From a virus: a stretch of DNA of 64,000 nt. Positions 1 through 64,000 of this stretch are shown here, piece by piece (positions within the stretch are counted from its first letter, which is position 1; each line of letters starts with the position of its first letter). The notes beneath the pieces are model-generated. The model ran no database searches. It worked only from the letters and a program-made list of their open reading frames with translations, and was not told the origin of the DNA. Both the position numbers and the translations under genes were made by a program. The DNA is taken from positions 32,001 through 96,000 of IMG/VR virus record IMGVR_UViG_3300045988_176357. The stretch is one strand, 5' to 3'.

Positions 1-1035
1 TGCTGCACGAACTTTCGCGCGCTTAAGAGACTGTCCGACAAATACCGCATACTGTATATAGGACATCCGCAGGACTACAACGCACTCGCAAAGGATGTCG
101 CAGAGTACTGTCCGATACAGGATATCATCCATGCTGCACAGCTGATACAGAGCGCATCATTGTTCGTAGGGACTCAGACGCTGTTCACCTGGCTCGCATA
201 GTCGATGGGTGTAGACAGAATAGTCTCATGTTCACCTGTATTCAAGGATACTCACATGCGCTGCACGAAGGGATTCAAAGGCGCTTTCATGTACCCTGCA
301 TAGCTTGCCTTGATGCTGCGAAGCTGGGAGTGCCACAACGGGCTGCAGACTTCTGTCGGCTATGTGATAGGCACATACGGAAGCCCTGCTTACATCGACC
401 TGCAGCTTGCTCTGCACAAAGGCAAGTGGGGACATGACGTACTTGTGTCCGATGACGGTTCGCAGGATCCCGGGCTCGTGCAGGTGTGCAGTAAGTGGAA
501 TGTCCCTCTTGTCGGCAACAGGGATCAGCGCCTTGGCCACCAGGTCGGAGACCTTGCAGTATACAAGCGCGGGCTGCAGTATTTCAAGGACAAGGACTGG
601 ATGGTGAAGCTGTCCAGGCGTTTCGTCTGGATGCAGGACATGCAGGACACAATACAGCAGCACGACAGGCTCTGCTGGAAGCCCTGTCTGAGTTCCTGGT
701 GGATTGCGAAGCCCTCGCTTAAAGGTCAGGCGCTGACGACCAGCTGCATCGCCTTCAACAAGGGCGCCATGCCTGAGTAGATCGTACAGGACTTCGGCAG
801 CATGGACATCAGGTCCACCTACATGTAGAAGTATATCTACAGATGGCTGGCACAGTACTACGGCGCAGAACCTTTCACATAGTGGAGCGAAGTGTACACA
901 GCTCCGGGAAGATGCGTCACTGCCGACAGCATACTGTGGAGATAGAAGAACACCCCACAGGACTACTATAAGCTGTCGCAGGAATTGGGACTTCAGTGGG
1001 AACTGAAGGATTTCCAGGACATCATAACAGAATAA
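1..1035 (+). CDS. Glycosyltransferase, two-domain, 5' partial. N-terminal part resembles GT9/heptosyltransferase (…ASLFVGTQTLFTWLAQSMGVDRIV…). C-terminal part carries a VSDDGSQD motif typical of GT2.
   Basis: Frame 1 is open from nt 1 once in-frame TAGs at 199-201, 301-303, 778-780 and further on are read through. Ends at TAA 1033-1035. Motifs read directly from the translation. Confidence 0.45.
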
Positions 1036-1064
1036 CGCTGTGTCCTTAGGAAAAAGGACATGCC

Positions 1065-1688
1065 ATGAACAGACGCGTACTGCTGTTTCTGCTTAAGCTG
1101 TTGTTCAGTTACAAGCGGAATAAAGCCAAAGTTATAGATGCCATAGGCAAGATCCGTATCAGCCTGTTTCCCATGTGGGTGCTGTATCAGCCTTTCCCTT
1201 ACAAAGTGACCGGACAGGACATACAGATGGTGCAGAACAGGATACAGCCCGGTGACATAATACTCACAGGCTGCTCATGGAAAAAGCTGTAGGATCTTGT
1301 GGTGCCCAACAGGTACAGGCTGACACACGCAGGTATCTATGTTGGTGACAATACAGTAGTGCATGCTGTGACGAGCGGTGTATAGTAGCTGCATATTGTG
1401 GACTTTCTCAGATGCGACCGCGTATGTGTGCTGCGTGTCGAAGGCGACCATGAAGCTGCGATAAGACGCGCCATACGTTTCATAGGATAGCCTTATGACT
1501 TTGATTACAGACAGGGCTAGGACGCTCTGTACAGCTTCTAGCTGTGCGCATGCTGCTACAGGTAGCTGTAGTTCCAGAGGAAACCGCTGAAGCTGTTCTG
1601 GTTTACGTTGCCGTCCATATGTGGCAAGTACTATTACGACAAGTCCTTCGTGGACTCCGAATACTGCAAGGTGATATATGAGTGCTGA
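1065..1688 (+). CDS. NlpC/P60-like or permuted papain-fold peptidase.
   Basis: Frame 0, several internal TAGs, TGA stop at 1686-1688. Motif GDIILTG…HAGIYVGDNTVVHAVTSGV…C is typical of YiiX/NlpC-P60 folds. Confidence 0.4.
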
Positions 1689-2247
1689 AATAAATGACTA
1701 CTCAGGGTGGATGTACAGTCTGCCTCCCAATCCTCAATAGAAGGACTGGAAACAGCTGGCGACTAAACTGAAGTCCTATATAGAGTCGCCTAAATTCATG
1801 CGCACAGGTTCTACGTACGCATAGGTTGACCCTGTGTCAGGCAAGCTTGTGAAGCGCCCTGTGTCCGATGTCGTGCACAAGGTATCACCATAGGACAAGA
1901 CAGGAGTGAAGGCTTAGGACCTCAGAAGCATGATCCAGCAGGCAGTCGTTACAGGCGATAAGCAGCTGCTCAGAGACGTTTCCAGGTACAAGTACATCAC
2001 TGCGCATAAATTCGTTTCATAGAAATAGATGCAGAAATAGATGGACAGGCGCAGGAGACGCAGACTGGCGCTGACTGCTTTGATTCTGGGAGGAGCTGGA
2101 ACTACAGCGGGGCTGCTGCCTTTCATTGCCAATAAGGTATCAGGTTATCCTGACCAGGCTTCCACATATACGGATGCTCTGAAGCTCGCAGGTATCGGCG
2201 CCGCAGCAGGCATTGGAACCGCAGGGCTTATATAGAGTTTCAGGTGA
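1678..2247 (+). CDS. Hypothetical protein with Gly-rich C-terminal transmembrane segment.
   Basis: ATG 1678 overlaps the previous stop. Frame 1 with 9 in-frame TAGs. TGA at 2245-2247. C-terminus reads ALILGGAGTTAGLLPFI…GIGAAAGIGTAGLI. Confidence 0.35.
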
Positions 2248-2322
2248 GTAGGCAGATAAATGAGTTCACATTATTGCTGAGTAGGCAGAAAACTACATCA
2301 GTAGGCAGAATATAGGATCAAC

Positions 2323-2724
2323 ATGGATAAACAAGCATATTTCAAGATGATGAGCCTGTGCAAGGACTAGGCATTGAAGCTGCCTAAAGGCACGCTGTCC
2401 AGAATAGGCGGAGCAATTTTAGGTGCAGGTAAAGCCGCGATCAATCCGCAGACGTACAGAAATGCGTACAAGGGCGTAAAGGACGTTGCTCCTACCGCAG
2501 TTAAAGTTGCTGTCCCTGTAGGTGCTGTGGCTGGTGGTACTGTTGCTATGAATCAGGCGCATAAACTTGGCGCATAGCGAGGAGCGGCACAGGCACGCAA
2601 CTAGATGGCGGACAAAGCTGTGGCCGCATATAATAAAGGACTTCAGCAGGGAGCTGCAAGCAAAGCAGCTCAGCCCGGTTTCTGGCAGCGGCTTCTCGAC
2701 TACATAAAGAGCATTTTCAAGTGA
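2323..2724 (+). CDS. Hypothetical Gly-rich membrane protein, paralogue family MDKQAYFKMM….
   Basis: ATG 2323, frame 1, TAG read-through at 2368, 2575 and 2602, TGA 2722-2724. N-terminus nearly identical to the next gene. Confidence 0.4.
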
Positions 2725-2731
2725 GACATAT

Positions 2732-3475
2732 ATGGACAAACAAGCATACTTCAAGATGATGGGCCTGGATAAGCAGGCGGCTATTGATCCTCAGACACTC
2801 AAGAACATCCTGCTCGGCGCCGGAGCTGGTCTCGGTACCTATGCACTGTCGAGCTTCCTTCCCGGAGCAAGACAGAACAGGCTTGCAAGGCTTCTTGCGT
2901 CCCTTGGTGTTGGTCTTGGTACAGGTTATTTCGGCAACGACATTCGGAACTGGTTCAGCAACAGACAAAGCAAGAAACCTGCAGCTCCTGCTGTATCCAA
3001 TGCCGCCGCGCAGGCTGCTATCCAGAATCTGAAGACGCCTGCTCAGGTAGCGAACCAGATATAGGCTGCAGGAAGGCAGACAGCCGAGGCGCCCTCTACA
3101 GAAACAACGGCACCCAAAGCTGCGGCTCCTGCTGCTGCGCCTACTAAGGATCCGGACTAGGCGAAGATAGACTAGGACGTAGCTGCAGGCATGCGTGAAT
3201 TTCAGCGAGATGTTGCAAAAAATCCTATAAGGTATATGAATGCCAGTCCTGAAAAAGCTAGACAGTATCTTTATAAGGCATATAAAGCAGATCGTGCTGC
3301 CAGGGGGGCTGCTAAGGGCTATCCATACAAAATTAACCCCATCGCATTAGGCAGACAGGTCTATATGTAGGATTTCTATCCTGAAGCAGACAAAGATGCA
3401 CACGAAGTTCTCTATGGACCTCTTGGCAGAGGTGTGGTAAATTTCATGCTCAACAGAGGCGGCCGGGACCTGTGA
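2732..3475 (+). CDS. Hypothetical membrane protein, paralogue of 2323-2724.
   Basis: Frame 2. Track ORF 2732-3064 continues through TAG 3062-3064 and three more TAGs to TGA 3473-3475. Confidence 0.4.
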
Positions 3476-3571
3476 CTAAGGCGTAGCCTACGAAGGATAA
3501 TTGAGTATATGCCCTTAATGTAGCTCTTTTAGGTGGCTTTGTTGCTTTAACTAACAAATGAGATTATTCAA

Positions 3572-3877
3572 ATGGCATTTAAGAACTACACACTGACAAC
3601 TGCTGTGGACACATAGCAGATACTGTGCACAGCTGCTCCTACGACTGATATAGCTATTGTCTCCATATAGGTGTACGGAGGAGCACAGGGAGGCACTGTG
3701 ACGTTCACAAAGAAGCAGGGAGTATCACAGATATTTAAATTCGTACTGCCGGTAAAAGCTTAGGAAACAGTAGCAATAGATCACAAGATCTTTGTGCCTG
3801 CAGGCTACACGTACACCGCTACAGGATCATCTTCAGGAATGCAGATCTGCGCCAACGCAATGTAGATGACTGTGTGA
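3572..3877 (+). CDS. Small hypothetical beta-rich protein.
   Basis: ATG 3572, frame 2, 4 internal TAGs, TGA 3875-3877. Confidence 0.3.
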
Positions 3878-3884
3878 GGTTCAG

Positions 3885-6767
3885 ATGTTCACAAGTTACA
3901 AGCCATAGCAGTTCACCAGATACCCCACTACAATAGTTCCTGACTTAAGCGCAGGATTCGATACTCCGGAAGCCACAATATAGCTTCTTGGAGTTTCCGA
4001 CAGCGCATCCGTTACAGTCACTGCCACAGGGCCGAATACAGCCAAGAAGTTCCGGTTCAACTTCAAGCTTCCAAAGGGACATGATGGTGCCGCAGGAGGC
4101 TTTGCTTAGCCTGTGGCAACTGCGCAGCAACTTGCCTAGAACCAGTCGCCCACTGTTCAGGTTACTGCATCCGGACCATCTTCAGCTAAAGTGTTCGCTT
4201 TCGAATTCGGCATTCCAAAGGGTGCGACCGGACCTAAGGGATAGAAGGGCGATACAGGGCAGCAAGGTCCGAAGGGCGATACAGGAGATACAGGACCTCA
4301 GGGATAGACAGGCGCTACCGGAGCAACGGGTCCCGCCAATACGCTTACCATAGGCACAGTATCTTCAGGTGACACTGCCGCAGCTACCATTACCGGTACA
4401 GCTCCCAACCAGGTTCTGAATCTGACATTGCCTAAGGGTTAGCGTGGTGCCAGCTTCACTGTCGATGCTACCGGCTTATTGTCCTAGAGGCCCACGTACG
4501 ACGCACAGACCAAAGGGTTCTCGTTCCTGGCTACGGATACTGGTAACTTGTACATCAAGCAGTCGGACACATCCGGCGACTGGTCTTAGGCTATTCCTTT
4601 CAGAGGGGAAGACGGAGCTGCAGCCGGTTTCGGCATACCCGTTGCATCCGCTTCTTCATTATAGCCCGCTCAGAATCCTACTGTCACTGTAACAGCTACC
4701 GGTTAGAACACAGCAAAAGTGTTCAACTTTACATTCGGCATCCCCAAAGGCTAGAAGGGCGAAAAGGGAGATCCCGGACAGGCTGGTGCTCAGGGAGCTG
4801 ACGGTGCACAAGGCCCATAGGGACCCGCAGGTCCTGCTAACACGCTTACCATAGGCACCGTCTCTTCCGGCGGCACTGCCCAGGCTTCCATTACAGGTGA
4901 TGCGCCGAACCAGACACTCAATCTTGTACTGCCTAAAGGCGACAAGGGAGACCCGGGAGCAGACGGTGCACAAGGAGCGGACGGAATCACTCCTCATATA
5001 GACGACACCACAAAACACTGGTTCATAGGTGATACGGATACAGGTGTCAGCGCATAGGCTATTCCCGGCGTCACTACGTATCAGATTACAGAAGTCGATT
5101 CAGGCAACTATGCTACTATATACAGCAAGAATGTTCCTGTAGGGCTGAAGACAAACACAGGCACGTATTATCCTATATAGAAGAATACGGTTACTCTGAG
5201 TGACAGCAGCTGCAGGATACACCTTATACCTTATCTCAGTTACGAAGGCACTGATACATTCACTCCTCCGTGGACGTTGTATGTAACAGGTGCAGGCGCT
5301 GACGGGCAGCCAGGCAAGGACGGTGTGGCTGGCGGCTACGGCAATGTTCTCGGCGGGTTAGGTATGCGCATTGCAGCATACACCTCTGATTCAACTACAG
5401 TAACCCTTACGCTTGATGACAACTCAGATTCCACTTTCGACTGGAGTGTACTGCAGCCGTCATCAGTTGTCCGCATCAATAACACAGGCGGCGATCATCT
5501 CGTAGACAGCGACGCACAGTAGTAGCTGTACTACCTGAAGGGCTATATCAGCAGTGTCAACCAGGCAACTAAGAAAGTTGTCATCGATGGATGGTACTAC
5601 GCATAGTCTCAGTAGCGCAGAGAGATAAGTTCCAACATCAGTTCGTAGGTCCAGCAGGAACAGTCCTGGCTGTACATTACAGATGAAGCCAGACGCGATG
5701 CCGCTTTCAGTACAGGCGACAAGAACTTCGTCACAGGACACAGGGCCGTCGCAAACGGCTCATGGAACACTGTCGCAGGCGATATGGCACATGCCTCGGG
5801 AGGTCTCAACACAGTAGCAGGAGATCTCAGCCACGCTTTCGGTACAGCCAACAATGTACAAGCTGAAAGCGCTTTCGTAGCCGGTGTTGGTAACACAGTA
5901 AAAGAAACTGCAGGCCTGTCCATAGTTATTGGCGGCAGCAACGAAGTGCAGGCTTTCGGCTCCACCATTATTGGCAGCAATAATACAGGTCTTACCGGCA
6001 CGAACATGACTGCCATAGGTAACAGTAATGAAGGCTCCGGTACGCTGAGTACTGTTATCGGTAATAATAACACCATTAATGGGCAGTCAGGCAGAGTACT
6101 GGGCTTCGGCAACACCATGAACGCTCAGTTCGGTACACTGATAGGCATGCACGGAACGCTGGACAGCTATGCGTAGAACAGAGGAGCGTTCGCAGTTGCA
6201 ATAGGTTAGCTCGATCAGGCGCAGCTTCCTTTTATAGTGCGCGGATACAAAGCTGTACTGAATCCCCTGTTCAACTCAGACAGCACATCCTAGTCGCAAT
6301 TCCTTCTTCTGAACCCGAAGGACAGAACAGGCTAGCACAAGTACAACTCATAGCCTGGCTGCTCGGTGAGCTATATGGGACATCTCCTGGGCAACACATT
6401 CACTACGGACGCCACAGGTACCATAAGCCTGGATCATGACTTCTACAGCAGATGGGTGCTCACAGGAACAGGTGCCGTCACATTGCAGGCGGACAACTGG
6501 GTGGACGGAGATACAGGACACGTTGTAGTGGACACATCGAAGCAGACAATCAGCATTCCTGCTACATGGATCACAGGAGGCGCTGACATCGTGTCGACTC
6601 CTGGTATATATGTGCTGGAGCTGGTAAAAGTGAACTAGACCATATACTACAAAATAGTGTATCCTAATACAGAATCCTCAGGAAGCACCGGCACAGGGCT
6701 GGCGGTGGTCGTGAGTTCCACTCAGCCCTCGAACCCTGTAGACGGCATGATCTGGATACAGGAGTGA
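3885..6767 (+). CDS. Tail fibre protein with collagen-like Gly-X-Y segments and a C-terminal Hep/Hag-like beta-helix repeat region.
   Basis: Frame 0 links track ORFs 5277-5522, 5784-6176 and 6366-6638 (all frame 0) across about 35 TAGs. The first ATG follows a TGA at 3867-3869. TGA stop at 6765-6767. Contains GPKGDTGDTGPQG(TAG)TGATG and repeats GSNEVQAFGSTIIGSNNTGLTGTNMTAIGNSNEG. Confidence 0.7.
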
Positions 6768-6771
6768 TGTC

Positions 6772-7479
6772 ATGAGCGTGTCTGTATATAAGGGAGGCAC
6801 GTGGTATCCGCTGGCTAATTAGAGGATATTCAAGGACGGCATACCGCATGGCATCAAGCACAATGACTACATGTACTATGACGGCTAGTGGCACAGAATA
6901 TCCGACGAGTATATGGGCCGGATAATAATGACTCCGCAGACACATAACTCAGGCTCTGCCTCTGTGGATTCAGCAAAGAGTTACATCAGCGTGACAAGAG
7001 ACGGTGGCTCCCCATCATACATAACCGCATTTCCCGCTACCATACAGGTCAATTCATAGGTCACAGTCATATAGGGGGATGCTCTTGTATTCTCGTGCTC
7101 TGGTACGCAGCTGCAGTCACTCACATTCAGCGGCATGATTCCTTTGCTGAATTTCCAATGTGCCAGCTGCGGGCTCACCTAGATAGACCTGTCGGCATTC
7201 CAGTACCTGCGCACCTTGAATATACAGCGGAATGAGCTGACTTCCCTGGATACCAGAATGCTTAGCCAGCTGTACCAGTTATATGCGAATAATAACAGCC
7301 TGACTGCACAGAACATAGACCAGATACTGCAGTTCTTTGCTTACTCAGGAATAACAGGAGGCACCTGCTATCTGCAGGATCAGACGACAGGGGCAGGTCC
7401 GTCCTCTACAGGGCTGACTTATAAGTCTTCCTTATAGAGTAAAGGCTGGACAGTAGTGGTTGATCAGGGGAGTAATTGA
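6772..7479 (+). CDS. Leucine-rich-repeat protein, probably tail-associated.
   Basis: ATG 6772, frame 1, 8 TAGs, TGA 7477-7479. LRR-like region LTQIDLSAFQYLRTLNIQRNELTSLDTRMLSQLYQLYANNNSL. Confidence 0.45.
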
Positions 7480-7678
7480 GGCCAGCTACAGCTCGTCCTT
7501 AAGTGATAGCGCATTTGTACCGATCTCGACAAGAAATCAGTATAGCTTGTACGACATGAACCAAGCAGGCACAGCATAGTCATATCTGATATTTACCAGC
7601 ACAAACATCACTCCGTGCTTCCGATAACATCTGCTGTATGTTTTCCGCATAACACAGTATGAACCTATAGGAGAACAT

Positions 7679-8740
7679 ATGAACATAAGTACTTAGAACC
7701 TTATTGATCTCGCTGGATCTGTACAGCTTAAGCCAGGGCAGAGAATGGTGCGTGTATCAGGCAACACATGGATGCCTATTGGCGTCGGCGGCAACTTCAT
7801 GCCTGGAGGAACAAGCGGCACCTCGGCAGAGTATTACAAGTGCGCCAGCGTTGCGGAGCCAGGCACCTTATCGGTCAATATACCGAACAATGCAGAACTT
7901 TCCGGGGTATATACTTACAATTCGTCAAATGGCAGATATGTAAATACAAATGGTGCATTCTTTTTGCATGACGGAAATTACTGGGTGCTGGTAGGTACCA
8001 ACGGATACTATTACTGTCAGAGCGATGAAATAGCATCTGATACTACTCCTGCTGACGCCACAGGATGGAAGCTGTCAAGTGGTTCAATGGATGCTATAGA
8101 TATGACTGTGACTATACCGAAGACATGGAGCGGCTACAAGGCGGTATTCGACTCAACGGCTGGAACGTGGAGCTTCGAGAGCGATGCCACAGAGGGGCTG
8201 ACATATACCAGCGTCACGCCGATCGTCGGCGGAATCTACAGTGCGGATGCCTTGGTGATTGTGTCATTGCTTTATACGGGCACGCCAACGCTGACCAGTC
8301 CTACCGGCATGCCCAGCGAGAGCTCCGACGAGTGGGAAATCAGTGCCAGCAGTTTCTACAGTGATAACTCTGCTCCGTGGAAAGCCTTCGACGGGATAAC
8401 AGGTAGCTCTTCTGGATGGACAGGAGCATCAAATTCTTCGTGGTGGCTTCAGTGGCAAAATAAGACGAAACAAGTGCTTGTGCAGAAGCTCAGATTTCAG
8501 GGTACAGCTTCCGGTGATATCGCACAGCAGGCTATCACCTCTTTCATCCTTCAGGGCTCTGATGACGGCAGCACATGGACAGACTTGTATACTGCGTCAG
8601 GCTTGACATGGACTACTGGATATGAGTGGAAAGAGTTCACGTTCTCGAACAGCAAGAGCTACTACTACCATAGGTTGGCAAACATCACCGTAGCTGCAAA
8701 CTATCCTACCATTATTGAACTTGAAACCTATGACATGTGA
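7679..8740 (+). CDS. Tail or receptor-binding protein with a C-terminal F5/8 type C (discoidin)-like carbohydrate-binding region.
   Basis: ATG 7679 preceded by AGGAG. Frame 2. One TAG at 7694-7696, then track ORF 7745-8740 ends at TGA. Motif WKAFDG…SSWWLQWQ…FQG. Confidence 0.45.
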
Positions 8741-8780
8741 TGCTACAGCCAGTACTCAACACAGCAGGCAGCAAACAAGG

Positions 8781-9311
8781 ACTTAACTATGTATTAGGAA
8801 TACTCAGACAGCGATATCGTGTTACAGACCCTCGTTGACTAGAGCACAAATCAGTAGCTCAGCATCAGAACACCTTACGTGACACGCACAGTTACCATAG
8901 AGCAGCAACAGCGCATCCCGCTGTACATCAACGGCAAGCTCAAGTCAGCATAGCAGCTCTCACAGCTCGGCCTCCATGTGCGACAGTACACCAAGTTGTA
9001 GCGTTAGCAGATCTACTTCACCAACCTTTATGCGCAGGATGCACAGGGAGACAAGGCTCTGCAGCTTCGTGTCAGACAGTACAAGGCATATCTCGATCAG
9101 CTAGGACTCTCCTACAGCGTCTCCCAGGACACAATTATGGCTGCAATCCAGCAGTCAGACATGACGGATGCTTAGAAAGCTACAGTCGCAATGTAGATGA
9201 AAGCCATCTACGACGCCATTACCACCAATCTGTAGTTCTACGGATCTTAGACCCCGCACAAGGACACGTACAACTATATTGCAAAGCTTATACAGTACCT
9301 TCCGGAGGTGA
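8781..9311 (+). CDS. Hypothetical protein.
   Basis: ATG 8781, frame 0, codon positions verified. 10 TAGs. TGA 9309-9311 overlaps the next ATG (ATGA). Confidence 0.4.
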
Positions 9312-9556
9312 CAGAATGAGTCTTCCGTAGTACATGATCACCGACTTGCCGCAGTATGTACACATCACAGACCGCAGCAAGTTTCAGAACTCCATAGTAT
9401 AGCCGGGCGCTGCACTTATATTCAGCTAGGACGGAGCATCTCTCACAGTCAAGCTTCCTTCAGGCATCTTTCAGAGTGTCTCAGGAGATATGAGCGATTC
9501 CACGTATCAGAATATCATGGGCATCATCGGAGACACATCCGCCGCCAGCAACAACG
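9308..9556 (+). CDS. Hypothetical small protein.
   Basis: ATG 9308, frame 2, 3 TAGs, TGA 9554-9556. Codon positions verified. Confidence 0.35.
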
Positions 9557-9651
9557 CACTTTGACGGGGTACATTTGTTAGTAGTTCTGATGCGCTCCGT
9601 GCAGAGCGCACTGAATGTATCCACAAGCCAATGTAAAAACAGGAATACAAC

Positions 9652-11316
9652 ATGGCAGAAAAGAATGTACAGCTCAAGTGCGGTTAGGACTTGCTGTATC
9701 CGAAGACGAAGCTCGCTATGGTGGACGGGCTCATTGATCAGGATACAGGAAAGATCGACACTGCGCTTCTCCCGAAGACAGGGATTGACATCAAGTACAA
9801 CAACGGCATGATCTAGCAGGGAGTCACGTAGATCAACTTCGCAGGCACTGTTACAGTGTAGAAGACTGCGGACGGCGTTGTCAAAGCACGTATCGGCTAG
9901 AACCAGAACAGCTCCAACTTCAACTCCAAGGACGGCGTTACCGATGGTACTGTGTCGTACTCCGGCATCACTGCAAAGAGCATGATCATGACGACACCCG
10001 CCGACTAGACCTGGGGTATCGGAGACTGGGCTGCAGGTTCCACGCATTCCGGCTTCAACGCATCCACGGCTTCCTCTCAGAATGTCACTGTGACGACCGC
10101 CGGAAATATCCACTTCTAGTAGGAGAACAGCTCCTTCACCGCACAAGTCATCGACTGGTCCGGTGTTGCAGCACAGACCACCTTCGCTGTTGGTTCTGAC
10201 GGAACTGTTACGCCCTCCGGCGACGCCGGAATCACATGCTCCATCGCCAGCTACGGCACAGAAACAAATGCGCCTGCAGCTGTGGGCAACATGGGCAAGC
10301 CGACGTTCACGTTCGACATGAAGCAGCTTCTTCCTTAGGGCGGACGCTTCCACTTCAAGATCGTGCACAACAACGGCACATAGGGCGCCTTTACATGGGA
10401 AATGTAGTAGCTGTTCTACAATGCAGGTACGACGCCGACAGTTGCGACGCCTGCAATTGAGTTCGCTTCACAGGATACGACTCAGGTGTCCGGTGTCAGC
10501 TACATCAGCAGCGGGACGCTGAACGTCACGTCCGCGCAGATTGCCAATCTCAACAAGCGCGCCGCAACTACAGGCAACAAGGTTGCAGTCTCCGGCTCCT
10601 ACACGACGTACACATACAATGCGTCGCATCTGCAGGACTACACGCTTTAGTAGAACGACGTCACTGCGTTCGCTTCCACTGTCACGCTCGCAACGGGCAA
10701 GTCTCTTGCAGGCAACCTGTCTGTGAACATGAATGCGACCAATGCGTATGCGACCTCCGGCAATGTAGCCAGCAATGCCATCGCCGCTCTTGTCGACACT
10801 CTTGCAGCAGGAACGACAGATGCCACTGCAAACGAGTCCTTCAAGACCTAGACCTACAGGTTGAAAGCGGACTGTTCCACACCTTGGGACAGTACATAGA
10901 GCCTCGCAGCCAACGACGGTCTGCAGCAGATGCACAAGCAGCTCAAATATCCGACGCAGAACTTCTCTGCGTACACTCCTGCAGGACCTGATTACTCGGG
11001 ACTCACAGGATTCAGGTACTACATCAGAAGCTTCACGTTTGTCGGTACCAAGTTCGGAGGCACGTTCACGTTCGGCAACCTCACATAGAGCGATCTGGAT
11101 GCAGCCAAGCTCACCATTGAAGTGTCCAAGGACGGCTCCACATGGTACGACATCACCAAGACGTAGGCGTTCGGAGGTATCCGCGTGTTCGCAGATACTG
11201 TTAAGGCTCCGAAGCTGCAGTTCGCATTCGCAGACGCAGCTTCCGACGTCATCTACCTCCGCATCGGAATGAACAACACATTCACCAAGGCTCTCACAAG
11301 CCTTGCGTTCGCATAA
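9652..11316 (+). CDS. Large virion structural protein, probably a tail component.
   Basis: ATG 9652 with an AGGA RBS. Frame 1. About 17 TAGs. TAA 11314-11316 verified in frame. The two long minus-strand standard-code ORFs here (9481-10368, 10468-11538) are Cys/Arg/Leu-rich and read as antisense artefacts. Confidence 0.5.
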
Positions 11317-11328
11317 GGAGGTGCTTGA

Positions 11329-11931
11329 ATGAGCTAGAAATTCGTTGCCAACCGCAACTATTTTCATACGTTCTCCAAGGTCGGCGTTCAGGAAGACATG
11401 TACGTCTTCCAGTCCAAGGTCAAGGGAGGGCACACTGTATCCGCATAGGACGTCCGCGCATAGAACGGTCTGCTTCCTGTCGGAGCCACTTTCGATGAGC
11501 TGAAGGCACTGTACGTGGCGAACGCGAACGGTTAGCAAGCTGTGATGAAGATGTACTAGAAGTACTCTCTCAGCCGCATTGCCGACTCCAACGTGAACAA
11601 CAAGTACCAGGCATGGCAGATCATCGACAACGGTAAACCTGTACAGGGCTTTATCGCTCCCACCGATGTGTTGGATGCTTCAGGCAATCCGGCTCTCGGC
11701 TACACTGCCAAGCTGTACAAGTAGGATGGCACTACACAGATTGCAGGAACAGACGGCAACTGGGTGTTCGACTACTACTCAGGACTTGTTCTGTTCGAGA
11801 AAGGCAAGGAACCGTAGTCCCTCGGATGGGGCATGGTGAAACTGTCCGCTTTCGCTTATATAGGAAAAACTATCAAGCAGCAAATTGACTCTATCACCTC
11901 TGTTGCAGGTGTTGTGTACTAGGTAATATAA
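11329..11931 (+). CDS. Hypothetical protein.
   Basis: AAGGAGG RBS then ATG 11329. Frame 1. 7 TAGs. TAA 11929-11931. Confidence 0.4.
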
Positions 11932-11947
11932 CAAAAAGGACCATATA

Positions 11948-12643
11948 ATGGCTAATCTTAATGTCAGACTTAAAAATCAGACTGGCGACATTCTGTATCC
12001 GTAGACGCTCGCAGCGAATGTTCTGAATCTTGATACATTTATCCAGTCCCAGATCTCCTCTGCGGGTCTCCTGAGCCGCGAAATCGTAACTTCTCTTCCG
12101 ACTGAAAACATCAGCGAAGCCAAGATCTACATGATCCTCAAGGATCCTGCGGGATCTGGTCAGAACGTGTACAATGAGTACATGTATATCAATGGCGCGT
12201 GGGAACTCATCGGAGATACCGCTGTCGACCTCACCGGATACGCGACCGAAGAGTACGTGACGAATGCGATCAAGGATAAGGCTGATAAGGCCACCACACT
12301 TGCTGGATATGGCATCACGGACGGTGCGACGAAGACGTAGCTGAGTGATGCTGTCAGCACGATCAACACGTCTCTCGACGGCAAGGCGGACAAGGCCACC
12401 ACGCTGGCAGGATATGGGATCACAGACGCTGTTTCTGATTCCGAATTCGCCTCTGCGAAAACAGAACTGCAGAACAGCATCAACACCAAGGCTGATGCCT
12501 CTGCGGTCACGGCTCTTGAAGGTACCGTTGCAACCAAAGCGGATCAGGCGGATCTTGATGCTCTCAGTGACTCCGTCAGCGCTCTTAAGGAACAGGTCAA
12601 CGGCCTTGTCTCCAGTCAGATCACGTACTAGGTGATTGCATAA
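11948..12643 (+). CDS. Tail-fibre-like protein with repeated KATTLAGYGITD motif.
   Basis: ATG 11948 (AAGGA RBS). Frame 2, includes track ORF 12131-12340. TAGs at 12013-15, 12338-40 and 12628-30. TAA 12641-12643. GYGITD repeats are characteristic of side-tail-fibre proteins. Confidence 0.5.
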
Positions 12644-12667
12644 TCACTTCTCCCTTGAACTGACAAC

Positions 12668-12705
12668 TAAGACGCAAGGGATCCTTTTCCTTGCGTCTTT
12701 TTATT
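12668..12705 (+). terminator. Rho-independent terminator.
   Basis: Hairpin agacgcaaggg…ccttgcgtct followed by a T-run. Confidence 0.6.
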
Positions 12706-12715
12706 AGGAGCCACA

Positions 12716-14440
12716 ATGGCAGCGACCACTAAGAATGTATATTTGAAAAATGTAGCGGGTTAGACACTGTACCCGTATACTACCAATGTGCCGCATAAAG
12801 CTTAGTTTTCGTTTGCCGATGGCTAGCTTGCGCTTAACTTCGATAAAGTCAGAGACGGGCTCGGCCTTACAAGTGACAGTCTCAGTTTCAGTCTTCCCTA
12901 TCAGACCTTTTCACAGGTAACCGACAACCAGGTCATACTCAGCGGACTGCCTGTAGGAATCAAGACGGAGCTCGGAAACTACTATCCTGTGTAGAAGAAC
13001 TCTCTGCAGTTCACATAGACAGGAATCAGCCTGACAGTCACAAGATATCTCGCATACGACGGACTTGATACATTCTCAGGCACATGGACAGCTTACTTTG
13101 CCTGCGGTCGCGACGGACTGCAGGGACCTAAGGGATAGACAGGTGCGGCCGGGCCTGCCAATACACTTTCAATCGGAACAGTTTCTTCCGGTGACACAGC
13201 TTCAGCTACTATTACAGGTGACGCTCCCAACCAGGCACTCAATCTTGTGCTGCCTAAAGGATAGAAGGGAGATACTGGAGCAGACGGCACCAGCGGCGCG
13301 GACGGCATAACACCGCACATAGATAACACCACAAAGCACTGGTTCATAGGCGATACAGACACAGGTATACTTGCTCAGGCCGATCTCGGAGAAGCCAGGA
13401 AACAGATCACCAGTGTCGATGCACAGTTCAGAGCTTCAGTGAACAGTGCTCTTGCACCTGTAGCTATACTTACTGATCTTGGAAACTACTATCCGGTATA
13501 GAAGAACTCTGTTACTGTACAGGATAATACATATACAATTCAGCTTACCAGATACCTTGCGTACGATGGCGTCGACACTTTTACTGGCCCGTGGACAGTT
13601 TACTTCGCAGGCGGAGGCTAGACCGGACAACAGGGCATACAGGGCTAGCAAGGTCCTGCGGGCCCATCCAATACGCTCTCCATAGGTACGGTTACATCAG
13701 GCGACACAGCTTCGGCTACCATTACAGGCACATCACCTTAGCAGGTGTTGAACCTGGTGCTGCCGAAGGGGGATAAGGGAGACACAGGTCAAGCAGGTGC
13801 CGATGGAGCCTCAGCATATCAGGTATGGATCAACAACGGTAACGCAGGCACACAAACAGACTTCCTCGACTCACTTAAAGCTACAGGTTACAGACATCCG
13901 TTCACTGCTGCGGATATAGCAAATGACACGCTCACCATAACGACAACAGGCACTCCTGTATCCATATCCGATCAGGATTCCATTACGTATCCTCTGCAGT
14001 TCGCTTCATACAGAGTGACAGGCACGCAAGTTACGATTGACATGGCTGTGAACTTGAGCGCAATAGGCAAGGGCGTAAGCGGAACATGGTATGTCAACTT
14101 TGCTGCTGGCGGGCCTGGAGCATAGCCTTCCGGCACATATATTACAGAGCAGACCGGCGCTTCATTCACACCTGCTGCAAACAATATCTATAAGCACACT
14201 ATTGTGTCAGGGTAGAGCATCTCTTTCACTTCTACCAACATGAGTGCAGGAAGATGTTCTACATTTGAGCTGTGGCTTATAATGGGATCTGCAGTTGTCA
14301 GCTTCTCTTTGCCTGATACTCTTACATGGGTAGGAGCCGCGCCCAGCTTCGACAGTGCCAATACGCTGTATGCACTTGTAATAAGATGGGACGGATAGAG
14401 CTACATAGCCAATCTGGCATATACAAAGACTGTCGCATAA
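12716..14440 (+). CDS. Tail fibre protein, collagen-like, paralogue of 3885-6767, with an internally duplicated GNYYPVQKNS…RYLAYDG(L/V)DTF(S/T)G(T/P)WT domain.
   Basis: AGGAG RBS and ATG 12716. Frame 2, includes track ORF 13745-14125. About 20 TAGs. TAA 14438-14440. Shares NTL(S/T)IGTVSSGDTA…ITG…LNL(V/T)LPKG(TAG/D)KGDTG blocks with the first fibre. Confidence 0.7.
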
Positions 14441-14449
14441 GGAGTATGA

Positions 14450-14878
14450 ATGTACGCTAAGATATAGAACGGTTCCGTGGTTTATCCTCCACGGAACGAC
14501 GGAAACAGATTCAATGTCGATACCTGTGTATAGTGGCTTCAACAGCACGGCTTCACAGATATGACAGCGTAGCAGCTTGCTCCTTATCTTACACAGGAGA
14601 CAGTGGATTATACAGCTTTCGATAACGCATGTCAGATGTTCCGTCAGGTCTGCTATCAGATAGGCGGAGCCATAGGCAACGCATAGTTCAAAGGAGGCTT
14701 CGACTAGTACGCCTCTTTCATTGACTCACAGTACGCACAATAGAATCCGGCACAGGCTGCTTTATATGCTGCAATGTGGTCCGGTGCTAATGAGTATGCC
14801 AAATATGAAGGCTCCAAGATCGGTCTCGGGCAGCCTGACTGGTGGTACAGGTGCTGGGACATACAGAAGGAAGCATAA
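14450..14878 (+). CDS. Hypothetical protein, possibly a tail fibre assembly or chaperone protein.
   Basis: ATG 14450, frame 2, TAA 14876-14878 overlapping the next ATG (TAATG). Assignment by position only. Confidence 0.35.
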
Positions 14879-16422
14879 TGCCTATTACATAGAAAATATA
14901 CACCGACGCGTAGATGGCTGTTGATCCGCCTGTCGGAGCATTCACTGTATTCCATGGCTACAATAATGGAATGGACAGCACTGACGGCGTAGGTTTGAGG
15001 ATCCTCAAGAGCGACGGCACTATATAGAAAGCCGACGACAATGAAGCGTACCTGAAGCTGTCAGGCGGAACGATGACTGGTGTTATCTAGAGGAGCGGAC
15101 GCTTTGTGCACAACCCGACAGCAGGCGGTGCGCTTGTGCTGTAGGGTGGTAAAGACGGTATATAGCATGGTGGCGGCCTGTGGCTGTACGATGACTAGTA
15201 CGCATCCGCTTAGACATACAGGTTTCTGTTACGAGCTGCAGACAACGGTACATATTCGGATCTGAAAGGCGGACCGCAAGGTCAGCTGTTATGGGGAGGC
15301 AAAAATATCGTTCGCTCTGTCGTTACTTTATCGGGTACCGCCGATGCCAACGGTAATATAAGCCAGGGTACGCTGTTCACAGGCTAGCTTCTCGCTGCCT
15401 CCGCAGATCTGAACAACTACAAGACGCCGGGTTACTACTACAGCAACGCCAATGTGGACTGTGCACAGATGGGCAATCATCCATCCGGTCTGGCAGGAGT
15501 ACTGCATGTAGAGGGACACAATGGAAGTACCATCACGATACAGACGTGGACCGACTATGTTGTTAATAATGCTCAGGGCTAGATATGGACACGCAGATGC
15601 TACAACGGCACATGGTCCGTGTGGTACAGACTGCAGATGGAACCTCCTACTGTCGTGTATGTGGGAGCCACAAGAAGCATCACAAGCATCTCTCAGCTTC
15701 AGCAGTACCTGAATGCCAGAGGCTCGCAGACCAGAGCGATTACGGTGTCTTTTGACGACGGAACGTATGCCGGAACTCTTGGCTGTCTGCGTTGCTCTGT
15801 TGTTCTGCAGAGTACTTCTGCCAATGCCAGCAAGGTAACACTTACAGGGGATATCACTTTCGGTTACTCTGTGTTCAGCAGAGCGCAAAATCTCACAATG
15901 ACAGGCGGCGTCACTTTCCAGAACTGTCTGTGTGCATAGTGCATATCCTGCAGGCTGACAGGACCCAGCAGAACAGCAATCTCTGTTGTCAGCTGCGGGT
16001 CAGCCGCAATCAACTCGGTTACTGCAACAAGGTCAAGCGCTGCAGGGGACGTAATCAATGTCGCATATACACCTAAAGTCAATATCTATAACAGCTCCGC
16101 TACAAGCTACAGCACATCCAGTGGCGCCTGCATCGTTGTAGTAAGCTGCGATATGTGTACCATAACAGGCACTCTCACGTGCAGCACAGGCGCGTATGCA
16201 CTGTATATGCAGAACAGCTTTGTGGAGTTCAATTCAGCGGCGTCTGTGACATGGAACAACATAAGCACCACGTAGCTGTAGGGCAATTTCCGCAATCTGT
16301 GCGTGGCTTACAGCGGCACCACATTCAACAGAACAGGTACGACGGCCGCCAATAAGTGTGTCCCGGCCAACAAGGTGAACGGAAACAGCAACAGCCTTAA
16401 TGTTTTGCCTGACAACTACTGA
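14878..16422 (+). CDS. Tail fibre or tailspike protein with an SGGTMTG motif and a Cys-rich C-terminal domain.
   Basis: ATG 14878, frame 1, includes track ORF 15619-15939. About 12 TAGs. TGA 16420-16422. The GGTMTG motif is common in phage fibre proteins. Confidence 0.5.
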
Positions 16423-16442
16423 GAAGGACAAGGAGACGCCCC

Positions 16443-17039
16443 ATGAAATACGTAGTTTCAAATACTGACAATATCATCATAGCGACACACGACGATAATC
16501 AGAATGTCGAGAACCTGTACAATAACTGCACAGTGTACAAATCGACTGAGCACTATGAGCTTGGCGATACGTTCGTGATTCCTCCTGCCACATATCAGGA
16601 ACTAACGGAATTCCTGTATCAGGAAAAATGCAAGGTTGCATATGGTGGAGTCACTGTCGTCAGAGATTCTCAGCATTATACATTCGAAACCACGCAGGAT
16701 TCCATCACTATGTGCAACAGCCTTGCTCTGGCTATTGCATCGCAACCGGACACGTACACTATATACTGGAAGTGCTGGTGCGACGGCATGCCTAAAATGC
16801 TGGAGCTTACGAAAGTGCAGTTCAACGCGATCTTCGCCTTTGGTATCCAGATGATCAATTAGGCGTTCGCTGTATAGGGCACGCTCAATGCAACAGTACA
16901 GAGCATGCTCTCATAGCAGATGCAGGATCAGGAATACATAGCACAGTTCAAGCAGCAGGCGGAAGAAGCTTTCTCGGCAGTCAACACTGTGTTCAACATT
17001 ACATAGGCGTCGGACTCTTCTTTGACTGAAGCACAGTGA
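16443..17039 (+). CDS. Hypothetical protein.
   Basis: Track ORF 16443-16862 extended through 4 TAGs to TGA 17037-17039. Confidence 0.4.
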
Positions 17040-17085
17040 TGTTAGACTATAGATGTACATTGTAACGCATAATGTACTTTCGTAA

Positions 17086-17130
17086 GGTTTCCCGCGTCGT
17101 CACCATACCGGCGCGGGATTTTTTATTTTG
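17086..17130. terminator. Rho-independent terminator at the end of the tail-fibre block; could act in both directions.
   Basis: Hairpin cccgcg…cgcggg followed by T6. Sits between convergent + and - genes. Confidence 0.55.
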
Positions 17131-17299
17131 CAATCTGTGTACTGTATTTATCGTACTGTTCCTGTGTGATCTTTCCCTGCTGCAGCTGCTATGTCAGCCA
17201 CTTCTAGTCCTGAGCATAATTGTACTTTGCAGTGTCCATGCAGCCTGCACCAAAATACATAGCACAGCCAAGCAGCACCGTAATAAGTATCTTTCTCAT
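17123..17299 (-). CDS. Small lipoprotein, about 58 aa.
   Basis: ATG 17299 overlaps the upstream TGA (ATGA). Signal peptide with lipobox LLGC. 3 TAGs. TAA at 17125-17123. Confidence 0.4.
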
Positions 17300-18108
17300 T
17301 CTGCCTCCAATATAGCTTGTGTCTGCTGATACGCTTCTTCGCGCATACCGAAACCATCCGACCATTTGAGCAGATTCCCGTTGTAGCTCTATGCGGGTCT
17401 TATCAGATGTACATTTGGAAGTTCCAGATATCCTGCCTACTTCAACTGCATCACTTCTCTGTCCATAACAGCATTGAGCAGCTGCAGCAGTCCTGCTATT
17501 CCCTGTACTTCGCCAGTGTACTTTGTAGGCGGTGTCAGCACCACGTACACATCGTCGTACTTCGCTGTCTACTGAACCGAAGGCAACGGTATATTGTTGA
17601 GTACACCGCCATCGCCGTACAGCTCCTGGCCGACTTTAACAGGCATGAACAGAAACGGAATACTTGTAGCTGCAAGCACCCATGTCGGCGTGGCGGCCTT
17701 CATGTGACTCGTATAGTCATCAAGTCTGGTGACAGATACCTGTACACGGTCCATTGCACTGATTGTCATGTTCTGCAGAAGGAATCTTGCGAGTCCGGTA
17801 TTGTCGATGATGTAGTTGCTCTTGCTGTATGCGCTCTTGACAGCCTGCACAGGTGCAAGCTCCATCCACTAAGAGATGCTCTTGTTCTCCATAAGATCTG
17901 TGAACCACTGGCTGTCATGCCCGCTGTAATACAGACCGCTGAAAAGTGCGCCACCTGAAGATGCAAGAACCTTGCCTGGAACAGCTCCATGCTGCTAGAA
18001 GGCTCTGTATACCCCTGTGAGTATCTACGGAGACATTACACCGCCGCCCTGAGCGACAAGCAGCGTGTTGTCCAAGTACTTTATGTCGTTGGAAATAGAG
18101 TCTGACAT
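17296..18108 (-). CDS. Patatin-like phospholipase.
   Basis: Minus strand. AAGGAG RBS then ATG at 18108. GGG…VLASSGGALF (GxSxG-type) plus a DGG motif (YGDGGVLNNIP), i.e. a patatin Ser-Asp dyad architecture. 5 TAGs. TGA at 17298-17296. Confidence 0.6.
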
Positions 18109-18686
18109 TTACGTGCTCCTTATTTTTAGACTACAAGGAAACCAGCGTCTGTCTATAAGGATACCTATGTTTACCATACTTCAGCTTAAGAACAGCCAGC
18201 CTCTGAATCAGGCTTGTCAATAGTACATAAGAGAAACTCTCAATAAATTTTCATTAACAACGGACGGTCTGTGGCTGCGCACGTTAAAGATCGATACTGT
18301 GCAGTTCAAGTGGTGTCCGGCAATGCAGTAGTCGGACATTCTCGGAGCTTTCTGCCCTGTGAGCAGCGACACTGTATATATCCAGCCGCCTGAACTGGTT
18401 GCTAAGCTTGAATAGGATGCATAGACATAGCTGCAGATCGCATGGCTGTAGAGCATATTCTCCACAGTTGTGCATTAGCTGAGGCACATGTATCAGTGGC
18501 GGAAGAACAAGTTCTCCTATACGCTGGCTTCGCTTCCGCTTCTCAGACAGGTTATTCTGTAGAAAGACGCATAGCGCGTTCAGGTGTCCGCCTAGTTGTT
18601 CGCCTAGAGAGAAGCTGTAATACGCAACTAGAAGCGCAACATATCCAAAGGCTGGATGCAGGAAGTTGCAGTAGGGAGTGATTCAA

Positions 18687-18908
18687 ATGCGTAATATGCT
18701 GATTGCTGTTCTGTTGATATGTTCGATCGTTTTCGTGGTAAGCTGTCAGTCGGTTACATAGCGTTAGTACTATGAACCTACATAGCAGACAAGCTTCGTG
18801 GGAACAGACGGGCTCACAAGAGGCGCTGTCAAGAGCTAGAAGGGAAAGAACGGCATTCCCGATTTCTCGCAAAATAAAACTTTCAGTTTCAATCTGCTTA
18901 ATCTGTAA
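18687..18908 (+). CDS. Small lipoprotein-like protein.
   Basis: ATG 18687, frame 0. Signal peptide MRNMLIAVLLICSIVFVVSC. 5 TAGs. TAA 18906-18908. Confidence 0.35.
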
Positions 18909-18919
18909 CAGGAGCAACC

Positions 18920-19141
18920 ATGGCGAAATACATTCAGCCGAAGCATAAGACAGACTTTTCCAATGCCTATGTGTAGCCAGGGAAAATGCTGCTTTTTGTA
19001 TAGTCCGATTCATCTTAGGGATATGTACTTACAGGCAAGAATTCCGCAGGTCAGTTCGTTCGCATATCTGAGCAGAAGCAGGGCATAACATAGGAACAGG
19101 TACAGGCTATATCTCTCAGAAATGCATTAGTGTTCGGTTAA
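18920..19141 (+). CDS. Hypothetical small protein.
   Basis: ATG 18920, frame 2, TAA 19139-19141. Confidence 0.25.
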
Positions 19142-19150
19142 GGAGCTTAG

Positions 19151-21025
19151 ATGTATTAGAAGAGATATACAAGATCACTTGCAAACCCTTTCAGCACACG
19201 GTCCAACAGGTTCTTTCCAAAGACCATCAAGTAGTGCTTCGACTGGGCATAGTACATGCATGACAGATTTCCTGTCATAGGTACAGCTATAAACAAGGTC
19301 GTCAGATACTTCGCTGCCGATATAACAGTAACAAGCAAATAGTCTCCCTCTTAGACTGACACAGACTCGCTCAAGCACACATAGGAGCTGCTCAAGAACA
19401 GTTACAATCTGCTGTAGCTTCTGATACGCATTGGCTAGGAGCTTGCCACAATGGGCAATGTGTTCGTATATGCGATGCCTGTGATCAACCGGACACTGTG
19501 CTGTCCTGAATGTCGTAAGTTCGTGGTAGCCATGGATAAAGTGGTACCGAAAGTAGATTTTCAGTGGGACGGATAGTGCAAAGGCGTGTGTCCTAAGTGC
19601 GGCAAAAAGGTCACTTTTCTGATGGTTGACAAAGTCACCAGTGACTAGCTCGGGCGCAAGATCAGGTTTATGATCTACTCCCCGCGAGATGTTCAGCTCA
19701 AGTTCAATTAGCTTACAGGTTAGTACACATATCTGTACAAGATGCCTTCGCACATCAAGAATGCGATCGTGTAGGGCGATCCTGTATATCTCAGAACAAC
19801 ACCCAAAGTGTTCCTCAAAGGAGCTTTCTCCTAGAAGTTCATATAGTTCCCTGTCGATAAGTTTCTGCATCTCAGGACAGACACGCTGGCTTCCATGGAC
19901 AGGTTCTATAAGGGCTGGGGCACTCCTCTGTTCCTCAGCAGCTTCAACAACATTCTCAGACTGGCATATCTTGATAAGTTCAATTAGGCGGTTGCAACCG
20001 ACTTCATTGCTCCGATAAGAATGATCAGTCCTCCGACACAGCAGCTTCTTGCCGGTCAGGACAACCTCAGGCAGCCTATCAGCGGCCACGCTGTCAAGAA
20101 CTTCATTATGGAAGCCATTAAAGGGATCAGAGAGAATCCCTCTCAGTGGGTGGTATCTCCGTTCCCGCTCAACTATCAGATGCTCGGCGGATAGGCAAAG
20201 CAGCTTGCACCTGTGTAGCTGATGAAGTGGTACTAGGACAGAATTCTGTAGGATATGGCAATTCCTCTGTAGATCAGACAGACTACATTCCAGGCAGTAG
20301 CGCCATCTATGGGTCTCAGAATGTTTTAGCGGCAGTGGATACACTTTACTTCGCATCTTGACTACGGGCTCAGATGGCTTGTAGACAGAATCTGCTAGGT
20401 GCATCTGCTTGATCAGGTGTCGGTACGCCTTGACAAGACATCGTTCGTTTAGGACGACATGCACAAACAGACCATCCTTAACATGATGGGCAGCGGACTT
20501 GTCTCTACAGACACTGTTCTGAGTACTATAGGACTCGACTTCAAGGACTAGGTCAACAAGAAACTTGAAGAACAGAACTACGAAGCAGAAGAAGCCGCAA
20601 AGAGCCAGGCGAATCAGCAGCAGATGTAGATGACTGCTTCTGTATTGCCTCCTCCCGGATCATAGGGCATTGGAGCTGCACAGCTGAACATGTAGATGGT
20701 TCAGCAGGCGAACATGCCTCAGCAAGCTATGCAGCAAGGCGCACCTATGCCAGCAGCTCCTGCAGGAGCAGGCATGCCGCCGATGCCAGCAGGTTTGCAG
20801 AACAGTCAGTCTGCAGGTGTGTAGGCGCTGTTCCAGCAGGCACAGCAGATAGCTCAGCAGATATTCGACACAGGAGTTACGCAGGGTCCTGGTGCACGCA
20901 GAGCTGCTCTTGTGCAGTTGAAGCAACAGAATCCGTAGCTCCATGCACAGGTTAAGCAGATACTGTTGAACATTGATCAGCAGACCGCCTCGCAGGCAGT
21001 AGCACAATCCAAGATGCCGCAATGA
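19151..21025 (+). CDS. Large hypothetical virion protein with a CxxC…CxxC zinc ribbon and a Gln/Pro/Met-rich C-terminal low-complexity tail.
   Basis: Strong RBS TAAGGAG then ATG 19151. Frame 2 stays open (TAG only) to TGA 21023-21025. The overlapping 429-aa minus-strand standard-code ORF is Cys/His/Arg/Leu-rich and reads as antisense. Confidence 0.45.
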
Positions 21026-23154
21026 AGACGAAGATAAGACAGTACCTCGATAAAAGAGCTGCTTTTGACAGGGCGCTCGCCAAGTCTGCAGGCTGGTGGC
21101 AGGACCTGAAGAACTTTGGACAGGCCGTCGGGCAGAACATGGCCGATGCCAACCAGTACTATAAGAATAACAGAGCTATAGACAGGCTGCAGCAGGGCAA
21201 AGGCAATTATGGTGCTTCCGACAGAAAAGCTCTTCTCGATGTCATGCGTCGCAGACAGCAGTTTATCAGAGACCGATCCGGCATGTCCTGGAAAAGTCTC
21301 AACACAGGCCAGGCACTGAACACTGCAGGTACTACAGCGGCTGCGACTGCTGCTACTCTCGCAGGAGGAGAAGTTCTCGGGGCTGCTGCTACAGGTATCG
21401 CAACAGGTGCAAAAGCTGTCAGAGCTGCGCAGACAGCAGCTAAGGCAGCCAAAGATGCGCAGACAGCTGTCAATGCCGTCAAGCCTGCAGGAACAGTCTC
21501 CCGTATGCTACGCACAGGTACAGGGACTTTTATCAAAGACTACCTGACAGGTTAGACAATTGAAGCAGCTCCTTAGGTGTATGCTCAGACAGTCGCAAAG
21601 ATGCATCCGTAGTGGACTCCGTAGCAGCGATAGCAGTATCTCGGTAAAGCGAGACAGTGGGGGAGCACTCTGAACTCTGCGTACTGGACTGGAAGCAGTC
21701 TCAGAGCTCCCGGCAAATTTGGGAAGATACTTGGATTAGGTATGGGCGCCATGGGTCTGACCAATGCATACGCTCAGAATCAGAATCCGACAGAGTACTA
21801 CACTTTACAGGAAATACAGCAGGATCCTTCCAGACTGGACAGAATGCCACAGCTGACAGGACAGCAGCGCACTGTCATGCAAAGCTATCAGCAGTAGTTG
21901 AACAACCCGATGCAACGATTCGTTCGTCCATTCAGAACTCCTGGACAGTTCTTGTTCATACCTGGTGTAGGCTCAGTTGAAGATGTTGTTCCGTAGGGCA
22001 ATAATACTGTCGACTACGCACTTGGAAGAACACCGGATACTTATAATTTACAGCGTACACAGCAGGATCGTGCTGCAGCATACAGAACTCTGGAGTAGGA
22101 TCCGAATAACCCTACAGCTGAGCGTGTACTGGAGAATACGCCATAGTATGTGCGCCAGACAATCCGGAATAATGGCGACACGACAAAGAATACAGTGCAT
22201 GCTACAGCGTAGTAGGCATACAGATCATATTTCATGAAGCCTTAGGCGTAGCAGGATCCCGCATAGTTGCAGAGGCTTAGAATAGCCGCTCTGTAGTAGC
22301 AGCGCAATGCAGCAAGGTATGCAGCGCAAAATACAGGCTTGGTACAGGCAGGATTCGGCAAAATGATTCCTGCCTCTGTGGTGCAGCAGGGTGTTGTCGA
22401 CGCTACAAAGCAGAAGATGCAGCTCTACAAGCAGTTGTCGCAATAGAAAGATCCTGTTAAGCGTCAGCAGATACTGGAGCAGCTGCGATACGGCAACCAG
22501 CAGGGAGCCATAGGTGCATAGGCGCTGAAAGCCAAGTGGTCTCCGCAGATGCGCAATCAGGTTGTACAGCAGGTTGTTGGAGATAACGCAGATCTGACTC
22601 AGCTGCATCAGATGGTACAAGGTCAGAATGATTACAATAAATGGCTTGCGCAAAATAATCTGCAGCAAGATTCCGACCAGTATACCGCTTAGATAGCTGC
22701 AGGTATGAAAGACAGATATGTGCAGAACATCAAGAAGCAGATAGCTTCCACTGACGATCCTATAGGATACGCATAGAAGCTTCTTATGTTGAAGCAGCAC
22801 GCAGGATAGGACACTGCTGAACTTGGCAAGTAGCTGTACGACCAGATATATCCCAGAGTGAAGTAGCAGATATGGAAAGATCCTATCAATAACCTGCCGC
22901 AGGCTATTAAGCTGTGGGGAATGTCTAAGGGTTACTCCAAGTAGTTCCAGAACTTGTTCGGATCCAAGTCGGGTCTGTGGGGAGCTGTCGGCCTTGGTGC
23001 AGGTCTTCTCGTAGGGCTTCCTTTACTTTACAGCCTATTTAGCGGACGCGCATAGACACCGCAGGTTAACTATAAGGATGCCAGGTTCCAGCAGATGCTT
23101 GACTAGGCTGTGCAGATGAATATGCGCAGACAACAGGAAGGACATTACGCGTGA
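21022..23154 (+). CDS. Large Gln-rich alpha-helical protein with a C-terminal transmembrane segment. Candidate tape-measure or internal/ejection protein.
   Basis: ATG 21022 (ATGA overlap). Frame 1 verified codon by codon at 21550-21720. About 40 TAGs. TGA 23152-23154. Confidence 0.5.
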
Positions 23155-23210
23155 ACTAGCTGCCGAAATCAAATCCAATATCCAAGCTTGTATAGAGCTA
23201 CCAGAGTAAG

Positions 23211-23924
23211 GTGAAGAGTCCCTTAGGGCAGTCTTTACTGCTCGCAGGTATTGGATTGCCTGCTGCTTATATGCTTAAGCGCCCTGTTAACAAGCTGTTG
23301 AAACATTTGGGAAGAGATCCCAGAATTAACGCGGCTCTTGGAACACGTCCTGCGTAGATGGAATAGGGCCTGGACTAGATGTAGAACTCATGGGTCGGCA
23401 AGCATGGTCTGCCTCTGATGCTTGGTCTGACTCCAGCTGCTATTGCTCTGGCTATGAATGTCACTCCAGGGCAGCCTTATTCCGGACTCACTTCATGGGC
23501 TGTAAAGAAGAAAGCCGCACTCAAGAAGATTGCTTCTTTATGGTAGGCTGACGGATATCAACCGCAGATAGACTTCTCGCAGACACTGAATCCTAATACA
23601 GTTGTCAGCATGATACAGCATAATCCATACCTGAAGGATTCACCGTATTAGCGTAATCTTGGTACATCTATTATCACAGCAGCTAAAGCATACGGTAACT
23701 AGACGACGCTTGGCAGCATTTATGACAGCGCTGTCAACAAGTTCGATACCAAGCTCAGATTTGAGGGTGTTACAGATAAAGCTGTCAAGAGTCTTGTTCA
23801 GGGTTCTCTGGCAGGTATGTTTACAGATGTGGTCGGTTCCGTGATGGGGCTGCCTTAGCCTGTAAGAGGTCAGGTTGCCAATACTGCCGGATTTGCACAG
23901 GCTCTGTACTCGATACTGAATTAA
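23211..23924 (+). CDS. Hypothetical membrane protein.
   Basis: Frame 0, GTG/ATG start uncertain, TAA 23922-23924. Confidence 0.35.
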
Positions 23925-23947
23925 TGTATACGTAATAAAGGGATACA

Positions 23948-24247
23948 ATGAAATACTCTGATGTTTATAGACAGATGAACAAGGAAGCAGGACTTGGGTA
24001 GGCTCTGGCAAACGGAGCATATCTGATCGCGGCTGTGACTATGCTGACTCCTGCTGTTGGCGGCGCCGCTGCCGGATATGCAGCAGGCAAACTTACGACA
24101 CCTGGCGTTCAGGACGTATAGAACCTGTAGAAGTAGCACAGGCTTGCCAGACTCAAAAGAGACAATGAAACACAGCGTCTTCTCTAGCAGCGTGAAGACA
24201 CCAATGCAGCCTACAGTAAGAAAGTCAAGCCGATGAGGTTTGCCTGA
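23948..24247 (+). CDS. Hypothetical membrane protein.
   Basis: ATG 23948, frame 2, TGA 24245-24247. Confidence 0.35.
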
Positions 24248-24681
24248 TGCATAGTATCGGACCATAGGAAGCACTTCTGATGCAGCTGGACCAGGAATAG
24301 GAACCGGCGCTGACAGTCGACACTTCGCAGTCCATGTGGGACTACAGAAACAGGAATACATACAATGGAATTCCTGTCGAGCAGACTGCACAGGATCTGA
24401 AAGTCAATAATGCATAGTAGTTGTAGAGAGCTCTTCAGCTGAAGCAAGGCGTTGTCGTCTGGACAGGCTATCTGTCACCTTAGTACGACGACAAGAAATC
24501 TGTTTAGCAGTACAGAGATATCAGACAGAAGTAGGCTTAGGGTCTCATTCGTGTCTACAGCTAGGACAGACAGTTCTGCCCTCAAATCAATAAATTTCTT
24601 GTGCTTGTTACATACGCATCTCTTAGCTATTAGCTGAATCCGAGACTTGAATACCTCAAATAGGAACAGAACAATGAGTGA
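24247..24681 (+). CDS. Hypothetical protein.
   Basis: ATG 24247 (TGATG overlap), frame 1, TGA 24679-24681. Confidence 0.35.
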
Positions 24682-25672
24682 TCCGATTTTGCCGAATACC
24701 ATAACGACTGCGCCGTCTGTCAAATCCGCAGTCAACACAATAAATCCGCTTTCATTCCTGTTTTCAGGCAGAGATTACGTGCCGTCATGGTTCATAAATA
24801 TGTTCCGTGGAGCTAAGGGAAGCGAGTGGGAAACAACAGGTGCGCCTGCCAAGTCCGCACATATTGCCGCAAAGGTGCTTGCCGGAGCCGGTGCACTTGG
24901 GCTTGGAGCATGGGGAGCAAGACATCTTATGCACTCCATGAAGCTGGATGCCATAGATAACGCCAATTCAGCTGCTACTGCAGGTGGAAAGCTGTAGAAG
25001 TTGTACAAAAGACCTACAGGTGCCATGGCTGGATATACGCAGGCGGAACAGCGCAAAGCGAAGCAGCTGTAGGAATCTGACAGCAGAGGTGTTGAGAAGA
25101 AAGCCTTTGTAGGTAATGCTGTAAAGTATACCGATCCGTATTCGTTTGCTCTTGGTGTTGTACCTCCTGCCGCATCCTTGCTCGCTCTTGTGGCGTCCTT
25201 TAAGAATGCTGATAAATATTACGATACCAAACTGTCCAAGAAACTTGATCGGGACATTGCCAATGAATAGGCGGAGCGTGCCAGAATCTCCAAGCGCAGA
25301 ATACTTAAGGGACGCGGAGTTCAGGACCTGATTGAGCAGGAAGCCCCTGTGACTAAGACAGCTTCCGAAAAGCAGGGTGTGTCAGGGCCTGTGGTAAGCG
25401 CACTTGGCGGAGCTGTTGCTCTGCTTGCTGCCGCTTCATTTGTAGGCGGGTTCAAGTATGCTCGGAGAAATGATCCGCAGACAGTCAAGTTCAAGGCTTA
25501 CAAAAAGGGCATATAGGCATATAATAAAGCAAGAATAGCCTAGGAGAACGTCGAGACAAAGCCACTCGATCCCAGGCTTATAGAGCTTTTCAATGCCAAC
25601 ATCAACAATAAGAAGCGCCCGCAGGAAATGACGCCTGTTAACAGCACTTCCTACAGAGATGTGTTGATGTAA
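24674..25672 (+). CDS. Hypothetical membrane protein.
   Basis: ATG 24674, frame 2. Track ORF 24647-24997 extended across TAGs to TAA 25670-25672. Confidence 0.4.
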
Positions 25673-25684
25673 TAAGGAGCCGAT

Positions 25685-26416
25685 ATGCCGTAGTTGCAGG
25701 GAACAGTCAATAATATCCAGCGACAGAAGATGCAGTTCATCTCCGATGTGCTGGATCCTACACCAACTGTCATGTACAGAGCTGATGACTATAAGACTCA
25801 GCGCAAGTTGATCTTTGAGCGTGTTAAGAATGCTGTTCAGAAGAGATTCCCTCTGTACAATGATAAATATGTACTGTAGGTGTAGAACCTCGACTACGCA
25901 GATCCATAGGAATTCTCTTATGCTGACCAGAAGAAAGCTGTTCTGTAGGGGACGTCTGTAGGCAGAAGACTTCGTGGCAGCTATGTGCTCAGAGATGCTG
26001 CAACTAATCAGGTGGTCTCAAGAACGAAGCCGCAGACGCTCCTGAAAGTTCCATACATGACAGATCGAGGCACGTTCATCAACTCAGGTCATGAGTACAC
26101 ATTCAATAACATCATGCGTCTGTAGCCTGGTGTGTATACACGCAAGAACAACGATGACGACATTTCAGCACAGTTCAATGTGAAGAAAGGCACTGGAGCT
26201 GGATTCAGCATGACATTTGTTCCCAGCAAAGGTGTCTTCCAGATAAGCAGAGGCACTGCAAACGCTCCTGCATATACTGTGCTGAAAGACTTAGGTGTTA
26301 CAGATTAGCAGATGAAACAGGCGTGGGGCGACTAGCTGTACAATACCAATAAGTAGTACGGTACCGGGTAGAAGGCACGCATAGCTTCCAACAGAATCTA
26401 CAATTACAACTCATGA
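25685..26416 (+). CDS. Multisubunit RNA polymerase beta subunit, N-terminal fragment.
   Basis: AAGGAG RBS and ATG 25685. Frame 2. …DRGTFINSGHEYTFNNIMRLQPGVYTRKNNDD… aligns with bacterial beta [24 protein letters not shown]. TGA 26414-26416. Confidence 0.6.
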
Positions 26417-27249
26417 GCGTTGCGTCCGATATAGCTAAAGGTATAGTAACCAGATTACCATAGCACTGGGACTGGAAACGCGCTCTTACATATGCCGGTG
26501 TGACAGGAGGCGGAGCTGCGGGTTTGTCTTTGCTGATAAGCAAGCTGCGCAAACACGATAAAAGAAAACGCACACTCAATGCTATTGTATCAGGTTTGTC
26601 AGGAGCTCTCGGCGGTACTGCGCTTTATACAGGTCTTCAGAACTTCATATAGCTAACAGGAGGGCTTCCTCTTGGAGGTTAGAACCAGCTGCCTGCAGTC
26701 GATACCGACGACAAGGCACCAGGTAAACACTATATAGTGTATATAGGTGGAATGAACACTGCTCCCAGGTATGCCAAGAAGCTGATACCGGGTGCAAATA
26801 TGGCTGTGCTTGACTGGGGATAGCAGGACAAAGCTGTTAACTTTATAAACAGTATCAGAGCTAAAGATAAGGTAACACTTATAGGTCACTCTGCAGGAGG
26901 AGGTACAGCAATAGCTGTAGCCGACAAAGTCAATAGACCTGTAGACAAATTGATAACACTCGATCCTGTAGTGTTAAATCCTGTAAAGCGTCTGTTGTAG
27001 ATGTTCAGAGTAAGAAAGCCTAAATCAGCTGTTACAGCATAGAACTACATACCTTAGGACTACAAACTTAAGGACAGCAGTAACGGATTCCTGTCAAAAA
27101 ATAATCCTATATTGCTTAGACAGGTTCCAGGAATGAATAACACAGTTATTCCGAATTAGGCACATGGGTTGTGGTCTACCGGCTACAGAGCTACGCCTTA
27201 GTCAGCATAGACCTTATTGAATGTAAAAAAGAAGGTAGTATCGATATGA
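26413..27249 (+). CDS. Alpha/beta-hydrolase (lipase or esterase) with an N-terminal membrane anchor.
   Basis: ATG 26413 (ATGA overlap). Frame 1. Nucleophile elbow LIGHSAGGGTA (GHSxG). TGA 27247-27249. Confidence 0.5.
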
Positions 27250-27674
27250 AAAAGTACGCACAAATATGTAAGGACGCCGGTGTTGCTTCGTAGGTTGCAG
27301 GTAATGCCATACAAGCCGCCCTGCCTCATGCAATTGTCAACTCCAATGTACATTAGGACATTAAACTGGGCGCTCTCGGAGCTTTCGGTGCAGCACAGCT
27401 TGTAGCAGCGGCAGCAGCTCTGGCGACGCCTACGAGATCAAACAAGCAACAGCTTAAAGCCGGTATCTCTCCATGGCATACTCTTGGTAATCTGCTAGTA
27501 CCTGGAATGGCTTCTTACAATTTGTACAAGAGGTACGGTAATGCTATGGCTCAGGAATCAGCAGCCGCAAAAGAACGCGACATCCAAGGTGCGCTCAAGG
27601 CGACCAAAGACAAAGACGCAAATGTGAGGTAGGCAGCAAAAGCCTATCTTAAGATGCGTAAAGCGAAGGCATAA
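27246..27674 (+). CDS. Hypothetical protein.
   Basis: ATG 27246 (ATGA overlap), frame 0, TAA 27672-27674. Confidence 0.35.
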
Positions 27675-27686
27675 GCAGAGGACACA

Positions 27687-27917
27687 ATGACGTACAAGCA
27701 AGCATACGCTAAAGTGGCTTAGCTCAAGTCTCTTTAGGAGCAGAACAAGTAGAACACTCCTATGACCTACATGCAGGCGCACAGAAGAATGCAGCGCAGC
27801 ATCAACGACATGCTCAAACCTCACGAACCCGATATTGCACAGGCAAAACCTGACAACAAGCTTACAGTAGATGCTCCTGAAGGATCGCCTTCCTAGACAC
27901 TTGGCAATGTAAAGTAA
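27687..27917 (+). CDS. Hypothetical small protein.
   Basis: ATG 27687, frame 0, TAA 27915-27917. Confidence 0.3.
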
Positions 27918-27940
27918 GCTTACACACAGCACATTCAATG

Positions 27941-27990
27941 GGCCGCTTCCCTTCAAAACTGGCAAGGGAGGTGGCCCATTTGTATTATAT
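27941..27990 (+). terminator. Terminator-like hairpin.
   Basis: Near-palindrome gggccgcttccctt…aagggaggtggccc followed by a T-rich run. Confidence 0.4.
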
Positions 27991-28041
27991 GCACAAACAG
28001 ACACGGGGTCTGCAAAACAAACGAACTGAAAGGTATTGAAA

Positions 28042-28404
28042 ATGCAAATCAAATCCTTGGATGGAGTCATGCACGAAGTCTCACCTGCTTAGGTATAGCG
28101 GGTGTACAAGATGCTTCCGGCGCATGCCTCAAAGCAAATGAAGGTCTAGGAGGATGTAGAGCTCAATTAGGTGCTCGAAACGTTCGACTGGAAGTCGCAA
28201 AAGTACATGTAGAAGGCGGGACATAACATCAAGCGTATCGTGTAGCTGTAGGCATTGCCGACTACCGAAGATGATGTGAAAAGCGCACTGGCGCATGTTC
28301 TGTGTCACGGATGCCCTGAACGGATAGCGGATGCTCTGTATGAGTCCATCTAGTTCTAGGTATCAAGATTTATGAAACATCTCGTCGACGAATACATGGA
28401 GTAA
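28042..28404 (+). CDS. Hypothetical protein.
   Basis: ATG 28042, frame 1, TAA 28402-28404. Confidence 0.35.
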
Positions 28405-28411
28405 AACGAAT

Positions 28412-28930
28412 ATGGATATAATGGGATTGCTGGTGCCTATTCTTTCAGGCTCACCTGAGATAAAGGGCAAGTTGGAATCGGTGTTCGGACAGCCTGTCGA
28501 TCACATAAGCAAATGTGTGAGTCAGTTCATGGACGGCATAAAGAATGGTCCGGGTTTAGTGGATAAGTAGCTGCAGAAACAGCAGAGATTTATGCACATT
28601 TACCAGAGCGGACTGCGCATGGGCTTCCAGGATTACTAGGCGTAGATAGCCGCAGCCGATTGCGCTGGTTATCCCGTTATAGACGTTGCAAACTCCTTCG
28701 CTTAGCGGCGAGGATGGAACTGCACAATATAGGAAATATAGCAGCTCCATGACAAAATCATGCCCAGATTCATGTAGATGGGCAGGAAAACCGGACTGTT
28801 TCAAACTGAAAAGAAAACCTAGACAGCTCCAAAAGGGATCCCGAGCGTGCAGGTTACAGGAAGTGCGAAATAGCCTCCGTGGAGAACGGCGGAACAGCCA
28901 AAAGGTGCACCTGTTCCACCTGTAAAATAA
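28412..28930 (+). CDS. Hypothetical protein.
   Basis: ATG 28412, frame 2, about 11 TAGs, TAA 28928-28930. The 348-aa minus-strand standard-code ORF overlapping here looks antisense. Confidence 0.35.
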
Positions 28931-28954
28931 CAGCACCTGAAAATGAGGTAAGAA

Positions 28955-29497
28955 ATGAGTTACAATGATACGAATTGCGGTCACACCGGATGGGGTGTGG
29001 GTCTGTCTGCCATAATCGGCGGCGCTCTTGGATACTGGGCAGGTCGTTCCAGCGGTCCCGGAGGGTTTGGAGGGTACGGATGTTACGGCTTCCCGGCAGG
29101 GTATGCTGTGGCTGCTTAGAACGGTCACTGTTCGACATGCTTCGAGCAGGGTGTTGAGTCCGGTCAGACTCTCGCAGGTCTGAACTACATCGGCCAGCAG
29201 GTTGCTTCTAACAGCAGAGACATCGCCAACTCGATGACAGCTCTCAGCAACCAGCTCAACAATCAGACAGCTGCTATCCAGGCGCGTTTCGATGCGCTCA
29301 ATCAGCAGAAGATCGCGGATCAGGCTGCCTAGATCGCGGCTCTGCGTACGCAGAACGTTGTCGGTCTCAATGCTGCTGCTACCAACATGCAGCTCACGAG
29401 TCTGAACGATAAGGTCAGCTCTATCATAGCTGGCTGCGCAGTCAGGTCTGTCAATGCATGTCCGACGAACAACTGCTGCGGCTGCTCTAATCAGTGA
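28955..29497 (+). CDS. Type-II-like membrane protein: N-terminal transmembrane segment, coiled coil and Cys-rich C-terminus. Spanin-like architecture.
   Basis: GAGG RBS and ATG 28955. Frame 2. TGA 29495-29497. Confidence 0.35.
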
Positions 29498-29549
29498 TAA
29501 CCGATGAGGGAGGTTTCCGCCTCCCTCGCAACTAAGATGGAGGTTCACA

Positions 29550-29873
29550 ATGGCATGCTGCGCATTGGTAAAGAACTGCGGACGCTGGCAAGTGTATGCC
29601 ACTACAAAGGCTACAGGAGCCCAATATTACAGGATTTATGCTTGCCTCTGCAATCTGCAGAGATGCCCGCAAATAACCTGCGATATAGTGTCAGCCGGAG
29701 CCTCCGACTCCAGTGAAGCCACGTTGGTTACAAACTGCGGAGCGATTATCCCGCTGGTCAAGAGCTCTACACTGGCCCCGGTAACTGTGGGCTAGCTTCC
29801 GGCCGGAACCAGTATGGACGTTGTCGTGAAGACAGTCAACCAGATCCCGCAAGGTGTGGTTATTGGAGTCTGA
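29550..29873 (+). CDS. Hypothetical protein; frame choice uncertain.
   Basis: Frame 0 reads through one TAG to TGA 29871-29873. A frame-2 alternative (29535-29716) overlaps. Confidence 0.2.
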
Positions 29874-29892
29874 GGTAATCTCAGGTCCGCAA

Positions 29893-29930
29893 AGCCCTCT
29901 TACTGCAACAGGTAAGGGGGCTTTTTTGTG
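29893..29930 (+). terminator. Rho-independent terminator.
   Basis: Hairpin aagccctcttac…gtaagggggctt followed by a T-run. Confidence 0.6.
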
Positions 29931-29987
29931 CTCTGCTCTTACGCGCTAAGCTTTTTGATATACTTCAGCTACAGAAAGGAAACCTTC

Positions 29988-32900
29988 ATGGCTCCATTTA
30001 ATACCTCCGGCAAAGCTCCCAAGAACGCGCAAGACTGGGTCAGGTAGCTTCGCTTTTCCAACGATGTAAACATGAGCACTGTCGGTGTGGATACAGACAG
30101 AGTCACTCCTTAGCTCATGCTCGCTTCCAGCAAGAAACTTCTCGGAATCTCCAGAGGCTAGCAGGAAGGAGACGCGAAGGACTCGCTCAGATACCAGAAA
30201 GTGTTCGGACCTGTAGAGTACTTTGCGTAGAGAATACAGAAGGACGGAGGCAGCGTAGCCAGATCAATGCTGTGGAAGGCTACCAACAGAGGCAACGTCG
30301 ACTTCATCAACTCAGGCAGTCTGTAGCCGCACGTCAGTGCAGTGTTCCACCAGAGTAATCTTTCGCAGTTCGTCGACAACAGCACACCTCTCGACGGCAT
30401 CGACAACTCCATGAAGGTCACACGTGTCGGTGAGGGCGGTATATCCAGCGACTAGGTTGCGCCTATTGAGATGCGTCTTGTGCAGCCTTCTTACTATGGG
30501 TACATCGGTTCGGCTCGTACTGCATAGCGCTGTTACAGAGCCGATACACTCATTCTGACCAAGAAGGGCTGGAAGCCTGTAACACAGATGTCCATGGACG
30601 ACGAGTTCGCCACACTCATAGACGGCAGACCTGCATGGCACAGACCTATAGCGCTCAACAGCTACGACCATGATGGACCTATGTACTGTTACAACGGTCG
30701 CTACATCAAGTTCTCCGTCACTCCCAGTCACAGGATGTATGTAGCACAGGATAAAGACTACAGCATACAGTACATCGATCAGGTCTTCGGCAATACAGTG
30801 AAGGTTCTGTGCGCTGTCGACAAGGCGTCCAAAGTCGACTAGAAGCAGAGGTGGTTCTACTTGCCGCAGGTATAGTCCCCAGCAGCCAACTGCAAGAACA
30901 TATAGAAAGTGGACATTGTCGACTTCGCATAGTTCATGGGCTGGTATCTCAGCTAGGGCAGCCACGACTTACGCACAACCAAGCGAGGACAGAATTACAG
31001 AGTCCGTATTACACAGTCTCCTACAAAGAATCCTGAGCACTATGCACAGGTGCTGTAGCTTATGGACAGACTTCCGTTCACCTACAGCATAGACAGCAGA
31101 GACGGATCAGCCAATATTACAATCCTTCGGAAGCAGCTATACATGTATGTCAAACAGTTCGGACACAGTGAAGACAAGTTCATCCCTGAGTGGATCTTCC
31201 ATGCTCCAACTGCAGCGAGATGGGCATTCGTCGATGCGATCCTTAAGGGTGACGGCAAAGGCGCCAGAGATCTGTGCACCATTTCAAGCAGACTCGCAAA
31301 TGACTTTGCAAGGCTCATGTTCGAGCTCGGACAGTCTGTCAATATCATAAAAGAGCTGCAGAAATACGAGCACACAAAACGTCAGGTCAACCCCTAGGAA
31401 GATTTCCTGTACACAGTTACCTGGCACAGAACATTCTAGTCCACACTGCAAGGGCTTGGATAGAGATCAGGATATTATGTATAGGAATATAAGGGCAAGG
31501 TCTACTGTCCCACTGTCCCGGGAGGTCTCGTATATGTGAAGCTTCCGGGAGCTGCAAAAGGTTTCTGGTGCGGCAACAGCCCCGGCATCACAGGTTACAT
31601 GACAAAGAACGTCATGAAGGGTACAGACGGCAAGCTGTACCAGAACATGCTCAATGTTCGTACAGGTAAGATAGAGCCTGTTGACTCACAGAAAGCTGCA
31701 GCCTCGGTAGTCACAACCAACTAGTACATGAACACGGACGACGAATACGTGTACGCAATGGGCGGTCCCAGAGGCGTACGCATTGTCAAGAAGTCCGATA
31801 TCGACTACATACTTCCTCACTCGGATGATGCGTACTCAATGGCAGCCAACTACGTGCCCATGTATTCAGGCATCAAGTCGATGCGTCTGCTGATGGGCTG
31901 TTTGCATCCGGATACACCTGTGCTTGTTGTAGACAAAGACGGATACACAGACATCATCCCTGCAAAGAGAGTGGGACATGTCGGCACCATATATCTTGCA
32001 GGCTGTGACAGCAACGGCAGCGAAGCTATGTACAAGGTAAGGAACGTTGTTCCCAGAGTGCCTGACAAAAAGAGCAAGTTCCGCAAGATCATACTCCAGT
32101 CCGGCAGAACACTCATCACATCACCGTGCCACAAGTGGTACATATACAAAGACGACAAGTTCAACCTTGTTCCTGCTTCGTAGCTCAAACAGGGCATGCT
32201 TGTTCCAAGAACAGTGTTCCAGACTGTACCTGTAAGGAGTGCAACTGTAGCAGGCAAGCCTGTCACAAGAGAGATAGCAGTCCTTATGGGAAGACTTTGC
32301 GCCTCTTTGTAGGTAGTGGGAACAACTGTCAGGTTCTCTTTCGTTCGCGACAGGAACCCTGAAACAGACCAGAGACAGGACATCACAGACGCTCTTGCAC
32401 AGCTCGGTGTTGTGAACTACACGATATACACGCACAAATAGCAGACCTGGTGCAACATCAAGGACTGCGTCTTCAGGGACTGGATTGCGTAGAACATCGG
32501 TCGCGATTAGCAGCACAAACGCATACCGAAAAGCATGCTCTCACTCGACAGAGGCTATACGAGCATCTTCCTCGATTCCTTCTTCAAGACTCTGGATACA
32601 GTCGCATAGGACATCACAGGTGACAACTGGCTGCTCAGGCTTCCCAATCCCACTGTGCGCGACGGTGTTGCGTTCATGCTCACGAAGATCGACACCGATA
32701 CCAATTTCAGAGACGCAGTGCTTCCTGATCACAGAATCCACAGAGCACTGCACTTGCTTCCCATACAGAGAGGCAAGCACGATGTCATCCTGTAGCCCAT
32801 TGTCAGCATAGAGGAAATGCCGACACCTGGAATGATGATCGACATCGACTGTGACGACAACGTGTACGCAGTTGCGAACGGCATCATCACACATAACAGC

Positions 32901-35900
32901 AAGTACGGAACACAGGCAGTCCCTCTCCAGTAGCGTTAGGCTCCTTTTGTTCGCGCACTTGACTAGCAGTCCGGATAGGACATGCCTACGAGACTCGGAA
33001 GACTCCTCGGCACACAGTGGGCATAGAAGCCAGGTATGGTGAAAGCTGTTCGCAAGGACAGAATCGACATGCTGTACGACGACGGCACGAAGGGATCAGT
33101 GTATCTGTACGACAACTTCCCTGCCAATGCGAAGGGCTGGCTGACCAACTACGTGAAGGTCAAGGCCGGTGACAAGGTTGCTAAGGGGCAGCTGCTGGCG
33201 TCTTCCAACTACACTGACGACAACGGCGTTGCAGCTACAGGCAGGAACCTGCGTGTAGGCTACATGAGCTATCATGGCGCGACGTATGAGGATGCCTGTG
33301 CACTGTCGTAGTCGGCTGCGAAGAAGATGGGCTACACGATCATGTACAAGACAGGCATGGACAAGGACAAGTCCATCCGTACGTCCAAGCAGCTGTACAA
33401 CACCTGGAAGCCAGGACAGTACACAAAGTAGCAGCTGTAGAAGCTGGACGATTTCGGCGTGGTCAAGCCGGGCACTGTTTTGCAACCTGGCGACCCGATG
33501 ATCCTTGGTATCCGAACTACTGAGCCCTCGCCCGGCACACTTGGCAAGAGGATCCTCACCGATGTTACCTAGACATGGTAGCACAGCACACCGGGCACAG
33601 TCACGGACGTGACGAATACCAAGAGCGGCATCAAGGTGTACGCTACCGTCAGCAAGCCACTGTAGGTAGGTGACAAGATGTGCTACGATGAGTAGACGTA
33701 GGTACTGACAGCTGATGGCTGGAAGCGTTTTGCTCAACTCACATTGCATGACAAAGTGTACACGCTCGATCCTGATTCCGATACCATATAGCTGCAGCAC
33801 CCTGTGATGGTACACAGATACAGACATAAGGATCCGATGTACAAGCTCTGCACAAGAGACATCGACCTTATGGTCACTCCCAACCACAGGAACCTTGTCA
33901 GGATACATGCCGCACAGGGACCTGCCAAGTATCGGCTGGTGCAGGCAAGTGAGCATTATGGCGAGCTGCTGTAGATGCGTACAGGTGCGGAAGGTGCTCG
34001 CCGGGATGTGCCCGTGAACTACGCTGCGGACGACGTGTAGCAGTGGGTCGCCTACGACGGCTACGTGTACTGTGCCACTGTGTAGAAGTACCATACGCTG
34101 TACGTGCGCAGGAACGGCAAGGCAGTATGGTCAGGCAACTCTGGCTTCTAGGGCTCCAAAGGCACGGTCGCACAGGTCATCCCTGACGACAAGATGCCGA
34201 GGGACTCGCAGGGCAGGCCGCTGTAGCTGCTGTTCGACCCGCTTGGAATCATCAGTCGCACAAATCCCTCGCAGCTCATGCAGGCAGGACTCGGCAAAGT
34301 GGCAGCCAAGACAGGCAAGCCCATAGTGATGCCTCAGTTCATGCCCAAGGGACAATCAAGGCTCAAGTATGTCAAGGACCTCATGAAGAAGAACAATGTT
34401 CCATGGTCCTAGGACGTGTACGATCCGTAGTCAGGGCGCACAATCAAGAACGTCTTCACAGGCGTCGCCTACTACATGCCTCTCAAGCACCTTGCATAGT
34501 CCAAGATGAGTGCACGAGGCACTGAAGGGTACGATGCATCAGGTGTGCCGAAGTCCGGTGGTGAGCATGGAAGCAAGAAAATAGGACAGCTGTAGAGCAG
34601 CGCTCTGGTCGGACACGACGCCTTCGACTTCCTCACTCAGGACGCCAAGCTCATACGCGGCCAGTCCAACGCCGACTTCTGGCGCTCCATTCGCACAGGC
34701 CAGATACCTGTCGTCCCGGGCTAGCCTCTCGTGCACAAGAAGTTCTTCGCGCACCTGCAGGCTTCTGGACTCAACGTCCGCAGATCCAAGTAGGGCGTCT
34801 CTCTGTTCGCACTCTCCACAAAGGACGTGGACGACATGGCAGGCAACAGATAGCTCAAGTCAACAGACACATACGAGCAGAAGAACTTCAGACCCATCGA
34901 CGGCGGTCTCTTCGGACAGGACATCTTCGGACCCGACGGCATGAACTGGGGCTACATTCAGCTCGACAGCCCTCTCCCGAACCCCGTCATGTAGTAGCCG
35001 CTTGCGCGTCTCCTGCGCATGTCCGACAAGGACTTCCAGGCAGTCGCTCAGGGCAGAGCCACGGTCAATGGCATCTCCAACGCAACATAGATGAAACAGG
35101 CGCTGGCAAAGATCGACCTGTAGAAGGAAGCCCAGCAGTCGCTCGTATAGCTCAAGGATGCACGGCCCTCAAAGAAGGACGCTGCGCTGAAGCGCTATGT
35201 AGCCATTGCCAAGATGCGCGACAACGGTGTTCCTCCTCAGGACTACATGCTGGACAGAATACCGGTGCTGCCTCCCAAGTTCCGCCCGATCACACAGCAC
35301 GGCGGTCTCACAATGGTAGCAGACAGCAACTACCTGTATGCGCAGCTGCTGAACGCAAGGGACGACCTGCGCTAGGCACAGAAAGAAGGACTGCCCGCTG
35401 AGTACATCACCGACGCGAACGCGAAGCTTTACACGAAGTGGAAGGAACTGGTGGGGCTGTACGACCCATAGGACGTGAAGCTGAAGAACAAGTCGGTGAA
35501 GGGCCTGCTGAAGTGGGCCCTCGGCACGAGTCCCAAGCGCTCGGCGTTCGCCACGAAGGTGCTGGGGTCGACGGTGGACACTGTGGGACGCGGAGTCATT
35601 GTTCCCAGTACTAAATTACGATTGAATGAGATCGGGATGCCGGTGGACATGGCGTGGGATGTATATGCGCCTTTTGTGGTGCGCAAGCTGGTGCAGCGGA
35701 ACTACACACCTGTGGACGCCATGAAGATGGTCAAGTAGCGTGTGCCTGCGGCGTTCGATGCACTGCAGCAGGCGGTGAGCGAGCGGCCTGTGGTCATGAA
35801 CCGCGCTCCCTCGCTGCACAAGCTCAGTCTCATGGGCTTCAATGTGAGGCTGACAAGCGGCAAAGCTATCAAGATCAACCCCTCAATTGTTGTCCCGTAC

Positions 35901-37889
35901 GGAGCTGACTTTGACGGAGACTCATGTAAGTCGTTGATAATCATATGGTTACAACAAAAATAGGGCTCTCAGGTAGCAAAAAAGATATATAGAGGCAGTT
36001 AGAATTGGCACTTGACAAATGCGAAATCTGGTGTATATTACCTTCATAATGACAAGGAGCCGCAGCTCCAGAACCAACAATAGAAAGAAGGTAATACAAT
36101 GATTTCCAAAAATGAAAAAGTCTCAGTGATGCCGTATCTTATGGAACTCTCTGAAGTTCCTGTCATCAAAGGATCGGAAGTTGCCAAGTCGCCTACTGTC
36201 ACCGAATGGGATGTTGAGGAAGGCACTTTGGTGAACACCATAGACCCTGCTACAGGTGAGATTGTGTTTGCTCCCATGACAAAGGTATCCAGGCACACAA
36301 ACCTGAAAATGTTCGACGTGAAGTTCGGTATCAGCGGAGCCTATGAGCACATGTCCACAGTGTCTGAGGATCACAGCTTGATCACATATAACAGCACATC
36401 TATGGAACTGGAAAAGACCAGACCTGAAGAAGCCCTCGGCGCATGTGTTCCGATGACCAGATTCAACTGGTGCAACAAGGTTAACGATGAGCAGGGATGT
36501 GCAACTCATATCAACTTCCCGTCTGGTAACTACTCACTGTCCTACGATATGGGTGTCTTCTTTGGCCTCATGGTCGGTGACGGTTGGGTAGCCAGCACAA
36601 GTGCCAACACAAAGGTGGCCCATATCGCTTGCTGCGAAGAGTCCCTGCAGAACTACATATTGGAACTGACAAAGAGCGCGTCTATGCCGTTCACCAAACA
36701 GGCGGCACTATTCAGCTATGCAGCGGATGAACAGAGATTCAGCCAGCGAGACAAGCAGAGATTCACTATCTACATGGATAACGAAGATAAGGCGTTCCTT
36801 GAGAAGCTCATAGGTCATGGTGCCGAGAACAAACATATCCCCTATAAGAGCTTCATGGGAAGCATAGCACACATGATTGGCGTCCTTATGGGTCTGCTTG
36901 CTACAGATGGCGCGGTATCACATACGCCTGGAAGCGGAAACAGAAAGTCAGCTAAGAAAGCTATCATTTACCACACTGTAAGTCCTACACTGAGAGATGG
37001 AGTGCAGGATTTGGCATGCAGGCTTGGTATAAAGACAAGTGTCACGACATACACTGGCACATCTTCTGGAAACACAGCATATGCAATTGTGTTCTCACTT
37101 GAGGACTTTGCTAGACTGTACGATAAGAATCCGACAAGATGTGTGATACCTGTCAGCTATAAGCAGGAAGCTCTTATGCGTATCGTTAACGATGTGCATG
37201 AGAACAATAAAGCGTCGTGCAAGACCACCGTCACTTCTTATGATATAGTGCCGTTCCCTCGCGGACTGTTCTGCGAGTTCAGCTGGGCAAAGATTGTCGA
37301 CATCTCAAGAGACAGTGTCATAGCTGCACGTACCAAAGGCTTCATAAAGAGAAGCGTCGCAAAGCGTATTGCAGATGCTCTTGAGCGTCGCGACTGGTCT
37401 ATCTACAAAGATCCTGCATACCTCAAGAAAGCTGACCAGACGCATCGCACTCCCGCCCAGGCCAAGGCACTTGTGGACAAGTGGATCGCCATGGTACGCA
37501 ACGACGACATCGGCTGGGAAGTCGTGACAGACGTGACTCCGTCCACATGCACTGAGGGATGGGACTGCACAGTGCCTGGACCGTACACCTTCTCGCTCAG
37601 CACAGGAACTATTGTGCAGGACACCGTGAACCTGCACGTGCCTGTTTCACAGGCCGGTATCCGCGACGTGCGCTAGAAGATGATGCCCGAGCACAATCTG
37701 ATCTCAGCGAGAAAGCGCAAGATATTATACGCACCGTAGAAAGCTTATACGCAGGGACTCTATGTAGCCACAAGAATGGGTGAGGCCAAGGACGTGAAGA
37801 CCTTCAACACGCTGCAGGAAGCCAAAGACGCCTACAGAAAAGGCCTCATCGACGTGGATACACCGATACTGATCAAGGAGAAGCGATGA
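29988..37889 (+). CDS. Multisubunit RNA polymerase: beta subunit C-terminal two-thirds fused in frame to beta' N-terminal half, one 2633-codon ORF interrupted by four inteins.
   Basis: ATG 29988, frame 0. Every frame-0 track fragment (30588, 31062, 31536, 31728, 33036, 35475, 35742, 36099) falls in this frame. Codon-checked at 32160-33060, 33680-34150 and 34680-34980. Beta motifs recovered: HSDDAYSMAANYVPMYSG…SKYGTQAVPLQQRQ (≈HDDANRALMGANMQRQAVP), GRNLRVGYMSYHGATYEDACALS, KPL(TAG)VGDKM…SGFQGSKG (≈QPGDKMAGRHGNKG). Beta' motifs recovered: FRPIDGGLFGQDIFGP, NRAPSLHKLS, YGADFDGD…LHVPVS. A roughly 35-aa linker joins beta and beta' with no TGA or TAA. TGA 37887-37889. Confidence 0.75.
30531..31577 (+). 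mobile_element. Intein 1 in RNAP beta, with a LAGLIDADG-like homing-endonuclease segment.
   Basis: Starts AQR|CYRADTLILTKKGWKP (block A). Block B FSVTPSHRMYV. Contains WAFVDAILKGDGKG. Ends …GFWCGN|SPGITGY. Confidence 0.6.
31899..32897 (+). mobile_element. Intein 2 in RNAP beta, inserted within the GANMQRQAVP motif.
   Basis: …SMRLLMG|CLHPDTPVLVVDKDG… Block B LITSPCHKWYIY. Ends …VYAVANGIITHN|SKYGTQAVP (canonical HN+Ser). Confidence 0.7.
33681..34139 (+). mobile_element. Intein 3, a mini-intein in RNAP beta, inserted in GDKM|AGRHGNKG.
   Basis: VGDKM|CYDEQTQVLTADGWKRF… Block B MVTPNHRNLV. Ends …AVWSGN|SGFQGSKG. Codon positions verified. Confidence 0.65.
35922..37622 (+). mobile_element. Intein-like insertion 4 in beta', directly after the catalytic DFDGD motif: Hint block B plus two LAGLIDADG motifs, with non-canonical junctions.
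   Basis: GADFDGD|SCKSL…; block B HMSTVSEDHSLITY; FFGLMVGDGWV and LMGLLATDGAV; …TGTIVQD|TVNLHVPVS. Alignment with E. coli DFDGDQMAVHVP places the exteins at DFDGD / TVNLHVP. The 35940-36098 segment is AT-rich and contains only TAG stops. Confidence 0.5.
36012..36039 (+). promoter_or_regulatory. Sigma70-like promoter (TTGACA-N16-TATATT) plus a downstream GAAGG RBS, inside the intein-4 region and upstream of the internal ATG at 36099.
   Basis: ttgacaaatgcgaaatctggtgtatatt read directly from the sequence. May be coincidental. Confidence 0.25.
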
Positions 37890-38218
37890 CATACGCACAG
37901 GCATACGGACTCACCAAGCAGGCTAACACATAGCAGACTGCGGATAGCGCATTGCAGGATGCCTTCAACCTCGGCGGCCGAATGGGAGGCGCTGTCGGTG
38001 GAGGCACTGCAGGACTTGTAGGCGGAGGTCTTGCAGGCGCCGCGCTTGGGTACAATTTGCCTGACTGGTTCAGCAAGGCACAGAAAGCGGGCAAGCTGAA
38101 CAAGATTCTGGCTGCACTGGGCGGCGGTGTGCTCGGCGCAGGTGCAGGTCTGGTTGCCGGTGCTCATGGCGGTCACTGGATGGGCGGCCGCATCATGGAC
38201 GCAATCTCGAAGCAGTAA
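37886..38218 (+). CDS. Small Gly-rich (glycine-zipper) membrane protein.
   Basis: ATG 37886 overlaps the RNAP TGA (ATGA). Track ORF 37952-38218 extended upstream across 2 TAGs. TAA 38216-38218. Confidence 0.4.
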
Positions 38219-38278
38219 CGTGCAGCTGGGCCGTACAACTAAGAATCGAAGAACATATACCTAGCAGTTGATGGCATA

Positions 38279-38971
38279 ATGCGTACCTACACACAGATAT
38301 ACAAGCAAGCCAGAGATCTGAGAGATGCAGCAAAAGACGCCCGATGGCGTGCTTAGCTGAAGCACTTTGTGGATACCCTTCCGGATCTGTCACTTATGCA
38401 TCCTGATCTGACTCCGCAGCAGTACGCCGCCAAGGTGAAAGCTTCTCCGCCAGTTCCTTTACAGCCTTTCTCAGCTAAAGTTCTGCGTCCCTATTCCAGT
38501 GCTGCCGGTACTTACAAGCAGAACTTACAGAATGCAGCCATAAATGCCCTTGCGCAGACATAGTCCAGTAATAACAGGTTCGCCGTATCTGCTCCCGATA
38601 GGAAAGGCAGACAAGCTGTTGGAACATACCAGATACGTAGGCCAGCATTGGAACAGCTGAAGAAATGGAAGCTTGTTAAGCCGCATGTTACACAATAGGA
38701 TATTCTGTATGATGCATAGCTGAACAAGACACTAGGACCGCAGTACTTTCAGCGTATAAGTAAAGGCAGCCCATCTCCAGCTGTAGCCTATGCAAGATAC
38801 TTCAGAGGGCCTAATGCATATAAGAATGCTCTGAACAGAGGCTAGCTGCCAAAGGGAACCACGGAATAGGCATGGGCAAATAAGTTCAAGTAGGTACAGA
38901 GATACATGCAGAACTATAACAGGTAGCTGAAGCGCATTCCGGCAACCTCGAAAGGACCTGTGCAGCGATGA
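38279..38971 (+). CDS. Hypothetical protein with weak SLT/lytic-transglycosylase-like signature.
   Basis: ATG 38279, frame 2, about 12 TAGs, TGA 38969-38971. AVGTYQIRRP… and AVAYARYFRGPNAY resemble SLT motifs only loosely. Confidence 0.3.
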
Positions 38972-40272
38972 TCCCAGGGCTCCCCGACAGGCGCAACTAC
39001 GGTGACCTCGCGTCGCTGAAGCCATAGCAGACGTACACATTGCTGCGGCAGCTGCACAATGCACAGCGTGCCGGACGGCACGTGGACTTCCGCATAGGTT
39101 CTCCGTAGCTTGGTCTGTTCAGCTGGGCAGCACCTAAAGACCTTCCGACGCAGGCAGGCCAGAAACGGCTCCTCATATCGCAGCCTCTGCACACGTACGC
39201 ATACAAGGACTTCACAGGTCCCATCTATTCAGCTTATGGGCGTGGCACTGTATAGAAGCTTTAGTAGACGCCTATAGTCATCCTGCAGAACAGCCCTGAC
39301 AAGATCAAGTTCACACGCGCCGACAAGCGCAACGCGCCGGTGTACACAATGATCCGCACGCGCAACGGCAACTGGCTCACGTCCATCGTCAGCGACGACG
39401 CGCCGCCTGTCATCAGGCAGTACGACAAGTAGCACTTCAAAAGCATCTCACTGCAGCAGGCAGCCAATCTACTGGACCTTGGCGCTCAGGCCTATCCGAA
39501 GGCGGACGGCACAGGAGCACTCGCACAGGTGCGCAAGAACAGCATATAGGTGTACGGGATCCGCAAGGACAAGAACGGAAATCTGATACGATACACAGAC
39601 CACATAGGCGGACTCAGGGACATGAAGATCCCTCCGCAGCTTGTAGGCAAGGTATTCCGTGTAGAGGTCACAGGTTAGCAGAATGGCAGACCCATACAGC
39701 CCAATACTCTCTCAGGACTGCTCAATGCTTCTCTGCAGAGGAACATACAGGCACGCAAAGACAATAACATCAATCTGTTCATGTATGCACTTGCTCTTGC
39801 AGACAAGCAGGATCAATATGACAAACAGCAAGTTAACGAGCTTGTCTCCCAGCTGCAGTCTCCGAAGCTGCGTACATTGCCGAAGGTAACAGCACAGTAG
39901 TTCCAGGATCAGCTCAGACAGATGCGTGAGGGTACACATCCCATAACTCAGTAGGGCTTCATAATCCATCCCAAAGGTGGAAGACCGCTCAAAGCTAAAT
40001 TGCTGCAGGATGCAGATGTCATAGTACGTGATATATTCCCTGCATAGACACAGGATGGACAACGCGCAGGAGGATTCACGTACAGCTTGCCTGGACAGTA
40101 GACTGTTGTAGGCAGAGTAGGCACCGGTTTTACACATCAGCAGCTGCAGGATATGCTGCAGCATCCATAGCAATACACAGGCAGGACAGCAAAGATACAT
40201 GCGATGTCTCAGTATCCTTCAGGTGCATACAGAGCTCCTGCCTTCATATCTTTCAGAGCGGAAGGAGATTAA
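38968..40272 (+). CDS. ATP-dependent DNA ligase.
   Basis: ATG 38968 (ATGA overlap). Frame 1. Motif I AYPKADGTGA (KxDG). Motif IV (TAG)GFIIHPK. C-terminal motif VI YRAPAFISFRAEGD (≈LRFPRFIRIRED). TAA 40270-40272. Confidence 0.55.
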
Positions 40273-40617
40273 ATGCCCATTCATCAGAACGAAGACGGTA
40301 CCTGGCAGTGGGGCAAGTCAGGTAAGAAATACAAGAACAAGCAGGACGCAATAAAACAGATGCAGGCTATCTTCGCTTCCGGTTACAGAGAACCTGGGCA
40401 ACGCAAGAAAGCCGGGCTTACCTACATGTCTGCGTACCTGATTAAAAGAGCTGGTGGCGGTTCCTTCCAGGACTACATGAACTCCAATATTCCTGTGGAA
40501 AATGTGGAGCAGAGTCCGCAAAACAATGTGAAACAGGAACCTGAGAAACCTGCACAACAGCCGCCGACCCAGCAGCTTAACAGGCTTACGGGAATCTCTT
40601 TCTAGGAAATCAAATAA
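40273..40617 (+). CDS. Hypothetical protein.
   Basis: Track ORF 40273-40605 plus one TAG to TAA 40615-40617. GAAGGAG RBS. Confidence 0.45.
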
Positions 40618-40630
40618 GGACCTTATTAAT

Positions 40631-40969
40631 ATGACTTACATCGAAGCCTACAATATGTATAAGCAGGCTGCTCAGGTGAATGCTCCTGCTGCACATCCTT
40701 CTGTAACACCATCCGTTGCCACGAAACCTGCATTTGGTCAGTCGTATGTTAACGGCGGTTCAAAAATGCCTGACCTGCCGGGCACACGTACAGCAGTCAA
40801 AGGTGATACACCGTATCTGTACTGGACGCAGCTCGGCGGGAATAAACATATGCCGTGGCAAAAATGGCTGGGTCAGTTTCTGAAGGATAATCAGCTGAAA
40901 GCGGACGCCAAAGGCAGAGTTCTCCTGAAGCCAGGTCAGAACTATATGCTTGGCCCTGGAATTGAATAA
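40631..40969 (+). CDS. Hypothetical protein.
   Basis: Complete standard-code ORF with no TAG. TAA stop. Confidence 0.45.
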   Translation: MTYIEAYNMYKQAAQVNAPAAHPSVTPSVATKPAFGQSYVNGGSKMPDLPGTRTAVKGDTPYLYWTQLGGNKHMPWQKWLGQFLKDNQLKADAKGRVLLKPGQNYMLGPGIE

Positions 40970-40980
40970 TTGGAGTGACT

Positions 40981-41832
40981 ATGAGCTTTAAAGACATTTT
41001 CAAAGATATGAACAAGCAGGCGGCTTCGATGCTGACACCTTAGGCCATGCAGGCAGCGGCTGTGCCGCCTGAAGGTACTCCGCCTGCAGGTGCACCTATG
41101 GGAGGTGCTCCGATGGATCCGTCTATGATGGGTGCTCCGGCCGGTATGCCTGTGGATCCGGCGATGGCAGGCGCTGCTCCTGCAGGTGCTCCAATGGATC
41201 CGGCAATGATGGGTGGAGCTCCTATGGGGCCTGGACCTGATCCTGCCGGTGCGCCTGGAATGCCTGGAGCATCCGGAGCGTGGATGACTGATCCGATGTT
41301 CCTTGACTTCCTTATGCAGTCAGGTTTCCAGATCGATCAGGTTGGCAACGTAATCGATCCTAATGGACAGCCTATGGATCCTGCTATAATGGATCAGCTC
41401 TACGCTTAGTTTCAGGCACAGATGGGTGGAGCACAGCCAGACGTACAGGGAGCTCCCGCTGAAGGTGCACCTGCATAGCAGCCGCCGATGGAGCTGCCTT
41501 AGGAAGTGCTCAATCAGGTTGCAGGAATTGTGCAGGATGTTATCGACAGCTCTCTGGATGAGAAACTTTCCGCACTGGAGAAGAAGATATCTGCTTTCGC
41601 ATAGAAGCTCGATACCTTGAAGACCATGCTGGACGATATCCTTATCGGTAACACCAACCAGGATTCGCTTAACAAGTCCTAGGAAGCTTCCATTGACTCA
41701 CAGCTGTAGAAAGATCTGCGTTCAGCACAGCAGGTGGATGTGCAGTAGCCTGGAGGAACAGAACAGCTGCTTGCACCTGCTGCGGCTGTTCCTGCGTCCG
41801 GCAGCATATTGTAGCTTATGAGAGGTGCTTGA
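40981..41832 (+). CDS. Pro/Ala/Met-rich repeat protein (PAGAPM repeats) with a C-terminal coiled coil.
   Basis: ATG 40981, frame 1, includes track ORF 41047-41409, TGA 41830-41832. Confidence 0.4.
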
Positions 41833-42998
41833 TGGAAGTGTCCAGAAACATGAAGATTCTCGCAAAGCTTGCAAGCATAAATAAAGAAGCGCAGGGCAAT
41901 CCGATGCTCGTGTCTTCCCTTATCGGTGCCGGTGCTGGAGGACTTGCAGGAGACCTCACTTCACAGCTGCTGTGGAAGAAGCCGACTAAGACGCAGCGGA
42001 TTCTGTCTGCATTGGTCGGCGCCGGTCTTGGTGCAGGAACTGGCGCTGCTGTTACAGGTTCATTCGGACACAAAGCTGTATAGAATATTCCTGCGAGATT
42101 GCAGTCTATGTATTAGAATGCTATCGGCACAGTGTCAGGCAAATTGCCCTCCAAAGAGGACTTTGCATCCATGTCTCCTACAGCGAAAGCTATGTATGGC
42201 AGCACCAATACAGGAGATAAAGCTGCTGACAGACTAGGATCTGTTGTCAACACTCTGAAAAAGTCAGTAGTCGGATAGAATGACAAAGGCAGCGGTGTTA
42301 TAATTCCAGCACAGTTGGCAGCAGGAGGTATTGGCGGAGTCTTCGGCTGGAAAGGTGCTGTGTAGGCCCTTAACAGGCAGGGCAGACGAATACAGCTTAT
42401 AAAGGCTCTGGAAGATAAAGCAGGTGCTAATCCTGCGTTGTGGCGAGCTGCAGATATCTTGAAGATTTTCAAAATAAAAGGCGGCAATCCTGTTACTAAA
42501 CTTATCGATTAGATACAGGAAAGCTCTAAGCTTACAACGTCACCTCGTGCATATAAAAATAACCTTGCCAGTATAGTTCGGAATTTCCATAAGAGGAATG
42601 AAGCCAGTAAGGCTGCAGGTATGGGAGCTATAAGTGATACAATCCGGCAACGGTATTATGGAAAGTACAGGAACAAAGATCTTGATGCCTTCAGGCTGAA
42701 GGGCAGACAGAATGCCACAGCATTAGAGACCTTGTTCGGTTTGTCGAAACGCAGAGCCGGGCAGGTATTCGACAACACAGGTATCAAGACCGGTATATCC
42801 GCTGACGAAGCTGCCAAACTCCGGAATATGGTGACAAATCGTCCTCTTGGAAAGATGAAAGGTGCGGCTGGACTGCTGGCAGGTATCTTGTCTGCTGCTG
42901 CGTCGGCAGGTGGAGCCGGATATATAGGCAACGCACTTGCAGGTAACAATGCACGGTATCAGCAGGCGCTGACAAACCTGTAGAATGCTTATAAGTAA
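41832..42998 (+). CDS. Gly-rich membrane protein.
   Basis: ATG 41832 (TGATG overlap). Frame 0 links track ORFs 41829-42083 and 42621-42983. TAA 42996-42998. Confidence 0.4.
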
Positions 42999-43009
42999 CA
43001 GGTGCTGAA

Positions 43010-45319
43010 TTGGCTGTCACCACATTAGGCAGATAGGTAATCAAACAAGCGCTTCCTTAGAAGTACAGGAGCTTCGTTGACTAGCCCCTCACAAAGGCTC
43101 GCCAATAGAAGCTCACTACGCAGCTTGCCAAGGACAATCCATAGGCTTACATAGACATCCTGCAGAAGCTGAATGCCATCGCGTAGTCGACTGTATCTAC
43201 GTACGGCAAAGACACTACCATCACTCTGGATGACATAGATGCTGGAGAGAATGTGCGCAAGATGCATGCTAAGCTCCAGTAGCTGATACGTACTGTTGTG
43301 AACAGGAAAGATCTCACTCCGTAGCAGAAGTAGCAGAAGGTCATCTAGCTGGGTTACAAGTACACTGCACTGATGAAGGACCTTGGATTAAAGGATGCTC
43401 AGTAGCGTCGTACAGGTATTGCAAATCAGATTGCATCTGGATCCCGTGGCAACCCTGTACAGCTTATGCAGCTTCTTGTCGGCGACATGCAGATGCGTGA
43501 TGCCGCCAACAGGGACATCCCTTATCTTGCTACTATGCCGTATGTGGACGGTGATTCGCCTATGTCCTACTGGGCATCGAGCATGTCCGGTAGAAAATCA
43601 ACTTACGATACGCAGGCTGCTACAGGCATGGCCGGTTACCTGAACAAACAGGCAACCAATGTTATTCAGGCAACACCTATAGCTATGCGAGACTGCGGCA
43701 CTACCAATACAGGTGTGCCGGTATCAGCTACAGATCCTTAGAATGTAGGCTCCATACTGCTGCGCCCATGGAAGAACCATCCTGCAGGAACACCTGTCAC
43801 GTAGGAGATGCTGGACTAGGCTTAGTAGGGTGACGAGATTGTGATCCGCAGCCCGAACACATGCAAGGCTCACAACGGTGTGTGCGCTATGTGCTCAGGC
43901 ATCCAGGAAAACGGCAAGCTGCCTGCTGTAGGAAGCTACGTGGCACTGAATGCCATGAAGTCCTTCATCTAGCCGCTTACGCAGGCCGGTGTAAGCTGTC
44001 TGCATCCTGACACAAAGGTAAGTCTGGCTGAAGGTGGATATAAAAGAATAGCAGATATACAGATAGGCGATACTGTAATAGGTTGCGACATAGCAGGTAC
44101 AACTACACCTGTAAAGGTCACCAATGTATTCCATAATGGAATTCAGCCTGTATACAGAACTGTATCTGTTACATAGTCTGGTAAGCACTTGTAGCTCTTA
44201 TCCACACTTACACATAAATGCCTTATGCTGATCTAGGATGCACAAGTTCCAGCACTGCTGCCTATAGGGACACAGGCTAAGAAACGCTATATAGTACTGT
44301 CAGATAGGTCTGAGTAGCAAAAAGCTTAGATAATACAGCAGACATTCGTAGGCGATATATAGACCATAGATATCTAGGTTGACCATCCTGATCATCTGTT
44401 CCAACTTGTTGATTATCAAGTGGTAGCAAATTCGAAGCATGGTTCTGGTATGGGCGGCAAAAAGAGCTAGGACCCAGACGGCTAGGACCAGCCTACAGGG
44501 TTCGACTCCATAGCGCGCATGCTCCTTGTGCCCTCTACATTCCCTGGTGGCGCAGTGCTCTCTCAGGTCGATGGTCGCGTGTCATCTGTACGTCCTGCTC
44601 CGCAGGGAGGCAACTACATTACAGTCGGCACCAATACGGTATATGCGCCACGCGTACGTACAGTAACAGTAAAGCCCGGCGACATCGTGTAGGCTGGAGA
44701 CACCCTTACCAATGGCGTGCCTAATCCCATGTAGGTAGTCAAATACAAAGGTATCGGCTAGGGCAGACATTACTTCACGAACAAGCTTTTCGAGCTGCTT
44801 CCGAAATCCGGCGCAGGCACAGCAAGACGTAATGTGTAGCAGTTCGCCCGCGCCCTCATCAACAAGGTTCGCATAACATCCGACCAGGGTTTCGGCGGCT
44901 ATTATCCTGGCGACATTGCAGATTACGACGATATAGCGTAGAAATGGAGACCCAGAGAGGACAGCAAGATGCTGAACCTCAAGGAAGCCACAGGAAAGTA
45001 CCTGTAGGAGCCAGCACTGTATTACAGCATAGGAACAAGAATAACACCCAAGGTAGCCAAGAAACTGCAACAGTACGGTTACCAGCAGGTGAATACCAAT
45101 TAGAATCCTCCGCCGTTCTAGGCGAAGTTCGTAAGCTCCAAAGCGTTCTCTACTACGTAGAGGCGCTGGTTGCCCAGACTTAACGGAGAACGGCTTAAAG
45201 AGGCTATCTTCGACGCTGCAAGAACTGGAATAACTGACAGTTATGACAGCCCTTCATTCGTCGACAAGCTTATCATAGGCCCCTATAATCCGGCAAACAT
45301 TAAACCAGCAGGAATATGA
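43010..45319 (+). CDS. Multisubunit RNA polymerase beta' subunit, C-terminal fragment, carrying one mini-intein.
   Basis: Frame 2 opens after TAA 42992-42994; start codon uncertain (TTG 43010, or ATG 43262 which lies inside homologous sequence). …SGSRGNPVQLMQLLVGDMQM…YWASSMSGRKSTYDTQAATGMAGYLNKQATNVIQATPIAMRDCGT aligns with beta' …[20 protein letters not shown]…[45 protein letters not shown]. C-terminal GDTLTNGVPNPMQVVKYKGIGQGRHYFTNKLFEL… is also conserved. TGA 45317-45319. Confidence 0.7.
43997..44431 (+). mobile_element. Intein 5, a mini-intein in the beta' trigger-loop region.
   Basis: SFI(TAG)PLTQAGVS|CLHPDTKVSLAEGGYKRIADIQIGDTVIG… ends …YQVVAN|SKHGSGMGG. Confidence 0.6.
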
Positions 45320-45324
45320 AGTGT

Positions 45325-47466
45325 ATGTCTAACAATCTCATCATCGACGAAGGCTATCTGCGGAAAACAGCAGCGAATTAGCCTGGCTAGGGGCCGTCCT
45401 TTGAACAGCAGTTCGGCATCCTTGCGAATGCCCAGATCACCGACAAGTACCCCAGCCTCGGCAACTATCTTGTAGCTGCTCAGCTTCTTGACAAGAGTGA
45501 CGACAACTCGTTCGCCGTGTGCGCTGTTGTGTACAAGCTCGGCAACAACTTCATCTACGTGCCTGCTGTGTTCCGCAATGGAAAAATATTCACCGGCTAG
45601 ATCATGGAAGTTCCGTCGCTGCAGAGAATGCTGCCGTTGTCGGATGCATGGATGAGCTGGGTGAAGAACAAGGACATCGGCGGATAGGGCTAGCTAATTC
45701 CTTCATAGCTCTCCAGGCTGTACGGATAGAATGCATCTTCTGCACGCAGCAGAGAGCCTGTCGATCCGCTCATGAAAACAGCGTCTGTGAACAGTGTCTC
45801 TGTTATGGATACGGCATTGAAGCTCGGCAAGAAGGCTTCCTAGAAGCTCGTCGACATGTTCACCAACATTGACTATCTGAATGCCGCCTTCAAGTATTAC
45901 AGCCCTGAACAGATCGACTCATTCGCAAAGAAGGCTGCACAGATGTTCCCATAGACATAGCCTGTTTAGATCATCTCTGTGCTCGACAAGAAAGCTGCTC
46001 TCCTTACATAGGAACAGAAAAAGAATCTGTATGCCGACGGCTTTGTGGTCAAGTAGGGCAATAAAGTAGACTGGGGTCCCGCGTAGGATTCCATTAAGGC
46101 TGTCGAATATAAGAATCTTCGCTAGGCCTTCGTTAAGCCGCAGAAGTCCTGCATGTGCCAGGTGCTGACTCGGACCGGATAGCTGCAGGATGTAACTTAT
46201 CTTGTAGTTGAGGGTAACTGTAACAGAGATGTCTGTTGCTGCTGTGATTAGTGGGATCCCGGTTCCAGATATAAACGTGGAGTCAGTACTGTTAAACACG
46301 TTGCTCCGGCCAAAGACTCTCCATTCTTCGGCAACAGATAGTACAAGAATGTAATAGTTCAGGACGGCCAGTATCTTACTGTGTAGAGTGTTCCGTGTGT
46401 TCTGCTCAGCAGTATCAAGGATATCGACGTTTCCGCTACAGGTAAGAGCATATAGGGTCTCAAATAGATTCCGTACAACAGCATCCTGCTGACAAAAGAT
46501 GGCTACACGATGTTCGGCCTCAGAGGAACGAAGCAGCCGAACGGAGATTTTGTCTCCTATAATCTCACAGTTCACATTACAGAAGATGACAACCTCAAGC
46601 AGCCGCTGATTCTTAAAGAGTATATTGAAGTACCGAAAGGCAGCCGCATCATCTTCCCCGCAGGCAACTACAATACTGACGGCACACCTAAGCAGGATAA
46701 ACTGCAATAGACACACAAGTCTGTGTACGTGGCTTATGGAGATCTCGGCAGAGCCATCGACGCTTTTGATTCCAAGTACTACAGCAAGCTGAAGGTAACC
46801 AGCGACGGACAGTAGATTTCCATATCCGGTGCCAAATCCAATCCGGCTGACAGAATGCAGGTGAAAGAAGCTGTGCTGCACCTTGTGCGTGACTACGGAC
46901 TCGCTCCTCTGGATGCAAAGGCGATTGTCAAGAAAGCCGGTGCAGGCAGCATACTGAATCCTGTATCAACTTCGTACAGATTATTCAAATCTGCCGCGTA
47001 GATGGTTTAGAGCGACATGTGGAAACCTGCCGACATCGGCTACTCTGAAGTACAGAATGTTCCTCCGCAGGTGACACAGGAAGATATTCAAGGCAAGGCA
47101 CTGCAGGACGAGCGCTAGATGCAGACTGTGCAGCGTGCGGCTGAAGCAGGTGTGAAGTAGGTGTTCGATACACAGACACTTAAGATGCTTGTGCAGGCTG
47201 CTGATCCGCATGAATAGGTACTGTAGGCGCTGCCGGACTTCATGAACACGCTCGATAAGCTGTGCAAGCTGCTGTTCCTTTTCAGATGCCACTTGAGCGA
47301 TATGTAGAAGAAGTACGGAGCTGTGAAGCTCAGATCACTTTAGTTGTCCATCAAGAACACGCTGAATGATCTGTCATAGCTCACGATTTTCCTCAAGCTC
47401 AGAGGTCTCAACAATGGAGAAGCTCCTGATGCAGGAGATCTGCAGACAGGAACTATGATGAACTGA
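45325..47466 (+). CDS. Large hypothetical protein of 713 aa, a portal candidate by position at the head of the morphogenesis block.
   Basis: ATG 45325, frame 1, includes track ORF 46510-46710. About 45 TAGs. TGA 47464-47466. The 320-aa minus-strand standard-code ORF 45919-46881 is Leu-rich and reads as antisense. Confidence 0.4.
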
Positions 47467-47490
47467 TGCCTGTATCCAACTAGAGCGCAC

Positions 47491-47530
47491 CATTCAAGAG
47501 GAGTCCTGTCTTTTAGCGGGACTCCTTTTT
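47491..47530 (+). terminator. Rho-independent terminator.
   Basis: ggagtcc…ggactcc hairpin followed by a T-run. Confidence 0.55.
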
Positions 47531-47690
47531 ACAACCGCCCGACTGGCGATGGCAGGAAGCCAAGCAAATAGTCAGGGCGCAGCTGACAGACACCAACTAT
47601 ACACCTTCTTCCGACCCGATAATTCTGTATGCTGCTCGTATACAGAGAGCATGTCGGAATACAGATACGAGAAAGTTCGTACAGGCAAAG

Positions 47691-48350
47691 ATGCCCGATG
47701 CCTGGCAGGTGTTCACTCTTGGGACATTTGACAACTCGTCACAGCTCAGAGCCTAGGTGGAAGCATGTCTTATCTATGGCCTGACTCCTTAGAAGACTTC
47801 TTAGAAACTGAAATGGCTGACCCCTGTACAGGTAAGACTGTACTCTGACTTGTTCTGTGACCTCACAGGTGTTCAGGCTATATCAGGGTGGTTTTAGCAA
47901 ATGCTGCTGCAGCCAGCCAGAGTCGGTAAATCTATGAACCTGTTCAGGGCCAGAGCGCTCGCACATTACCACTCCTTATAGGCAGCCCTGCACTCTCTGC
48001 GTTTCGGAAACTCTGGAAAGAGTGCCAAGTAGGCTATGGACGCCATGTGGAGAAACTGCAGAAATACGCAGGTTTTTGACTACATAGCCAAGGAGCTTAA
48101 CGTACCTATCTAGGTGTACACCCAGATGATGTAGCAGGCGGTAAAGAATCGGTAGGATCAGGCATTTATGCTGCAGCAGAAATAGGGTGGAGGCTAGTCG
48201 CAGGCTATCATAGATGCGGCGAATATTCTCAACTCCAGTATAAGAGGATTCAGCAGAGCTTAGATACAGCTTACAACATAGCAGCAGAAAGCCGGTGTTG
48301 ACTTCACTACGCAGTACACTCAGTTTATAAAACATAAATCAGAGGCTTAA
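47691..48350 (+). CDS. Hypothetical protein.
   Basis: Frame 0. First ATG at 47691, though the frame is open further upstream. TAA 48348-48350. Confidence 0.35.
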
Positions 48351-48353
48351 TAT

Positions 48354-50087
48354 ATGGGATAGTTAAAGAAACTGGATCAGCTCACAGAATACCAGCTGAC
48401 CAATGCTATTGAGAAGGCGGCTACACTGGCCCTCGGCTCAGACAAGGACAGAAGCTAGATTCTGGCATAGCAGCTTGATCTTGCTGACGTCCCGAAGAAG
48501 CTCACAAAACTTGCGGCACAGGCATTCAATAGAAGGCTTGCTGTAGTCACGCTAGGAAAACGCAATGATTAGCACAAGGCGTAGGACTTCCCGCTTGCCG
48601 ACATCGAAAAGGTAGCTTCACTGCGTGGTGTGTAGCAGCTCGATAAGGTTGCCTCTGTCGGTACTGAGTTTGAGTTCAGAATCAAGGAGCCTGAAAAACC
48701 TGCAATGGTCAAAGCTGCGTCCTTCAAGGAACCACAGCCTGAACCGACTATCGGACAGCTGATGCAGAAGTTGTAGCACATGCTGTAGAAGGAAACCAAA
48801 GCATTCTAGGCGGACTATTACAATCTGATCAATTAGAAGAAAGATCTGGATCGTATGGTCAAGAAAGCCTCTGACATGCTGCGGGATGAGACTAAGCTTT
48901 CCAGGTTGATGTCTACAGTATATGGTGATACATACACTGAACTGTTTAAAGACAAGCTCCCTGAATAGTCTCTGAAGAAATCGGCTGCCTATGCTGTGCT
49001 TCCTGCATCTGCAACTGTTGAGTACGTGTAGAAGACTATACAGCAGGCATAGAATGTGCGATGGCGCCAGAAGTCTCTGTAGAAGAAAGCTCAGGCTCTG
49101 GATGTCTTCTGCACGGAAGCTGTAAAGACATAGAATGCTGTAAGGCAGGGGCTGCTCAGCGGGCTTATTAAAAATGCAGATGGGTATACGGTTGTCAAGG
49201 ATGTCCTTGCAAACATGTTGTCCGTACCTCTGATGGCAGGTATTAAAGGCGGTCAGGGTGCCTTGTAGACGGCAGGAAGCATACTTCGTTCCGGTACAGG
49301 CTCTCAGAGATATGCTGTAAATCCTTAGTCTGCTATTACAGGTGCTCTGCTGAATGCGGACAGATATGACGACAAGGTGATGCGCCTTGCTGACATGCTT
49401 GCAGACAGGGACTTCAAAGACTTCCCTGCACAGTAGATATAGAAAGCTGTGTAGGATGTCATAGTTTAGAACCCCTCATATCTGTCTCCGAGATTCAAGC
49501 AACACCTTAAAACAGCTGTTGCAGCTAGACTGATGCAGGGGGGCAAGACCAATCAGGCATCTCAGGCAGCTTAGGCCGCTACTGTAAAATCTATTACTTC
49601 AGCCGACAGGTAGCGTGCACAGGCTGCAGCTGTCAATGCAGTTAAAGGCATGTCTCCTGTGTAGACTTAGGGAAGTGTAGCTGACCTTGTTCCTGACTTG
49701 TCTAAAGCAATGTAGAGACTGAACCTTGGAAACACTGTATTTGTCGGAAATCTTGGACAGAACTGGTAGCAGTTCTCCAGAGATATCGGCTAGGCCAGAA
49801 AGCAGAACTAGGCTAATAAGTAGAAAGATGCTGAAGCCAGACTCCAGGCAATCAAGAACTACATGTCCAACAGGCAGAAAGCTATCAAGTACCTGGCCAA
49901 TAAAGCAGCTGCAAATCCGAAGCTCCAGAAACAGCTTGGCATTCCCAAAAGGACAGGAAAGAACATCAAAGGACTTACTGATCTGCGACTGTAGAATAAA
50001 CAACCTGCAGTCAATTTGGCTACAGCACAACTTGCAGCTGCCAGTGCACCTCAGCAGTAGGCGCTCTATGCTGAGATTGTCTAGTAA
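48354..50087 (+). CDS. Alpha-helical or coiled-coil protein of 577 aa, in the head-morphogenesis region.
   Basis: ATG 48354, frame 0, about 35 TAGs, TAA 50085-50087. Confidence 0.4.
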
Positions 50088-50098
50088 GAGGTAATGCA

Positions 50099-52027
50099 AT
50101 GATACAGAAAAGAATCGTCCCTTAGGCTTCCGATTTCGGAGGATAGGAACCTGTACAGATACTTAAAGTCAGTTCCAAAGGGTTGGATAAGTCTGCATCC
50201 ATGCAGAAACGTGCAGCAGCTTTCGACGACATCATAGCAGATCTGAAGCCGATGCCCAAGAAAGCGTACCTGCACGTTATCACTACTGGAGCGATGTAGC
50301 ACTTCGGTATCAACAGGAACTGCTTCGTAGCAGGTACTATGGTTGTCACCTGGAATGGCACGAAAGCAATCTAGCACATTCGTGTGGGTGATCTTGTGCA
50401 GAGCGGCAGCGGTTAGATGCGTAGGGTTAACGACACATCTGCCAGGTGGTACAAAGGTCAGCTTGTAAAACTGACAGCAAAGAACGGATAGATCGTTGTC
50501 ACCATGACATAGGATCATCCGGTACTTGTTCTCGATGCCAGCTAGAAGTGGGGCGACTTTGTTTCTGCCAAGGATATCAAGCCTGGAGCTAAGTTGCTGG
50601 TACCTGACGACAAAGTAACATAGACCGCACTGAAATACAATATAACTGTAGACAAGGTGTAGTTCACTTATACAGAGTCAACTGTCGTCTATGACCTGAA
50701 GATCGAAGTCGAACGTACCTTCTGCGTTCCTTTTGTCGTGCACAACTGCGACGGCTGGAATTAGGATGCTTTTGTGTACAGACCTCCGATGCCTAAAAAT
50801 GCATCCTGCAAGTAGATTCAGCTCGATGGCGGACTCAGGAAGTACCATTCGACATACCTGGACAAGGCAGCTGTATATCAGGAGCACCAGACTGACAAGT
50901 AGAAGTCAGGATAGGTGAAAGCAGCTGTGTACAATGATAAGATGCACAGAGGCTAGTTGCTCATTGAAGTGGACACTGACAAGTGGGCATAGCGGCTGAA
51001 CAAGAAGGCGAACGGCCAGGACATATTCCTTTCGGTTGGAGCTTCGCTGAGAACCGATTATTGCACCGCCTGCGGGAATGCAGCGCACACGCTCGACTAG
51101 CACTGTTAGCACATCAAGAAACATGCAGGAATGGTGCTGTCAGACGGTACCAAGATCGGCATGATAAACGATGCTCCCAAGTTCTATGACATCTCAGGAG
51201 TGAACGTACCTGCAGACCAGATGGCATTCGTGCTGCGCAAGGTAGCATCAGGCGACAGTGCAGCCAAGGCCATTGAAGCTGCGAGGTTCCAGGCAACAAG
51301 ACCTCCTATGTCATTGTCAAAGGCTGCAAGACTTCTCGGTAAACTCGCGTAGCTGTAGAAATGCATTCAGTGTGAAGCACAGGACGATCCGATCTTTGCT
51401 GACTCTCCGGAAGCTGTGGAAGATTTTCTAAAAGCGGTATAGAATTACGACGCCGACTAGATCATCGATCAGTGCAACCGCAAGGCAATCCTTCTGTCAC
51501 CGAAAATGCTCTTTAAGATCCTCGGCAAGGAATCTGATAATCAGTAGCTGTTCAATACCTTTGCCTAGAGCTGCCCTTGCAGTGGTCAGCACCTCATGTA
51601 GGATATGCAGCAGGACTAGGAATTCAAGCCTATGCTCAGCGACGGCAGTTTCGATTCTGTGCTTCCTGTAGATCTCACTTTATAGGATGTTCTTAAACAG
51701 TTCATACCTTAGTTTGGTGTCAGCAGGCCTGCTCTGAACGGCAAAGCTATACGAATATAGATAACATCCGCCTAGCCTTAGAAAGATATGCAGCAGTTCA
51801 AAGACAAACTGCAGGACAGCATGCAGGACTCAGAATCGAGTTAGGACGATGATTCCGGTGATCGACAGAATGAGGATTCAGACAAAGAGGAGGATATGTA
51901 GAAGAAGGCGTCTCTCGTTGGAGACCAGTTCAGAAGAACATATGCCAGATACGTTCTGAGTTTTGCTTAGCGTAACAGTTAGGACACCTGCATGTTAGCC
52001 ATGCAGAAGCTCGCCAGATATAAGTAA
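50099..52027 (+). CDS. Head-morphogenesis protein of 642 aa carrying a mini-intein, with a zinc-binding CxxC…H…H region and an acidic C-terminal tail.
   Basis: ATG 50099, frame 2, includes track ORF 51131-51352. TAA 52025-52027. Confidence 0.45.
50321..50746 (+). mobile_element. Intein 6, a mini-intein.
   Basis: …HFGINRN|CFVAGTMVVTWNGTKAIQHIRVGDLV… Block B VTMTQDHPVLVL. Ends …VVYDLKIEVERTFCVPFVVHN|CDGWNQ (canonical HN+Cys). Confidence 0.6.
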
Positions 52028-52077
52028 CGTCACTCTCTATGTGAGATAGATAATCCCAACAAAAAGGTAATATACCC

Positions 52078-53334
52078 ATGAGTATGCTTAACAAGAAAGC
52101 CGCTTTTCTCCACGATCTGCTTGTTCAGTCCGGAGCGCTGCACAAAGTTGCAGGCGGCGAATAGATTACAGAGAAGAAGCTCGATGCTCCGCAGCCCACT
52201 ATCGGCGACAAGATGCAGAATGAAACCGAAGAGGCTACGAATGGCAACTATGCTTCCGATCCCAGTGTGAACGCCGAGGTCAAAGGCACTGTCGAAATGG
52301 TAGAGAACAAGATCGAAGGCGACGATGACAAGAAGGCTGAAAAAGACCTTGCAGAGACCGGTACTGATGTGAAAGACGTATGTCCTGCAGGTATGCCTAC
52401 AGGAACTCCTGCTCAGGTTGCAAAGTCTGCAGCTCTCAAGCAGAAGCTCACGGCCTGCATCAATGCCCAGATCGAAAAAGAAGCCGCTATGAAGAAAGCA
52501 GCTGAAGAAGCTGAGCTTGCCAAACAGGCTGCAGCTAAGCAGGCTGAGAGCAATGAAGTGATGACAGCTACCGAAGTTCTTAACAAGGTTGCATCTTTCA
52601 CTGAGGACAAAACAGCTGAAGAACTTGCAGCGCTTACTGACGACATCGAAGTCAGCTTCAAGAAACTCGCTGCTACCAATCCGCTGTTCAATGTTGCCTG
52701 CGAACAGGCTCTGATTCGCAAGATGGCAGCTGAGGTTGAAGCTCTTTCAGCATCTGAAGGCATTCCTCCGGAAGAAGCGGCTGCGGCGCTCGATGCTGCT
52801 GTCGCTGAAGATCCTGAAGCGATGAGTGAACTTACTAACGAGGCTGAAGGTGAGGCTCTGTCTGATCTTGCAGCTGCGGAACAGGACTCTGCTGCTCTTA
52901 TGGACGGACTCGACCAGACCGCTGCACAGCTCTCTGAAGCTCTTGGTGAACCCGTTACAAGTGACGATATTCTCGCGGCTGTCGATGAAGTCACTGCTCA
53001 GGCCGAACAGCTTGGAGTTCCTCCGGAAGCTCTCGTTCAGGCTGCTGCAGCTGAGATGGCTCAGGGAGCTTAGATCTCTCCTGAAGATGCAGCTGCTGCT
53101 GAACAGCTTGTCAGTGATGCTGCTGCTCAGGGTGTTTCTCCCGAAGAGCTTGTCGAAGGCATTGCTCAGGCTGAAGCTGGTGCTGCCCCTGTCGAAGGTG
53201 CGCCTGCGGAGGCTCCTGCAGCTGAACCTGCACCCACTGAAGAGTAGCTCGCAAAAGAAGCTTGCCTCAGAAAGCTCGCATCTACGAAGCGCGGCGCCAA
53301 TCTCATGAAGATTCTTACTGCCAGCGGCAAGTAA
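52078..53334 (+). CDS. Scaffolding protein: acidic, Ala/Glu-rich and alpha-helical.
   Basis: ATG 52078, frame 1, includes track ORF 52213-53073. Only 3 TAGs. TAA 53332-53334. Sits directly upstream of the decoration and capsid genes. Confidence 0.5.
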
Positions 53335-53344
53335 GGAGCGCACA

Positions 53345-53752
53345 ATGTCACAGGACTTCCAGAAGATCGCTGAAGAAGCGATTAAACAGTGCGCAGAATA
53401 TGAAGCTCGCATTAACCAGCTCCAGGAACAGATTGCTCTCACCAAGAAGGCAAATCTGGCCGATCCTGAGCTGGTTAAGAAGTCCGTGGAAGCTCTCACT
53501 AAAACAGGAGGTATCACGGCATAGCAGGCAGACGAGACAGCTCAGTTGCTTGCCCACGACCCAAATGCCTCCTTAAGAGCTATTCAGGCTCTGTGCGACC
53601 GCTACACTGACGCAGCTCCCATTGTGAAAAAAGAATCCGATATATAGGGCGGCAGGCTTGTTGATACATTCAATAAGCAGGCATCGGCGGCTCCTGTTGA
53701 AGACGCATACGCTGCAGTTGCCCGTGTCCTCGGACTAAAGATGAATAAATAA
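53345..53752 (+). CDS. Hypothetical protein.
   Basis: TAAGGAG RBS, ATG 53345, frame 2, 2 TAGs, TAA 53750-53752. Confidence 0.4.
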
Positions 53753-53763
53753 AGGAAACTATT

Positions 53764-54348
53764 ATGGCTATTACAAGGTCTGTTAAACAGCAGTACGAGT
53801 ACTACGTTGCTGTTAAGAGCGGCGTTCTTGATGAGACCAACTGTCTCATGCACACGGCTGTGCTGAATGAGAATGCCGATAAGGTTGTTCGCGGCTCTGT
53901 TATCTCTCTGAATGCTGCGGGCGAATTCGTGCTTGGGCTTACTGAAGGTTCCGGCAATCTGTATCCGATGCCCTGCTTCGCGAAGAAGAATGCGTTTGAT
54001 CCGGATGTCATGACCGGCGCTGTCGGCAGTGCTACCGGCGAAGTTATCGCCAGTTCTACTGTCGGTAAGAAGATGTCCGCCTATGTTGCTACGGGTGCAT
54101 TTGAAATCGAATCCTCTGAGTTCGATAAGGATGCTACGTATGCGATCAATGCTGCACTTGTCTGTGCTGATGGCGACAAGCTTGGAAAGGTCACTCCCGG
54201 TGGTGCGAACGCTGTGTACGGAGCGAAGACTGTCGTCGGTATCGTCAGTGCGCTTCCGTTCCGCTCCAAAGCCAGCCTGAACGTGAACGGCACTGCTGTT
54301 AACCGCATCTGCTTCTGGTCGGTCTTCTTCCCGCCGAAGCGTGGTTAA
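53764..54348 (+). CDS. Putative head decoration protein (gpD-like), 194 aa.
   Basis: Complete standard-code ORF with zero TAG codons. AAAGGAAA RBS. Placed between scaffold and capsid genes. Assignment rests on position and a loose resemblance to lambda gpD only. Confidence 0.4.
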   Translation: MAITRSVKQQYEYYVAVKSGVLDETNCLMHTAVLNENADKVVRGSVISLNAAGEFVLGLTEGSGNLYPMPCFAKKNAFDPDVMTGAVGSATGEVIASSTVGKKMSAYVATGAFEIESSEFDKDATYAINAALVCADGDKLGKVTPGGANAVYGAKTVVGIVSALPFRSKASLNVNGTAVNRICFWSVFFPPKRG

Positions 54349-54404
54349 TCCGCTGTAAGATAAACCAGGGGAGCGTGTCTCCCCGATAACTATAGGAACG
54401 CAAT

Positions 54405-55418
54405 ATGTACACTTCCGATCAGATTGCTGCCATCAATCAGGAGTTTAAAGACAAGCTCCTCAGCGATGACTCCGCTATGGTGAAACAGGCGGGACTCGCA
54501 GGCACCACATATTTCCGTACGCGCATTCGCTAGAATGCCGTATACCGCAAGCTTCTTCCTCCGGTCTCCGTTACGGCTGACAACTTCGATGTGAATGAAG
54601 CCTCCGACCTTCCCAGCATGATTGTCGAGCTCGACATCAACTCCGAAGGTGCAATGCAGGTTCCGTTTGAAACGGCTACCACCGGCGCAACCTTCAACGG
54701 ACGCAAGGCGAGATGTGAATTCGGGCGCATCATGACGCCGAAGTACGAGATCGACAAAATCCGTCTTACCGGATACAAGATGCCGATCCTTGACATCCTG
54801 TACGACCTCATGCTCAAAGACATCATGGATGTCGAAGACGAAGCGTGGGCGGCTGTCAACCAGGAAATCGTCGGCAATGCTGATAACCAGACCGATCAGA
54901 TCGCTGAATTCGGTCTCCGCCGCGCTATCCGCCAGACCTGGGATCGTGAAGGCGTTGCCGGTCTCGGTGCTGCGGCTGCCGGATTGCTCCGCACGAAGGG
55001 CAAATTGAAACCGTCCAAAGGACTCATGAACGAACTTCTGTACATCAGAATGGCTGAGTGGGATCGAAATACCGTTGGCGGCGATATGGCTCAGGACATG
55101 CTGTTCGATGGTGTCACGACCGGCAAGCTGAACAAGCTCGATGTCCTCGTCACCTCCAAGGATACTGTCTGCTCCGAATACGATCTGTGGGTGTTCACTG
55201 ATCCGCAGTTCTATGGTGCGAACTACACGTACCAGGATGTCAGCATGGTTACGGACGAAAAGGATGGAATCTTCCTGAACTTCTTCGCCTATGAGACCAT
55301 CGGCGGTATCGTTGTGAACAGAGCCGGTGTCTGCAAGGTCACGTACGATGCGAAGAACATCAACGAGTGCACCTTCTGGACTGATCCGGTTGATGCTTCC
55401 GACGCCATCGGTGGCTGA
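54405..55418 (+). CDS. Major capsid protein (probable), 337 aa.
   Basis: ATG 54405, frame 0, a single TAG, then track ORF 54591-55418 ends at TGA. Followed immediately by a strong terminator. Position after scaffold and decoration genes. Confidence 0.5.
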
Positions 55419-55439
55419 TTGAAATCAGGTTGCTGATTA

Positions 55440-55472
55440 TAAAAGCCCTCCGTAACAGGAGGGCTTTTTTTA
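55440..55472 (+). terminator. Rho-independent terminator.
   Basis: aaagccctcc…ggagggcttt followed by T7. Confidence 0.7.
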
Positions 55473-55520
55473 TGTCCTTAATGTGGTAAACTGTAAGAAA
55501 CCAACAAGAAAGGAAGTATT

Positions 55521-56309
55521 ATGTCAGTAACTATTCAGACCGTCATCACCAACAAGAGTCGCGGAGTTCGTTCCCTTATTGTTTCCAGATCAAAGACGTA
55601 CAGTCTCAGAGCAGGAGAGACAGTAGTTCTCGATTACGATATCTGGTCGTACCTCACACCTACAGTAAAACGGAAACTTGAACTGGATGTGCAGATGGGA
55701 AGACTCGAGATCACAACAAGGCTGTTCACAGACAATGCCAACATCTCTGTCGACCCTGATGGAACATATAAGATTGCCAACGGCGGACTTGAGGTCGCCA
55801 AGCCCAAAGAGCAGGTGAAAGAAAATAAGCTCCCGGCAGCCAAGGCTGACAAGGCCACCACCAACGGAAAACTGTTTGACAACAGTGGTACGGTTATGGC
55901 TGACAAGAGCTCGTCTGTCATGCAGAAAGCCATCGGAGCCAAGCGTGTTGAGGCTGGTAATACAGATCAGACAGAACAGCCTGCACAGGACAAAACAGGA
56001 TTCACTAAAACCGACATGAGCTCCTCGGGTCTTATGCATACTATGAACAATCTCGAACCTGCACATTCATCCAGCGTGTTCAAAGCCACCTCGACAGATA
56101 CAACCAAAGCAGAGGAAGAAGCCAAAACAGAAACAGAGAAAGAACTGTCACGTCCTGAATACATCGACGAACTGTATGCAGCTAAAGATTACACAGCCAT
56201 CGCAGGAGCGCTGACAGAGTGGTATCCTGGAACAACGTTCACAAAGGCTTCTATCAAGAAATGCAACAGCTATGCTGAACTCAAAGAAAAGTACCCTGTG
56301 CTTGCGTAA
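55521..56309 (+). CDS. Hypothetical virion protein, 262 aa, with no TAG codons.
   Basis: Complete ORF in the standard code. AAAGGAAG RBS. TAA stop. Followed by a terminator. Confidence 0.5.
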   Translation: MSVTIQTVITNKSRGVRSLIVSRSKTYSLRAGETVVLDYDIWSYLTPTVKRKLELDVQMGRLEITTRLFTDNANISVDPDGTYKIANGGLEVAKPKEQVKENKLPAAKADKATTNGKLFDNSGTVMADKSSSVMQKAIGAKRVEAGNTDQTEQPAQDKTGFTKTDMSSSGLMHTMNNLEPAHSSSVFKATSTDTTKAEEEAKTETEKELSRPEYIDELYAAKDYTAIAGALTEWYPGTTFTKASIKKCNSYAELKEKYPVLA

Positions 56310-56370
56310 TCAGGCTTATATAACGCTCCGCACTTTGTAGCTCGCTACATCATAACCTCCTCCTTTCTTC

Positions 56371-56415
56371 CGTCTGTACAGTATTACTCCTTTTGCTGTA
56401 CAGACGGTCTTTTAT
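56371..56415 (+). terminator. Rho-independent terminator.
   Basis: ccgtctgtacag…ctgtacagacgg followed by a T-run. Confidence 0.65.
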
Positions 56416-56449
56416 TACGCACTCACCTTAGTACAGTATAGGAACACAA

Positions 56450-56995
56450 ATGCGTAAATAGATAATTCAGTTTGTAACAGGAACTTAGGGATAGATACAG
56501 CGACTGTGTCCTGTAGCTACGCAGCAACAGCGCCTTATCCTCAATACAACTACAGGACAGGTATTCTGGGACTATGCAGGTGTACGGCATAAAGTAACAG
56601 CATAGATTGCCGACTGGAACCAGCAGGACTCAGATGCCGAGTCGTACATAAAGAATAAGCCTGTAATACCTTCTGATATCAGCCAACTCACAGACAACAC
56701 AGGGCTGATACCTAAAGATGTTACCGATCTTACAGACACTTCAGGTAATGTCGGCTACCTTAAATAGAGTGTCAATATGCAGGATGTAACACAGGACTCT
56801 GGTGCATATTACCTGCAACTTAAAGCCACCAGACTGCCGACATTCATACAGGCACCCTCAGGTGCTGTACATGATATATAGGGAGATTCTCTTACGGTAA
56901 CACCTACAGGGAGTGTGAAGATGAACCTCTCAAGGTATCTTGCATACGAGAATGCAACAATAATAAACTCTCAGTGGAGCTTGTTATACAGTTAA
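56450..56995 (+). CDS. Hypothetical protein carrying the RYLAYxxxT motif shared with the tail-fibre repeat domain.
   Basis: ATG 56450, frame 2, about 9 TAGs, TAA 56993-56995. Confidence 0.35.
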
Positions 56996-57014
56996 TAAAA
57001 TTAAGGAATGTAAA

Positions 57015-57281
57015 ATGAAAGACAAAGAGTAGAAAGTACCCGGTACCGTTGTGTAGATTAAGTCGGTTGAAACCTGCGATGAAGCTTGTGAAACTTGCAC
57101 CCAGTAGTGCTCTGAGGAGAAGCTTCAGGCTTTGTAGCAGGCTTTACAGTACTCACAGTTTTAGGTCATACAGAAATCAATTCTGCTTGTTGCAGTAACA
57201 GGTAAATTACAGTGTATGATCGGTACAATCCAAATAATTCTCCTCATCGGGCTTATGATCCATATGTTTTTCTTCATGTGA
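57015..57281 (+). CDS. Small membrane protein with a Cys motif and C-terminal transmembrane segment. Holin-like size.
   Basis: ATG 57015, frame 0, TGA 57279-57281. Confidence 0.3.
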
Positions 57282-57284
57282 TAA

Positions 57285-57680
57285 ATGCGGTACACAAGAA
57301 CCTAGCTGGCTAACCACTATAACGTCACAAAAGGAAAGCTTCGGCGTATATTGAAAGCGCTGCAGCTTCAGCCTGTGTAGGTTGAACGTACTGCTACAGG
57401 GCGTCCTGTGTTCTATTATGCCGACAGCACTGTGTTGTAGATCGACAAATACCTGGATGCTCTTATGCAGAAGAAACAGCAGTAGCTTGTAAAGTGCTGT
57501 ATATGTAAGCAGAGTGTCAGTAAGAGCAGTATGATCGGCGGCAGATGCCAGATGTGTTATGTGAAGAAGTGCTGTGCACCTATTATGTACGGAAAGTAGT
57601 TCTGGAACAGGAAGGTAAACGCACAGACTGTCAGCACAGCTATTCGTTATCTGCAGTCAATGTTACCTGGCTCCACGTGA
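57285..57680 (+). CDS. Putative DNA-binding protein (HTH-like N-terminus, Cys-rich zinc-finger C-terminus). An overlapping frame-2 ORF, 57545-57823, is an alternative.
   Basis: ATG 57285, frame 0, TGA 57678-57680. Confidence 0.3.
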
Positions 57681-58072
57681 CAGGTTTGAACAGTCTGCGA
57701 AGCTTCCTTCTGGTGGCTTTCTTTTTGGCTTTTCTGTGCATCGAATCCGGTGTGACCTATCTGCCACCTGGAGTAGAATTCATGCCGTACAGTGAATTGA
57801 AAGAGCCGTACTTCTTTATGTAGCGCTTTTCCAGTCTGTCCAGCTGCTTGTTAGGCGCCTATTGGAGTATCTAAACTGAGAGCTGATCCCAGTTACCTGT
57901 AGCTTTGAGACGTTTAAGCTCCCTGACCAGCTTTGTACAGCCTGACCAGGGAGCCTTGTGTCGCTACCAGCGCTTTGAGAACGGCGTAGTGGATATGCCT
58001 ATGTAGTGCTTCTGTCCGCTTGTTATGAGATACACATAACCGTTACCCTTCTTGGGTACGTACTAAAAGTAG

Positions 58073-58492
58073 TCAGGATGCATCACCAAGCAGCTCTTTT
58101 ACACAGCATCTTTTGCTGTGTCTGATTTTGTTCATGTGGTAGTGAGCTGCACCGCATCCTCTGCACACATACAGCTGCTTCTTGTGGAAGTCACTAGATA
58201 CATACAGACTGTCTATGTTGAACAGCAGCTGACGCACTTTGCCTGACACTGATCGCTTGTTCCAGTCAGCAAGGTCGCATGAAGTGTGCCACAAAGCGCA
58301 ATCAGCCGTGTTGCATTTCACTTCAGCGCCTTTTCCGTTCTCATAGACGTGCACTTCAGGAATACTGCCGCAGAAAGGACAAGGCAGAACATGCTTAGGC
58401 AGCTTGGCTGTGCCTATTTCGTACTTGTCTGTACCTGGCACTTTGATGCCGTTCCTGCGGAAGATCTTATCTATGACTGTGTGTTTGTGCAT
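58073..58492 (-). CDS. Lar-family-like (restriction alleviation) zinc-ribbon protein with a second CxxC ribbon.
   Basis: Standard-code ORF on the minus strand with no TAG. LPCPFCGS…C…C resembles the Lar CPFCG motif, followed by YVCRGCGAAHYH. Confidence 0.5.
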   Translation of the reverse strand: MHKHTVIDKIFRRNGIKVPGTDKYEIGTAKLPKHVLPCPFCGSIPEVHVYENGKGAEVKCNTADCALWHTSCDLADWNKRSVSGKVRQLLFNIDSLYVSSDFHKKQLYVCRGCGAAHYHMNKIRHSKRCCVKELLGDAS

Positions 58493-58596
58493 GCTGTTCC
58501 TGTTGGTGTCTCTCCTGTGAAGTATAAAAGGGGCCAGAGTGCTGCAGGAGTTCAGTACTCTTGTCGACTGGCCGGTCTAGGCCCCTTGGAATTAAC

Positions 58597-58924
58597 TGGC
58601 GCTCCCACTGAGATTCGAACTCAAGATCTGGCGGATTTCATTGATAATCGAGGACTTACAACAATCCTGATATCTCTGGACTATATCATCTTCTCCGTTT
58701 CCAGAGAAGGAGCGCTTCGGACTTTCGTCCTACTCCCTTGCGGGATAGTCTCTGAACCCTTTCCGGGCTCCATAGCTTTCGCCTTAGGAGATCCCTTGAT
58801 CGGCTGCTGATTGCCTTCGGCGTTACCCGTTAAGGTGTCCCAGCAATTCACTTTCTTGTTCGACACACCTCGCGGTGTGAAGCTCCAAACAGAGTCCGCT
58901 GTTCTGCCATTAAACTATGGGAGC
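58597..58924 (-). tRNA. Amber-suppressor tRNA, anticodon CUA, split by a group I intron. Exons are 58924-58891 and 58638-58597.
   Basis: The spliced product folds as a cloverleaf. Acceptor GCUCCCA/UGGGAGC, U8, D-arm GUUU-AAUGGCA-GAAC, anticodon stem GCGGA/UCCGC, loop C-U-C-U|A-A-A giving anticodon CUA, T-arm UUGAG-UUCGAAU-CUCAG, discriminator G, encoded CCA. Confidence 0.7.
58639..58890 (-). mobile_element. Group I self-splicing intron (252 nt) inside the suppressor-tRNA anticodon loop.
   Basis: 5' exon ends in U, which pairs as U•G with the internal guide GGAG (a 4-bp P1). The intron ends in G (…CAAUG). P7-type core strands UUCAGAGACUAUC and GAUGAUAUAGUCC are present. Confidence 0.65.
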
Positions 58925-58931
58925 ATAATAT

Positions 58932-59007
58932 TGGTTGCGGGGACAGGATTCGAACCTGCATATCCAAGCTTATGAGGCTTGTCGGCAACCGTTGCCACCA
59001 CCCCGCC
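58932..59007 (-). tRNA. tRNA with anticodon CAU (Met, or Ile2 if lysidine-modified).
   Basis: Reverse-complement sequence read directly: GGCGGGGTGGTGGCAACGGTTGCCGACAAGCCTCATAAGCTTGGATATGCAGGTTCGAATCCTGTCCCCGCAACCA. Anticodon stem CAAGC/GCTTG, loop CTCATAA. T-loop GGTTCGAATCC. Acceptor GCGGGG/CCCCGC with a possible 1•72 mismatch. The D-arm register is slightly irregular. Confidence 0.6.
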
Positions 59008-59405
59008 ATATGTACACCTTAGTGCGCCTTGGTACTCCTTGTTGTTACATGACTAATCTACTGCAGACGTCGAAAAACAAAACAACTAACGCACTCAGCT
59101 CTAGTAAGCAGAAGCATACAAAAGCAATAATAAAAGGACACAACAATGTAGTTAATCACCAGCTTGGTCGCACTGATACTTGCTATATTCGGCGGGTTTG
59201 GGTATATGGTCAGGCAGACCGAGAAAGGATTCAAAAGGCTCTAGACCAGAATCGAAACCTTGTAGAAGAAATTAGATACGACAGTCGATTAGGACACATG
59301 TTAGTAGAGGCGCTGTCATTATGTAACAGCAGTCTCATTCCAAGAGCAGATAAGTTAGCTTACGTTGTCCATACAGCGCCTGACGCAGATATTAGAGAGC
59401 AAAAA

Positions 59406-59831
59406 ATGAAGTACGCGTTGCTTGCTTGTTCTATATTGTTGTTTGGGTTTCTGTTATCTTGTGCGCCCTTTGGCTCTACTGTATAGCCGCAGCCGAAGTA
59501 GCTGACAGTTGTCTAGCAAATAATACAGTAGAACAAAGACAGCATACGCAGCATATCGAATTAGATAAATCAGGACTATTAGATAGGGTATAGAACACAT
59601 AAACTTATCACATAGGTGCAACCTGAATCCGATCTGCACTATAAATAGCTTGGAAAGATTGTTTAGTCGATTGTGAAGTAGGTTTAGCAACAGGCCAACA
59701 AGACAAAGACTCAGCGCAAAGACAGAGCTAGAACTGCAGCTGTAGCAGTGGTAGCTATAGTTTGCCTGTGCGCTATAGGCAGATCTTGCAAAAGGGTAAG
59801 GGCTATATGCAGATCAAATAGAGATTCATAA
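59406..59831 (+). CDS. Putative lipoprotein (signal peptide plus LLSC lipobox), Gln-rich.
   Basis: ATG 59406, frame 0, about 14 TAGs, TAA 59829-59831. Weak RBS. Confidence 0.25.
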
Positions 59832-59928
59832 AGCTAATGGCAAAACTCGGATTCAAGCTGATGTAGAATAAAGCAGTCAGGTTTCAGGTTATCCGAAGTC
59901 TGCTTAAGTATTTATCAAGGATGGAATA

Positions 59929-60837
59929 ATGGCTGATATCTGTATTCCTTAGGTCACAGCAGGTGCTGGTGGTGTTGGTGGAGGACAGGGAGCCGATGGT
60001 CAGGCGTCCCTGATGGCTGACGGACACTATGCCACATCATATGGTGTACCTGTTATAAAGATCACCACAGGAATGACAGCCTAGTACACACTGCAGCTGA
60101 CCAGAGACATGTAGGGAACGATACCTGCATAGCTGTAGGACATGCATATAATTCAGTTCATGTGTCTGGCAGACGGCATGCACGGCAAGGCGCTGTTTCA
60201 AGTACCACTCACATATCTCGGCAACGGACGTGTACAGCTGCACCTCACACCGGCATAGGTCGACTACAGACCTGGGCTGCATTATGCATAGATACATTGC
60301 TATGATGAAAACCAGGCATTACGGCACGTGTTCAAGTGCTGTCTGTAGCTATAGAAATCTTTTGATGGCAGCCACATCGACTGCAGACGACCGATAACCA
60401 TTGCCTAGGTTCGTATGTAGCTGTATGATACGTGCTCAAAACAGAATCAGCTGCTGAATGACCTGTAGTTCTCCGACATCGTTATAGCAAGATGTATCGG
60501 CAGAGCTGTACAGGACTGGAACTAGATGCCTCCGACATTAGCCAACGCTTAGACAGCAGCTTCCTTCCCTTTCCCTGCCAACCTGTGTTCCGGCGCAGCT
60601 GCACATTGTCTGAGAATGGCCATGTACAGATACAACAGGAACGGTATGCGTCACTCCAATGCCGGACTTACATTCGATGACAACGATAAAGGAGCTCTTT
60701 ATGCCAGCCTGGCTGACAAAGCTATGACAGACTGGAAGAGCTGGATAATAGCCAAGAAGAGCTAGCTGAACATGCTGTAGTGCATGGGAAGCATTTCAGA
60801 CGGATTCATGTAGGGTTCGTAGCCTTGGTGGAGGTAA
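59929..60837 (+). CDS. Hypothetical protein.
   Basis: AAGGA RBS and ATG 59929. Frame 1. About 25 TAGs. TAA 60835-60837. Confidence 0.25.
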
Positions 60838-60838
60838 C

Positions 60839-61678
60839 ATGTCCTCTCCGTTCGATTCCATAAAGGTATTTGTGCAGCCGAATGGCACCAGAGTCGTCAG
60901 CTGGCAATTTACACATGGAGTATAGATTCCATAGACCGCTACCATAACTGTTCAGAGAGCACGAGCTGGTGGCTAGTGGTAGACATTGGAAGAGGGGCTT
61001 CCTGTCTCTTACTGCTACTCTGATACTACCGCCTGGAACAGGAACAAATATCAGAATGACTATTACAGGCTGATACTTCAGACACAAGACGGTCAGAGCT
61101 ACACATCAGATCCGCAGCATACAGGTATGACTCTCTCATATCCTTACTATTCATAGGCTGCGAATCTCATAAGACTGAGCTAGTTGTAGATACAGAGAAC
61201 AGGAAGATAGGGGTATCTGCTGAAAAAGATAACCTATGGACCAAAATGTCCTGTATGTCAGCAATTCGGTGACGATCATCCTGTAAACTAGCACTGTCCT
61301 CAGTGCCTTGGTACAGGTAAAAAGGGCGGGTACTATAAAGCGATTCCTTTAGGTGTTCTGTAGCAAGGATAGTCAGCTGACCAGTCTGTAGCCATGTCCG
61401 GGCAGTAGGTATCATAGACATTGACTGTGAAATGCACTGCATGGCCGATAATACAGCACGGAGATGTGTGGACAGATAAATATACAAGTCTCAGATACTA
61501 CATAGATAAGATACAGGTCGCTTCGAAATTTAAACATGTGCCTTTGATATATACATTACAGATGCATTTGATATAGCAGTCGGATATAATGTATACTGAT
61601 AATGCTGATCAGCTTATTCAGGAAGCACATGTTTAGTACAGCAACCCTGACTGGGACAAGGCCTTCGGTTAGTTATGA
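60839..61678 (+). CDS. Hypothetical protein with a CxxC…CxxC zinc ribbon. The 3' end may be over-extended into an AT-rich region.
   Basis: GGAGG RBS and ATG 60839. Frame 2. TGA 61676-61678. Confidence 0.3.
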
Positions 61679-61740
61679 TATTTACAGACTACACATAGAA
61701 AAGCACATTTCAGAACGGTTACGCTCAGCAGTACCGTATC

Positions 61741-62352
61741 ATGAAGTACTTCAAGGATCTGCTCAATAACTGGTTTGCAGATAAGAGAAACATAAAGGAC
61801 TAGCGCCTTGTCAGTCTGCTGTATGATGTTAATGGGAATCTGAATAAGGACTGCTTCAAGACAGGTACTGCATTCAATCCTGACGGCACTTATGCAGGTA
61901 CTACACCTGCTGTTGTTGTCAGTCTTGGCACTGTCACATACCAGAACAGACCTATTAACAGAGCAGGCAATCCCTAGTTCCTCAGGAATCCAATGCAGCC
62001 GCCTGTAAAATAGTGCAGATTCAAGCTCATTCCGATTCAAATTACCGTCATTACATAGAGTTGTGACGGTACTATCTTATTAGCTGAACTCATATAGCTG
62101 TTTCTTGCTATGAACAGTTAGGTTATACAGCAGGACACAAATGCTCTAAGTTTCGTCAACGTGAACTAGATAAGCAGTCCACAAGCTGTACAGCCCGGAT
62201 CAGGAGGCAACGCGAAACAGCTGTATGCATCTACCATATCTGTGTCTACTATGAGTGTACTCACTTGGACAACAGATACACAAGGACCTGTGTTCAATGG
62301 TTACAGCATGCGGAATGCGGAGCTCGGCAATATTAAGGTAACTAACAGCTGA
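61741..62352 (+). CDS. Hypothetical protein.
   Basis: ATG 61741, frame 1, about 9 TAGs, TGA 62350-62352. Confidence 0.35.
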
Positions 62353-62397
62353 TATGCCCAACAACGTGTCAGTATCGAAACAATAAGGATAAATATG

Positions 62398-64000
62398 ATT
62401 ACAGACTATAAGGATCCTAGTGTAACCCTTAATCAGGTTTACAAGGCATCCACTGTCGGTACTACACCGGCGTTGGGAGCCTGTATTATCGGTCCGAATT
62501 ACTTTGTACGTACATATTCCGACCTGAAGGAGTCTCTCAGACTCGACAGTTAGGACAATTACGCAAAGTAGGACTATTCGGTCGTGTATACTCCTGCAGA
62601 CGGACTTTCCTTCAGATACTTCCCTGGAAGAGAGACGAAAGACGGCAGTGTAGACGAAGATTCCGTGAAGGTGCTTGTCAAAAACGCCCAGCTCTAGTAC
62701 CTTCCTGAGTTCGGAGCTTCTGACAGCATCACTACGGATGCAGTGTATGGTACAGATACGATCAGTATCAAACAGGAAGGCATCTACTATGTCTTCAACG
62801 GTGCAGGAAGCGACACATCTGTTCCGGCTGTTCAGGCTGGAGACGCAGTGAAGATCACTGTCGCCGGGGATACTGTTGACTGCTACGTTCAGGGTTTCCT
62901 CAGAGACGACGGAGGCAAGTATACCAAGTGCGTTCTTACCAAGAGTCTTCCACAGGGAGACATCACTGCGGTCAGTTTCAGGCGCGTTGTCGATTGCTAT
63001 GTCAACCAGGCATATGTGACTGTCCGCACCGTCGATGGCGTGCAGCAGGTTTCCATCCAGCCTAATGCAGAGGCGACCGTAGATCTCGGTATCGGTCAGA
63101 CAGAGTATCCTATTCTGACAGGTGCTTTCTATGTCGAATACAGGTGTCGGTCCAATCGCTATGTCGGTACTTATGGCATGGTCGCTGATATCGATGATGT
63201 CCAGGGAATGCTTGGCAAAGTCTGCGCGGACAATCCGCTAGGTGTTGCTGTTGCGTGCGCTGTGACTGAATCCGATGGCGCATTCGTGTACTTCACAGCC
63301 ACTGCATAGGAAGACCTCAACAACAGCGCTGTTAAGGTGTACAACGATGCGGCGGATCTCATTGCCGACACTGACGGCATTTACGGCATTGTTCCGTGTA
63401 CTGCCGATGCAGAAGTTACGAAAAACCTGTTCAACTTCGTGACCAACCAGTCCGGTGAGTAGGTTCCGTATCCCAAGTATCTGTATGGCAGCTGCGACAT
63501 TCCGACTGAAGAGAAGCTGAATGGTACGTATCTCACTGTGACAGATTCTTCTGCTTCCGGCAACACAACTACGGTAACGTTCAGCAGCTCTCCGCTGCTT
63601 GCTATGTCTACGGTTGTTAAAGGCGATGTGCTTCGCATAGGCGATAAGAGCTACACCATCACTGGTTCCAACCACAAGGACAAGGTGTATGTTGCAGGCG
63701 ATCAGACAGCAAATATTGCTTCAGGCGCCGTTGCAGACATTTATCACACGCTGACTGACAACGCTCAGATTGTGGCAAGTATCATTGCGGCTAAACCGGT
63801 TGCCGACAGACGAGCATCCATTGTGTTCGCGGACGGCCCGATGTACAACGGATAGCCGGTTCACAATTACTGTGTTGCAGCTGCTCTTGCTGGAATGCGT
63901 TCCGGAACTTATCCGCATGCTCCCCTCAGCAATGTTACCGTCACCGCTGTCACGACTTCATAGGAGCATGGGTTTACAGCCAGTCAGCTCAAGCAGCTCG
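62398..64000 (+). CDS. Large structural protein, tail sheath or tail-tube-like candidate, 3' partial.
   Basis: AAGGA RBS and ATG 62398. Frame 1 links track ORFs 62743-63309 and 63538-63855 through TAGs. Runs off the window end. Confidence 0.45.

What the first reader, a model, noticed from the sequence alone, without database searches (positions are those of the whole stretch)
35922..37640. Fourth RNAP insertion (after DFDGD) has non-canonical splice junctions and an internal promoter- and RBS-like segment
Alignment with E. coli DFDGDQMAVHVP places the exteins at DFDGD | TVNLHVP. The insertion would therefore begin with Ser-Cys (SCKSL…) and end with …TGTIVQD, i.e. a C-terminal Asp followed by +1 Thr, rather than the usual …HN + Ser/Cys seen in inteins 2 and 6. 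The alternative reading is Asn followed by Leu, which cannot splice canonically. The first roughly 180 nt (35940-36098) are AT-rich and carry TTGACA-N16-TATATT plus a GAAGG RBS just before the ATG at 36099. That ATG opens the Hint plus double-LAGLIDADG ORF. This looks like a free-standing homing-endonuclease gene that has become fused in frame, readable only because TAG is sense. It may also be an intein capable of independent expression of its endonuclease.
Basis: partly seen in the sequence, partly recalled or inferred. Interest (0 to 1): 0.7.

Follow-up and report, generated by a model that had tools for sequence, protein, structure and literature searches.

The report
Intein carrying its own promoter and start
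The insertion is a genuine self-splicing protein element (an intein with a homing endonuclease) in the catalytic loop of a phage RNA polymerase, and it carries a conserved built-in promoter, ribosome-binding site and start codon that probably let the endonuclease be made separately from the giant host protein.

Summary
A 1701-nt in-frame insertion (35922-37622) splits DFDGD|TVNLHVP in a TAG-recoded 2657-codon RNAP beta-beta' ORF.

It is an intein, not an intron. Its predicted fold matches intein endonucleases. Position 1 is Ser/Thr/Cys and the last residue is Asp in all relatives. The +1 residue is Thr/Ser in every intein allele but Gln/Thr in empty alleles. C-terminal Asp is a known variant.

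The new part is the 59-codon linker after the first beta-strand:
- It has no TAA/TGA in frame in 14 of 17 lineages, and its protein sequence is unconstrained.
- Its DNA conserves TTGAC(A/T)-N16-18-TATAnT in 13 of 17 lineages, in different reading frames.
- A Shine-Dalgarno motif and an ATG are present in all 17.
- The ORF after the ATG has no TAG in any recoded lineage, against about 45% TAG among Gln codons in exteins, inteins 1-3 and the linker.

Two relatives have stop codons in the linker and are truly split, with a 20-34 aa N-fragment and an endonuclease-bearing C-fragment.

Best reading: the intein splices in cis and also expresses its endonuclease independently under the standard code. 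The architecture resembles a precursor of atypically split inteins. No expression data exist.

The parts
35907..35921 (+). End of the N-extein: the catalytic DFDGD motif of RNAP beta'. The -1 residue is Asp.
   Evidence: Translation. Aligns with uninterrupted DFDGD-(T/Q)(V/A)N-H-P in L001-L004 and L008.
35922..37622 (+). Whole intein, 567 codons, from Ser1 to Asp567.
   Evidence: In-frame insertion at the same site in more than 40 relatives. AlphaFold models match the TliVMA, PI-PfuI and PI-SceI inteins.
35922..35957 (+). N-terminal splicing strand (block A / N1): SCKSLIIIWLQQ.
   Evidence: Position 1 is S/T/C, position 8 is I/V and position 10 is L/V/I in all relatives. The equivalent segment of P0008 is predicted as a beta-strand. 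It aligns with block A of linker-less relatives such as P0160.
35958..36098 (+). In-frame linker, AT-rich, protein sequence unconstrained. In-frame TAG codons at 35961, 36000 and 36081.
   Evidence: 37% GC. 0 in-frame TAA/TGA against 3 and 4 in the other frames. Across 14 lineages, 0 stops in 645 in-frame codons against 100 in 1262 out-of-frame codons. Predicted disordered. Substitutions against near relatives are 3 synonymous: 1 nonsynonymous codon (L023) and 0: 2 (L031).
36012..36039 (+). Sigma-70-type promoter-like element: TTGACA, 16 nt, TATATT.
   Evidence: Matches 11 of 12 positions and is the best site in 29-39 kb. Shuffle P = 0.0035. Scores at least 10/12 in 13 of 17 lineages, in two reading-frame registers. 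The only invariant alignment columns fall in the two hexamers and the ATG.
36087..36091 (+). Shine-Dalgarno-like GAAGG, 7 nt upstream of the ATG.
   Evidence: A purine-rich AAGGAG/GAAAGG-type motif lies within about 4-11 nt upstream of the internal ATG in 17 of 17 lineages. The same type of motif precedes bona fide gene starts in the window, including the RNAP start at 29988.
36099..37676 (+). Internal ORF readable in the standard code, 525 aa. It runs from Met60 of the intein, through the rest of the Hint domain and the LAGLIDADG endonuclease, plus 17 aa of C-extein, and ends at the TAG at 37674.
   Evidence: 0 TAG in 508 intein codons, against 59 in 2002 in the N-extein region. The gene is called as P0001, which has 130 member sequences. 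A Met sits at a fixed distance upstream of the ExP/DFP motif in 28 of 31 linker-bearing representatives.
36354..36383 (+). Block B region STVSEDHSLI. SEDH takes the place of TxxH.
   Evidence: S89, D91 and H92 (ORF numbering) are invariant in alignment A3.
36552..36587 (+). First LAGLIDADG motif, GVFFGLMVGDGW.
   Evidence: G152, G156, G160, G162 and W163 are invariant and D161 is nearly invariant. Pfam LAGLIDADG_3 and Hom_end hit the second LAGLIDADG domain.
36873..36914 (+). Second LAGLIDADG motif, IGVLMGLLATDGAV.
   Evidence: T269, D270 and G271 are invariant. Pfam PF14528 E = 4.6e-9.
37554..37622 (+). Blocks F and G: EGWDCTVPGPYTFSLSTGTIVQD, ending in the C-terminal Asp.
   Evidence: W488, D489, T491-P495, V506, Q507 and D508 are invariant. 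The terminal Asp is present in every relative examined.
37623..37625 (+). The +1 Thr, the C-extein nucleophile.
   Evidence: Thr or Ser in all intein-bearing alleles. Gln or Thr in empty alleles.

Best explanation
The insertion is a class-1 LAGLIDADG intein (Ser1 ... Gln-Asp567 | Thr+1) in the Mg-binding loop of a phage RNAP beta-beta' fusion protein.

Shown:
- The boundaries, the intein fold and the conserved junction residues.
- Purifying selection on the intein protein.
- An in-frame but protein-unconstrained linker inserted after the first beta-strand, at the place where atypically split inteins are broken.
- DNA-level conservation of a promoter-like element, a Shine-Dalgarno motif and an ATG inside that linker.
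- Complete avoidance of TAG downstream of that ATG in TAG-recoded phages.

Inferred:
1. When TAG is decoded as Gln, the 2657-codon precursor is read through the linker. The intein then splices in cis and restores DFDGD-TVNLHVP, using Asp cyclisation at step 3.
2. A transcript starting near 36046, together with the internal SD and ATG, gives a separate 525-aa product. This is the endonuclease with most of the Hint domain. It needs no suppressor tRNA, so it can be made early by the host machinery to drive homing in mixed infections.
3. The same cassette pre-adapts the element for splitting. Stop codons in the linker give the truly split relatives L009 and L040.
For: Intein identity:
- AlphaFold of the window ORF (pLDDT 82, pTM 0.80) matches the TliVMA intein at E = 3.8e-15, plus PI-PfuI and PI-SceI, over about 510 columns. 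The contiguous relative P0008 gives the same result.
- The distant family member P0019 hits TIGR01445 and PF14890.
- Residue 1 is S/T/C, the last residue is D and +1 is T/S in all relatives. Empty alleles have Q or T at +1.
- Against L023 and L031, IntC shows 26 synonymous to 1-2 nonsynonymous codon changes.
- There is no Rfam match.

Cis reading:
- Linker length is a multiple of 3 in 17 of 17 lineages.
- In-frame TAA/TGA are 0 in 645 codons against 100 in 1262 out of frame (P = 4e-19).

Expression cassette:
- The promoter-like site matches 11 of 12 positions.
- It scores at least 10/12 in 13 of 17 lineages, with the -35 in two codon registers.
- Invariant DNA columns occur only in the hexamers and the ATG.
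- A 20%-identical intein in the same phage has the same TTGACA-17-TATATTacct.
- An SD motif is present in 17 of 17 lineages and is the same type as at real gene starts.
- A Met lies 16-25 residues upstream of the ExP/DFP motif in 28 of 31 linker-bearing representatives. It is absent in linker-less ones.

Standard-code ORF:
- 0 TAG among 81 Gln codons in IntC of 7 recoded lineages.
- The comparison values are 38 of 85 in exteins, 23 of 52 in inteins 1-3 and 3 of 10 in the linker.
- This is the longest TAG-free run in any real ORF of the window.

Split relatives:
- L009/L010 and L040 each have 5 stops in the gap.

Chemistry precedent: PMC4031507. Split-site precedent: PMC10189870.
Against: - There are no transcript, translation or splicing data. 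The host is unknown.
- A TTGACA/TATAAT promoter would not work in a Bacteroidota host. The abundant SD motifs argue against such a host.
- The 64-kb window has only three other 11/12 promoter-like sites. Use of sigma-70-type promoters by this phage is therefore not established.
- 4 of 17 lineages score 9/12 or lower.
- Pfam and NCBIfam do not detect Hint in the window's own sequence.
- The AlphaFold output does not show whether the N-strand docks into the Hint fold.
- The absence of TAG could partly reflect transfer from standard-code phages. The TAG-containing linker of the same element argues against this.
- The 5'-UTR fold is unremarkable (z = -1.28).
Confidence: 0.6

Rival explanations
1. 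It is an ordinary cis-splicing intein. The promoter, SD and ATG cassette is a non-functional relic, for example of an earlier split state or of an invading endonuclease gene. The endonuclease is made only as part of the precursor. The absence of TAG reflects recent transfer from standard-code phages.
For: No expression data exist. 4 of 17 lineages lack a good promoter match. Linker-less relatives exist. The intein is clearly mobile: three different inteins occupy this site in one phage species.
Against: A relic would decay. Instead the hexamers and the ATG are the only invariant DNA columns in an otherwise 43%-identical linker, and the -35 is kept in different codon registers. The Met is kept at a fixed distance in representatives below 50% identity. 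The linker of the same mobile element does carry TAGs, while the ORF after the ATG has none in 7 lineages.
Confidence: 0.22
2. In this phage the element works as a split intein. Translation of the N-part ends at a linker TAG, giving an N-fragment of 13 aa. The C-part starts at Met60, and the two halves trans-splice.
For: Relatives L009 and L040 are truly split at this place. An N-fragment of 13-34 aa is in the range of known atypically split inteins, which go down to 15 aa (PMC10189870). The promoter, SD and ATG are exactly what a C-half gene needs.
Against: TAG must be read as sense 59 times before the linker for any N-extein to be made. The linker has no in-frame TAA or TGA, although the other frames have 3-4. 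Standard-code relatives keep the linker fully open.
Confidence: 0.1
3. No ligation occurs. The intein only cleaves at its C-terminus or not at all, and beta' works as two non-covalent pieces or with the insert retained.
For: Phage RNAPs with split beta' subunits exist (background knowledge). The penultimate His and terminal Asn are missing.
Against: The Ser/Thr/Cys1 and Thr/Ser+1 nucleophiles, block B His and block F Asp are conserved across the family. The break would lie inside the metal-binding loop.
Confidence: 0.04
4. The insertion is removed at the RNA level, as a group I or group II intron carrying an endonuclease ORF.
For: The 5' part is AT-rich and carries stop codons under the standard code. 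Introns are common in phage genes.
Against: No Rfam family matches at E <= 1 in 29-39 kb. The insertion is always in frame and a multiple of 3. The Hint fold and the protein-level junction residues are conserved.
Confidence: 0.01

Closest known systems
Class-1 LAGLIDADG inteins with atypical C-terminal residues, such as inteins ending in Asp or Gln (Amitai et al. 2004, as reviewed in PMC4031507)
   Same: In-frame Hint plus LAGLIDADG element. Nucleophiles at positions 1 and +1. A C-terminal Asp able to cyclise. No penultimate His.
   Different: It carries a 59-codon linker after block A that holds a promoter-like site, an SD motif and an ATG. Its host site is the DFDGD loop of a phage beta-beta' RNAP, with Asp at -1.
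Atypically split inteins, such as PolB16 OarG with a 15-aa IntN and Ser1/Ser+1 (PMC10189870). AceL-TerL, GOS-TerL and VidaL are cited from memory.
   Same: The break or linker position lies just after the first strand. Residue 1 is Ser or Thr. They come from phage or gut metagenomes. Relatives L009 and L040 are truly split, with N-fragments of 20 and 34 aa.
   Different: The window's copy is contiguous. The C-part keeps a full LAGLIDADG endonuclease, whereas the characterised atypically split inteins are mini-inteins. Contiguous and split forms coexist within one family.
[quoted passage not shown] 2009, PMC2677866)
   Same: Phage genes. The endonuclease is expressed from its own control elements inside an intein-bearing gene. 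They were proposed as intermediates in the origin of split inteins.
   Different: There the endonuclease is a separate ORF at the canonical endonuclease insertion point, and the host gene is broken. Here the endonuclease domain is in frame at its usual place. The control elements sit in a translated linker near the N-terminus.
Inteins with out-of-frame or antisense endonuclease ORFs (bioRxiv 10.1101/2025.01.02.630785 and 10.64898/2026.09.14.751524)
   Same: The endonuclease is translated independently of the intein-extein precursor.
   Different: Those use a different frame or strand. Here the same frame is used twice: once by read-through and once by internal initiation.
Phage group I intron endonucleases with their own promoters, such as T4 td / I-TevI (background knowledge)
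   Same: A selfish endonuclease timed independently of its host gene by internal expression signals.
   Different: Those are removed at the RNA level. This one is removed at the protein level.

Membership tests
Class-1 intein with LAGLIDADG endonuclease | In-frame insertion at a conserved site of a host protein, absent from some homologs | tested here: met
   1701 nt between DFDGD and TVNLHVP. L001-L004 and L008 are uninterrupted.
Class-1 intein with LAGLIDADG endonuclease | Cys/Ser/Thr at intein position 1 and at +1 | tested here: met
   Ser1 and Thr+1 in the window. S/T/C and T/S in all relatives. Empty alleles have Q or T at +1.
Class-1 intein with LAGLIDADG endonuclease | C-terminal His-Asn | tested here: not met
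   The intein ends Gln-Asp. Asp is invariant in the family. Asp and Gln termini are documented functional variants (PMC4031507).
Class-1 intein with LAGLIDADG endonuclease | Block B TxxH and block F Asp | tested here: met
   SEDH, with the Ser, Asp and His invariant in alignment A3. In GWD, Trp and Asp are invariant and Gly nearly so. Some distant relatives (P0018, L006, L007) lack the His.
Class-1 intein with LAGLIDADG endonuclease | Hint fold | tested here: met
   Foldseek against 7qss gives E = 3.8e-15, and against 1dq3 6.6e-14, over about 510 columns. Sequence profiles (Pfam, NCBIfam) do not detect Hint in the window sequence. They do detect it in the relative P0019.
Class-1 intein with LAGLIDADG endonuclease | Two LAGLIDADG motifs with catalytic acidic residues | tested here: met
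   GDG and TDG motifs, with TDG invariant and the Asp of GDG nearly invariant. PF14528 E = 4.6e-9.
Class-1 intein with LAGLIDADG endonuclease | Protein splicing and site-specific DNA cleavage | not testable with these tools
   Needs expression of a cassette and a cleavage assay.
Naturally (atypically) split intein | N- and C-parts encoded by separate ORFs | tested here: not met
   The window linker is open when TAG is sense and has no TAA or TGA. The feature is met in relatives L009/L010 and L040.
Naturally (atypically) split intein | Break close to the N-terminus, with an IntN of about 15-40 aa | tested here: met
   The linker starts after about 12 residues. The split relatives have N-fragments of 20 and 34 aa.
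Fractured gene (Dassa 2009) | Free-standing endonuclease ORF lying between the two intein halves | tested here: not met
   The endonuclease domain is in frame between blocks B and F. There is no separate ORF.
Group I or group II intron | Match to the intron RNA structure | tested here: not met
   No Rfam match at E <= 1.
Sigma-70-type promoter | -35 and -10 hexamers with a 16-18 nt spacer | tested here: met
   11 of 12 positions match. The site is conserved in relatives.
Sigma-70-type promoter | Transcription initiation | not testable with these tools
   No transcript data. The host is unknown.

The most novel reading that the evidence does not exclude
This is a dual-mode, genetic-code-aware selfish element.
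- A host-type promoter, SD and ATG sit inside a translated linker.
- They let the homing endonuclease be made early under the standard code, from a strictly TAG-free ORF.
- The same sequence is read through later, under TAG = Gln, as part of an RNAP precursor that splices in cis.
- This linker cassette would be the evolutionary route by which atypically split inteins arise. The family contains linker-less, linker-bearing contiguous and truly split members.
Probability: 0.45. Interest if true: 0.78.

Novelty: new variant of a known kind. Interest (0 to 1): 0.66.

Why it matters
Inteins are normally thought to express their endonuclease only as part of the host protein. Here comparative evidence points to a conserved internal transcription and translation unit inside a contiguous intein.

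Three consequences follow if this is right.
- It would explain how an endonuclease buried at residue 2000 of a late, recoded giant protein can still act in time for homing.
- It gives a natural series from linker-less to linker-bearing to split inteins. That series makes the origin of atypically split inteins testable. Those inteins are valued as protein-engineering tools.
- It shows a selfish element tracking a phage's stop-codon recoding, with TAG tolerated in the linker and excluded from the ORF.

The Ser1 / Asp-terminal / Thr+1, Cys-independent chemistry next to an Asp at -1, and the split relatives with N-fragments of 20-34 aa, may also be useful reagents.

Tried and rejected
- **RNA intron.** Rfam at E <= 1 over 29-39 kb found nothing. 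Rejected.
- **Known phage.** blastn against 50,697 phage records gave no match.
- **Sequence profiles for Hint.** Pfam and NCBIfam gave no Hint hit for the window sequence. Structure prediction was needed.
- **Duplicated block A.** I considered that the residues after the internal Met (MISKNEKVSV; L006 MITEDTRVVVF) are a second block A that replaces the N-strand in the stand-alone product. AlphaFold of the stand-alone ORF leaves residues 1-9 disordered with no strand in 1-20. Linker-less relatives align the N-strand, not the post-Met residues, with block A. The idea is not supported.
- **Translational hairpin.** A hairpin sequestering the SD, as in fractured genes, was not found. The fold of 36046-36125 has z = -1.28 and leaves the SD unpaired.
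- **Other TAG-free ORFs.** They are not endonucleases. Two are TAG-poor structural-like proteins and the minus-strand ones are spurious.
- **Searches that added little.** An IMG/VR search with the intein alone found no relative. A search with the L007 intein returned only itself.
Full report
**Context.** With TAG read as sense, the window holds one ORF from 29916 (ATG at 29988) to 37889. It encodes a fused RNAP beta-beta' protein. The ORF contains 64 in-frame TAGs. Three canonical inteins (C...HN/GN|S) lie upstream of the finding. Relatives in IMG/VR and in human-gut metagenomes are phages of about 165-190 kb. The window shows no blastn similarity to any of 50,697 phage records.

**Observation.**
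- DFDGD is at 35907-35921.
- The insertion spans 35922-37622, which is 567 codons. It begins Ser-Cys-Lys, ends Ile-Val-Gln-Asp, and is followed by Thr.
- The first 177 nt are 37% GC.
- TTGACA-N16-TATATT lies at 36012-36039. It matches 11 of 12 positions, is the only site above 9/12 in 10 kb, and has a shuffle P of 0.0035.
- GAAGG lies at 36087-36091 and the ATG at 36099.
- The three in-frame stops of the linker are all TAG (35961, 36000, 36081).

**It is an intein with these boundaries.**
- Five homologous RNAPs are uninterrupted and read DFD(G/S)D-(T/Q)(V/A)N-H-P. The spacing therefore leaves no room for C...HN|S junctions.
- More than 40 relatives carry an insertion at exactly this point. 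In all of them residue 1 is Ser, Thr or Cys, the last residue is Asp, and +1 is Thr or Ser. Empty alleles have Gln or Thr at +1. This is the pattern expected if +1 is a splicing nucleophile.
- Block B (SEDH), block F (GWD) and both LAGLIDADG motifs are conserved, mostly invariant.
- Sequence profiles miss the Hint domain in the window's own sequence.
- AlphaFold models do show it. The window ORF (pLDDT 82, pTM 0.80) and the contiguous relative P0008 both match intein endonucleases over their whole length: TliVMA 7qss at E = 3.8e-15, plus PI-PfuI and PI-SceI.
- The distant member P0019 hits TIGR01445 and PF14890.
- Against near relatives, the intein ORF shows 26 synonymous to 1-2 nonsynonymous codon changes. 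The protein is therefore under selection.
- No RNA family matches.
- Ser1, Thr+1 and a C-terminal Asp without a penultimate His are unusual. They are still documented variants of class-1 splicing (PMC4031507).

**The linker.** I compared 17 lineages: the window, L005-L007, L009, L011, L012, L014, L015, L028, L029 and L037-L042.
- A short strand follows residue 1, with I/V at position 8 and L/V/I at position 10. A variable segment of 37-69 codons comes next, then a Met.
- Linker-less relatives such as P0160 (CIFDRITIIKEDSSIHTIHIKDFP) show that the linker is an insertion in the turn after the first strand pair.
- In the AlphaFold model of P0008 the strand is predicted and the linker is disordered.
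- The linker is always a multiple of 3 in length.
- In 14 lineages it has no TAA or TGA in 645 in-frame codons, against 100 in 1262 out-of-frame codons (P = 4e-19).
- Its protein sequence is hardly conserved. Against near relatives it shows 3 synonymous: 1 nonsynonymous codon change (L023) and 0: 2 (L031).
- Read-through of the linker is therefore selected. This argues for cis-splicing.

**The expression cassette is conserved at the DNA level.**
- A TTGAC(A/T)-N16-18-TATAnT site scoring at least 10 of 12 is present in 13 of 17 linkers. Eight of them score 11 of 12.
- It lies 25-103 nt upstream of the Met.
- The -35 hexamer falls in two different codon registers. For example, it encodes HLTN in the window, GIDN in L039 and GLDF in L015. 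The -10 encodes GVYY in the window and CILS in L037. The conservation is therefore not conservation of protein.
- In an alignment of 11 linkers with 43% mean identity, the only invariant columns are in the two hexamers and the ATG.
- In 17 of 17 lineages a purine-rich SD (GAAGG, AAGGAG, AAAGGAGG and similar) lies within about 4-11 nt upstream of the ATG. The same motif type precedes real gene starts in the window, including the RNAP start itself.
- Among representatives below 50% identity, 28 of 31 linker-bearing inteins have a Met 16-25 residues (most often 18) before the conserved ExP/DFP motif. Linker-less ones do not.
- L044 is the same phage species, with flanks 95-98% identical, but it carries a different intein that is about 20% identical. 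It has the same TTGACA-17-TATATTacct and SD.

**TAG avoidance.**
- In the window, the region upstream of the intein has 59 TAGs in 2002 codons. The linker has 3 in 59, the ORF after the ATG has 0 in 508, and the C-extein has 2 in 88 (Fisher P = 2e-6).
- TAG encodes 45% of Gln in the exteins and 44% in inteins 1-3.
- It encodes 0 of 81 Gln codons in the post-ATG ORF of seven recoded lineages that differ by up to 50%.
- The resulting 530-codon TAG-free run is the longest in any real ORF of the window.
- The linker belongs to the same mobile element and does carry TAGs. Recent transfer alone therefore does not explain the contrast. Selection for translation under the standard code does.
- Under that code the ORF ends at the TAG at 37674, giving the 525-aa protein that gene callers report (P0001).

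**Split relatives.** L009/L010 (P0015) and L040 (P0017) are standard-code phages. In both, the upstream gene ends 20 or 34 residues after DFDGD. The 207-nt gap has five in-frame stops. It holds TTGACA-16-TATAGT or TTGACT-16-TATAAT plus an SD, and the downstream gene starts at the conserved Met. These are natural atypically split inteins whose C-fragment retains the endonuclease. They sit among contiguous relatives in sequence similarity.

**Mechanism proposed.** The intein splices in cis from the recoded precursor. In addition, an internal transcription and translation unit yields a stand-alone endonuclease product. I put the confidence in the combined statement at 0.6. The intein identity and its boundaries alone stand at about 0.9.

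**Rivals.**
- The cassette is a relic (0.22).
- The element is functionally split in this phage (0.10).
- Cleavage occurs without ligation (0.04).
- The insertion is an RNA intron (0.01).

**Caveats.**
- There are no expression data and the host is unknown.
- There are few other sigma-70-like sites in the window.
- Four lineages lack a good promoter match.
- The output available does not show whether the N-strand docks.
- The 5'-UTR fold is unremarkable.

**Comparison with what is known.**
- The element is a member of the class-1 LAGLIDADG inteins, with a variant C-terminus.
- It resembles atypically split inteins in where it is interrupted (PMC10189870).
- It resembles fractured genes in bringing control elements into an intein-bearing gene (PMC2677866).
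- It resembles inteins with out-of-frame or antisense endonuclease ORFs in separating endonuclease expression from the precursor (bioRxiv 10.1101/2025.01.02.630785 and 10.64898/2026.09.14.751524).
- I found no description of a same-frame, translated linker that carries a promoter, an SD and a start codon, nor of TAG avoidance by an intein ORF.
- The superfamily is large. 485 representative clusters score E <= 1e-30, and most are embedded in 2000-3700 aa proteins.

Noticed in passing
L006 and L007 at 6655-6672; L044 at 3457-3474; P0021, P0022, P0027, P0034, P0119, P0194: A sister intein family at the same site has Cys1 and ends (W/Y)D|T. In these members the -1 codon is Asn (DFDGN|C or DYDGN|C), so canonical splicing would leave DFDGN-TVN and the third catalytic Asp would be lost. 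L044 is the same phage species as the window, with AAC in place of GAC. Other Cys1 members keep Asp at -1. This is unexplained.
   Followed up: partly
window 35880-35921 compared with L015-L021 and L044: Near-identical phage genomes carry three different inteins at this one site: the window type, the P0006/L015 type and the C1 type of L044. Some L015-type copies also differ in the adjacent extein (PFGMDYDGD against PYGADFDGD), which looks like co-conversion during homing.
   Followed up: partly
L012 3851-4000: P0019's locus has a TGA at intein codon 5 (DFDGD|CVSA-TGA). The frame nevertheless stays open for 45 more AT-rich codons up to the Met. It could be a recent nonsense mutation, a read-through site or a 4-aa N-fragment.
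   Followed up: no
L040 1294-1500: In this split relative the first in-frame stop (TAA) lies inside the perfect -10 box TATAAT (gc TAT AAT read as CTA TAA T). Improving the promoter may itself have split the gene.
   Followed up: partly
L015, L017, L019, L020 and L027 compared with L016, L018 and L021, linker codon about 27: TAG and CAG alternate at the same codon in otherwise near-identical sequences. This is direct support for TAG = Gln in this phage group.
   Followed up: yes
L041 1363-1500: The linker of this recoded relative has 6 TAGs in 46 codons (13%), far above the extein density. The ORF after the ATG has none.
   Followed up: no
window 36099-37622 compared with the exteins: Gln content, counting CAG, CAA and TAG, is 2.2% in the intein ORF and 6.9% in the exteins. 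The recoded host genes look Gln-enriched through TAG.
   Followed up: partly
window 29891-29924: A strong terminator-like hairpin (14 pairs followed by a T-run) lies about 60 nt upstream of the RNAP start codon at 29988.
   Followed up: no
window 42995-45319: The downstream beta' C-terminal ORF carries another canonical intein (..GVS|CLHPDTKV...VVAN|SKHG). It contains many TAG codons, unlike the intein studied here.
   Followed up: no
window 36056-36069: A small palindromic hairpin, GGAGCCGCAGCTCC, lies between the -10 box and the SD. The fold of the putative 5' UTR is not significantly stable (z = -1.28).
   Followed up: yes
window 58932-59007: The only tRNA gene in the 64 kb is a tRNA-Met on the minus strand. 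No suppressor tRNA (CUA anticodon) lies in this window.
   Followed up: no

Follow-up and report, generated by a model that had tools for sequence, protein, structure and literature searches.

Why does a virus that has made a stop codon its principal codon for one amino acid keep this codon out of the genes for its head? The question is posed by a block of five genes (52078-56309) within a 64,000-nucleotide stretch of viral DNA (IMG/VR record IMGVR_UViG_3300045988_176357, positions 32,001 to 96,000), referred to here as the window. It covers no more than roughly one third of the ~170-kb genome of a phage from an uncultured clade, distant kin of Salmonella phage Arash.

Decoding of TAG in the window

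Genes were called with TAA and TGA as the sole stops and TAG as a sense codon. Only when TAG is read through does the window resolve into 62 tiled genes on the plus strand, of which 59 contain in-frame TAG, including the genes for RNA polymerase (RNAP) subunits, and no partition into early and late genes is visible in the window. TAA closes 31 of the 61 complete genes, and treating TAA as sense did not lengthen the open reading frames in the window, indicating that TAA is not decoded as Glu.

Which amino acid does TAG encode? For comparison, recoded relatives from four further genomes with five loci (L001 and the near-identical L002, L003, L004 and L005) and the standard-code relatives L006, L007 and L008 were used. 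Aligned to three standard-code relatives, TAG falls on Glu in 33%, on Asp in 13% and on Gln in 5% of cases, and the log-likelihood of the TAG columns is -844 for Glu and -922 for Gln, favoring Glu by 78 nats. In columns invariant among the three standard-code relatives TAG coincides with Glu in 30 of 54 and with Gln in 2 of 54, a preference repeated in the other recoded genomes. In an independent gene (19151-21025) the conserved TAG columns are Glu in 16-19 of 21 distant homologs. Finally, the window encodes 5.7 Glu per 100 codons if TAG is counted as Glu and 2.5 if it is not. Because the standard-code relatives, the invariant columns, the independent gene and the amino acid composition agree, TAG is, as judged from these comparisons, decoded as Glu and not as Gln; the first-pass annotation had assumed translation table 15 (TAG to Gln), which is the wrong table. 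With this assignment 56% of the Glu codons in the window are TAG.

The head-gene block

The block and its immediate surroundings contain the following elements:

52078-53334, plus strand: scaffold-like protein, 418 residues, Ala/Glu-rich, putative role deduced from composition and position
53345-53752, plus strand: small head-block protein, 135 residues, kept in all relatives
53764-54348, plus strand: capsid decoration/cement-like protein, 194 residues, proposed from an AF2 model and Foldseek
54405-55418, plus strand: major capsid protein (MCP) with HK97 fold, 337 residues, assigned by phrog_2522, the Arash MCP and Foldseek
55441-55468, plus strand: strong intrinsic-terminator-like hairpin with an 11-bp stem and a T run, 23 nt past the MCP stop codon
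55521-56309, plus strand: 262-residue protein adjoining the MCP

The scaffold-like gene contains three TAG in 418 codons (codons 29, 332 and 390), its Glu codons being 3 TAG, 39 GAA and 15 GAG (TAG share 5%). Family searches with its product gave no match, and orthologs are found in 7 of 7 distinct relatives. The following gene, an addition to the capsid genes listed in the first-pass annotation, contains 2 TAG in 135 codons (Glu as 2 TAG, 8 GAA and 2 GAG). The third gene has no TAG in 194 codons, 9 of which encode Glu. The AF2 model of its product (pLDDT 69, pTM 0.67) has as top Foldseek PDB matches capsid decoration or stabilizing chains (Sf11 9ocb_K, TW1 5wk1_K, BB1 8pkh, FCWL1 and phiCD508; E-values 3e-3 to 5e-2, probabilities 0.9-1.0), and we assign it with moderate confidence as decoration/cement-like.

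The fourth gene encodes an HK97-fold MCP, as identified by fold and by similarity to known MCPs: it matches the profile of phrog_2522, major head protein (E 2e-5), and the annotated MCP of Arash (tblastn E 1e-14, 25% identity), and the AF2 model of an 85%-identical homolog (pLDDT 75) has 304 capsid hits in the PDB at E<=1e-3, HK97 included, the capsids of HK97, T5, D3 and others being matched with E-values between 1e-9 and 1e-7. It contains a single TAG in 337 codons (codon 43, nt 54531-54533; 1 of 19 Glu codons), at a position where six relatives have GAG or GAA and L003 has TAG, which again points to Glu. The fifth gene lacks TAG altogether (0 of 262 codons, 0 of 20 Glu codons); family searches with its product gave no match, and a comparison with the major tail protein of Arash revealed no similarity. 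Arash (OQ632216), the nearest cultured annotated relative, shares the HK97-fold MCP and, upstream, a gene order syntenic with the window, in which the genes for several virion structural proteins come after that for an RNAP subunit. Its proteins are very distant from those of the window, and counterparts of the decoration-like and the 262-residue protein were not detected in Arash by sequence.

Unequal distribution of TAG among genes

How strong is the contrast between the block and the rest of the window? The block contains 6 TAG in 1346 codons as compared to 623 in 18420 elsewhere (p = 8e-13), and TAG accounts for 6 of 117 Glu codons in the block (5%) but for 623 of 1010 elsewhere (62%; odds ratio 0.034, p = 4e-35). 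In 5000 shuffles of TAG among the Glu codons the lowest share of five genes was never <0.26, whereas the observed value is 0.05. Strongly gene-dependent TAG usage, as noticed in the first-pass annotation, is therefore real and more pronounced than stated, and the uniform density once true gene boundaries are set, named there as the observation that would speak against it, was not seen (heterogeneity over the 62 genes for TAG per codon: chi2 182, 61 df, p = 5e-14; for the TAG share of Glu codons: chi2 270, p = 4e-28). The earlier TAG counts for the individual capsid-block genes were reproduced exactly after gene calling with TAG as sense. That the capsid genes are the only long standard-code reading frames did not hold, as 36099-37676 (525 residues) and 7745-8740 (331 residues) are longer or comparable.

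It could be imagined that capsid proteins are simply poor in the recoded residue or offer few GAG precursors for a single G-to-T change. Measured against Gln codons the deficit would be partly compositional, with a Q-like content of 4.1% in the block and 8.5% elsewhere, and the capsid genes of L004, L005 and L007 are rich in GAA, leaving fewer GAG precursors. However, Glu is more frequent in the block than elsewhere (8.7% versus 5.5%, reaching 13.6% in the scaffold-like protein), TAG/(TAG+GAG) is 0.15 in the block and 0.79 in the rest (p = 2e-17), and for GAG/(GAA+GAG) in the window there is no significant difference between the two. We consider an origin in composition or opportunity hardly credible.

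The TAG-rich genes used for comparison, together with a TAG-free insert in one of them, are:

3885-6767, plus strand: collagen-like tail fiber, TAG in 26 of 42 Glu codons
12716-14440: second tail fiber, TAG in 14 of 18 Glu codons
29988-37889, plus strand: giant RNAP beta/beta' gene with three canonical inteins, 64 TAG in 2633 codons
36099-37622, plus strand: TAG-free LAGLIDADG homing-endonuclease/Hint-like reading frame, located in the RNAP gene directly after the ADFDGD motif
43010-52027, plus strand: genes immediately preceding the block, TAG in 64-79% of Glu codons

These last genes are not demonstrable fibers; they comprise a fragment of RNAP beta' that carries a mini-intein (43010-45319) and four others, of which three resemble Arash 'structural proteins'. 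The density of one TAG per 20-25 codons given earlier for fibers and RNAP needs revision, since the confirmed fibers and the giant RNAP gene have one per 37-41 codons; one TAG per 18-22 codons is found in 43010-52027 and in 59929-61678. Within the giant RNAP gene TAG accounts for 64% of Glu codons in the exteins and for 53-60% of those in inteins 1-3.

Codon usage beyond glutamate

The bias of the block is not limited to Glu. ATA constitutes 2% of Ile codons in the block and 38% in the rest, GTA 6% versus 24%, AGR (AGA/AGG) 29% versus 56% and CAA 0% versus 12%, the difference by family being p = 9e-8 for Ile, 7e-7 for Val, 2e-5 for Ala, 1e-4 for Leu and 2e-3 for Arg. The correlation of TAG with codon adaptation suggested in the first-pass annotation was borne out in the 44 non-block genes, in which a more capsid-like usage of non-Glu codons goes along with a lower TAG share (rho -0.46, p = 0.0016) and in which the TAG share also correlates with the ATA share (rho 0.53). 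Furthermore, T is under-represented as the base following TAG (14% versus 26% after GAG), which agrees, if weakly, with strong termination contexts being avoided.

Could truncated chains themselves be the problem? Fragments of shell proteins terminated by host release factor 1 (RF1) might poison assembly, in which case TAG would be excluded from polymerizing proteins at any expression level. The TAG-poor set indeed comprises lattice formers (MCP, decoration-like and scaffold-like protein), and the depletion of T after TAG hints at a role of termination. But such toxicity explains neither the avoidance of the sense codons ATA, GTA, AGR and CAA nor the preference for GAA in the block genes of standard-code relatives (see below), and fibers, which are also polymerizing or oligomeric virion proteins, are rich in TAG, leaving this explanation distinctly improbable.

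Expression level is not the sole determinant of TAG content, because 7679-8740 (F5/8 type C domain), 24674-25672 and the LAGLIDADG insert are poor in TAG and yet not codon-adapted. The insert, with TTGACA-N16/17-TATATT and an AAGAAGG ribosome-binding site ahead of it, has no TAG among 29 Glu codons and an ordinary phage-like use of ATA and AGR, which shows that there is a second route to TAG poverty unrelated to the capsid one; 7679-8740 is similar in pattern.

Conservation among relatives

Might the capsid module have been acquired recently from a standard-code phage, with TAG yet to accumulate? The mobile LAGLIDADG insert and 7679-8740 look like such cases. The block, in contrast, is syntenic and orthologous in all related genomes examined with a divergence comparable to that of its flanks, and the nearest standard-code MCP found is only ~50% identical. 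Among the recoded relatives 0.49-0.55 of the synonymous sites at conserved residues differ in the block and 0.57-0.63 in the flanks, which is near saturation, and GAA and GAG interchange freely within the block. Still, the TAG share in block and flanks, respectively, is 0.07 and 0.40 in L001, 0.09 and 0.66 in L003, 0 and 0.19 in L004, and 0 and 0.27 in L005 (all p<1e-10). As about 50% of the synonymous sites in the block are different, the conserved contrast is not for want of time, and recent acquisition is very improbable.

The standard-code relatives show an extra preference for GAA in the orthologous block genes, GAG being used less there than in the other genes (0.47 versus 0.89 in L008, p = 3e-13; 0.10 versus 0.26 in L007; 0.55 versus 0.73 in L006). 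The gradient of TAG is not uniform between lineages, since the region from 62395 to the end is codon-adapted in the window with a TAG share of 32%, whereas its L003 ortholog is TAG-rich (29 of 45).

The suppressor tRNA locus

Downstream of the block two tRNA genes adjoin each other, a pair that is kept in L001/L002:

58597-58924, minus strand: tRNA(CUA) suppressor, found by ARAGORN with the intron option, exons 58924-58891 and 58638-58597
58932-59007, minus strand: tRNA(CAU) with a G1xA72 mismatch

The intron-containing tRNA(CUA) proposed in the first-pass annotation is real, although it is missed by a default ARAGORN run and by Rfam at the gathering score. Its anticodon loop is split by a 252-nt group I-like intron, which matches Rfam Intron_gpI over the whole model with 31 bits (E 1e-5; gathering score 50); the last bases are CUCU in the 5' exon and AAUG in the intron. 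The adjacent tRNA(CAU) possibly serves ATA. Syntenic tRNA(CUA) genes are present in L001/L002, L003 and L004. Suppressors at the same locus differ by lineage, some being tRNA-Glu-like and intron-less, others intron-bearing and not assignable to an isotype, which implies that the suppressor tRNA was replaced during evolution while the meaning of the codon was kept.

A suppressor gene with a self-splicing-type intron invites the idea that TAG-rich genes are untranslatable until the suppressor has been transcribed and spliced and that the block is exempt, TAG richness being selected and its absence the default. Borges et al. (bioRxiv 10.1101/2021.08.26.457843) put forward recoding as a gate on late and lysis genes, and TAG being the majority Glu codon outside the block goes beyond a simple mutation balance. 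As the cause of the contrast, which the first-pass annotation had offered as an option, gating is nevertheless unlikely. Capsid genes are late and hence expected to be gated, and the neighboring genes in the same orientation, which also encode late virion proteins, are TAG-rich; 59 of the 62 genes in the window contain TAG, RNAP subunits included, with no early/late division; the suppressors of L001/L002 and L003 are intron-less and the TAG distribution is the same; and a parallel avoidance of ATA, GTA and AGR is not predicted by gating.

Probable translational selection on bulk head proteins

What, then, keeps TAG out of the block? Probably it is translational selection, with the bulk head proteins relying on host-decoded GAA and GAG and the remaining proteins on the phage tRNA(CUA). 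Outside the head-shell genes TAG has largely replaced GAG and GAA, while the genes of the proteins presumably made in the largest amounts, namely scaffold, decoration-like protein, MCP and their two neighbors, keep the host-decoded codons. We infer this ranking by abundance from protein identity, a function being assigned for three of the five block genes. Each TAG would depend on one phage tRNA species that competes with host RF1, and the price of this, in the form of slower decoding, prematurely ended chains and depletion of a small pool of charged tRNA, would rise with the number of times the codon is translated. Selection may thus purge TAG together with the poorly served ATA, GTA, AGA/AGG and CAA from bulk-expressed genes, whereas TAG could be tolerated or even favored in low-copy genes.

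What is found matches the pattern expected of translational selection: the genes of the presumably most abundant proteins are biased, several codon families are affected, and the bias is kept despite synonymous turnover. Abundance, rather than membership in the module, appears to discriminate, because the adjacent virion-protein genes are TAG-rich. Of the earlier interpretation, the part in which limiting suppression keeps the codon out of the most highly expressed proteins stands as an inference, in line with the conserved avoidance, the ATA/GTA/AGR/CAA bias, the negative correlation in the non-block genes and the GAA preference in standard-code relatives; gating as cause does not. That TAG exceeds GAA and GAG together outside the block is unexplained by avoidance and suggests a separate advantage of or bias for TAG.

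Relation to known systems

Code 15 phages, in which TAG is reassigned to Gln, are known among gut and jumbo phages from crAss-like, Lak and Garnet/Topaz clades (bioRxiv 10.1101/2021.08.26.457843; PMC9523058; phAss-1, PMC10607447), and intron-containing tRNAs were reported for recoded jumbo phages (PMC13037316). The phage described here shares with code 15 phages the in-frame TAG in most genes, TAA and TGA as stops, a phage tRNA(CUA), close standard-code relatives and an uneven spread of the recoded codons among genes. In phAss-1 TAG is present in TerL and the tape measure protein, whereas the list of recoded proteins does not include the MCP (PMC10607447). Published gene-level tests sought enrichment in lysis genes and not depletion in the most abundant capsid proteins. 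Unlike the picture of standard-code early and recoded late genes in the Borges model, the late capsid genes in this third of the genome are standard-code and RNAP and virion genes are TAG-rich. Moreover, the amino acid is Glu instead of Gln, and TAG is its majority codon.

In the nuclear code of peritrich ciliates (NCBI table 30) both TAA and TAG encode Glu. As judged from the alignments, TAG has the same meaning in the window, but TAA stays a stop codon and the suppressor is borne by a virus in a presumably standard-code bacterium rather than being part of a cellular nuclear code. Classical translational selection, which includes phage major capsid genes, an example being codon deoptimization of the T7 capsid gene (PMC5592923), likewise acts on the most abundant proteins and several amino acid families and is kept between relatives. 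Here, in contrast, the disfavored codon is a reassigned stop that is decoded by a virus tRNA and preferred in the rest of the genome.

Taken together, it is likely that this uncultured clade of large phages uses TAG as principal Glu codon with TAA and TGA as stops, a code that the searched literature describes neither for viruses nor for bacteria, that it runs two codon regimes, host-decoded for the bulk head proteins and dependent on phage tRNAs nearly everywhere else, and that its suppressor was exchanged while the meaning of the codon was retained. Public databases appear to translate TAG of this clade as Gln; if so, several percent of the residues in the proteins given there would be wrong.

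Gene content and code of the window

Under the standard code long ORFs are scarce in the window. Once TAG, and no other stop, is treated as sense, the + strand tiles into genes with TAA (31) or TGA (30) as stop, and 62 credible genes comprising 19,766 codons can be called, 59 of which contain in-frame TAG codons (629 in total). Readthrough of TGA extended ORFs on both strands into no coherent tiling, and readthrough of TAA gained nothing. Three ORFs with junk translations were left out of the gene set (17072-17329, 17407-17958 and 58391-58810, the last on the strand opposite to a tRNA gene). Most genes received no name from PHROG and Pfam scans, including 55521-56309, 62395 to the end, 19151-21025 and 59929-62352, and 62395 to the end had no sequence match in the PDB. 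Since homologues of the major capsid protein (MCP) are found on contigs of 150-187 kb, the window represents roughly one third of a large phage genome. Its main features are:

3885-6767 and 12716-14440, + strand: collagen-like tail fibres
29988-37889, + strand: intein-bearing multisubunit RNAP beta/beta' gene (2633 codons)
43010-45319, + strand: further RNAP beta' fragment with a mini-intein
just upstream of 52078, + strand: homologues of virion structural proteins of Salmonella phage Arash, a distant cultured relative
52078-56309, + strand: head block with HK97-fold MCP

No credible + strand gene is found at 17072-18108, where ORFs yield Cys/His-rich junk and a minus-strand ORF (17296-18108) holds six TAG codons; the stretch may be a minus-strand gene or non-coding. 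An ORF called from 58935 begins with a junk stretch and overlaps, in antisense, a tRNA(CAU) gene. At about 59400-59831 an internal start yields MKYALLACSILLFGFLLSC..., resembling a lipoprotein signal, and this ORF could be a candidate spanin or lysis gene; small ORFs lie near it at 57015-57680.

TAG is read as glutamate

How is TAG decoded? Window genes were aligned codon by codon with orthologues on related contigs found via the MCP. Five of these contigs are recoded (the near-identical L001 and L002, L003, L004 and L005) and three use the standard code (L006-L008), having no in-frame TAG and using TAG as stop. Opposite TAG, these alignments show GAA and GAG for the most part, rather than CAG. 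The residues opposite window TAG codons in L006-L008 (E 33%, D 13%, A 9%, S 8%, Q 5%) form the profile of a Glu codon, and its log-likelihood is higher under Glu (-844) than under Gln (-922). Of the 54 TAG codons at columns invariant in L006-L008, 30 coincide with Glu and two with Gln; Glu makes up 6% of such columns, and the other recoded relatives give the same outcome. Where the MCP carries its only TAG, at codon 43, six relatives have GAG or GAA and one has TAG. Moreover, in the independent gene 19151-21025, which contains 30 TAG codons, conserved TAG columns hold Glu in 16-19 of 21 distant homologues. When the RNAP was aligned with bacterial beta' from the PDB, a single TAG column was clearly informative, with E facing TAG in GEVKKPET; the other TAGs lay at variable positions. 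Composition points the same way: with TAG as Glu, this residue accounts for 5.7% of codons; without TAG it would account for 2.5%, and Gln then for 8.2%. TAG use was first measured against Gln codons, a denominator dropped once TAG proved to be Glu; TAG share below is TAG/(TAG+GAA+GAG). Database proteins of close relatives alternate between E and Q at invariant Glu columns. This alternation and the minority of Q residues among the 19151-21025 homologues look like the relatives' own TAG codons, translated as Q by public pipelines under code 15, the table with TAG as Gln.

Judged from these alignments, the clade reads TAG as glutamate, and TAG is its main Glu codon except in the bulk head proteins. 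A broad survey of phages with a code unlike that of their host described solely TAG to Gln and TGA to Trp, and no phage with TAG as Glu turned up in the literature searched. TAG-to-Glu is a new form of phage stop-codon recoding.

TAG is nearly absent from the head block

Across the window Glu is encoded by 629 TAG, 301 GAA and 197 GAG codons, TAG thus being the majority codon (56%). The first-pass annotation had proposed that TAG use depends on the gene, and its counts for four head genes proved exact; a fifth gene is added here:

52078-53334, + strand: putative scaffold-like protein, 3 TAG in 418 codons
53345-53752, + strand: 135-aa protein, 2 TAG
53764-54348, + strand: decoration-like protein (194 aa), 0 TAG
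54405-55418, + strand: MCP, 1 TAG in 337 codons
55521-56309, + strand: 262-aa protein, 0 TAG

TAG density is not uniform once genes are called (chi2 182, 61 df, all genes), the block containing 6 TAG in 1346 codons vs 623 in 18,420 elsewhere (Fisher p 8e-13). Relative to Glu codons the split is sharper, with a TAG share of 6/117 (5%) in the block vs 623/1010 (62%) elsewhere (OR 0.034, p 4e-35). When TAG was shuffled among Glu codons 5000 times, the five-gene minimum never fell below 0.26; the observed value is 0.05. The block is not poor in Glu (8.7 per 100 codons, and 13.6 in the scaffold-like protein), nor can the contrast be put down to a shortage of GAG precursors, since TAG/(TAG+GAG) is 0.15 in the block vs 0.79 elsewhere (p 2e-17); a cause in composition is extremely improbable. 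Within genes TAG is positioned uniformly, with neither a 5' nor a 3' gradient. The density of about one TAG per 20-25 codons claimed for TAG-rich genes applies to 43010-52027 and 59929-61678 (one per 20), not to the confirmed fibres and the giant RNAP (one per 37-41). The genes adjoining the block are the RNAP fragment and virion proteins, and a fibre identity is not demonstrable for them. Nor do the capsid genes stand alone as long standard-code ORFs: 36099-37676 (525 aa) exceeds every other such ORF in the window.

The MCP, with its HK97 fold, is securely identified. For the 194-aa protein a moderately confident model has capsid decoration or stabilising proteins as best structural matches, which supports its predicted decoration-like role with moderate confidence; the scaffold-like assignment is based on composition and position. 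BLASTP comparison of the decoration-like and 262-aa proteins with their positional counterparts in Arash gave no match. Directly after the MCP stop lies a terminator-like hairpin (55441-55468; 11-bp GC-rich stem and T run), the strongest such site in the 10 kb scanned; a scan for sigma-70 promoters around the block gave nothing above chance. The TAG-rich genes just upstream of the block match Arash 'structural proteins', placing late virion genes on both sides of the TAG divide. The divide follows expected copy number and not membership of the virion module.

The contrast persists in related genomes

Four further recoded genomes, with MCPs 85%, 73%, 71% and 63% identical to that of the window, have the same split, with block/flank TAG shares of 0.07/0.40, 0.09/0.66, 0/0.19 and 0/0.27 (each p<1e-10). 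The overall TAG level thus varies three-fold between lineages, and the block is near zero in all. This contrast is conserved despite synonymous turnover: synonymous differences at conserved residues amount to 0.49-0.55 in the block vs 0.57-0.63 in the flanks, and GAA and GAG swap freely inside the block. There was thus ample chance for TAG to arise in the block, and comparison of the sequences points to selection rather than short time, recent import of the module or protein conservation as the reason for its absence. Horizontal acquisition of the capsid module is accordingly given very little probability. Protein conservation is no explanation, since the conserved non-capsid genes 47466-48350 and 59929-60837 (80% identity to L001) have TAG shares of 79-95%.

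Other codon families are biased in parallel. The block differs from the rest of the window in ATA (2% vs 38% of Ile codons), GTA (6% vs 24%), AGA+AGG (29% vs 56%) and CAA (0% vs 12%). Codon adaptation, proposed earlier as a check, is correlated with TAG use: in the 44 non-block genes that have sufficient Glu codons, TAG share falls as the usage of non-Glu codons approaches that of the capsid genes (rho -0.46, p 0.0016), and it rises with ATA share (rho 0.53, p 3e-4). Furthermore, in the standard-code relatives GAG is avoided in the capsid genes (block vs flanks 0.47 vs 0.89, p 3e-13; 0.10 vs 0.26; 0.55 vs 0.73), suggesting that the special codon regime of these genes predates recoding.

Inteins and possibly exchanged modules

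Not every TAG-free stretch is due to expression level, as two further loci indicate. In the RNAP gene, inteins 1-3 have TAG shares of 53-60% vs 64% in the exteins. Right after the catalytic ADFDGD motif of beta' lies an insertion (35922-37622) whose LAGLIDADG/Hint-like ORF (36099-37622, ATG at 36099) contains no TAG among 29 Glu codons. Its 177-nt leader carries a near-consensus TTGACA-N16/17-TATATT and an AAGAAGG ribosome-binding site, and its ATA and AGR use is ordinary for this phage. The reading frame of the ORF is continuous with ...TVNLHVP, and its end reads QD|T instead of HN|S/T/C. Candidates are an intein, a degenerate intein with its own start and an intron-borne homing endonuclease; it looks like a mobile element, either recent or self-expressed under the host code. 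The second locus, 7679-8740, encodes a tail protein with an F5/8 type C/discoidin domain; it has 1 TAG among 14 Glu codons and ATA and AGR use ordinary for this phage, and is a candidate for a recently exchanged receptor-binding module. A related-locus search of a viral contigs database found no relatives of the MCP or the LAGLIDADG insert.

Inteins are unusually dense in the window, with three canonical ones in the fused beta/beta' RNAP (29988-37889), a mini-intein in the beta' fragment (43010-45319) and one in a head-related protein (50099-52027). The relatives' versions are larger and contain LAGLIDADG motifs (L001 orthologue 950 aa vs 642 aa in the window).

The suppressor tRNA locus

The intron-containing tRNA noted in the first-pass annotation is confirmed as a tRNA(CUA), though default ARAGORN and Rfam runs fail to detect it. 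The tRNA genes of this locus are:

58597-58924, minus strand: tRNA(CUA), anticodon loop split by 252 nt; along the entire group I intron model the insert scores 31 bits, less than the Rfam threshold of 50
58932-59007, minus strand: tRNA(CAU) with a conserved G1xA72 mismatch, adjoining the suppressor, an arrangement kept in L001/L002 (L001 14662-14735)
L001 14583-14658 and L003 13840-13914 (also L002), same locus: intron-less tRNA(CUA), nearest, weakly, to tRNA-Glu
L004 16817-17164, same locus: intron-containing tRNA(CUA)

The intron-containing suppressors of the window and L004 have unrelated bodies, yet TAG stands for Glu in all lineages, implying that the suppressor tRNA was replaced and the codon meaning kept. 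Genomes with an intron-less suppressor distribute TAG in the same way as those with the intron, so the gene-dependence does not stem from it. The isotype of the window suppressor, which has G1-C72, is not assignable from sequence: a genome scan with its anticodon-arm pattern led to Leu, Tyr and Gln tRNAs, global alignment to this biased set was indecisive, and its best phage matches are annotated Asn, Arg, Trp and TERM. The neighbouring tRNA(CAU) might be an ATA-reading tRNA-Ile2 and not a Met tRNA, given the abundance of ATA outside the block and its correlation with TAG share.

Between head block and tRNA locus, relatives carry minus-strand gene clusters (L001 12882-14477, L004 13709-16685, L005 13570-17024) that include GIY-YIG homing-endonuclease-like ORFs; the window has a largely non-coding gap there (57680-58590).

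Why do head genes avoid TAG?

Two options had been put forward for the uneven use of TAG, namely that abundant proteins avoid inefficient or late suppression, and that TAG-rich genes are gated by suppressor availability. The first, translational selection, is probably the best reading of the split. At each TAG a tRNA supplied by the phage would have to compete with host RF1, and the cumulative cost of decoding would grow with the frequency at which a gene is translated. Proteins present in hundreds of copies per virion would therefore keep GAA, GAG and other well-served codons, and low-copy genes would take TAG. The analysis shows the code, the distribution of TAG and its persistence through synonymous turnover, the linked bias of other codon families, and what the MCP and the decoration-like protein are. 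We infer the actual expression levels, the RF1 competition and the limited supply of suppressor tRNA; the sole hint of RF1 competition is that T is under-represented after TAG. Toxicity of truncated products is an improbable cause and, like horizontal acquisition and composition, fits worse than translational selection. Translational selection leaves unexplained that TAG exceeds GAA and GAG together outside the block, and TAG probably also confers some advantage or is favoured by a directional bias. This excess gives room for a regulatory or 'lock' role of TAG, but such gating gives no account of the capsid exemption and the pattern is the same without the intron, so that it is not favoured and rather unlikely.

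Implications

With glutamate, phage recoding gains an amino-acid assignment beyond the Gln and Trp of the survey. Annotation under code 15 would mistranslate about 3% of the clade's residues, among them invariant positions in the catalytic region and the capsid. As orthogonal amber suppressors that insert Glu, the suppressor tRNAs of this clade are candidates. The genome constitutes a natural experiment on the cost of reassigned-stop decoding, with Glu encoded as TAG in low-copy and as GAA/GAG in the highest-copy genes, a contrast that holds in lineages with TAG shares of 19% to 66%. Burst size is predicted to respond when TAG codons are added to capsid genes or removed from them. Recoding is generally seen as a mark of late structural genes, a view that needs qualifying here, as the most abundant late proteins are those written in the standard code.

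What the first reader, a model, noticed from the sequence alone, without database searches (positions are those of the whole stretch)
58597..58924. Amber-suppressor tRNA(CUA) gene interrupted by a group I intron in its anticodon loop
On the minus strand, a 34-nt 5' exon (acceptor, D-arm, GCGGA-CUCU) and a 42-nt 3' exon (AAA-UCCGC, T-arm, acceptor, G73, CCA) reconstitute a cloverleaf tRNA with anticodon loop CUCUAAA. The anticodon CUA is the decoder needed for the TAG-sense code used by this genome. Between the exons lies a 252-nt element with group I hallmarks. The exon-terminal U pairs as U•G with the guide GGAG in P1. The element ends with omega-G. P7-type core strands UUCAGAGACUAUC and GAUGAUAUAGUCC are present. 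The recoding machinery itself therefore depends on an RNA self-splicing step. I am not aware of a described group I intron in a phage suppressor tRNA, but I cannot check this without a search. This is a potential regulatory point: suppressor supply, and hence translation of TAG-rich late genes, would be gated by intron splicing.
Basis: seen in the sequence. Interest (0 to 1): 0.9.

Follow-up and report, generated by a model that had tools for sequence, protein, structure and literature searches.

The report
Self-splicing intron inside phage suppressor tRNA
A gut phage that reads the stop codon TAG as an amino acid carries its TAG-reading tRNA gene split by a 252-base group I intron, so standard tools miss the gene; sister phages carry the same tRNA without the intron, and in this phage lineage TAG appears to mean glutamate, not the expected glutamine.

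Summary
On the minus strand, exon 1 (58924-58891), a 252-nt insert (58890-58639) and exon 2 (58638-58597) are as described. Three related phage contigs (about 97-99% identical over the aligned flanks) carry the same tRNA(CUA) uninterrupted, and it equals exon 1 plus exon 2 exactly. Nine other human-gut contigs carry the insert, four of them in full.

The insert is a group I intron of the phage IA-like type, with P7.1 and P7.2 hairpins. A covariance model built from 30 relatives, excluding this window, hits only this site in 64 kb (98.3 bits, E 5e-23). Rfam's generic model is below threshold (31 bits against 50).

The exons are invariant in all eight alleles, while the flanks differ by 2-19%. 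Intron presence does not follow flank relatedness. The intron is therefore an optional, mobile element, not a built-in regulator. Splicing itself is inferred, not shown.

With default settings ARAGORN and Rfam find only the neighbouring tRNA-Met. This may explain some recoded phages reported without a suppressor tRNA.

Side finding: homologue alignments and codon counts indicate that TAG means glutamate here, replacing GAG. I found no report of this for phages.

The parts
58932..59007 (-). tRNA-Met(CAU), first gene of the two-tRNA unit; has a G1.A72 mismatch
   Evidence: ARAGORN. Rfam tRNA 41.3 bits. Identical in all eight alleles compared.
58891..58924 (-). 5' exon of tRNA(CUA): acceptor 5' strand, D arm, anticodon stem 5' strand, loop C32 U33 C34 U35
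   Evidence: Identical to the 5' part of the intronless alleles L001, L091 and L092.
58639..58890 (-). Group I intron, 252 nt, with no open reading frame
   Evidence: Clean 252-bp indel against L001, L091 and L092. Model R1 98.3 bits. RF00028 31 bits. No open frame.
58597..58638 (-). 3' exon: A36 A37 A38, anticodon stem 3' strand, variable loop, T arm, acceptor 3' strand, G73, encoded CCA (58597-58599)
   Evidence: No differences among the eight alleles. L001 lacks the encoded CCA.
58883..58889 (-). Internal guide: UUU (58889-58887) pairs with exon-2 AAA as P10; GGAG (58886-58883) pairs with exon-1 CUCU as P1, with U35.G at the splice site
   Evidence: Read from the sequence. The pairings are inferred.
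58864..58879 (-). P2 hairpin CACACC-GCGA-GGUGUG
58849..58855 (-). P3 5' strand GAAAGUG, followed by J3/4 AAU (58846-58848)
   Evidence: Model R1 alignment. P3 covaries strongly in the family. In this intron and in L022 two of the seven pairs are A.C.
58805..58845 (-). P4 (UGCUGG/UCAGCA), P5 (CCUU/AAGG) and P5a hairpin
   Evidence: The polymorphisms in L090 and L099 fall in the L5a loop.
58765..58795 (-). P6-P6a-P6b with an 11-nt GAAA tetraloop-receptor motif (CCUAAG...UAUGG) capped by a GAAA loop
   Evidence: Read from the sequence. Identification of the motif rests on established knowledge of the motif.
58746..58752 (-). P7 5' strand GAGACUA, which pairs with UAGUCC at 58678-58683; candidate guanosine-binding helix with a bulged A
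   Evidence: Invariant in the family. The pairing is read from the sequence.
58734..58745 (-). P7.1 hairpin UCCC-GCAA-GGGA
   Evidence: Family-wide CCC-GNRA-GGG. Model R1 alignment.
58719..58730 (-). P7.2 hairpin GGAC-GAAA-GUCC
   Evidence: All five pairs covary in the family.
58708..58714 (-). P3 3' strand CGCUCCU
   Evidence: Here the window has G where the four other full-length intron alleles have A, which changes U.G to U-A and keeps the pair.
58690..58709 (-). P8 hairpin CUUCUCUG-GAAA-CGGAGAAG
   Evidence: P8 covaries in the family.
58678..58689 (-). J8/7 AUGAUA and P7 3' strand UAGUCC
58639..58674 (-). P9 region (AGGAUU-GUUGUA-AGUCCU with an outer stem) and the terminal guanosine at 58639
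   Evidence: The polymorphisms in L090 and L093 lie in loops or keep the pairs.
58514..58587 (-). Structured element followed by a U run directly after the tRNA; probable end of the tRNA transcript
   Evidence: Weak match to Rfam int-alpA, 28.6 bits against a gathering score of 35.8. Also seen in L001 at 24.1 bits. Fold z-score only -1.6.
57634..58083 (-). Free-standing GIY-YIG endonuclease gene downstream on the same strand, with 6 in-frame TAG
   Evidence: Pfam PF01541 33.3 bits, cut-off 22.6. ORF shown. Also present in the intronless genomes.

Best explanation
The locus is a functional gene for the phage's TAG-decoding tRNA (anticodon CUA). It is interrupted between anticodon bases U35 and A36 by an ORF-less group I intron of the phage IA-like type. 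tRNA-Met and the split tRNA are most likely transcribed together from the minus strand, up to a structured element followed by a U run. The intron would then fold on its own. Its guide GGAG pairs with loop bases C32-U35 (P1, with U35.G at the splice site). Free guanosine bound in P7 attacks after U35. The adjacent guide bases UUU pair with A36-A38 (P10). The freed 3'-OH of U35 attacks after the terminal G. The exons are joined into the 76-nt tRNA with loop CUCUAAA, which the host enzymes then trim. P1 and P10 use only loop bases, so the anticodon stem can stay formed. Shown here: the exact boundaries, the tRNA product, membership of a covarying group I family, conservation of the exons, and the presence/absence polymorphism. 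Inferred: the catalysis, the co-transcription and the trimming. The intron is best seen as a selfish, optional, mobile element that is tolerated because it splices out. It is not an adaptation for timing. The amino acid delivered at TAG is most likely glutamate.
For: Boundaries and product: the intronless alleles L001, L091 and L092 equal exon 1 plus exon 2, and that sequence scores 61.4 bits as a tRNA. Group I identity: model R1 was built from 30 IMG/VR relatives without this window and gives one hit in 64 kb, 98.3 bits, E 4.8e-23. RF00028 gives E 4e-6 locally. The relatives L022 (inside a DNA-polymerase gene) and L082 share about 70% identity with this intron and score 73 and 82 bits against RF00028, above the gathering score of 50. 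In the family, 96.8% of cells are paired against 30-46% when partners are slid, and 212 cells have changes on both sides against 30-48. The 5' exon ends in U, the intron ends in G, and P1 and P10 are contiguous on the guide. Selection: the exons show 0 differences among eight alleles, while flanks differ by 2-5% and up to 19%. Of 9 polymorphic intron sites, 6 lie in loops or junctions, and all 3 paired sites switch between Watson-Crick and wobble pairs. Need: TAG makes up 3.4% of codons in the plus-strand genes, and no other CUA tRNA lies in the window. Optional and mobile: intron-plus and intron-minus alleles are intermingled. L001(-) and L093(+) differ at 1 of 281 upstream bases and 17 of 877 downstream bases. 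The intron occurs in nine other metagenome contigs, four of them with the full intron. Endonuclease genes lie next to the locus.
Against: There is no RNA or biochemical evidence, so splicing is inferred. Rfam's own model stays below its gathering score (31 bits against 50). P3 is weak in this intron: four standard pairs, two A.C and one G.U. The relative L022, inside a polymerase gene, shares the same P3. Only 64 kb of a genome of roughly 190 kb was seen, so a second intronless CUA tRNA elsewhere is not excluded. No intron-encoded endonuclease exists, so the route of mobility is unknown.
Confidence: 0.85

Rival explanations
1. Adaptive gate: the intron is kept because the rate or conditions of self-splicing set when enough suppressor tRNA is available, and so time the translation of TAG-containing genes.
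For: The dependency is real in intron-plus genomes within the sequence seen. The intron is better conserved (0.4-2%) than its flanks (2-19%). There is a published precedent for a ribozyme tied to suppressor-tRNA maturation: the theta ribozymes, PMC10879173.
Against: Three sister genomes lack the intron yet share the same recoded genes. Intron presence does not follow flank relatedness. TAG is spread over nearly all genes in the window, including the RNA-polymerase-like genes, so there is no obvious late-only set to gate. High conservation of the intron is equally expected from recent horizontal spread.
Confidence: 0.1
2. Spread by collaboration with a free-standing homing endonuclease: a neighbouring GIY-YIG enzyme cuts intronless tRNA alleles of co-infecting relatives, the intron interrupts the target site, and repair copies the intron across. 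This rival concerns how the intron moves and is compatible with the best explanation.
For: A GIY-YIG gene lies about 500 nt downstream on the same strand. L090 has a second, 333-residue ORF with a GIY-YIG-like sequence (read by eye, not scanned) inserted directly after the tRNA and its 3' element. The intron-plus/minus pattern is patchy among close relatives. The upstream flank is a divergence hot spot. Known precedents, from my own knowledge: collaborative homing in T7-like phages, and T4 SegB acting in the tRNA gene cluster.
Against: The intronless genomes L001, L091 and L092 also carry the 57634-58083 GIY-YIG gene. This is hard to reconcile with that enzyme cutting the intronless allele. 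The large GIY-YIG-like ORF is in only one of five full intron-plus contigs. No cleavage site is known.
Confidence: 0.2
3. Dead gene: the intron no longer splices, the split tRNA is a pseudogene, and TAG is decoded by another tRNA outside the window or by the host.
For: Only a third of the genome was seen. P3 is weakened. RF00028 is below its threshold.
Against: The exons are invariant in five full-length intron-plus alleles while the flanks diverge. Intron polymorphisms spare the structure. All core elements are intact. Hosts with the standard code do not supply a CUA tRNA, and 3.4% of codons need one.
Confidence: 0.04
4. Assembly artefact: the insert is a chimeric join of unrelated reads.
For: One contig (L089) does switch to different sequence inside the intron at window position 58800. 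Conserved intron cores could therefore mislead assemblers.
Against: The same 252-nt insert at the same site is found in the window and in four full-length and five truncated contigs, each a separately named metagenome record. These copies carry their own SNPs.
Confidence: 0.01

Closest known systems
Group I introns at position 35/36 of bacterial tRNA anticodon loops (tRNA-Asn, -Asp and -Tyr of Patescibacteria; mSystems 2026, PMC13011429)
   Same: Same insertion point (35/36). The 5' exon ends in U and the intron ends in G. Mostly subgroup IA and mostly without an endonuclease gene. Missed by standard tRNA finders. Self-splicing was shown in vitro for those introns.
   Different: The host there is a bacterial chromosome and the tRNAs are ordinary sense tRNAs. 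Here the host is a phage and the tRNA reads a reassigned stop codon. Here the intron is polymorphic among near-identical genomes.
Classical bacterial and plastid tRNA group I introns (tRNA-Leu UAA in cyanobacteria and plastids, tRNA-fMet, Azoarcus tRNA-Ile, Agrobacterium tRNA-Arg)
   Same: A small ORF-less ribozyme in the anticodon loop, with P1 and P10 built from loop bases and the tRNA body left intact (established knowledge; insertion sites summarised).
   Different: Those are mostly subgroup IC3 and sit at 33/34, 34/35 or 36/37. This intron has the P7.1 and P7.2 hairpins between P7 and P3' that mark IA introns.
Phage group I introns in protein-coding genes (T4 td, nrdB and nrdD; Twort orf142; SPO1 DNA polymerase; the many introns of Jug and zeta crAss-like phages)
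   Same: The nearest sequence relatives found are of this kind. L022 sits in a DNA-polymerase gene and shares about 70% identity and the same core, P7.1, P7.2 and unusual P3. 73 IMG/VR contigs share the 18-nt P7/P7.1 core.
   Different: The host gene here is a tRNA, so the exon context is 4+3 loop bases instead of a coding sequence.
Theta (HDV-like) ribozymes next to phage suppressor tRNAs (Nat Commun 2024, PMC10879173)
   Same: A ribozyme in the maturation path of a phage suppressor tRNA in recoded gut phages.
   Different: Theta ribozymes are small self-cleavers placed 3' of the tRNA and trim the trailer. Here a splicing ribozyme sits inside the anticodon loop. No HDV-like match was found 3' of this tRNA.
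Introns in Lak megaphage and jumbo-phage tRNAs (PMC6784885, PMC13037316)
   Same: Phage tRNA genes with inserts defined by comparing alleles with and without them. Both cases occur in TAG-recoded gut phages.
   Different: Those introns were left unclassified ('enigmatic') and were reported in Thr, Tyr and other tRNAs, not in the suppressor. Here the class (group I), the structure and the host tRNA are defined.

Membership tests
Group I intron | 5' exon ends in U, which forms a U.G wobble with the internal guide in P1 | tested here: met
   Exon 1 ends CUCU and the guide is GGAG at 58886-58883. The boundary is fixed by the intronless alleles.
Group I intron | Intron ends in guanosine (omega G); P10 forms between the guide and the 3' exon | tested here: met
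   G at 58639. Intron UUU (58889-58887) is complementary to exon-2 AAA.
Group I intron | Conserved core P3-P4-P6-P7-P8 with the P3/P7 pseudoknot and J8/7 | tested here: met
   Independent model R1 scores 98.3 bits, E 4.8e-23, and is the only hit in the window. All helices were located. P3 has two A.C pairs, as in the relative L022.
Group I intron | Score at or above the Rfam RF00028 gathering threshold | tested here: not met
   No hit at the gathering threshold. 31 bits against 50, E 4e-6, in a 551-nt search in which the model misaligned P1 and P2 into the exon. The relatives L022 and L082 pass with 73 and 82 bits.
Group I intron | Helices supported by compensatory changes in relatives | tested here: met
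   P3, P6, P7.2 and P8 covary in 30 relatives: 96.8% paired against 30-46% with slid partners, and 0 of 500 shuffles reach the observed values.
Group I intron | Guanosine-dependent self-splicing | not testable with these tools
   Needs an in vitro transcript with GTP, or RNA-seq across the junction.
Group I subgroup IA | Two extra hairpins (P7.1, P7.2) between P7 and the 3' strand of P3 | tested here: met
   UCCC-GCAA-GGGA and GGAC-GAAA-GUCC at 58745-58719. This layout is conserved in the whole family. The definition of the subgroup is from established knowledge. No subgroup-specific models were available.
tRNA | Cloverleaf with standard arms after removal of the insert | tested here: met
   ARAGORN on the joined exons. 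The identical intronless allele scores 61.4 bits against RF00005, gathering score 29.
Phage suppressor tRNA of a TAG-recoded genome | Anticodon CUA in a genome with many in-frame TAG codons | tested here: met
   Anticodon CUA. TAG is 3.4% of codons in the plus-strand genes.
Genetic code 15 (TAG = glutamine) | TAG positions align with glutamine in standard-code homologues | tested here: not met
   In standard-code homologues of two proteins, the TAG columns hold E 33%, D 16-17% and Q about 2-8%. Likelihood ranks E first. GAG falls from 28 to 3 while TAG rises from 0 to 30 and Gln codons stay at 54 and 53 between a standard and a recoded relative.
Mobile group I intron with its own homing endonuclease | Endonuclease gene inside the intron | tested here: not met
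   No open frame in any of the six frames. Endonuclease genes are adjacent instead.
Mobile group I intron | Presence/absence polymorphism at an identical site among close relatives | tested here: met
   Three intronless and five full-length intron-plus alleles, intermingled by flank similarity.

The most novel reading that the evidence does not exclude
A clade of human-gut phages (longest contigs about 190 kb) has reassigned TAG to glutamate, not glutamine, with TAG now the commonest Glu codon. Within the sequence seen, the only TAG decoder is a CUA tRNA. Its 5' body is that of bacterial tRNA-Gln(CUG), but it has G1-C72 in place of U1-A72. It could therefore be charged with Glu by a non-discriminating GluRS and escape amidation. 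In most members this one decoder must first be cut out of a group I intron. Translation of nearly every phage protein would then depend on a ribozyme.
Probability: 0.5. Interest if true: 0.85.

Novelty: new variant of a known kind. Interest (0 to 1): 0.68.

Why it matters
First, it gives a concrete reason why some clearly recoded phages appear to lack a suppressor tRNA, a gap noted in the crAss-like phage literature. Default ARAGORN and Rfam report only tRNA-Met here. Allowing long introns, or screening for group I cores next to tRNA halves, recovers the gene.

Second, it places a self-splicing ribozyme on the critical path of a genetic-code change. It also supplies natural intron-plus and intron-minus sister phages in which the cost or benefit of that step can be measured directly.

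Third, the side finding that TAG means glutamate would add a new stop-codon reassignment to the phage repertoire. It also means that public protein sets translate these phages wrongly: Q was placed at 30 TAG positions in a single portal protein.

Fourth, a compact self-splicing suppressor cassette may be of use for engineered codes.

Tried and rejected
- Rfam at gathering threshold found no intron. Only the local E-value search did, so I built a family model instead.
- DNA search of INPHARED phages found no relative of the locus.
- I first assumed a zeta crAss-like phage. The contig names are absent from the supplements of Yutin et al.. The portal protein's only INPHARED relatives are Salmonella phage Arash and Vibrio phages at 23-26% identity, so that label was dropped. 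PHROGs gave only RNA-polymerase hits.
- IMG/VR scans for the exon-intron junctions found only chance matches or nothing. The intron-plus allele is not in IMG/VR.
- L089 first looked like an ORF-containing, mobile version of the intron carrying TnpB. It shares only the first 91 intron bases, then switches to other sequence, and has no exon 2 within 3.8 kb. It is a recombinant or a chimeric assembly and was not used as evidence.
- The element 3' of the tRNA was considered as a theta/HDV-like ribozyme. There was no such match, only a sub-threshold int-alpA hit.
- For the amino acid at TAG, reading conserved RNA-polymerase motifs by eye was inconclusive. Codon swaps among near-identical alleles were mixed: CAG 9, GAG 6, not independent. 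Homologue alignments and codon counts settled it.
- The genome-collection scan for the tRNA's 5' body found only tRNA-Gln(CUG) of Chloroflexota and one Hyphomicrobiaceae genome, so it gave no clue to the host.
- The sigma-70 promoter and terminator scan gave nothing above shuffled expectation.
Full report
**1. The observation**

Reading the minus strand of 58400-59100 shows the features described:
- a 34-nt 5' exon at 58924-58891, GCUCCCAUAGUUUAAUGGCAGAACAGCGGACUCU;
- a 252-nt insert at 58890-58639, GUUUGGAG...CAAUG;
- a 42-nt 3' exon at 58638-58597, AAAUCCGC...GGGAGCGCCA.

Default ARAGORN and Rfam at gathering threshold see only the tRNA-Met just upstream, at 59007-58932. The joined exons are called a 76-nt tRNA with anticodon CUA. 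With long introns allowed, ARAGORN calls tRNA(cta) i(35,252) at 58597-58924.

**2. Natural intronless alleles fix the boundaries**

A scan of IMG/VR for the spliced anticodon stem-loop found contig IMGVR_UViG_3300045988_177579 (L001). It has the same tRNA-Met followed by an uninterrupted tRNA(CUA). L001 is about 97% identical to window 55963-64000. The single gap between them is exactly 58639-58890.

A scan of metagenome contigs with 24 nt of exon 1 gave 13 contigs, twelve of them the phage locus and all those with a source in the record name from human-gut assemblies:
- four with the full 252-nt insert (L090, L093, L096, L099);
- five cut off inside it;
- two without it (L091, L092);
- one that shares only its first 91 nt (L089);
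- one unrelated tRNA-Gln.

The bases on each side of both junctions differ, so the boundaries cannot be shifted. The intronless allele, identical to the predicted spliced product, scores 61.4 bits against Rfam tRNA.

**3. The insert is a group I intron**

Rfam RF00028 reaches only 31 bits (gathering score 50) with E 4e-6 in a local search. The P4, P6, P7 and J8/7 strands aligned well, but P1 and P2 were misplaced into the exon.

The 18-nt P7/P7.1 core occurs in 73 IMG/VR contigs. The closest of these are L022 and L082, at about 70% identity over 180 nt. They score 73 and 82 bits against RF00028. L022 interrupts a DNA-polymerase gene.

All members share one layout:
- a P3 5' strand, then J3/4 AAU, then P4 UGCUGG;
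- P7 GAGACUA;
- a CCC-GNRA-GGG hairpin (P7.1);
- a variable, covarying hairpin (P7.2);
- GAAG, then the P3 3' strand;
- a covarying P8;
- AUGAUAUAGUCC.

Two hairpins between P7 and P3' mark subgroup IA (established knowledge). This agrees with the report that tRNA introns at position 35/36 are nearly all IA (PMC13011429).

I aligned 30 relatives without the window and took the consensus structure minus one spurious hairpin. I built model R1 from it and searched the whole window. It gave one hit, at 58678-58859(-), 98.3 bits, E 4.8e-23. In the family, 96.8% of cells are paired against 30-46% for slid partners. There are 212 cells with changes on both sides against 30-48, and no shuffle reaches the observed values.

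**4. Anatomy in this intron**

- P1: exon CUCU pairs with GGAG, with U35.G at the splice site.
- P10: intron UUU pairs with exon-2 AAA, directly 5' of the P1 guide.
- P2: CACACC-GCGA-GGUGUG.
- P3: GAAAGUG with CGCUCCU.
- P4 and P5.
- P6: carries a canonical 11-nt GAAA-receptor motif.
- P7 with a bulged A.
- P7.1, P7.2, P8 and P9.
- The terminal G.

No reading frame is open. The weak point is P3, with four standard pairs, two A.C and one G.U. L022, which sits in an essential-looking gene, has the same P3.

P1 and P10 use only the seven loop bases. The tRNA body can therefore stay folded, as in the classical tRNA-Leu intron (established knowledge).

**5. Signs of function and of mobility**

Among eight alleles, both tRNAs' exons are invariant: 0 of 42 bases differ in exon 2, and 0-1 of 117 in exon 1 plus tRNA-Met. 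The downstream flank differs by 2-5% and the upstream flank by up to 19%.

The five full intron copies differ at nine sites. Six lie in loops or junctions. The three in helices switch between Watson-Crick and wobble pairs: U41 with G or A at 178, U227 with G or A at 236, and U219 with A or G at 246. This argues against a decaying pseudogene.

Intron presence does not follow relatedness. L001 (minus) and L093 (plus) differ at 1 of 281 upstream bases. The window (plus) differs from L096 (plus) at 42 of 281 upstream bases but at only 1 of 252 intron bases. The intron is therefore gained or lost, or moved by recombination, among co-circulating variants.

It has no endonuclease gene of its own. A free-standing GIY-YIG gene lies about 500 nt downstream on the same strand (57634-58083, six in-frame TAGs). 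L090 has a second, 333-residue ORF with a GIY-YIG-like sequence (not scanned) inserted directly after the tRNA. The small GIY-YIG gene is also present in the intronless genomes, so a simple 'cuts the intronless allele' model is not supported.

**6. Regulatory gate?**

In intron-plus genomes the tRNA must be spliced to work, and I saw no other CUA tRNA in 64 kb. But sister phages do without the intron while sharing the same recoded genes. TAG is also spread over almost all plus-strand genes in the window, including the RNA-polymerase-like genes. This fits a tolerated selfish element better than a timing device. The gate idea is not excluded, and I give it about 0.1.

**7. What TAG encodes**

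I expected glutamine. I searched the portal-like protein (19151-21025) and a second protein (45316-47466), with TAG written as X, against the large protein collection.

Homologues fall into two sets. Close relatives have 8-14% Q and 1-4% E. More distant ones have normal composition.

In the normal set, the TAG columns hold E 33%, D 16-17% and Q about 2-8%. The query's own CAA/CAG columns hold Q 50% in the first protein and 29% in the second. Likelihood under empirical substitution profiles ranks E first: -1110 against -1282 for the next residue in the first protein, and -3601 against -3866 for Q in the second.

The DNA of one relative from each set explains the split:

| Relative | TAG | GAG | Gln codons |
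|---|---|---|---|
| P0012 (recoded) | 30, all written Q by the database | 3 | 53 |
| P0022 (standard code) | 0 | 28 | 54 |

In the window's TAG-rich genes, GAA plus GAG make only 2.3% of codons and TAG makes 3.4%. GAG is rarer than GAA although the genome prefers G-ending codons. TAG has therefore replaced GAG and most likely encodes glutamate.

The tRNA's first 24 body bases are identical to bacterial tRNA-Gln(CUG) genes. All of those have U1-A72, whereas the suppressor has G1-C72. From established knowledge, tRNA-Gln in most bacteria is first charged with Glu by a non-discriminating GluRS, and the amidotransferase needs U1-A72. A Gln-type body with G1-C72 could therefore keep its Glu. This last step is inference only.

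Borges et al. state that they saw only TAG to Gln and TGA to Trp in phages whose code differs from the host's. My searches found no report of TAG to Glu in phages.

**8. Comparison with what is known**

- Group I introns in tRNA anticodon loops are long known in bacteria and plastids.
- Position 35/36, subgroup IA and invisibility to standard tools were described for Patescibacteria in 2026.
- Introns in phage tRNAs were noted in Lak and jumbo phages but were not classified.
- Small HDV-like theta ribozymes flank phage suppressor tRNAs.
- Papers on recoded crAss-like phages note genomes with recoding but no detectable suppressor.

None of the papers found describes a group I intron in a phage suppressor tRNA. 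In passing I found two more viral contigs in which the same intron family splits tRNA-Thr(UGU) at 33/34, one with an HNH-like open frame. Group I introns in phage tRNAs are therefore probably not rare, only unannotated.

**9. Verdict**

The finding is real and the structural reading is correct. It is a new variant of a known kind. The regulatory reading is unsupported.

Limits of this work:
- no RNA or enzymatic data;
- only a third of the genome was seen;
- the host is unknown;
- the literature search covered open-access papers only.

Noticed in passing
window-wide; tested on 19151-21025 and 45316-47466 (+): TAG appears to encode glutamate, not glutamine. Standard-code homologues have E or D at the TAG columns. 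GAG is depleted: 0.89% of codons against 3.42% for TAG. A recoded and a standard relative differ by GAG 3 vs 28 and TAG 30 vs 0, with Gln codons unchanged. I found no report of this for phages.
   Followed up: yes
proteins P0001-P0017 and P0046-P0070 (public protein collection); L102 201-2090: Public predicted proteins of the recoded relatives were translated with TAG as Q: 30 of 30 TAG positions in P0012. This gives proteins with 9-14% Q and 1-2% E. If TAG is Glu, these database sequences are systematically wrong at about 5% of residues.
   Followed up: yes
window 57634-58083 (-): A free-standing GIY-YIG endonuclease gene (Pfam 33.3 bits) lies downstream of the tRNAs on the same strand. It has six in-frame TAGs, so its own translation needs the suppressor. 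It is present in intron-plus and intron-minus relatives.
   Followed up: partly
L090 about 5380-6400: One intron-plus relative has a 1-kb insertion directly after the tRNA and its 3' element. It encodes a 333-residue protein whose sequence, read by eye, looks like a GIY-YIG homing endonuclease with C-terminal DNA-binding repeats. The same contig lacks window 57264-57704.
   Followed up: partly
L089 7858-9430 (junction corresponds to window 58800): Contig OHCS01000202.1 has exon 1 and the first 91 intron bases. It then switches to a different group I core followed by a 376-residue TnpB (OrfB_IS605 79.5 bits). No exon 2 lies within 3.8 kb. It is either recombination between introns, an IStron-like element, or a chimeric assembly at the conserved core.
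   Followed up: partly
L079 1217-1530 and L043 4819-5438: Two IMG/VR viral contigs carry tRNA-Thr(UGU) genes split at 33/34 by introns of the same family. L043's intron is 544 nt and contains an HNH-like open frame. Group I introns in phage tRNA genes seem more common than annotated.
   Followed up: partly
window 58514-58587 (-): A three-way-junction element ending in a U run lies directly 3' of the tRNA. It is a sub-threshold match to Rfam int-alpA RNA: 28.6 bits here and 24.1 in L001, against a gathering score of 35.8. It may simply be the terminator of the tRNA unit.
   Followed up: partly
window 59008-59288: The stretch just upstream of the tRNA pair is a divergence hot spot. The window and L090 differ from the other six alleles by 14-19%, against 2-5% elsewhere. 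This suggests recombination breakpoints at the tRNA locus.
   Followed up: partly
window 29988-37889, 43262-45319, 50099-52027 (+): Large RNA-polymerase-like genes (ADFDGD motif; PHROG RNA polymerase beta hits) look interrupted by several intein-like inserts (blocks of the form C...HNS / C...GNS). This was seen by eye only.
   Followed up: no
window 58932-59007 (-): The companion tRNA(CAU) has a G1.A72 mismatch at the top of the acceptor stem and no GGG/CCC run in the anticodon stem. Its role (initiator, elongator Met or Ile2) is unclear.
   Followed up: no
window 58597-58599 vs L001 about 2630-2636: The CCA end is encoded in seven alleles but not in L001 (GCGCGAA). That allele would need CCA addition.
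   Followed up: no
window 58076-58492 (-): A small cysteine-rich protein lies between the tRNA unit and the GIY-YIG gene. It has a weak, sub-threshold match to the Lar restriction-alleviation family (17.6 bits, cut-off 28.6).
   Followed up: no
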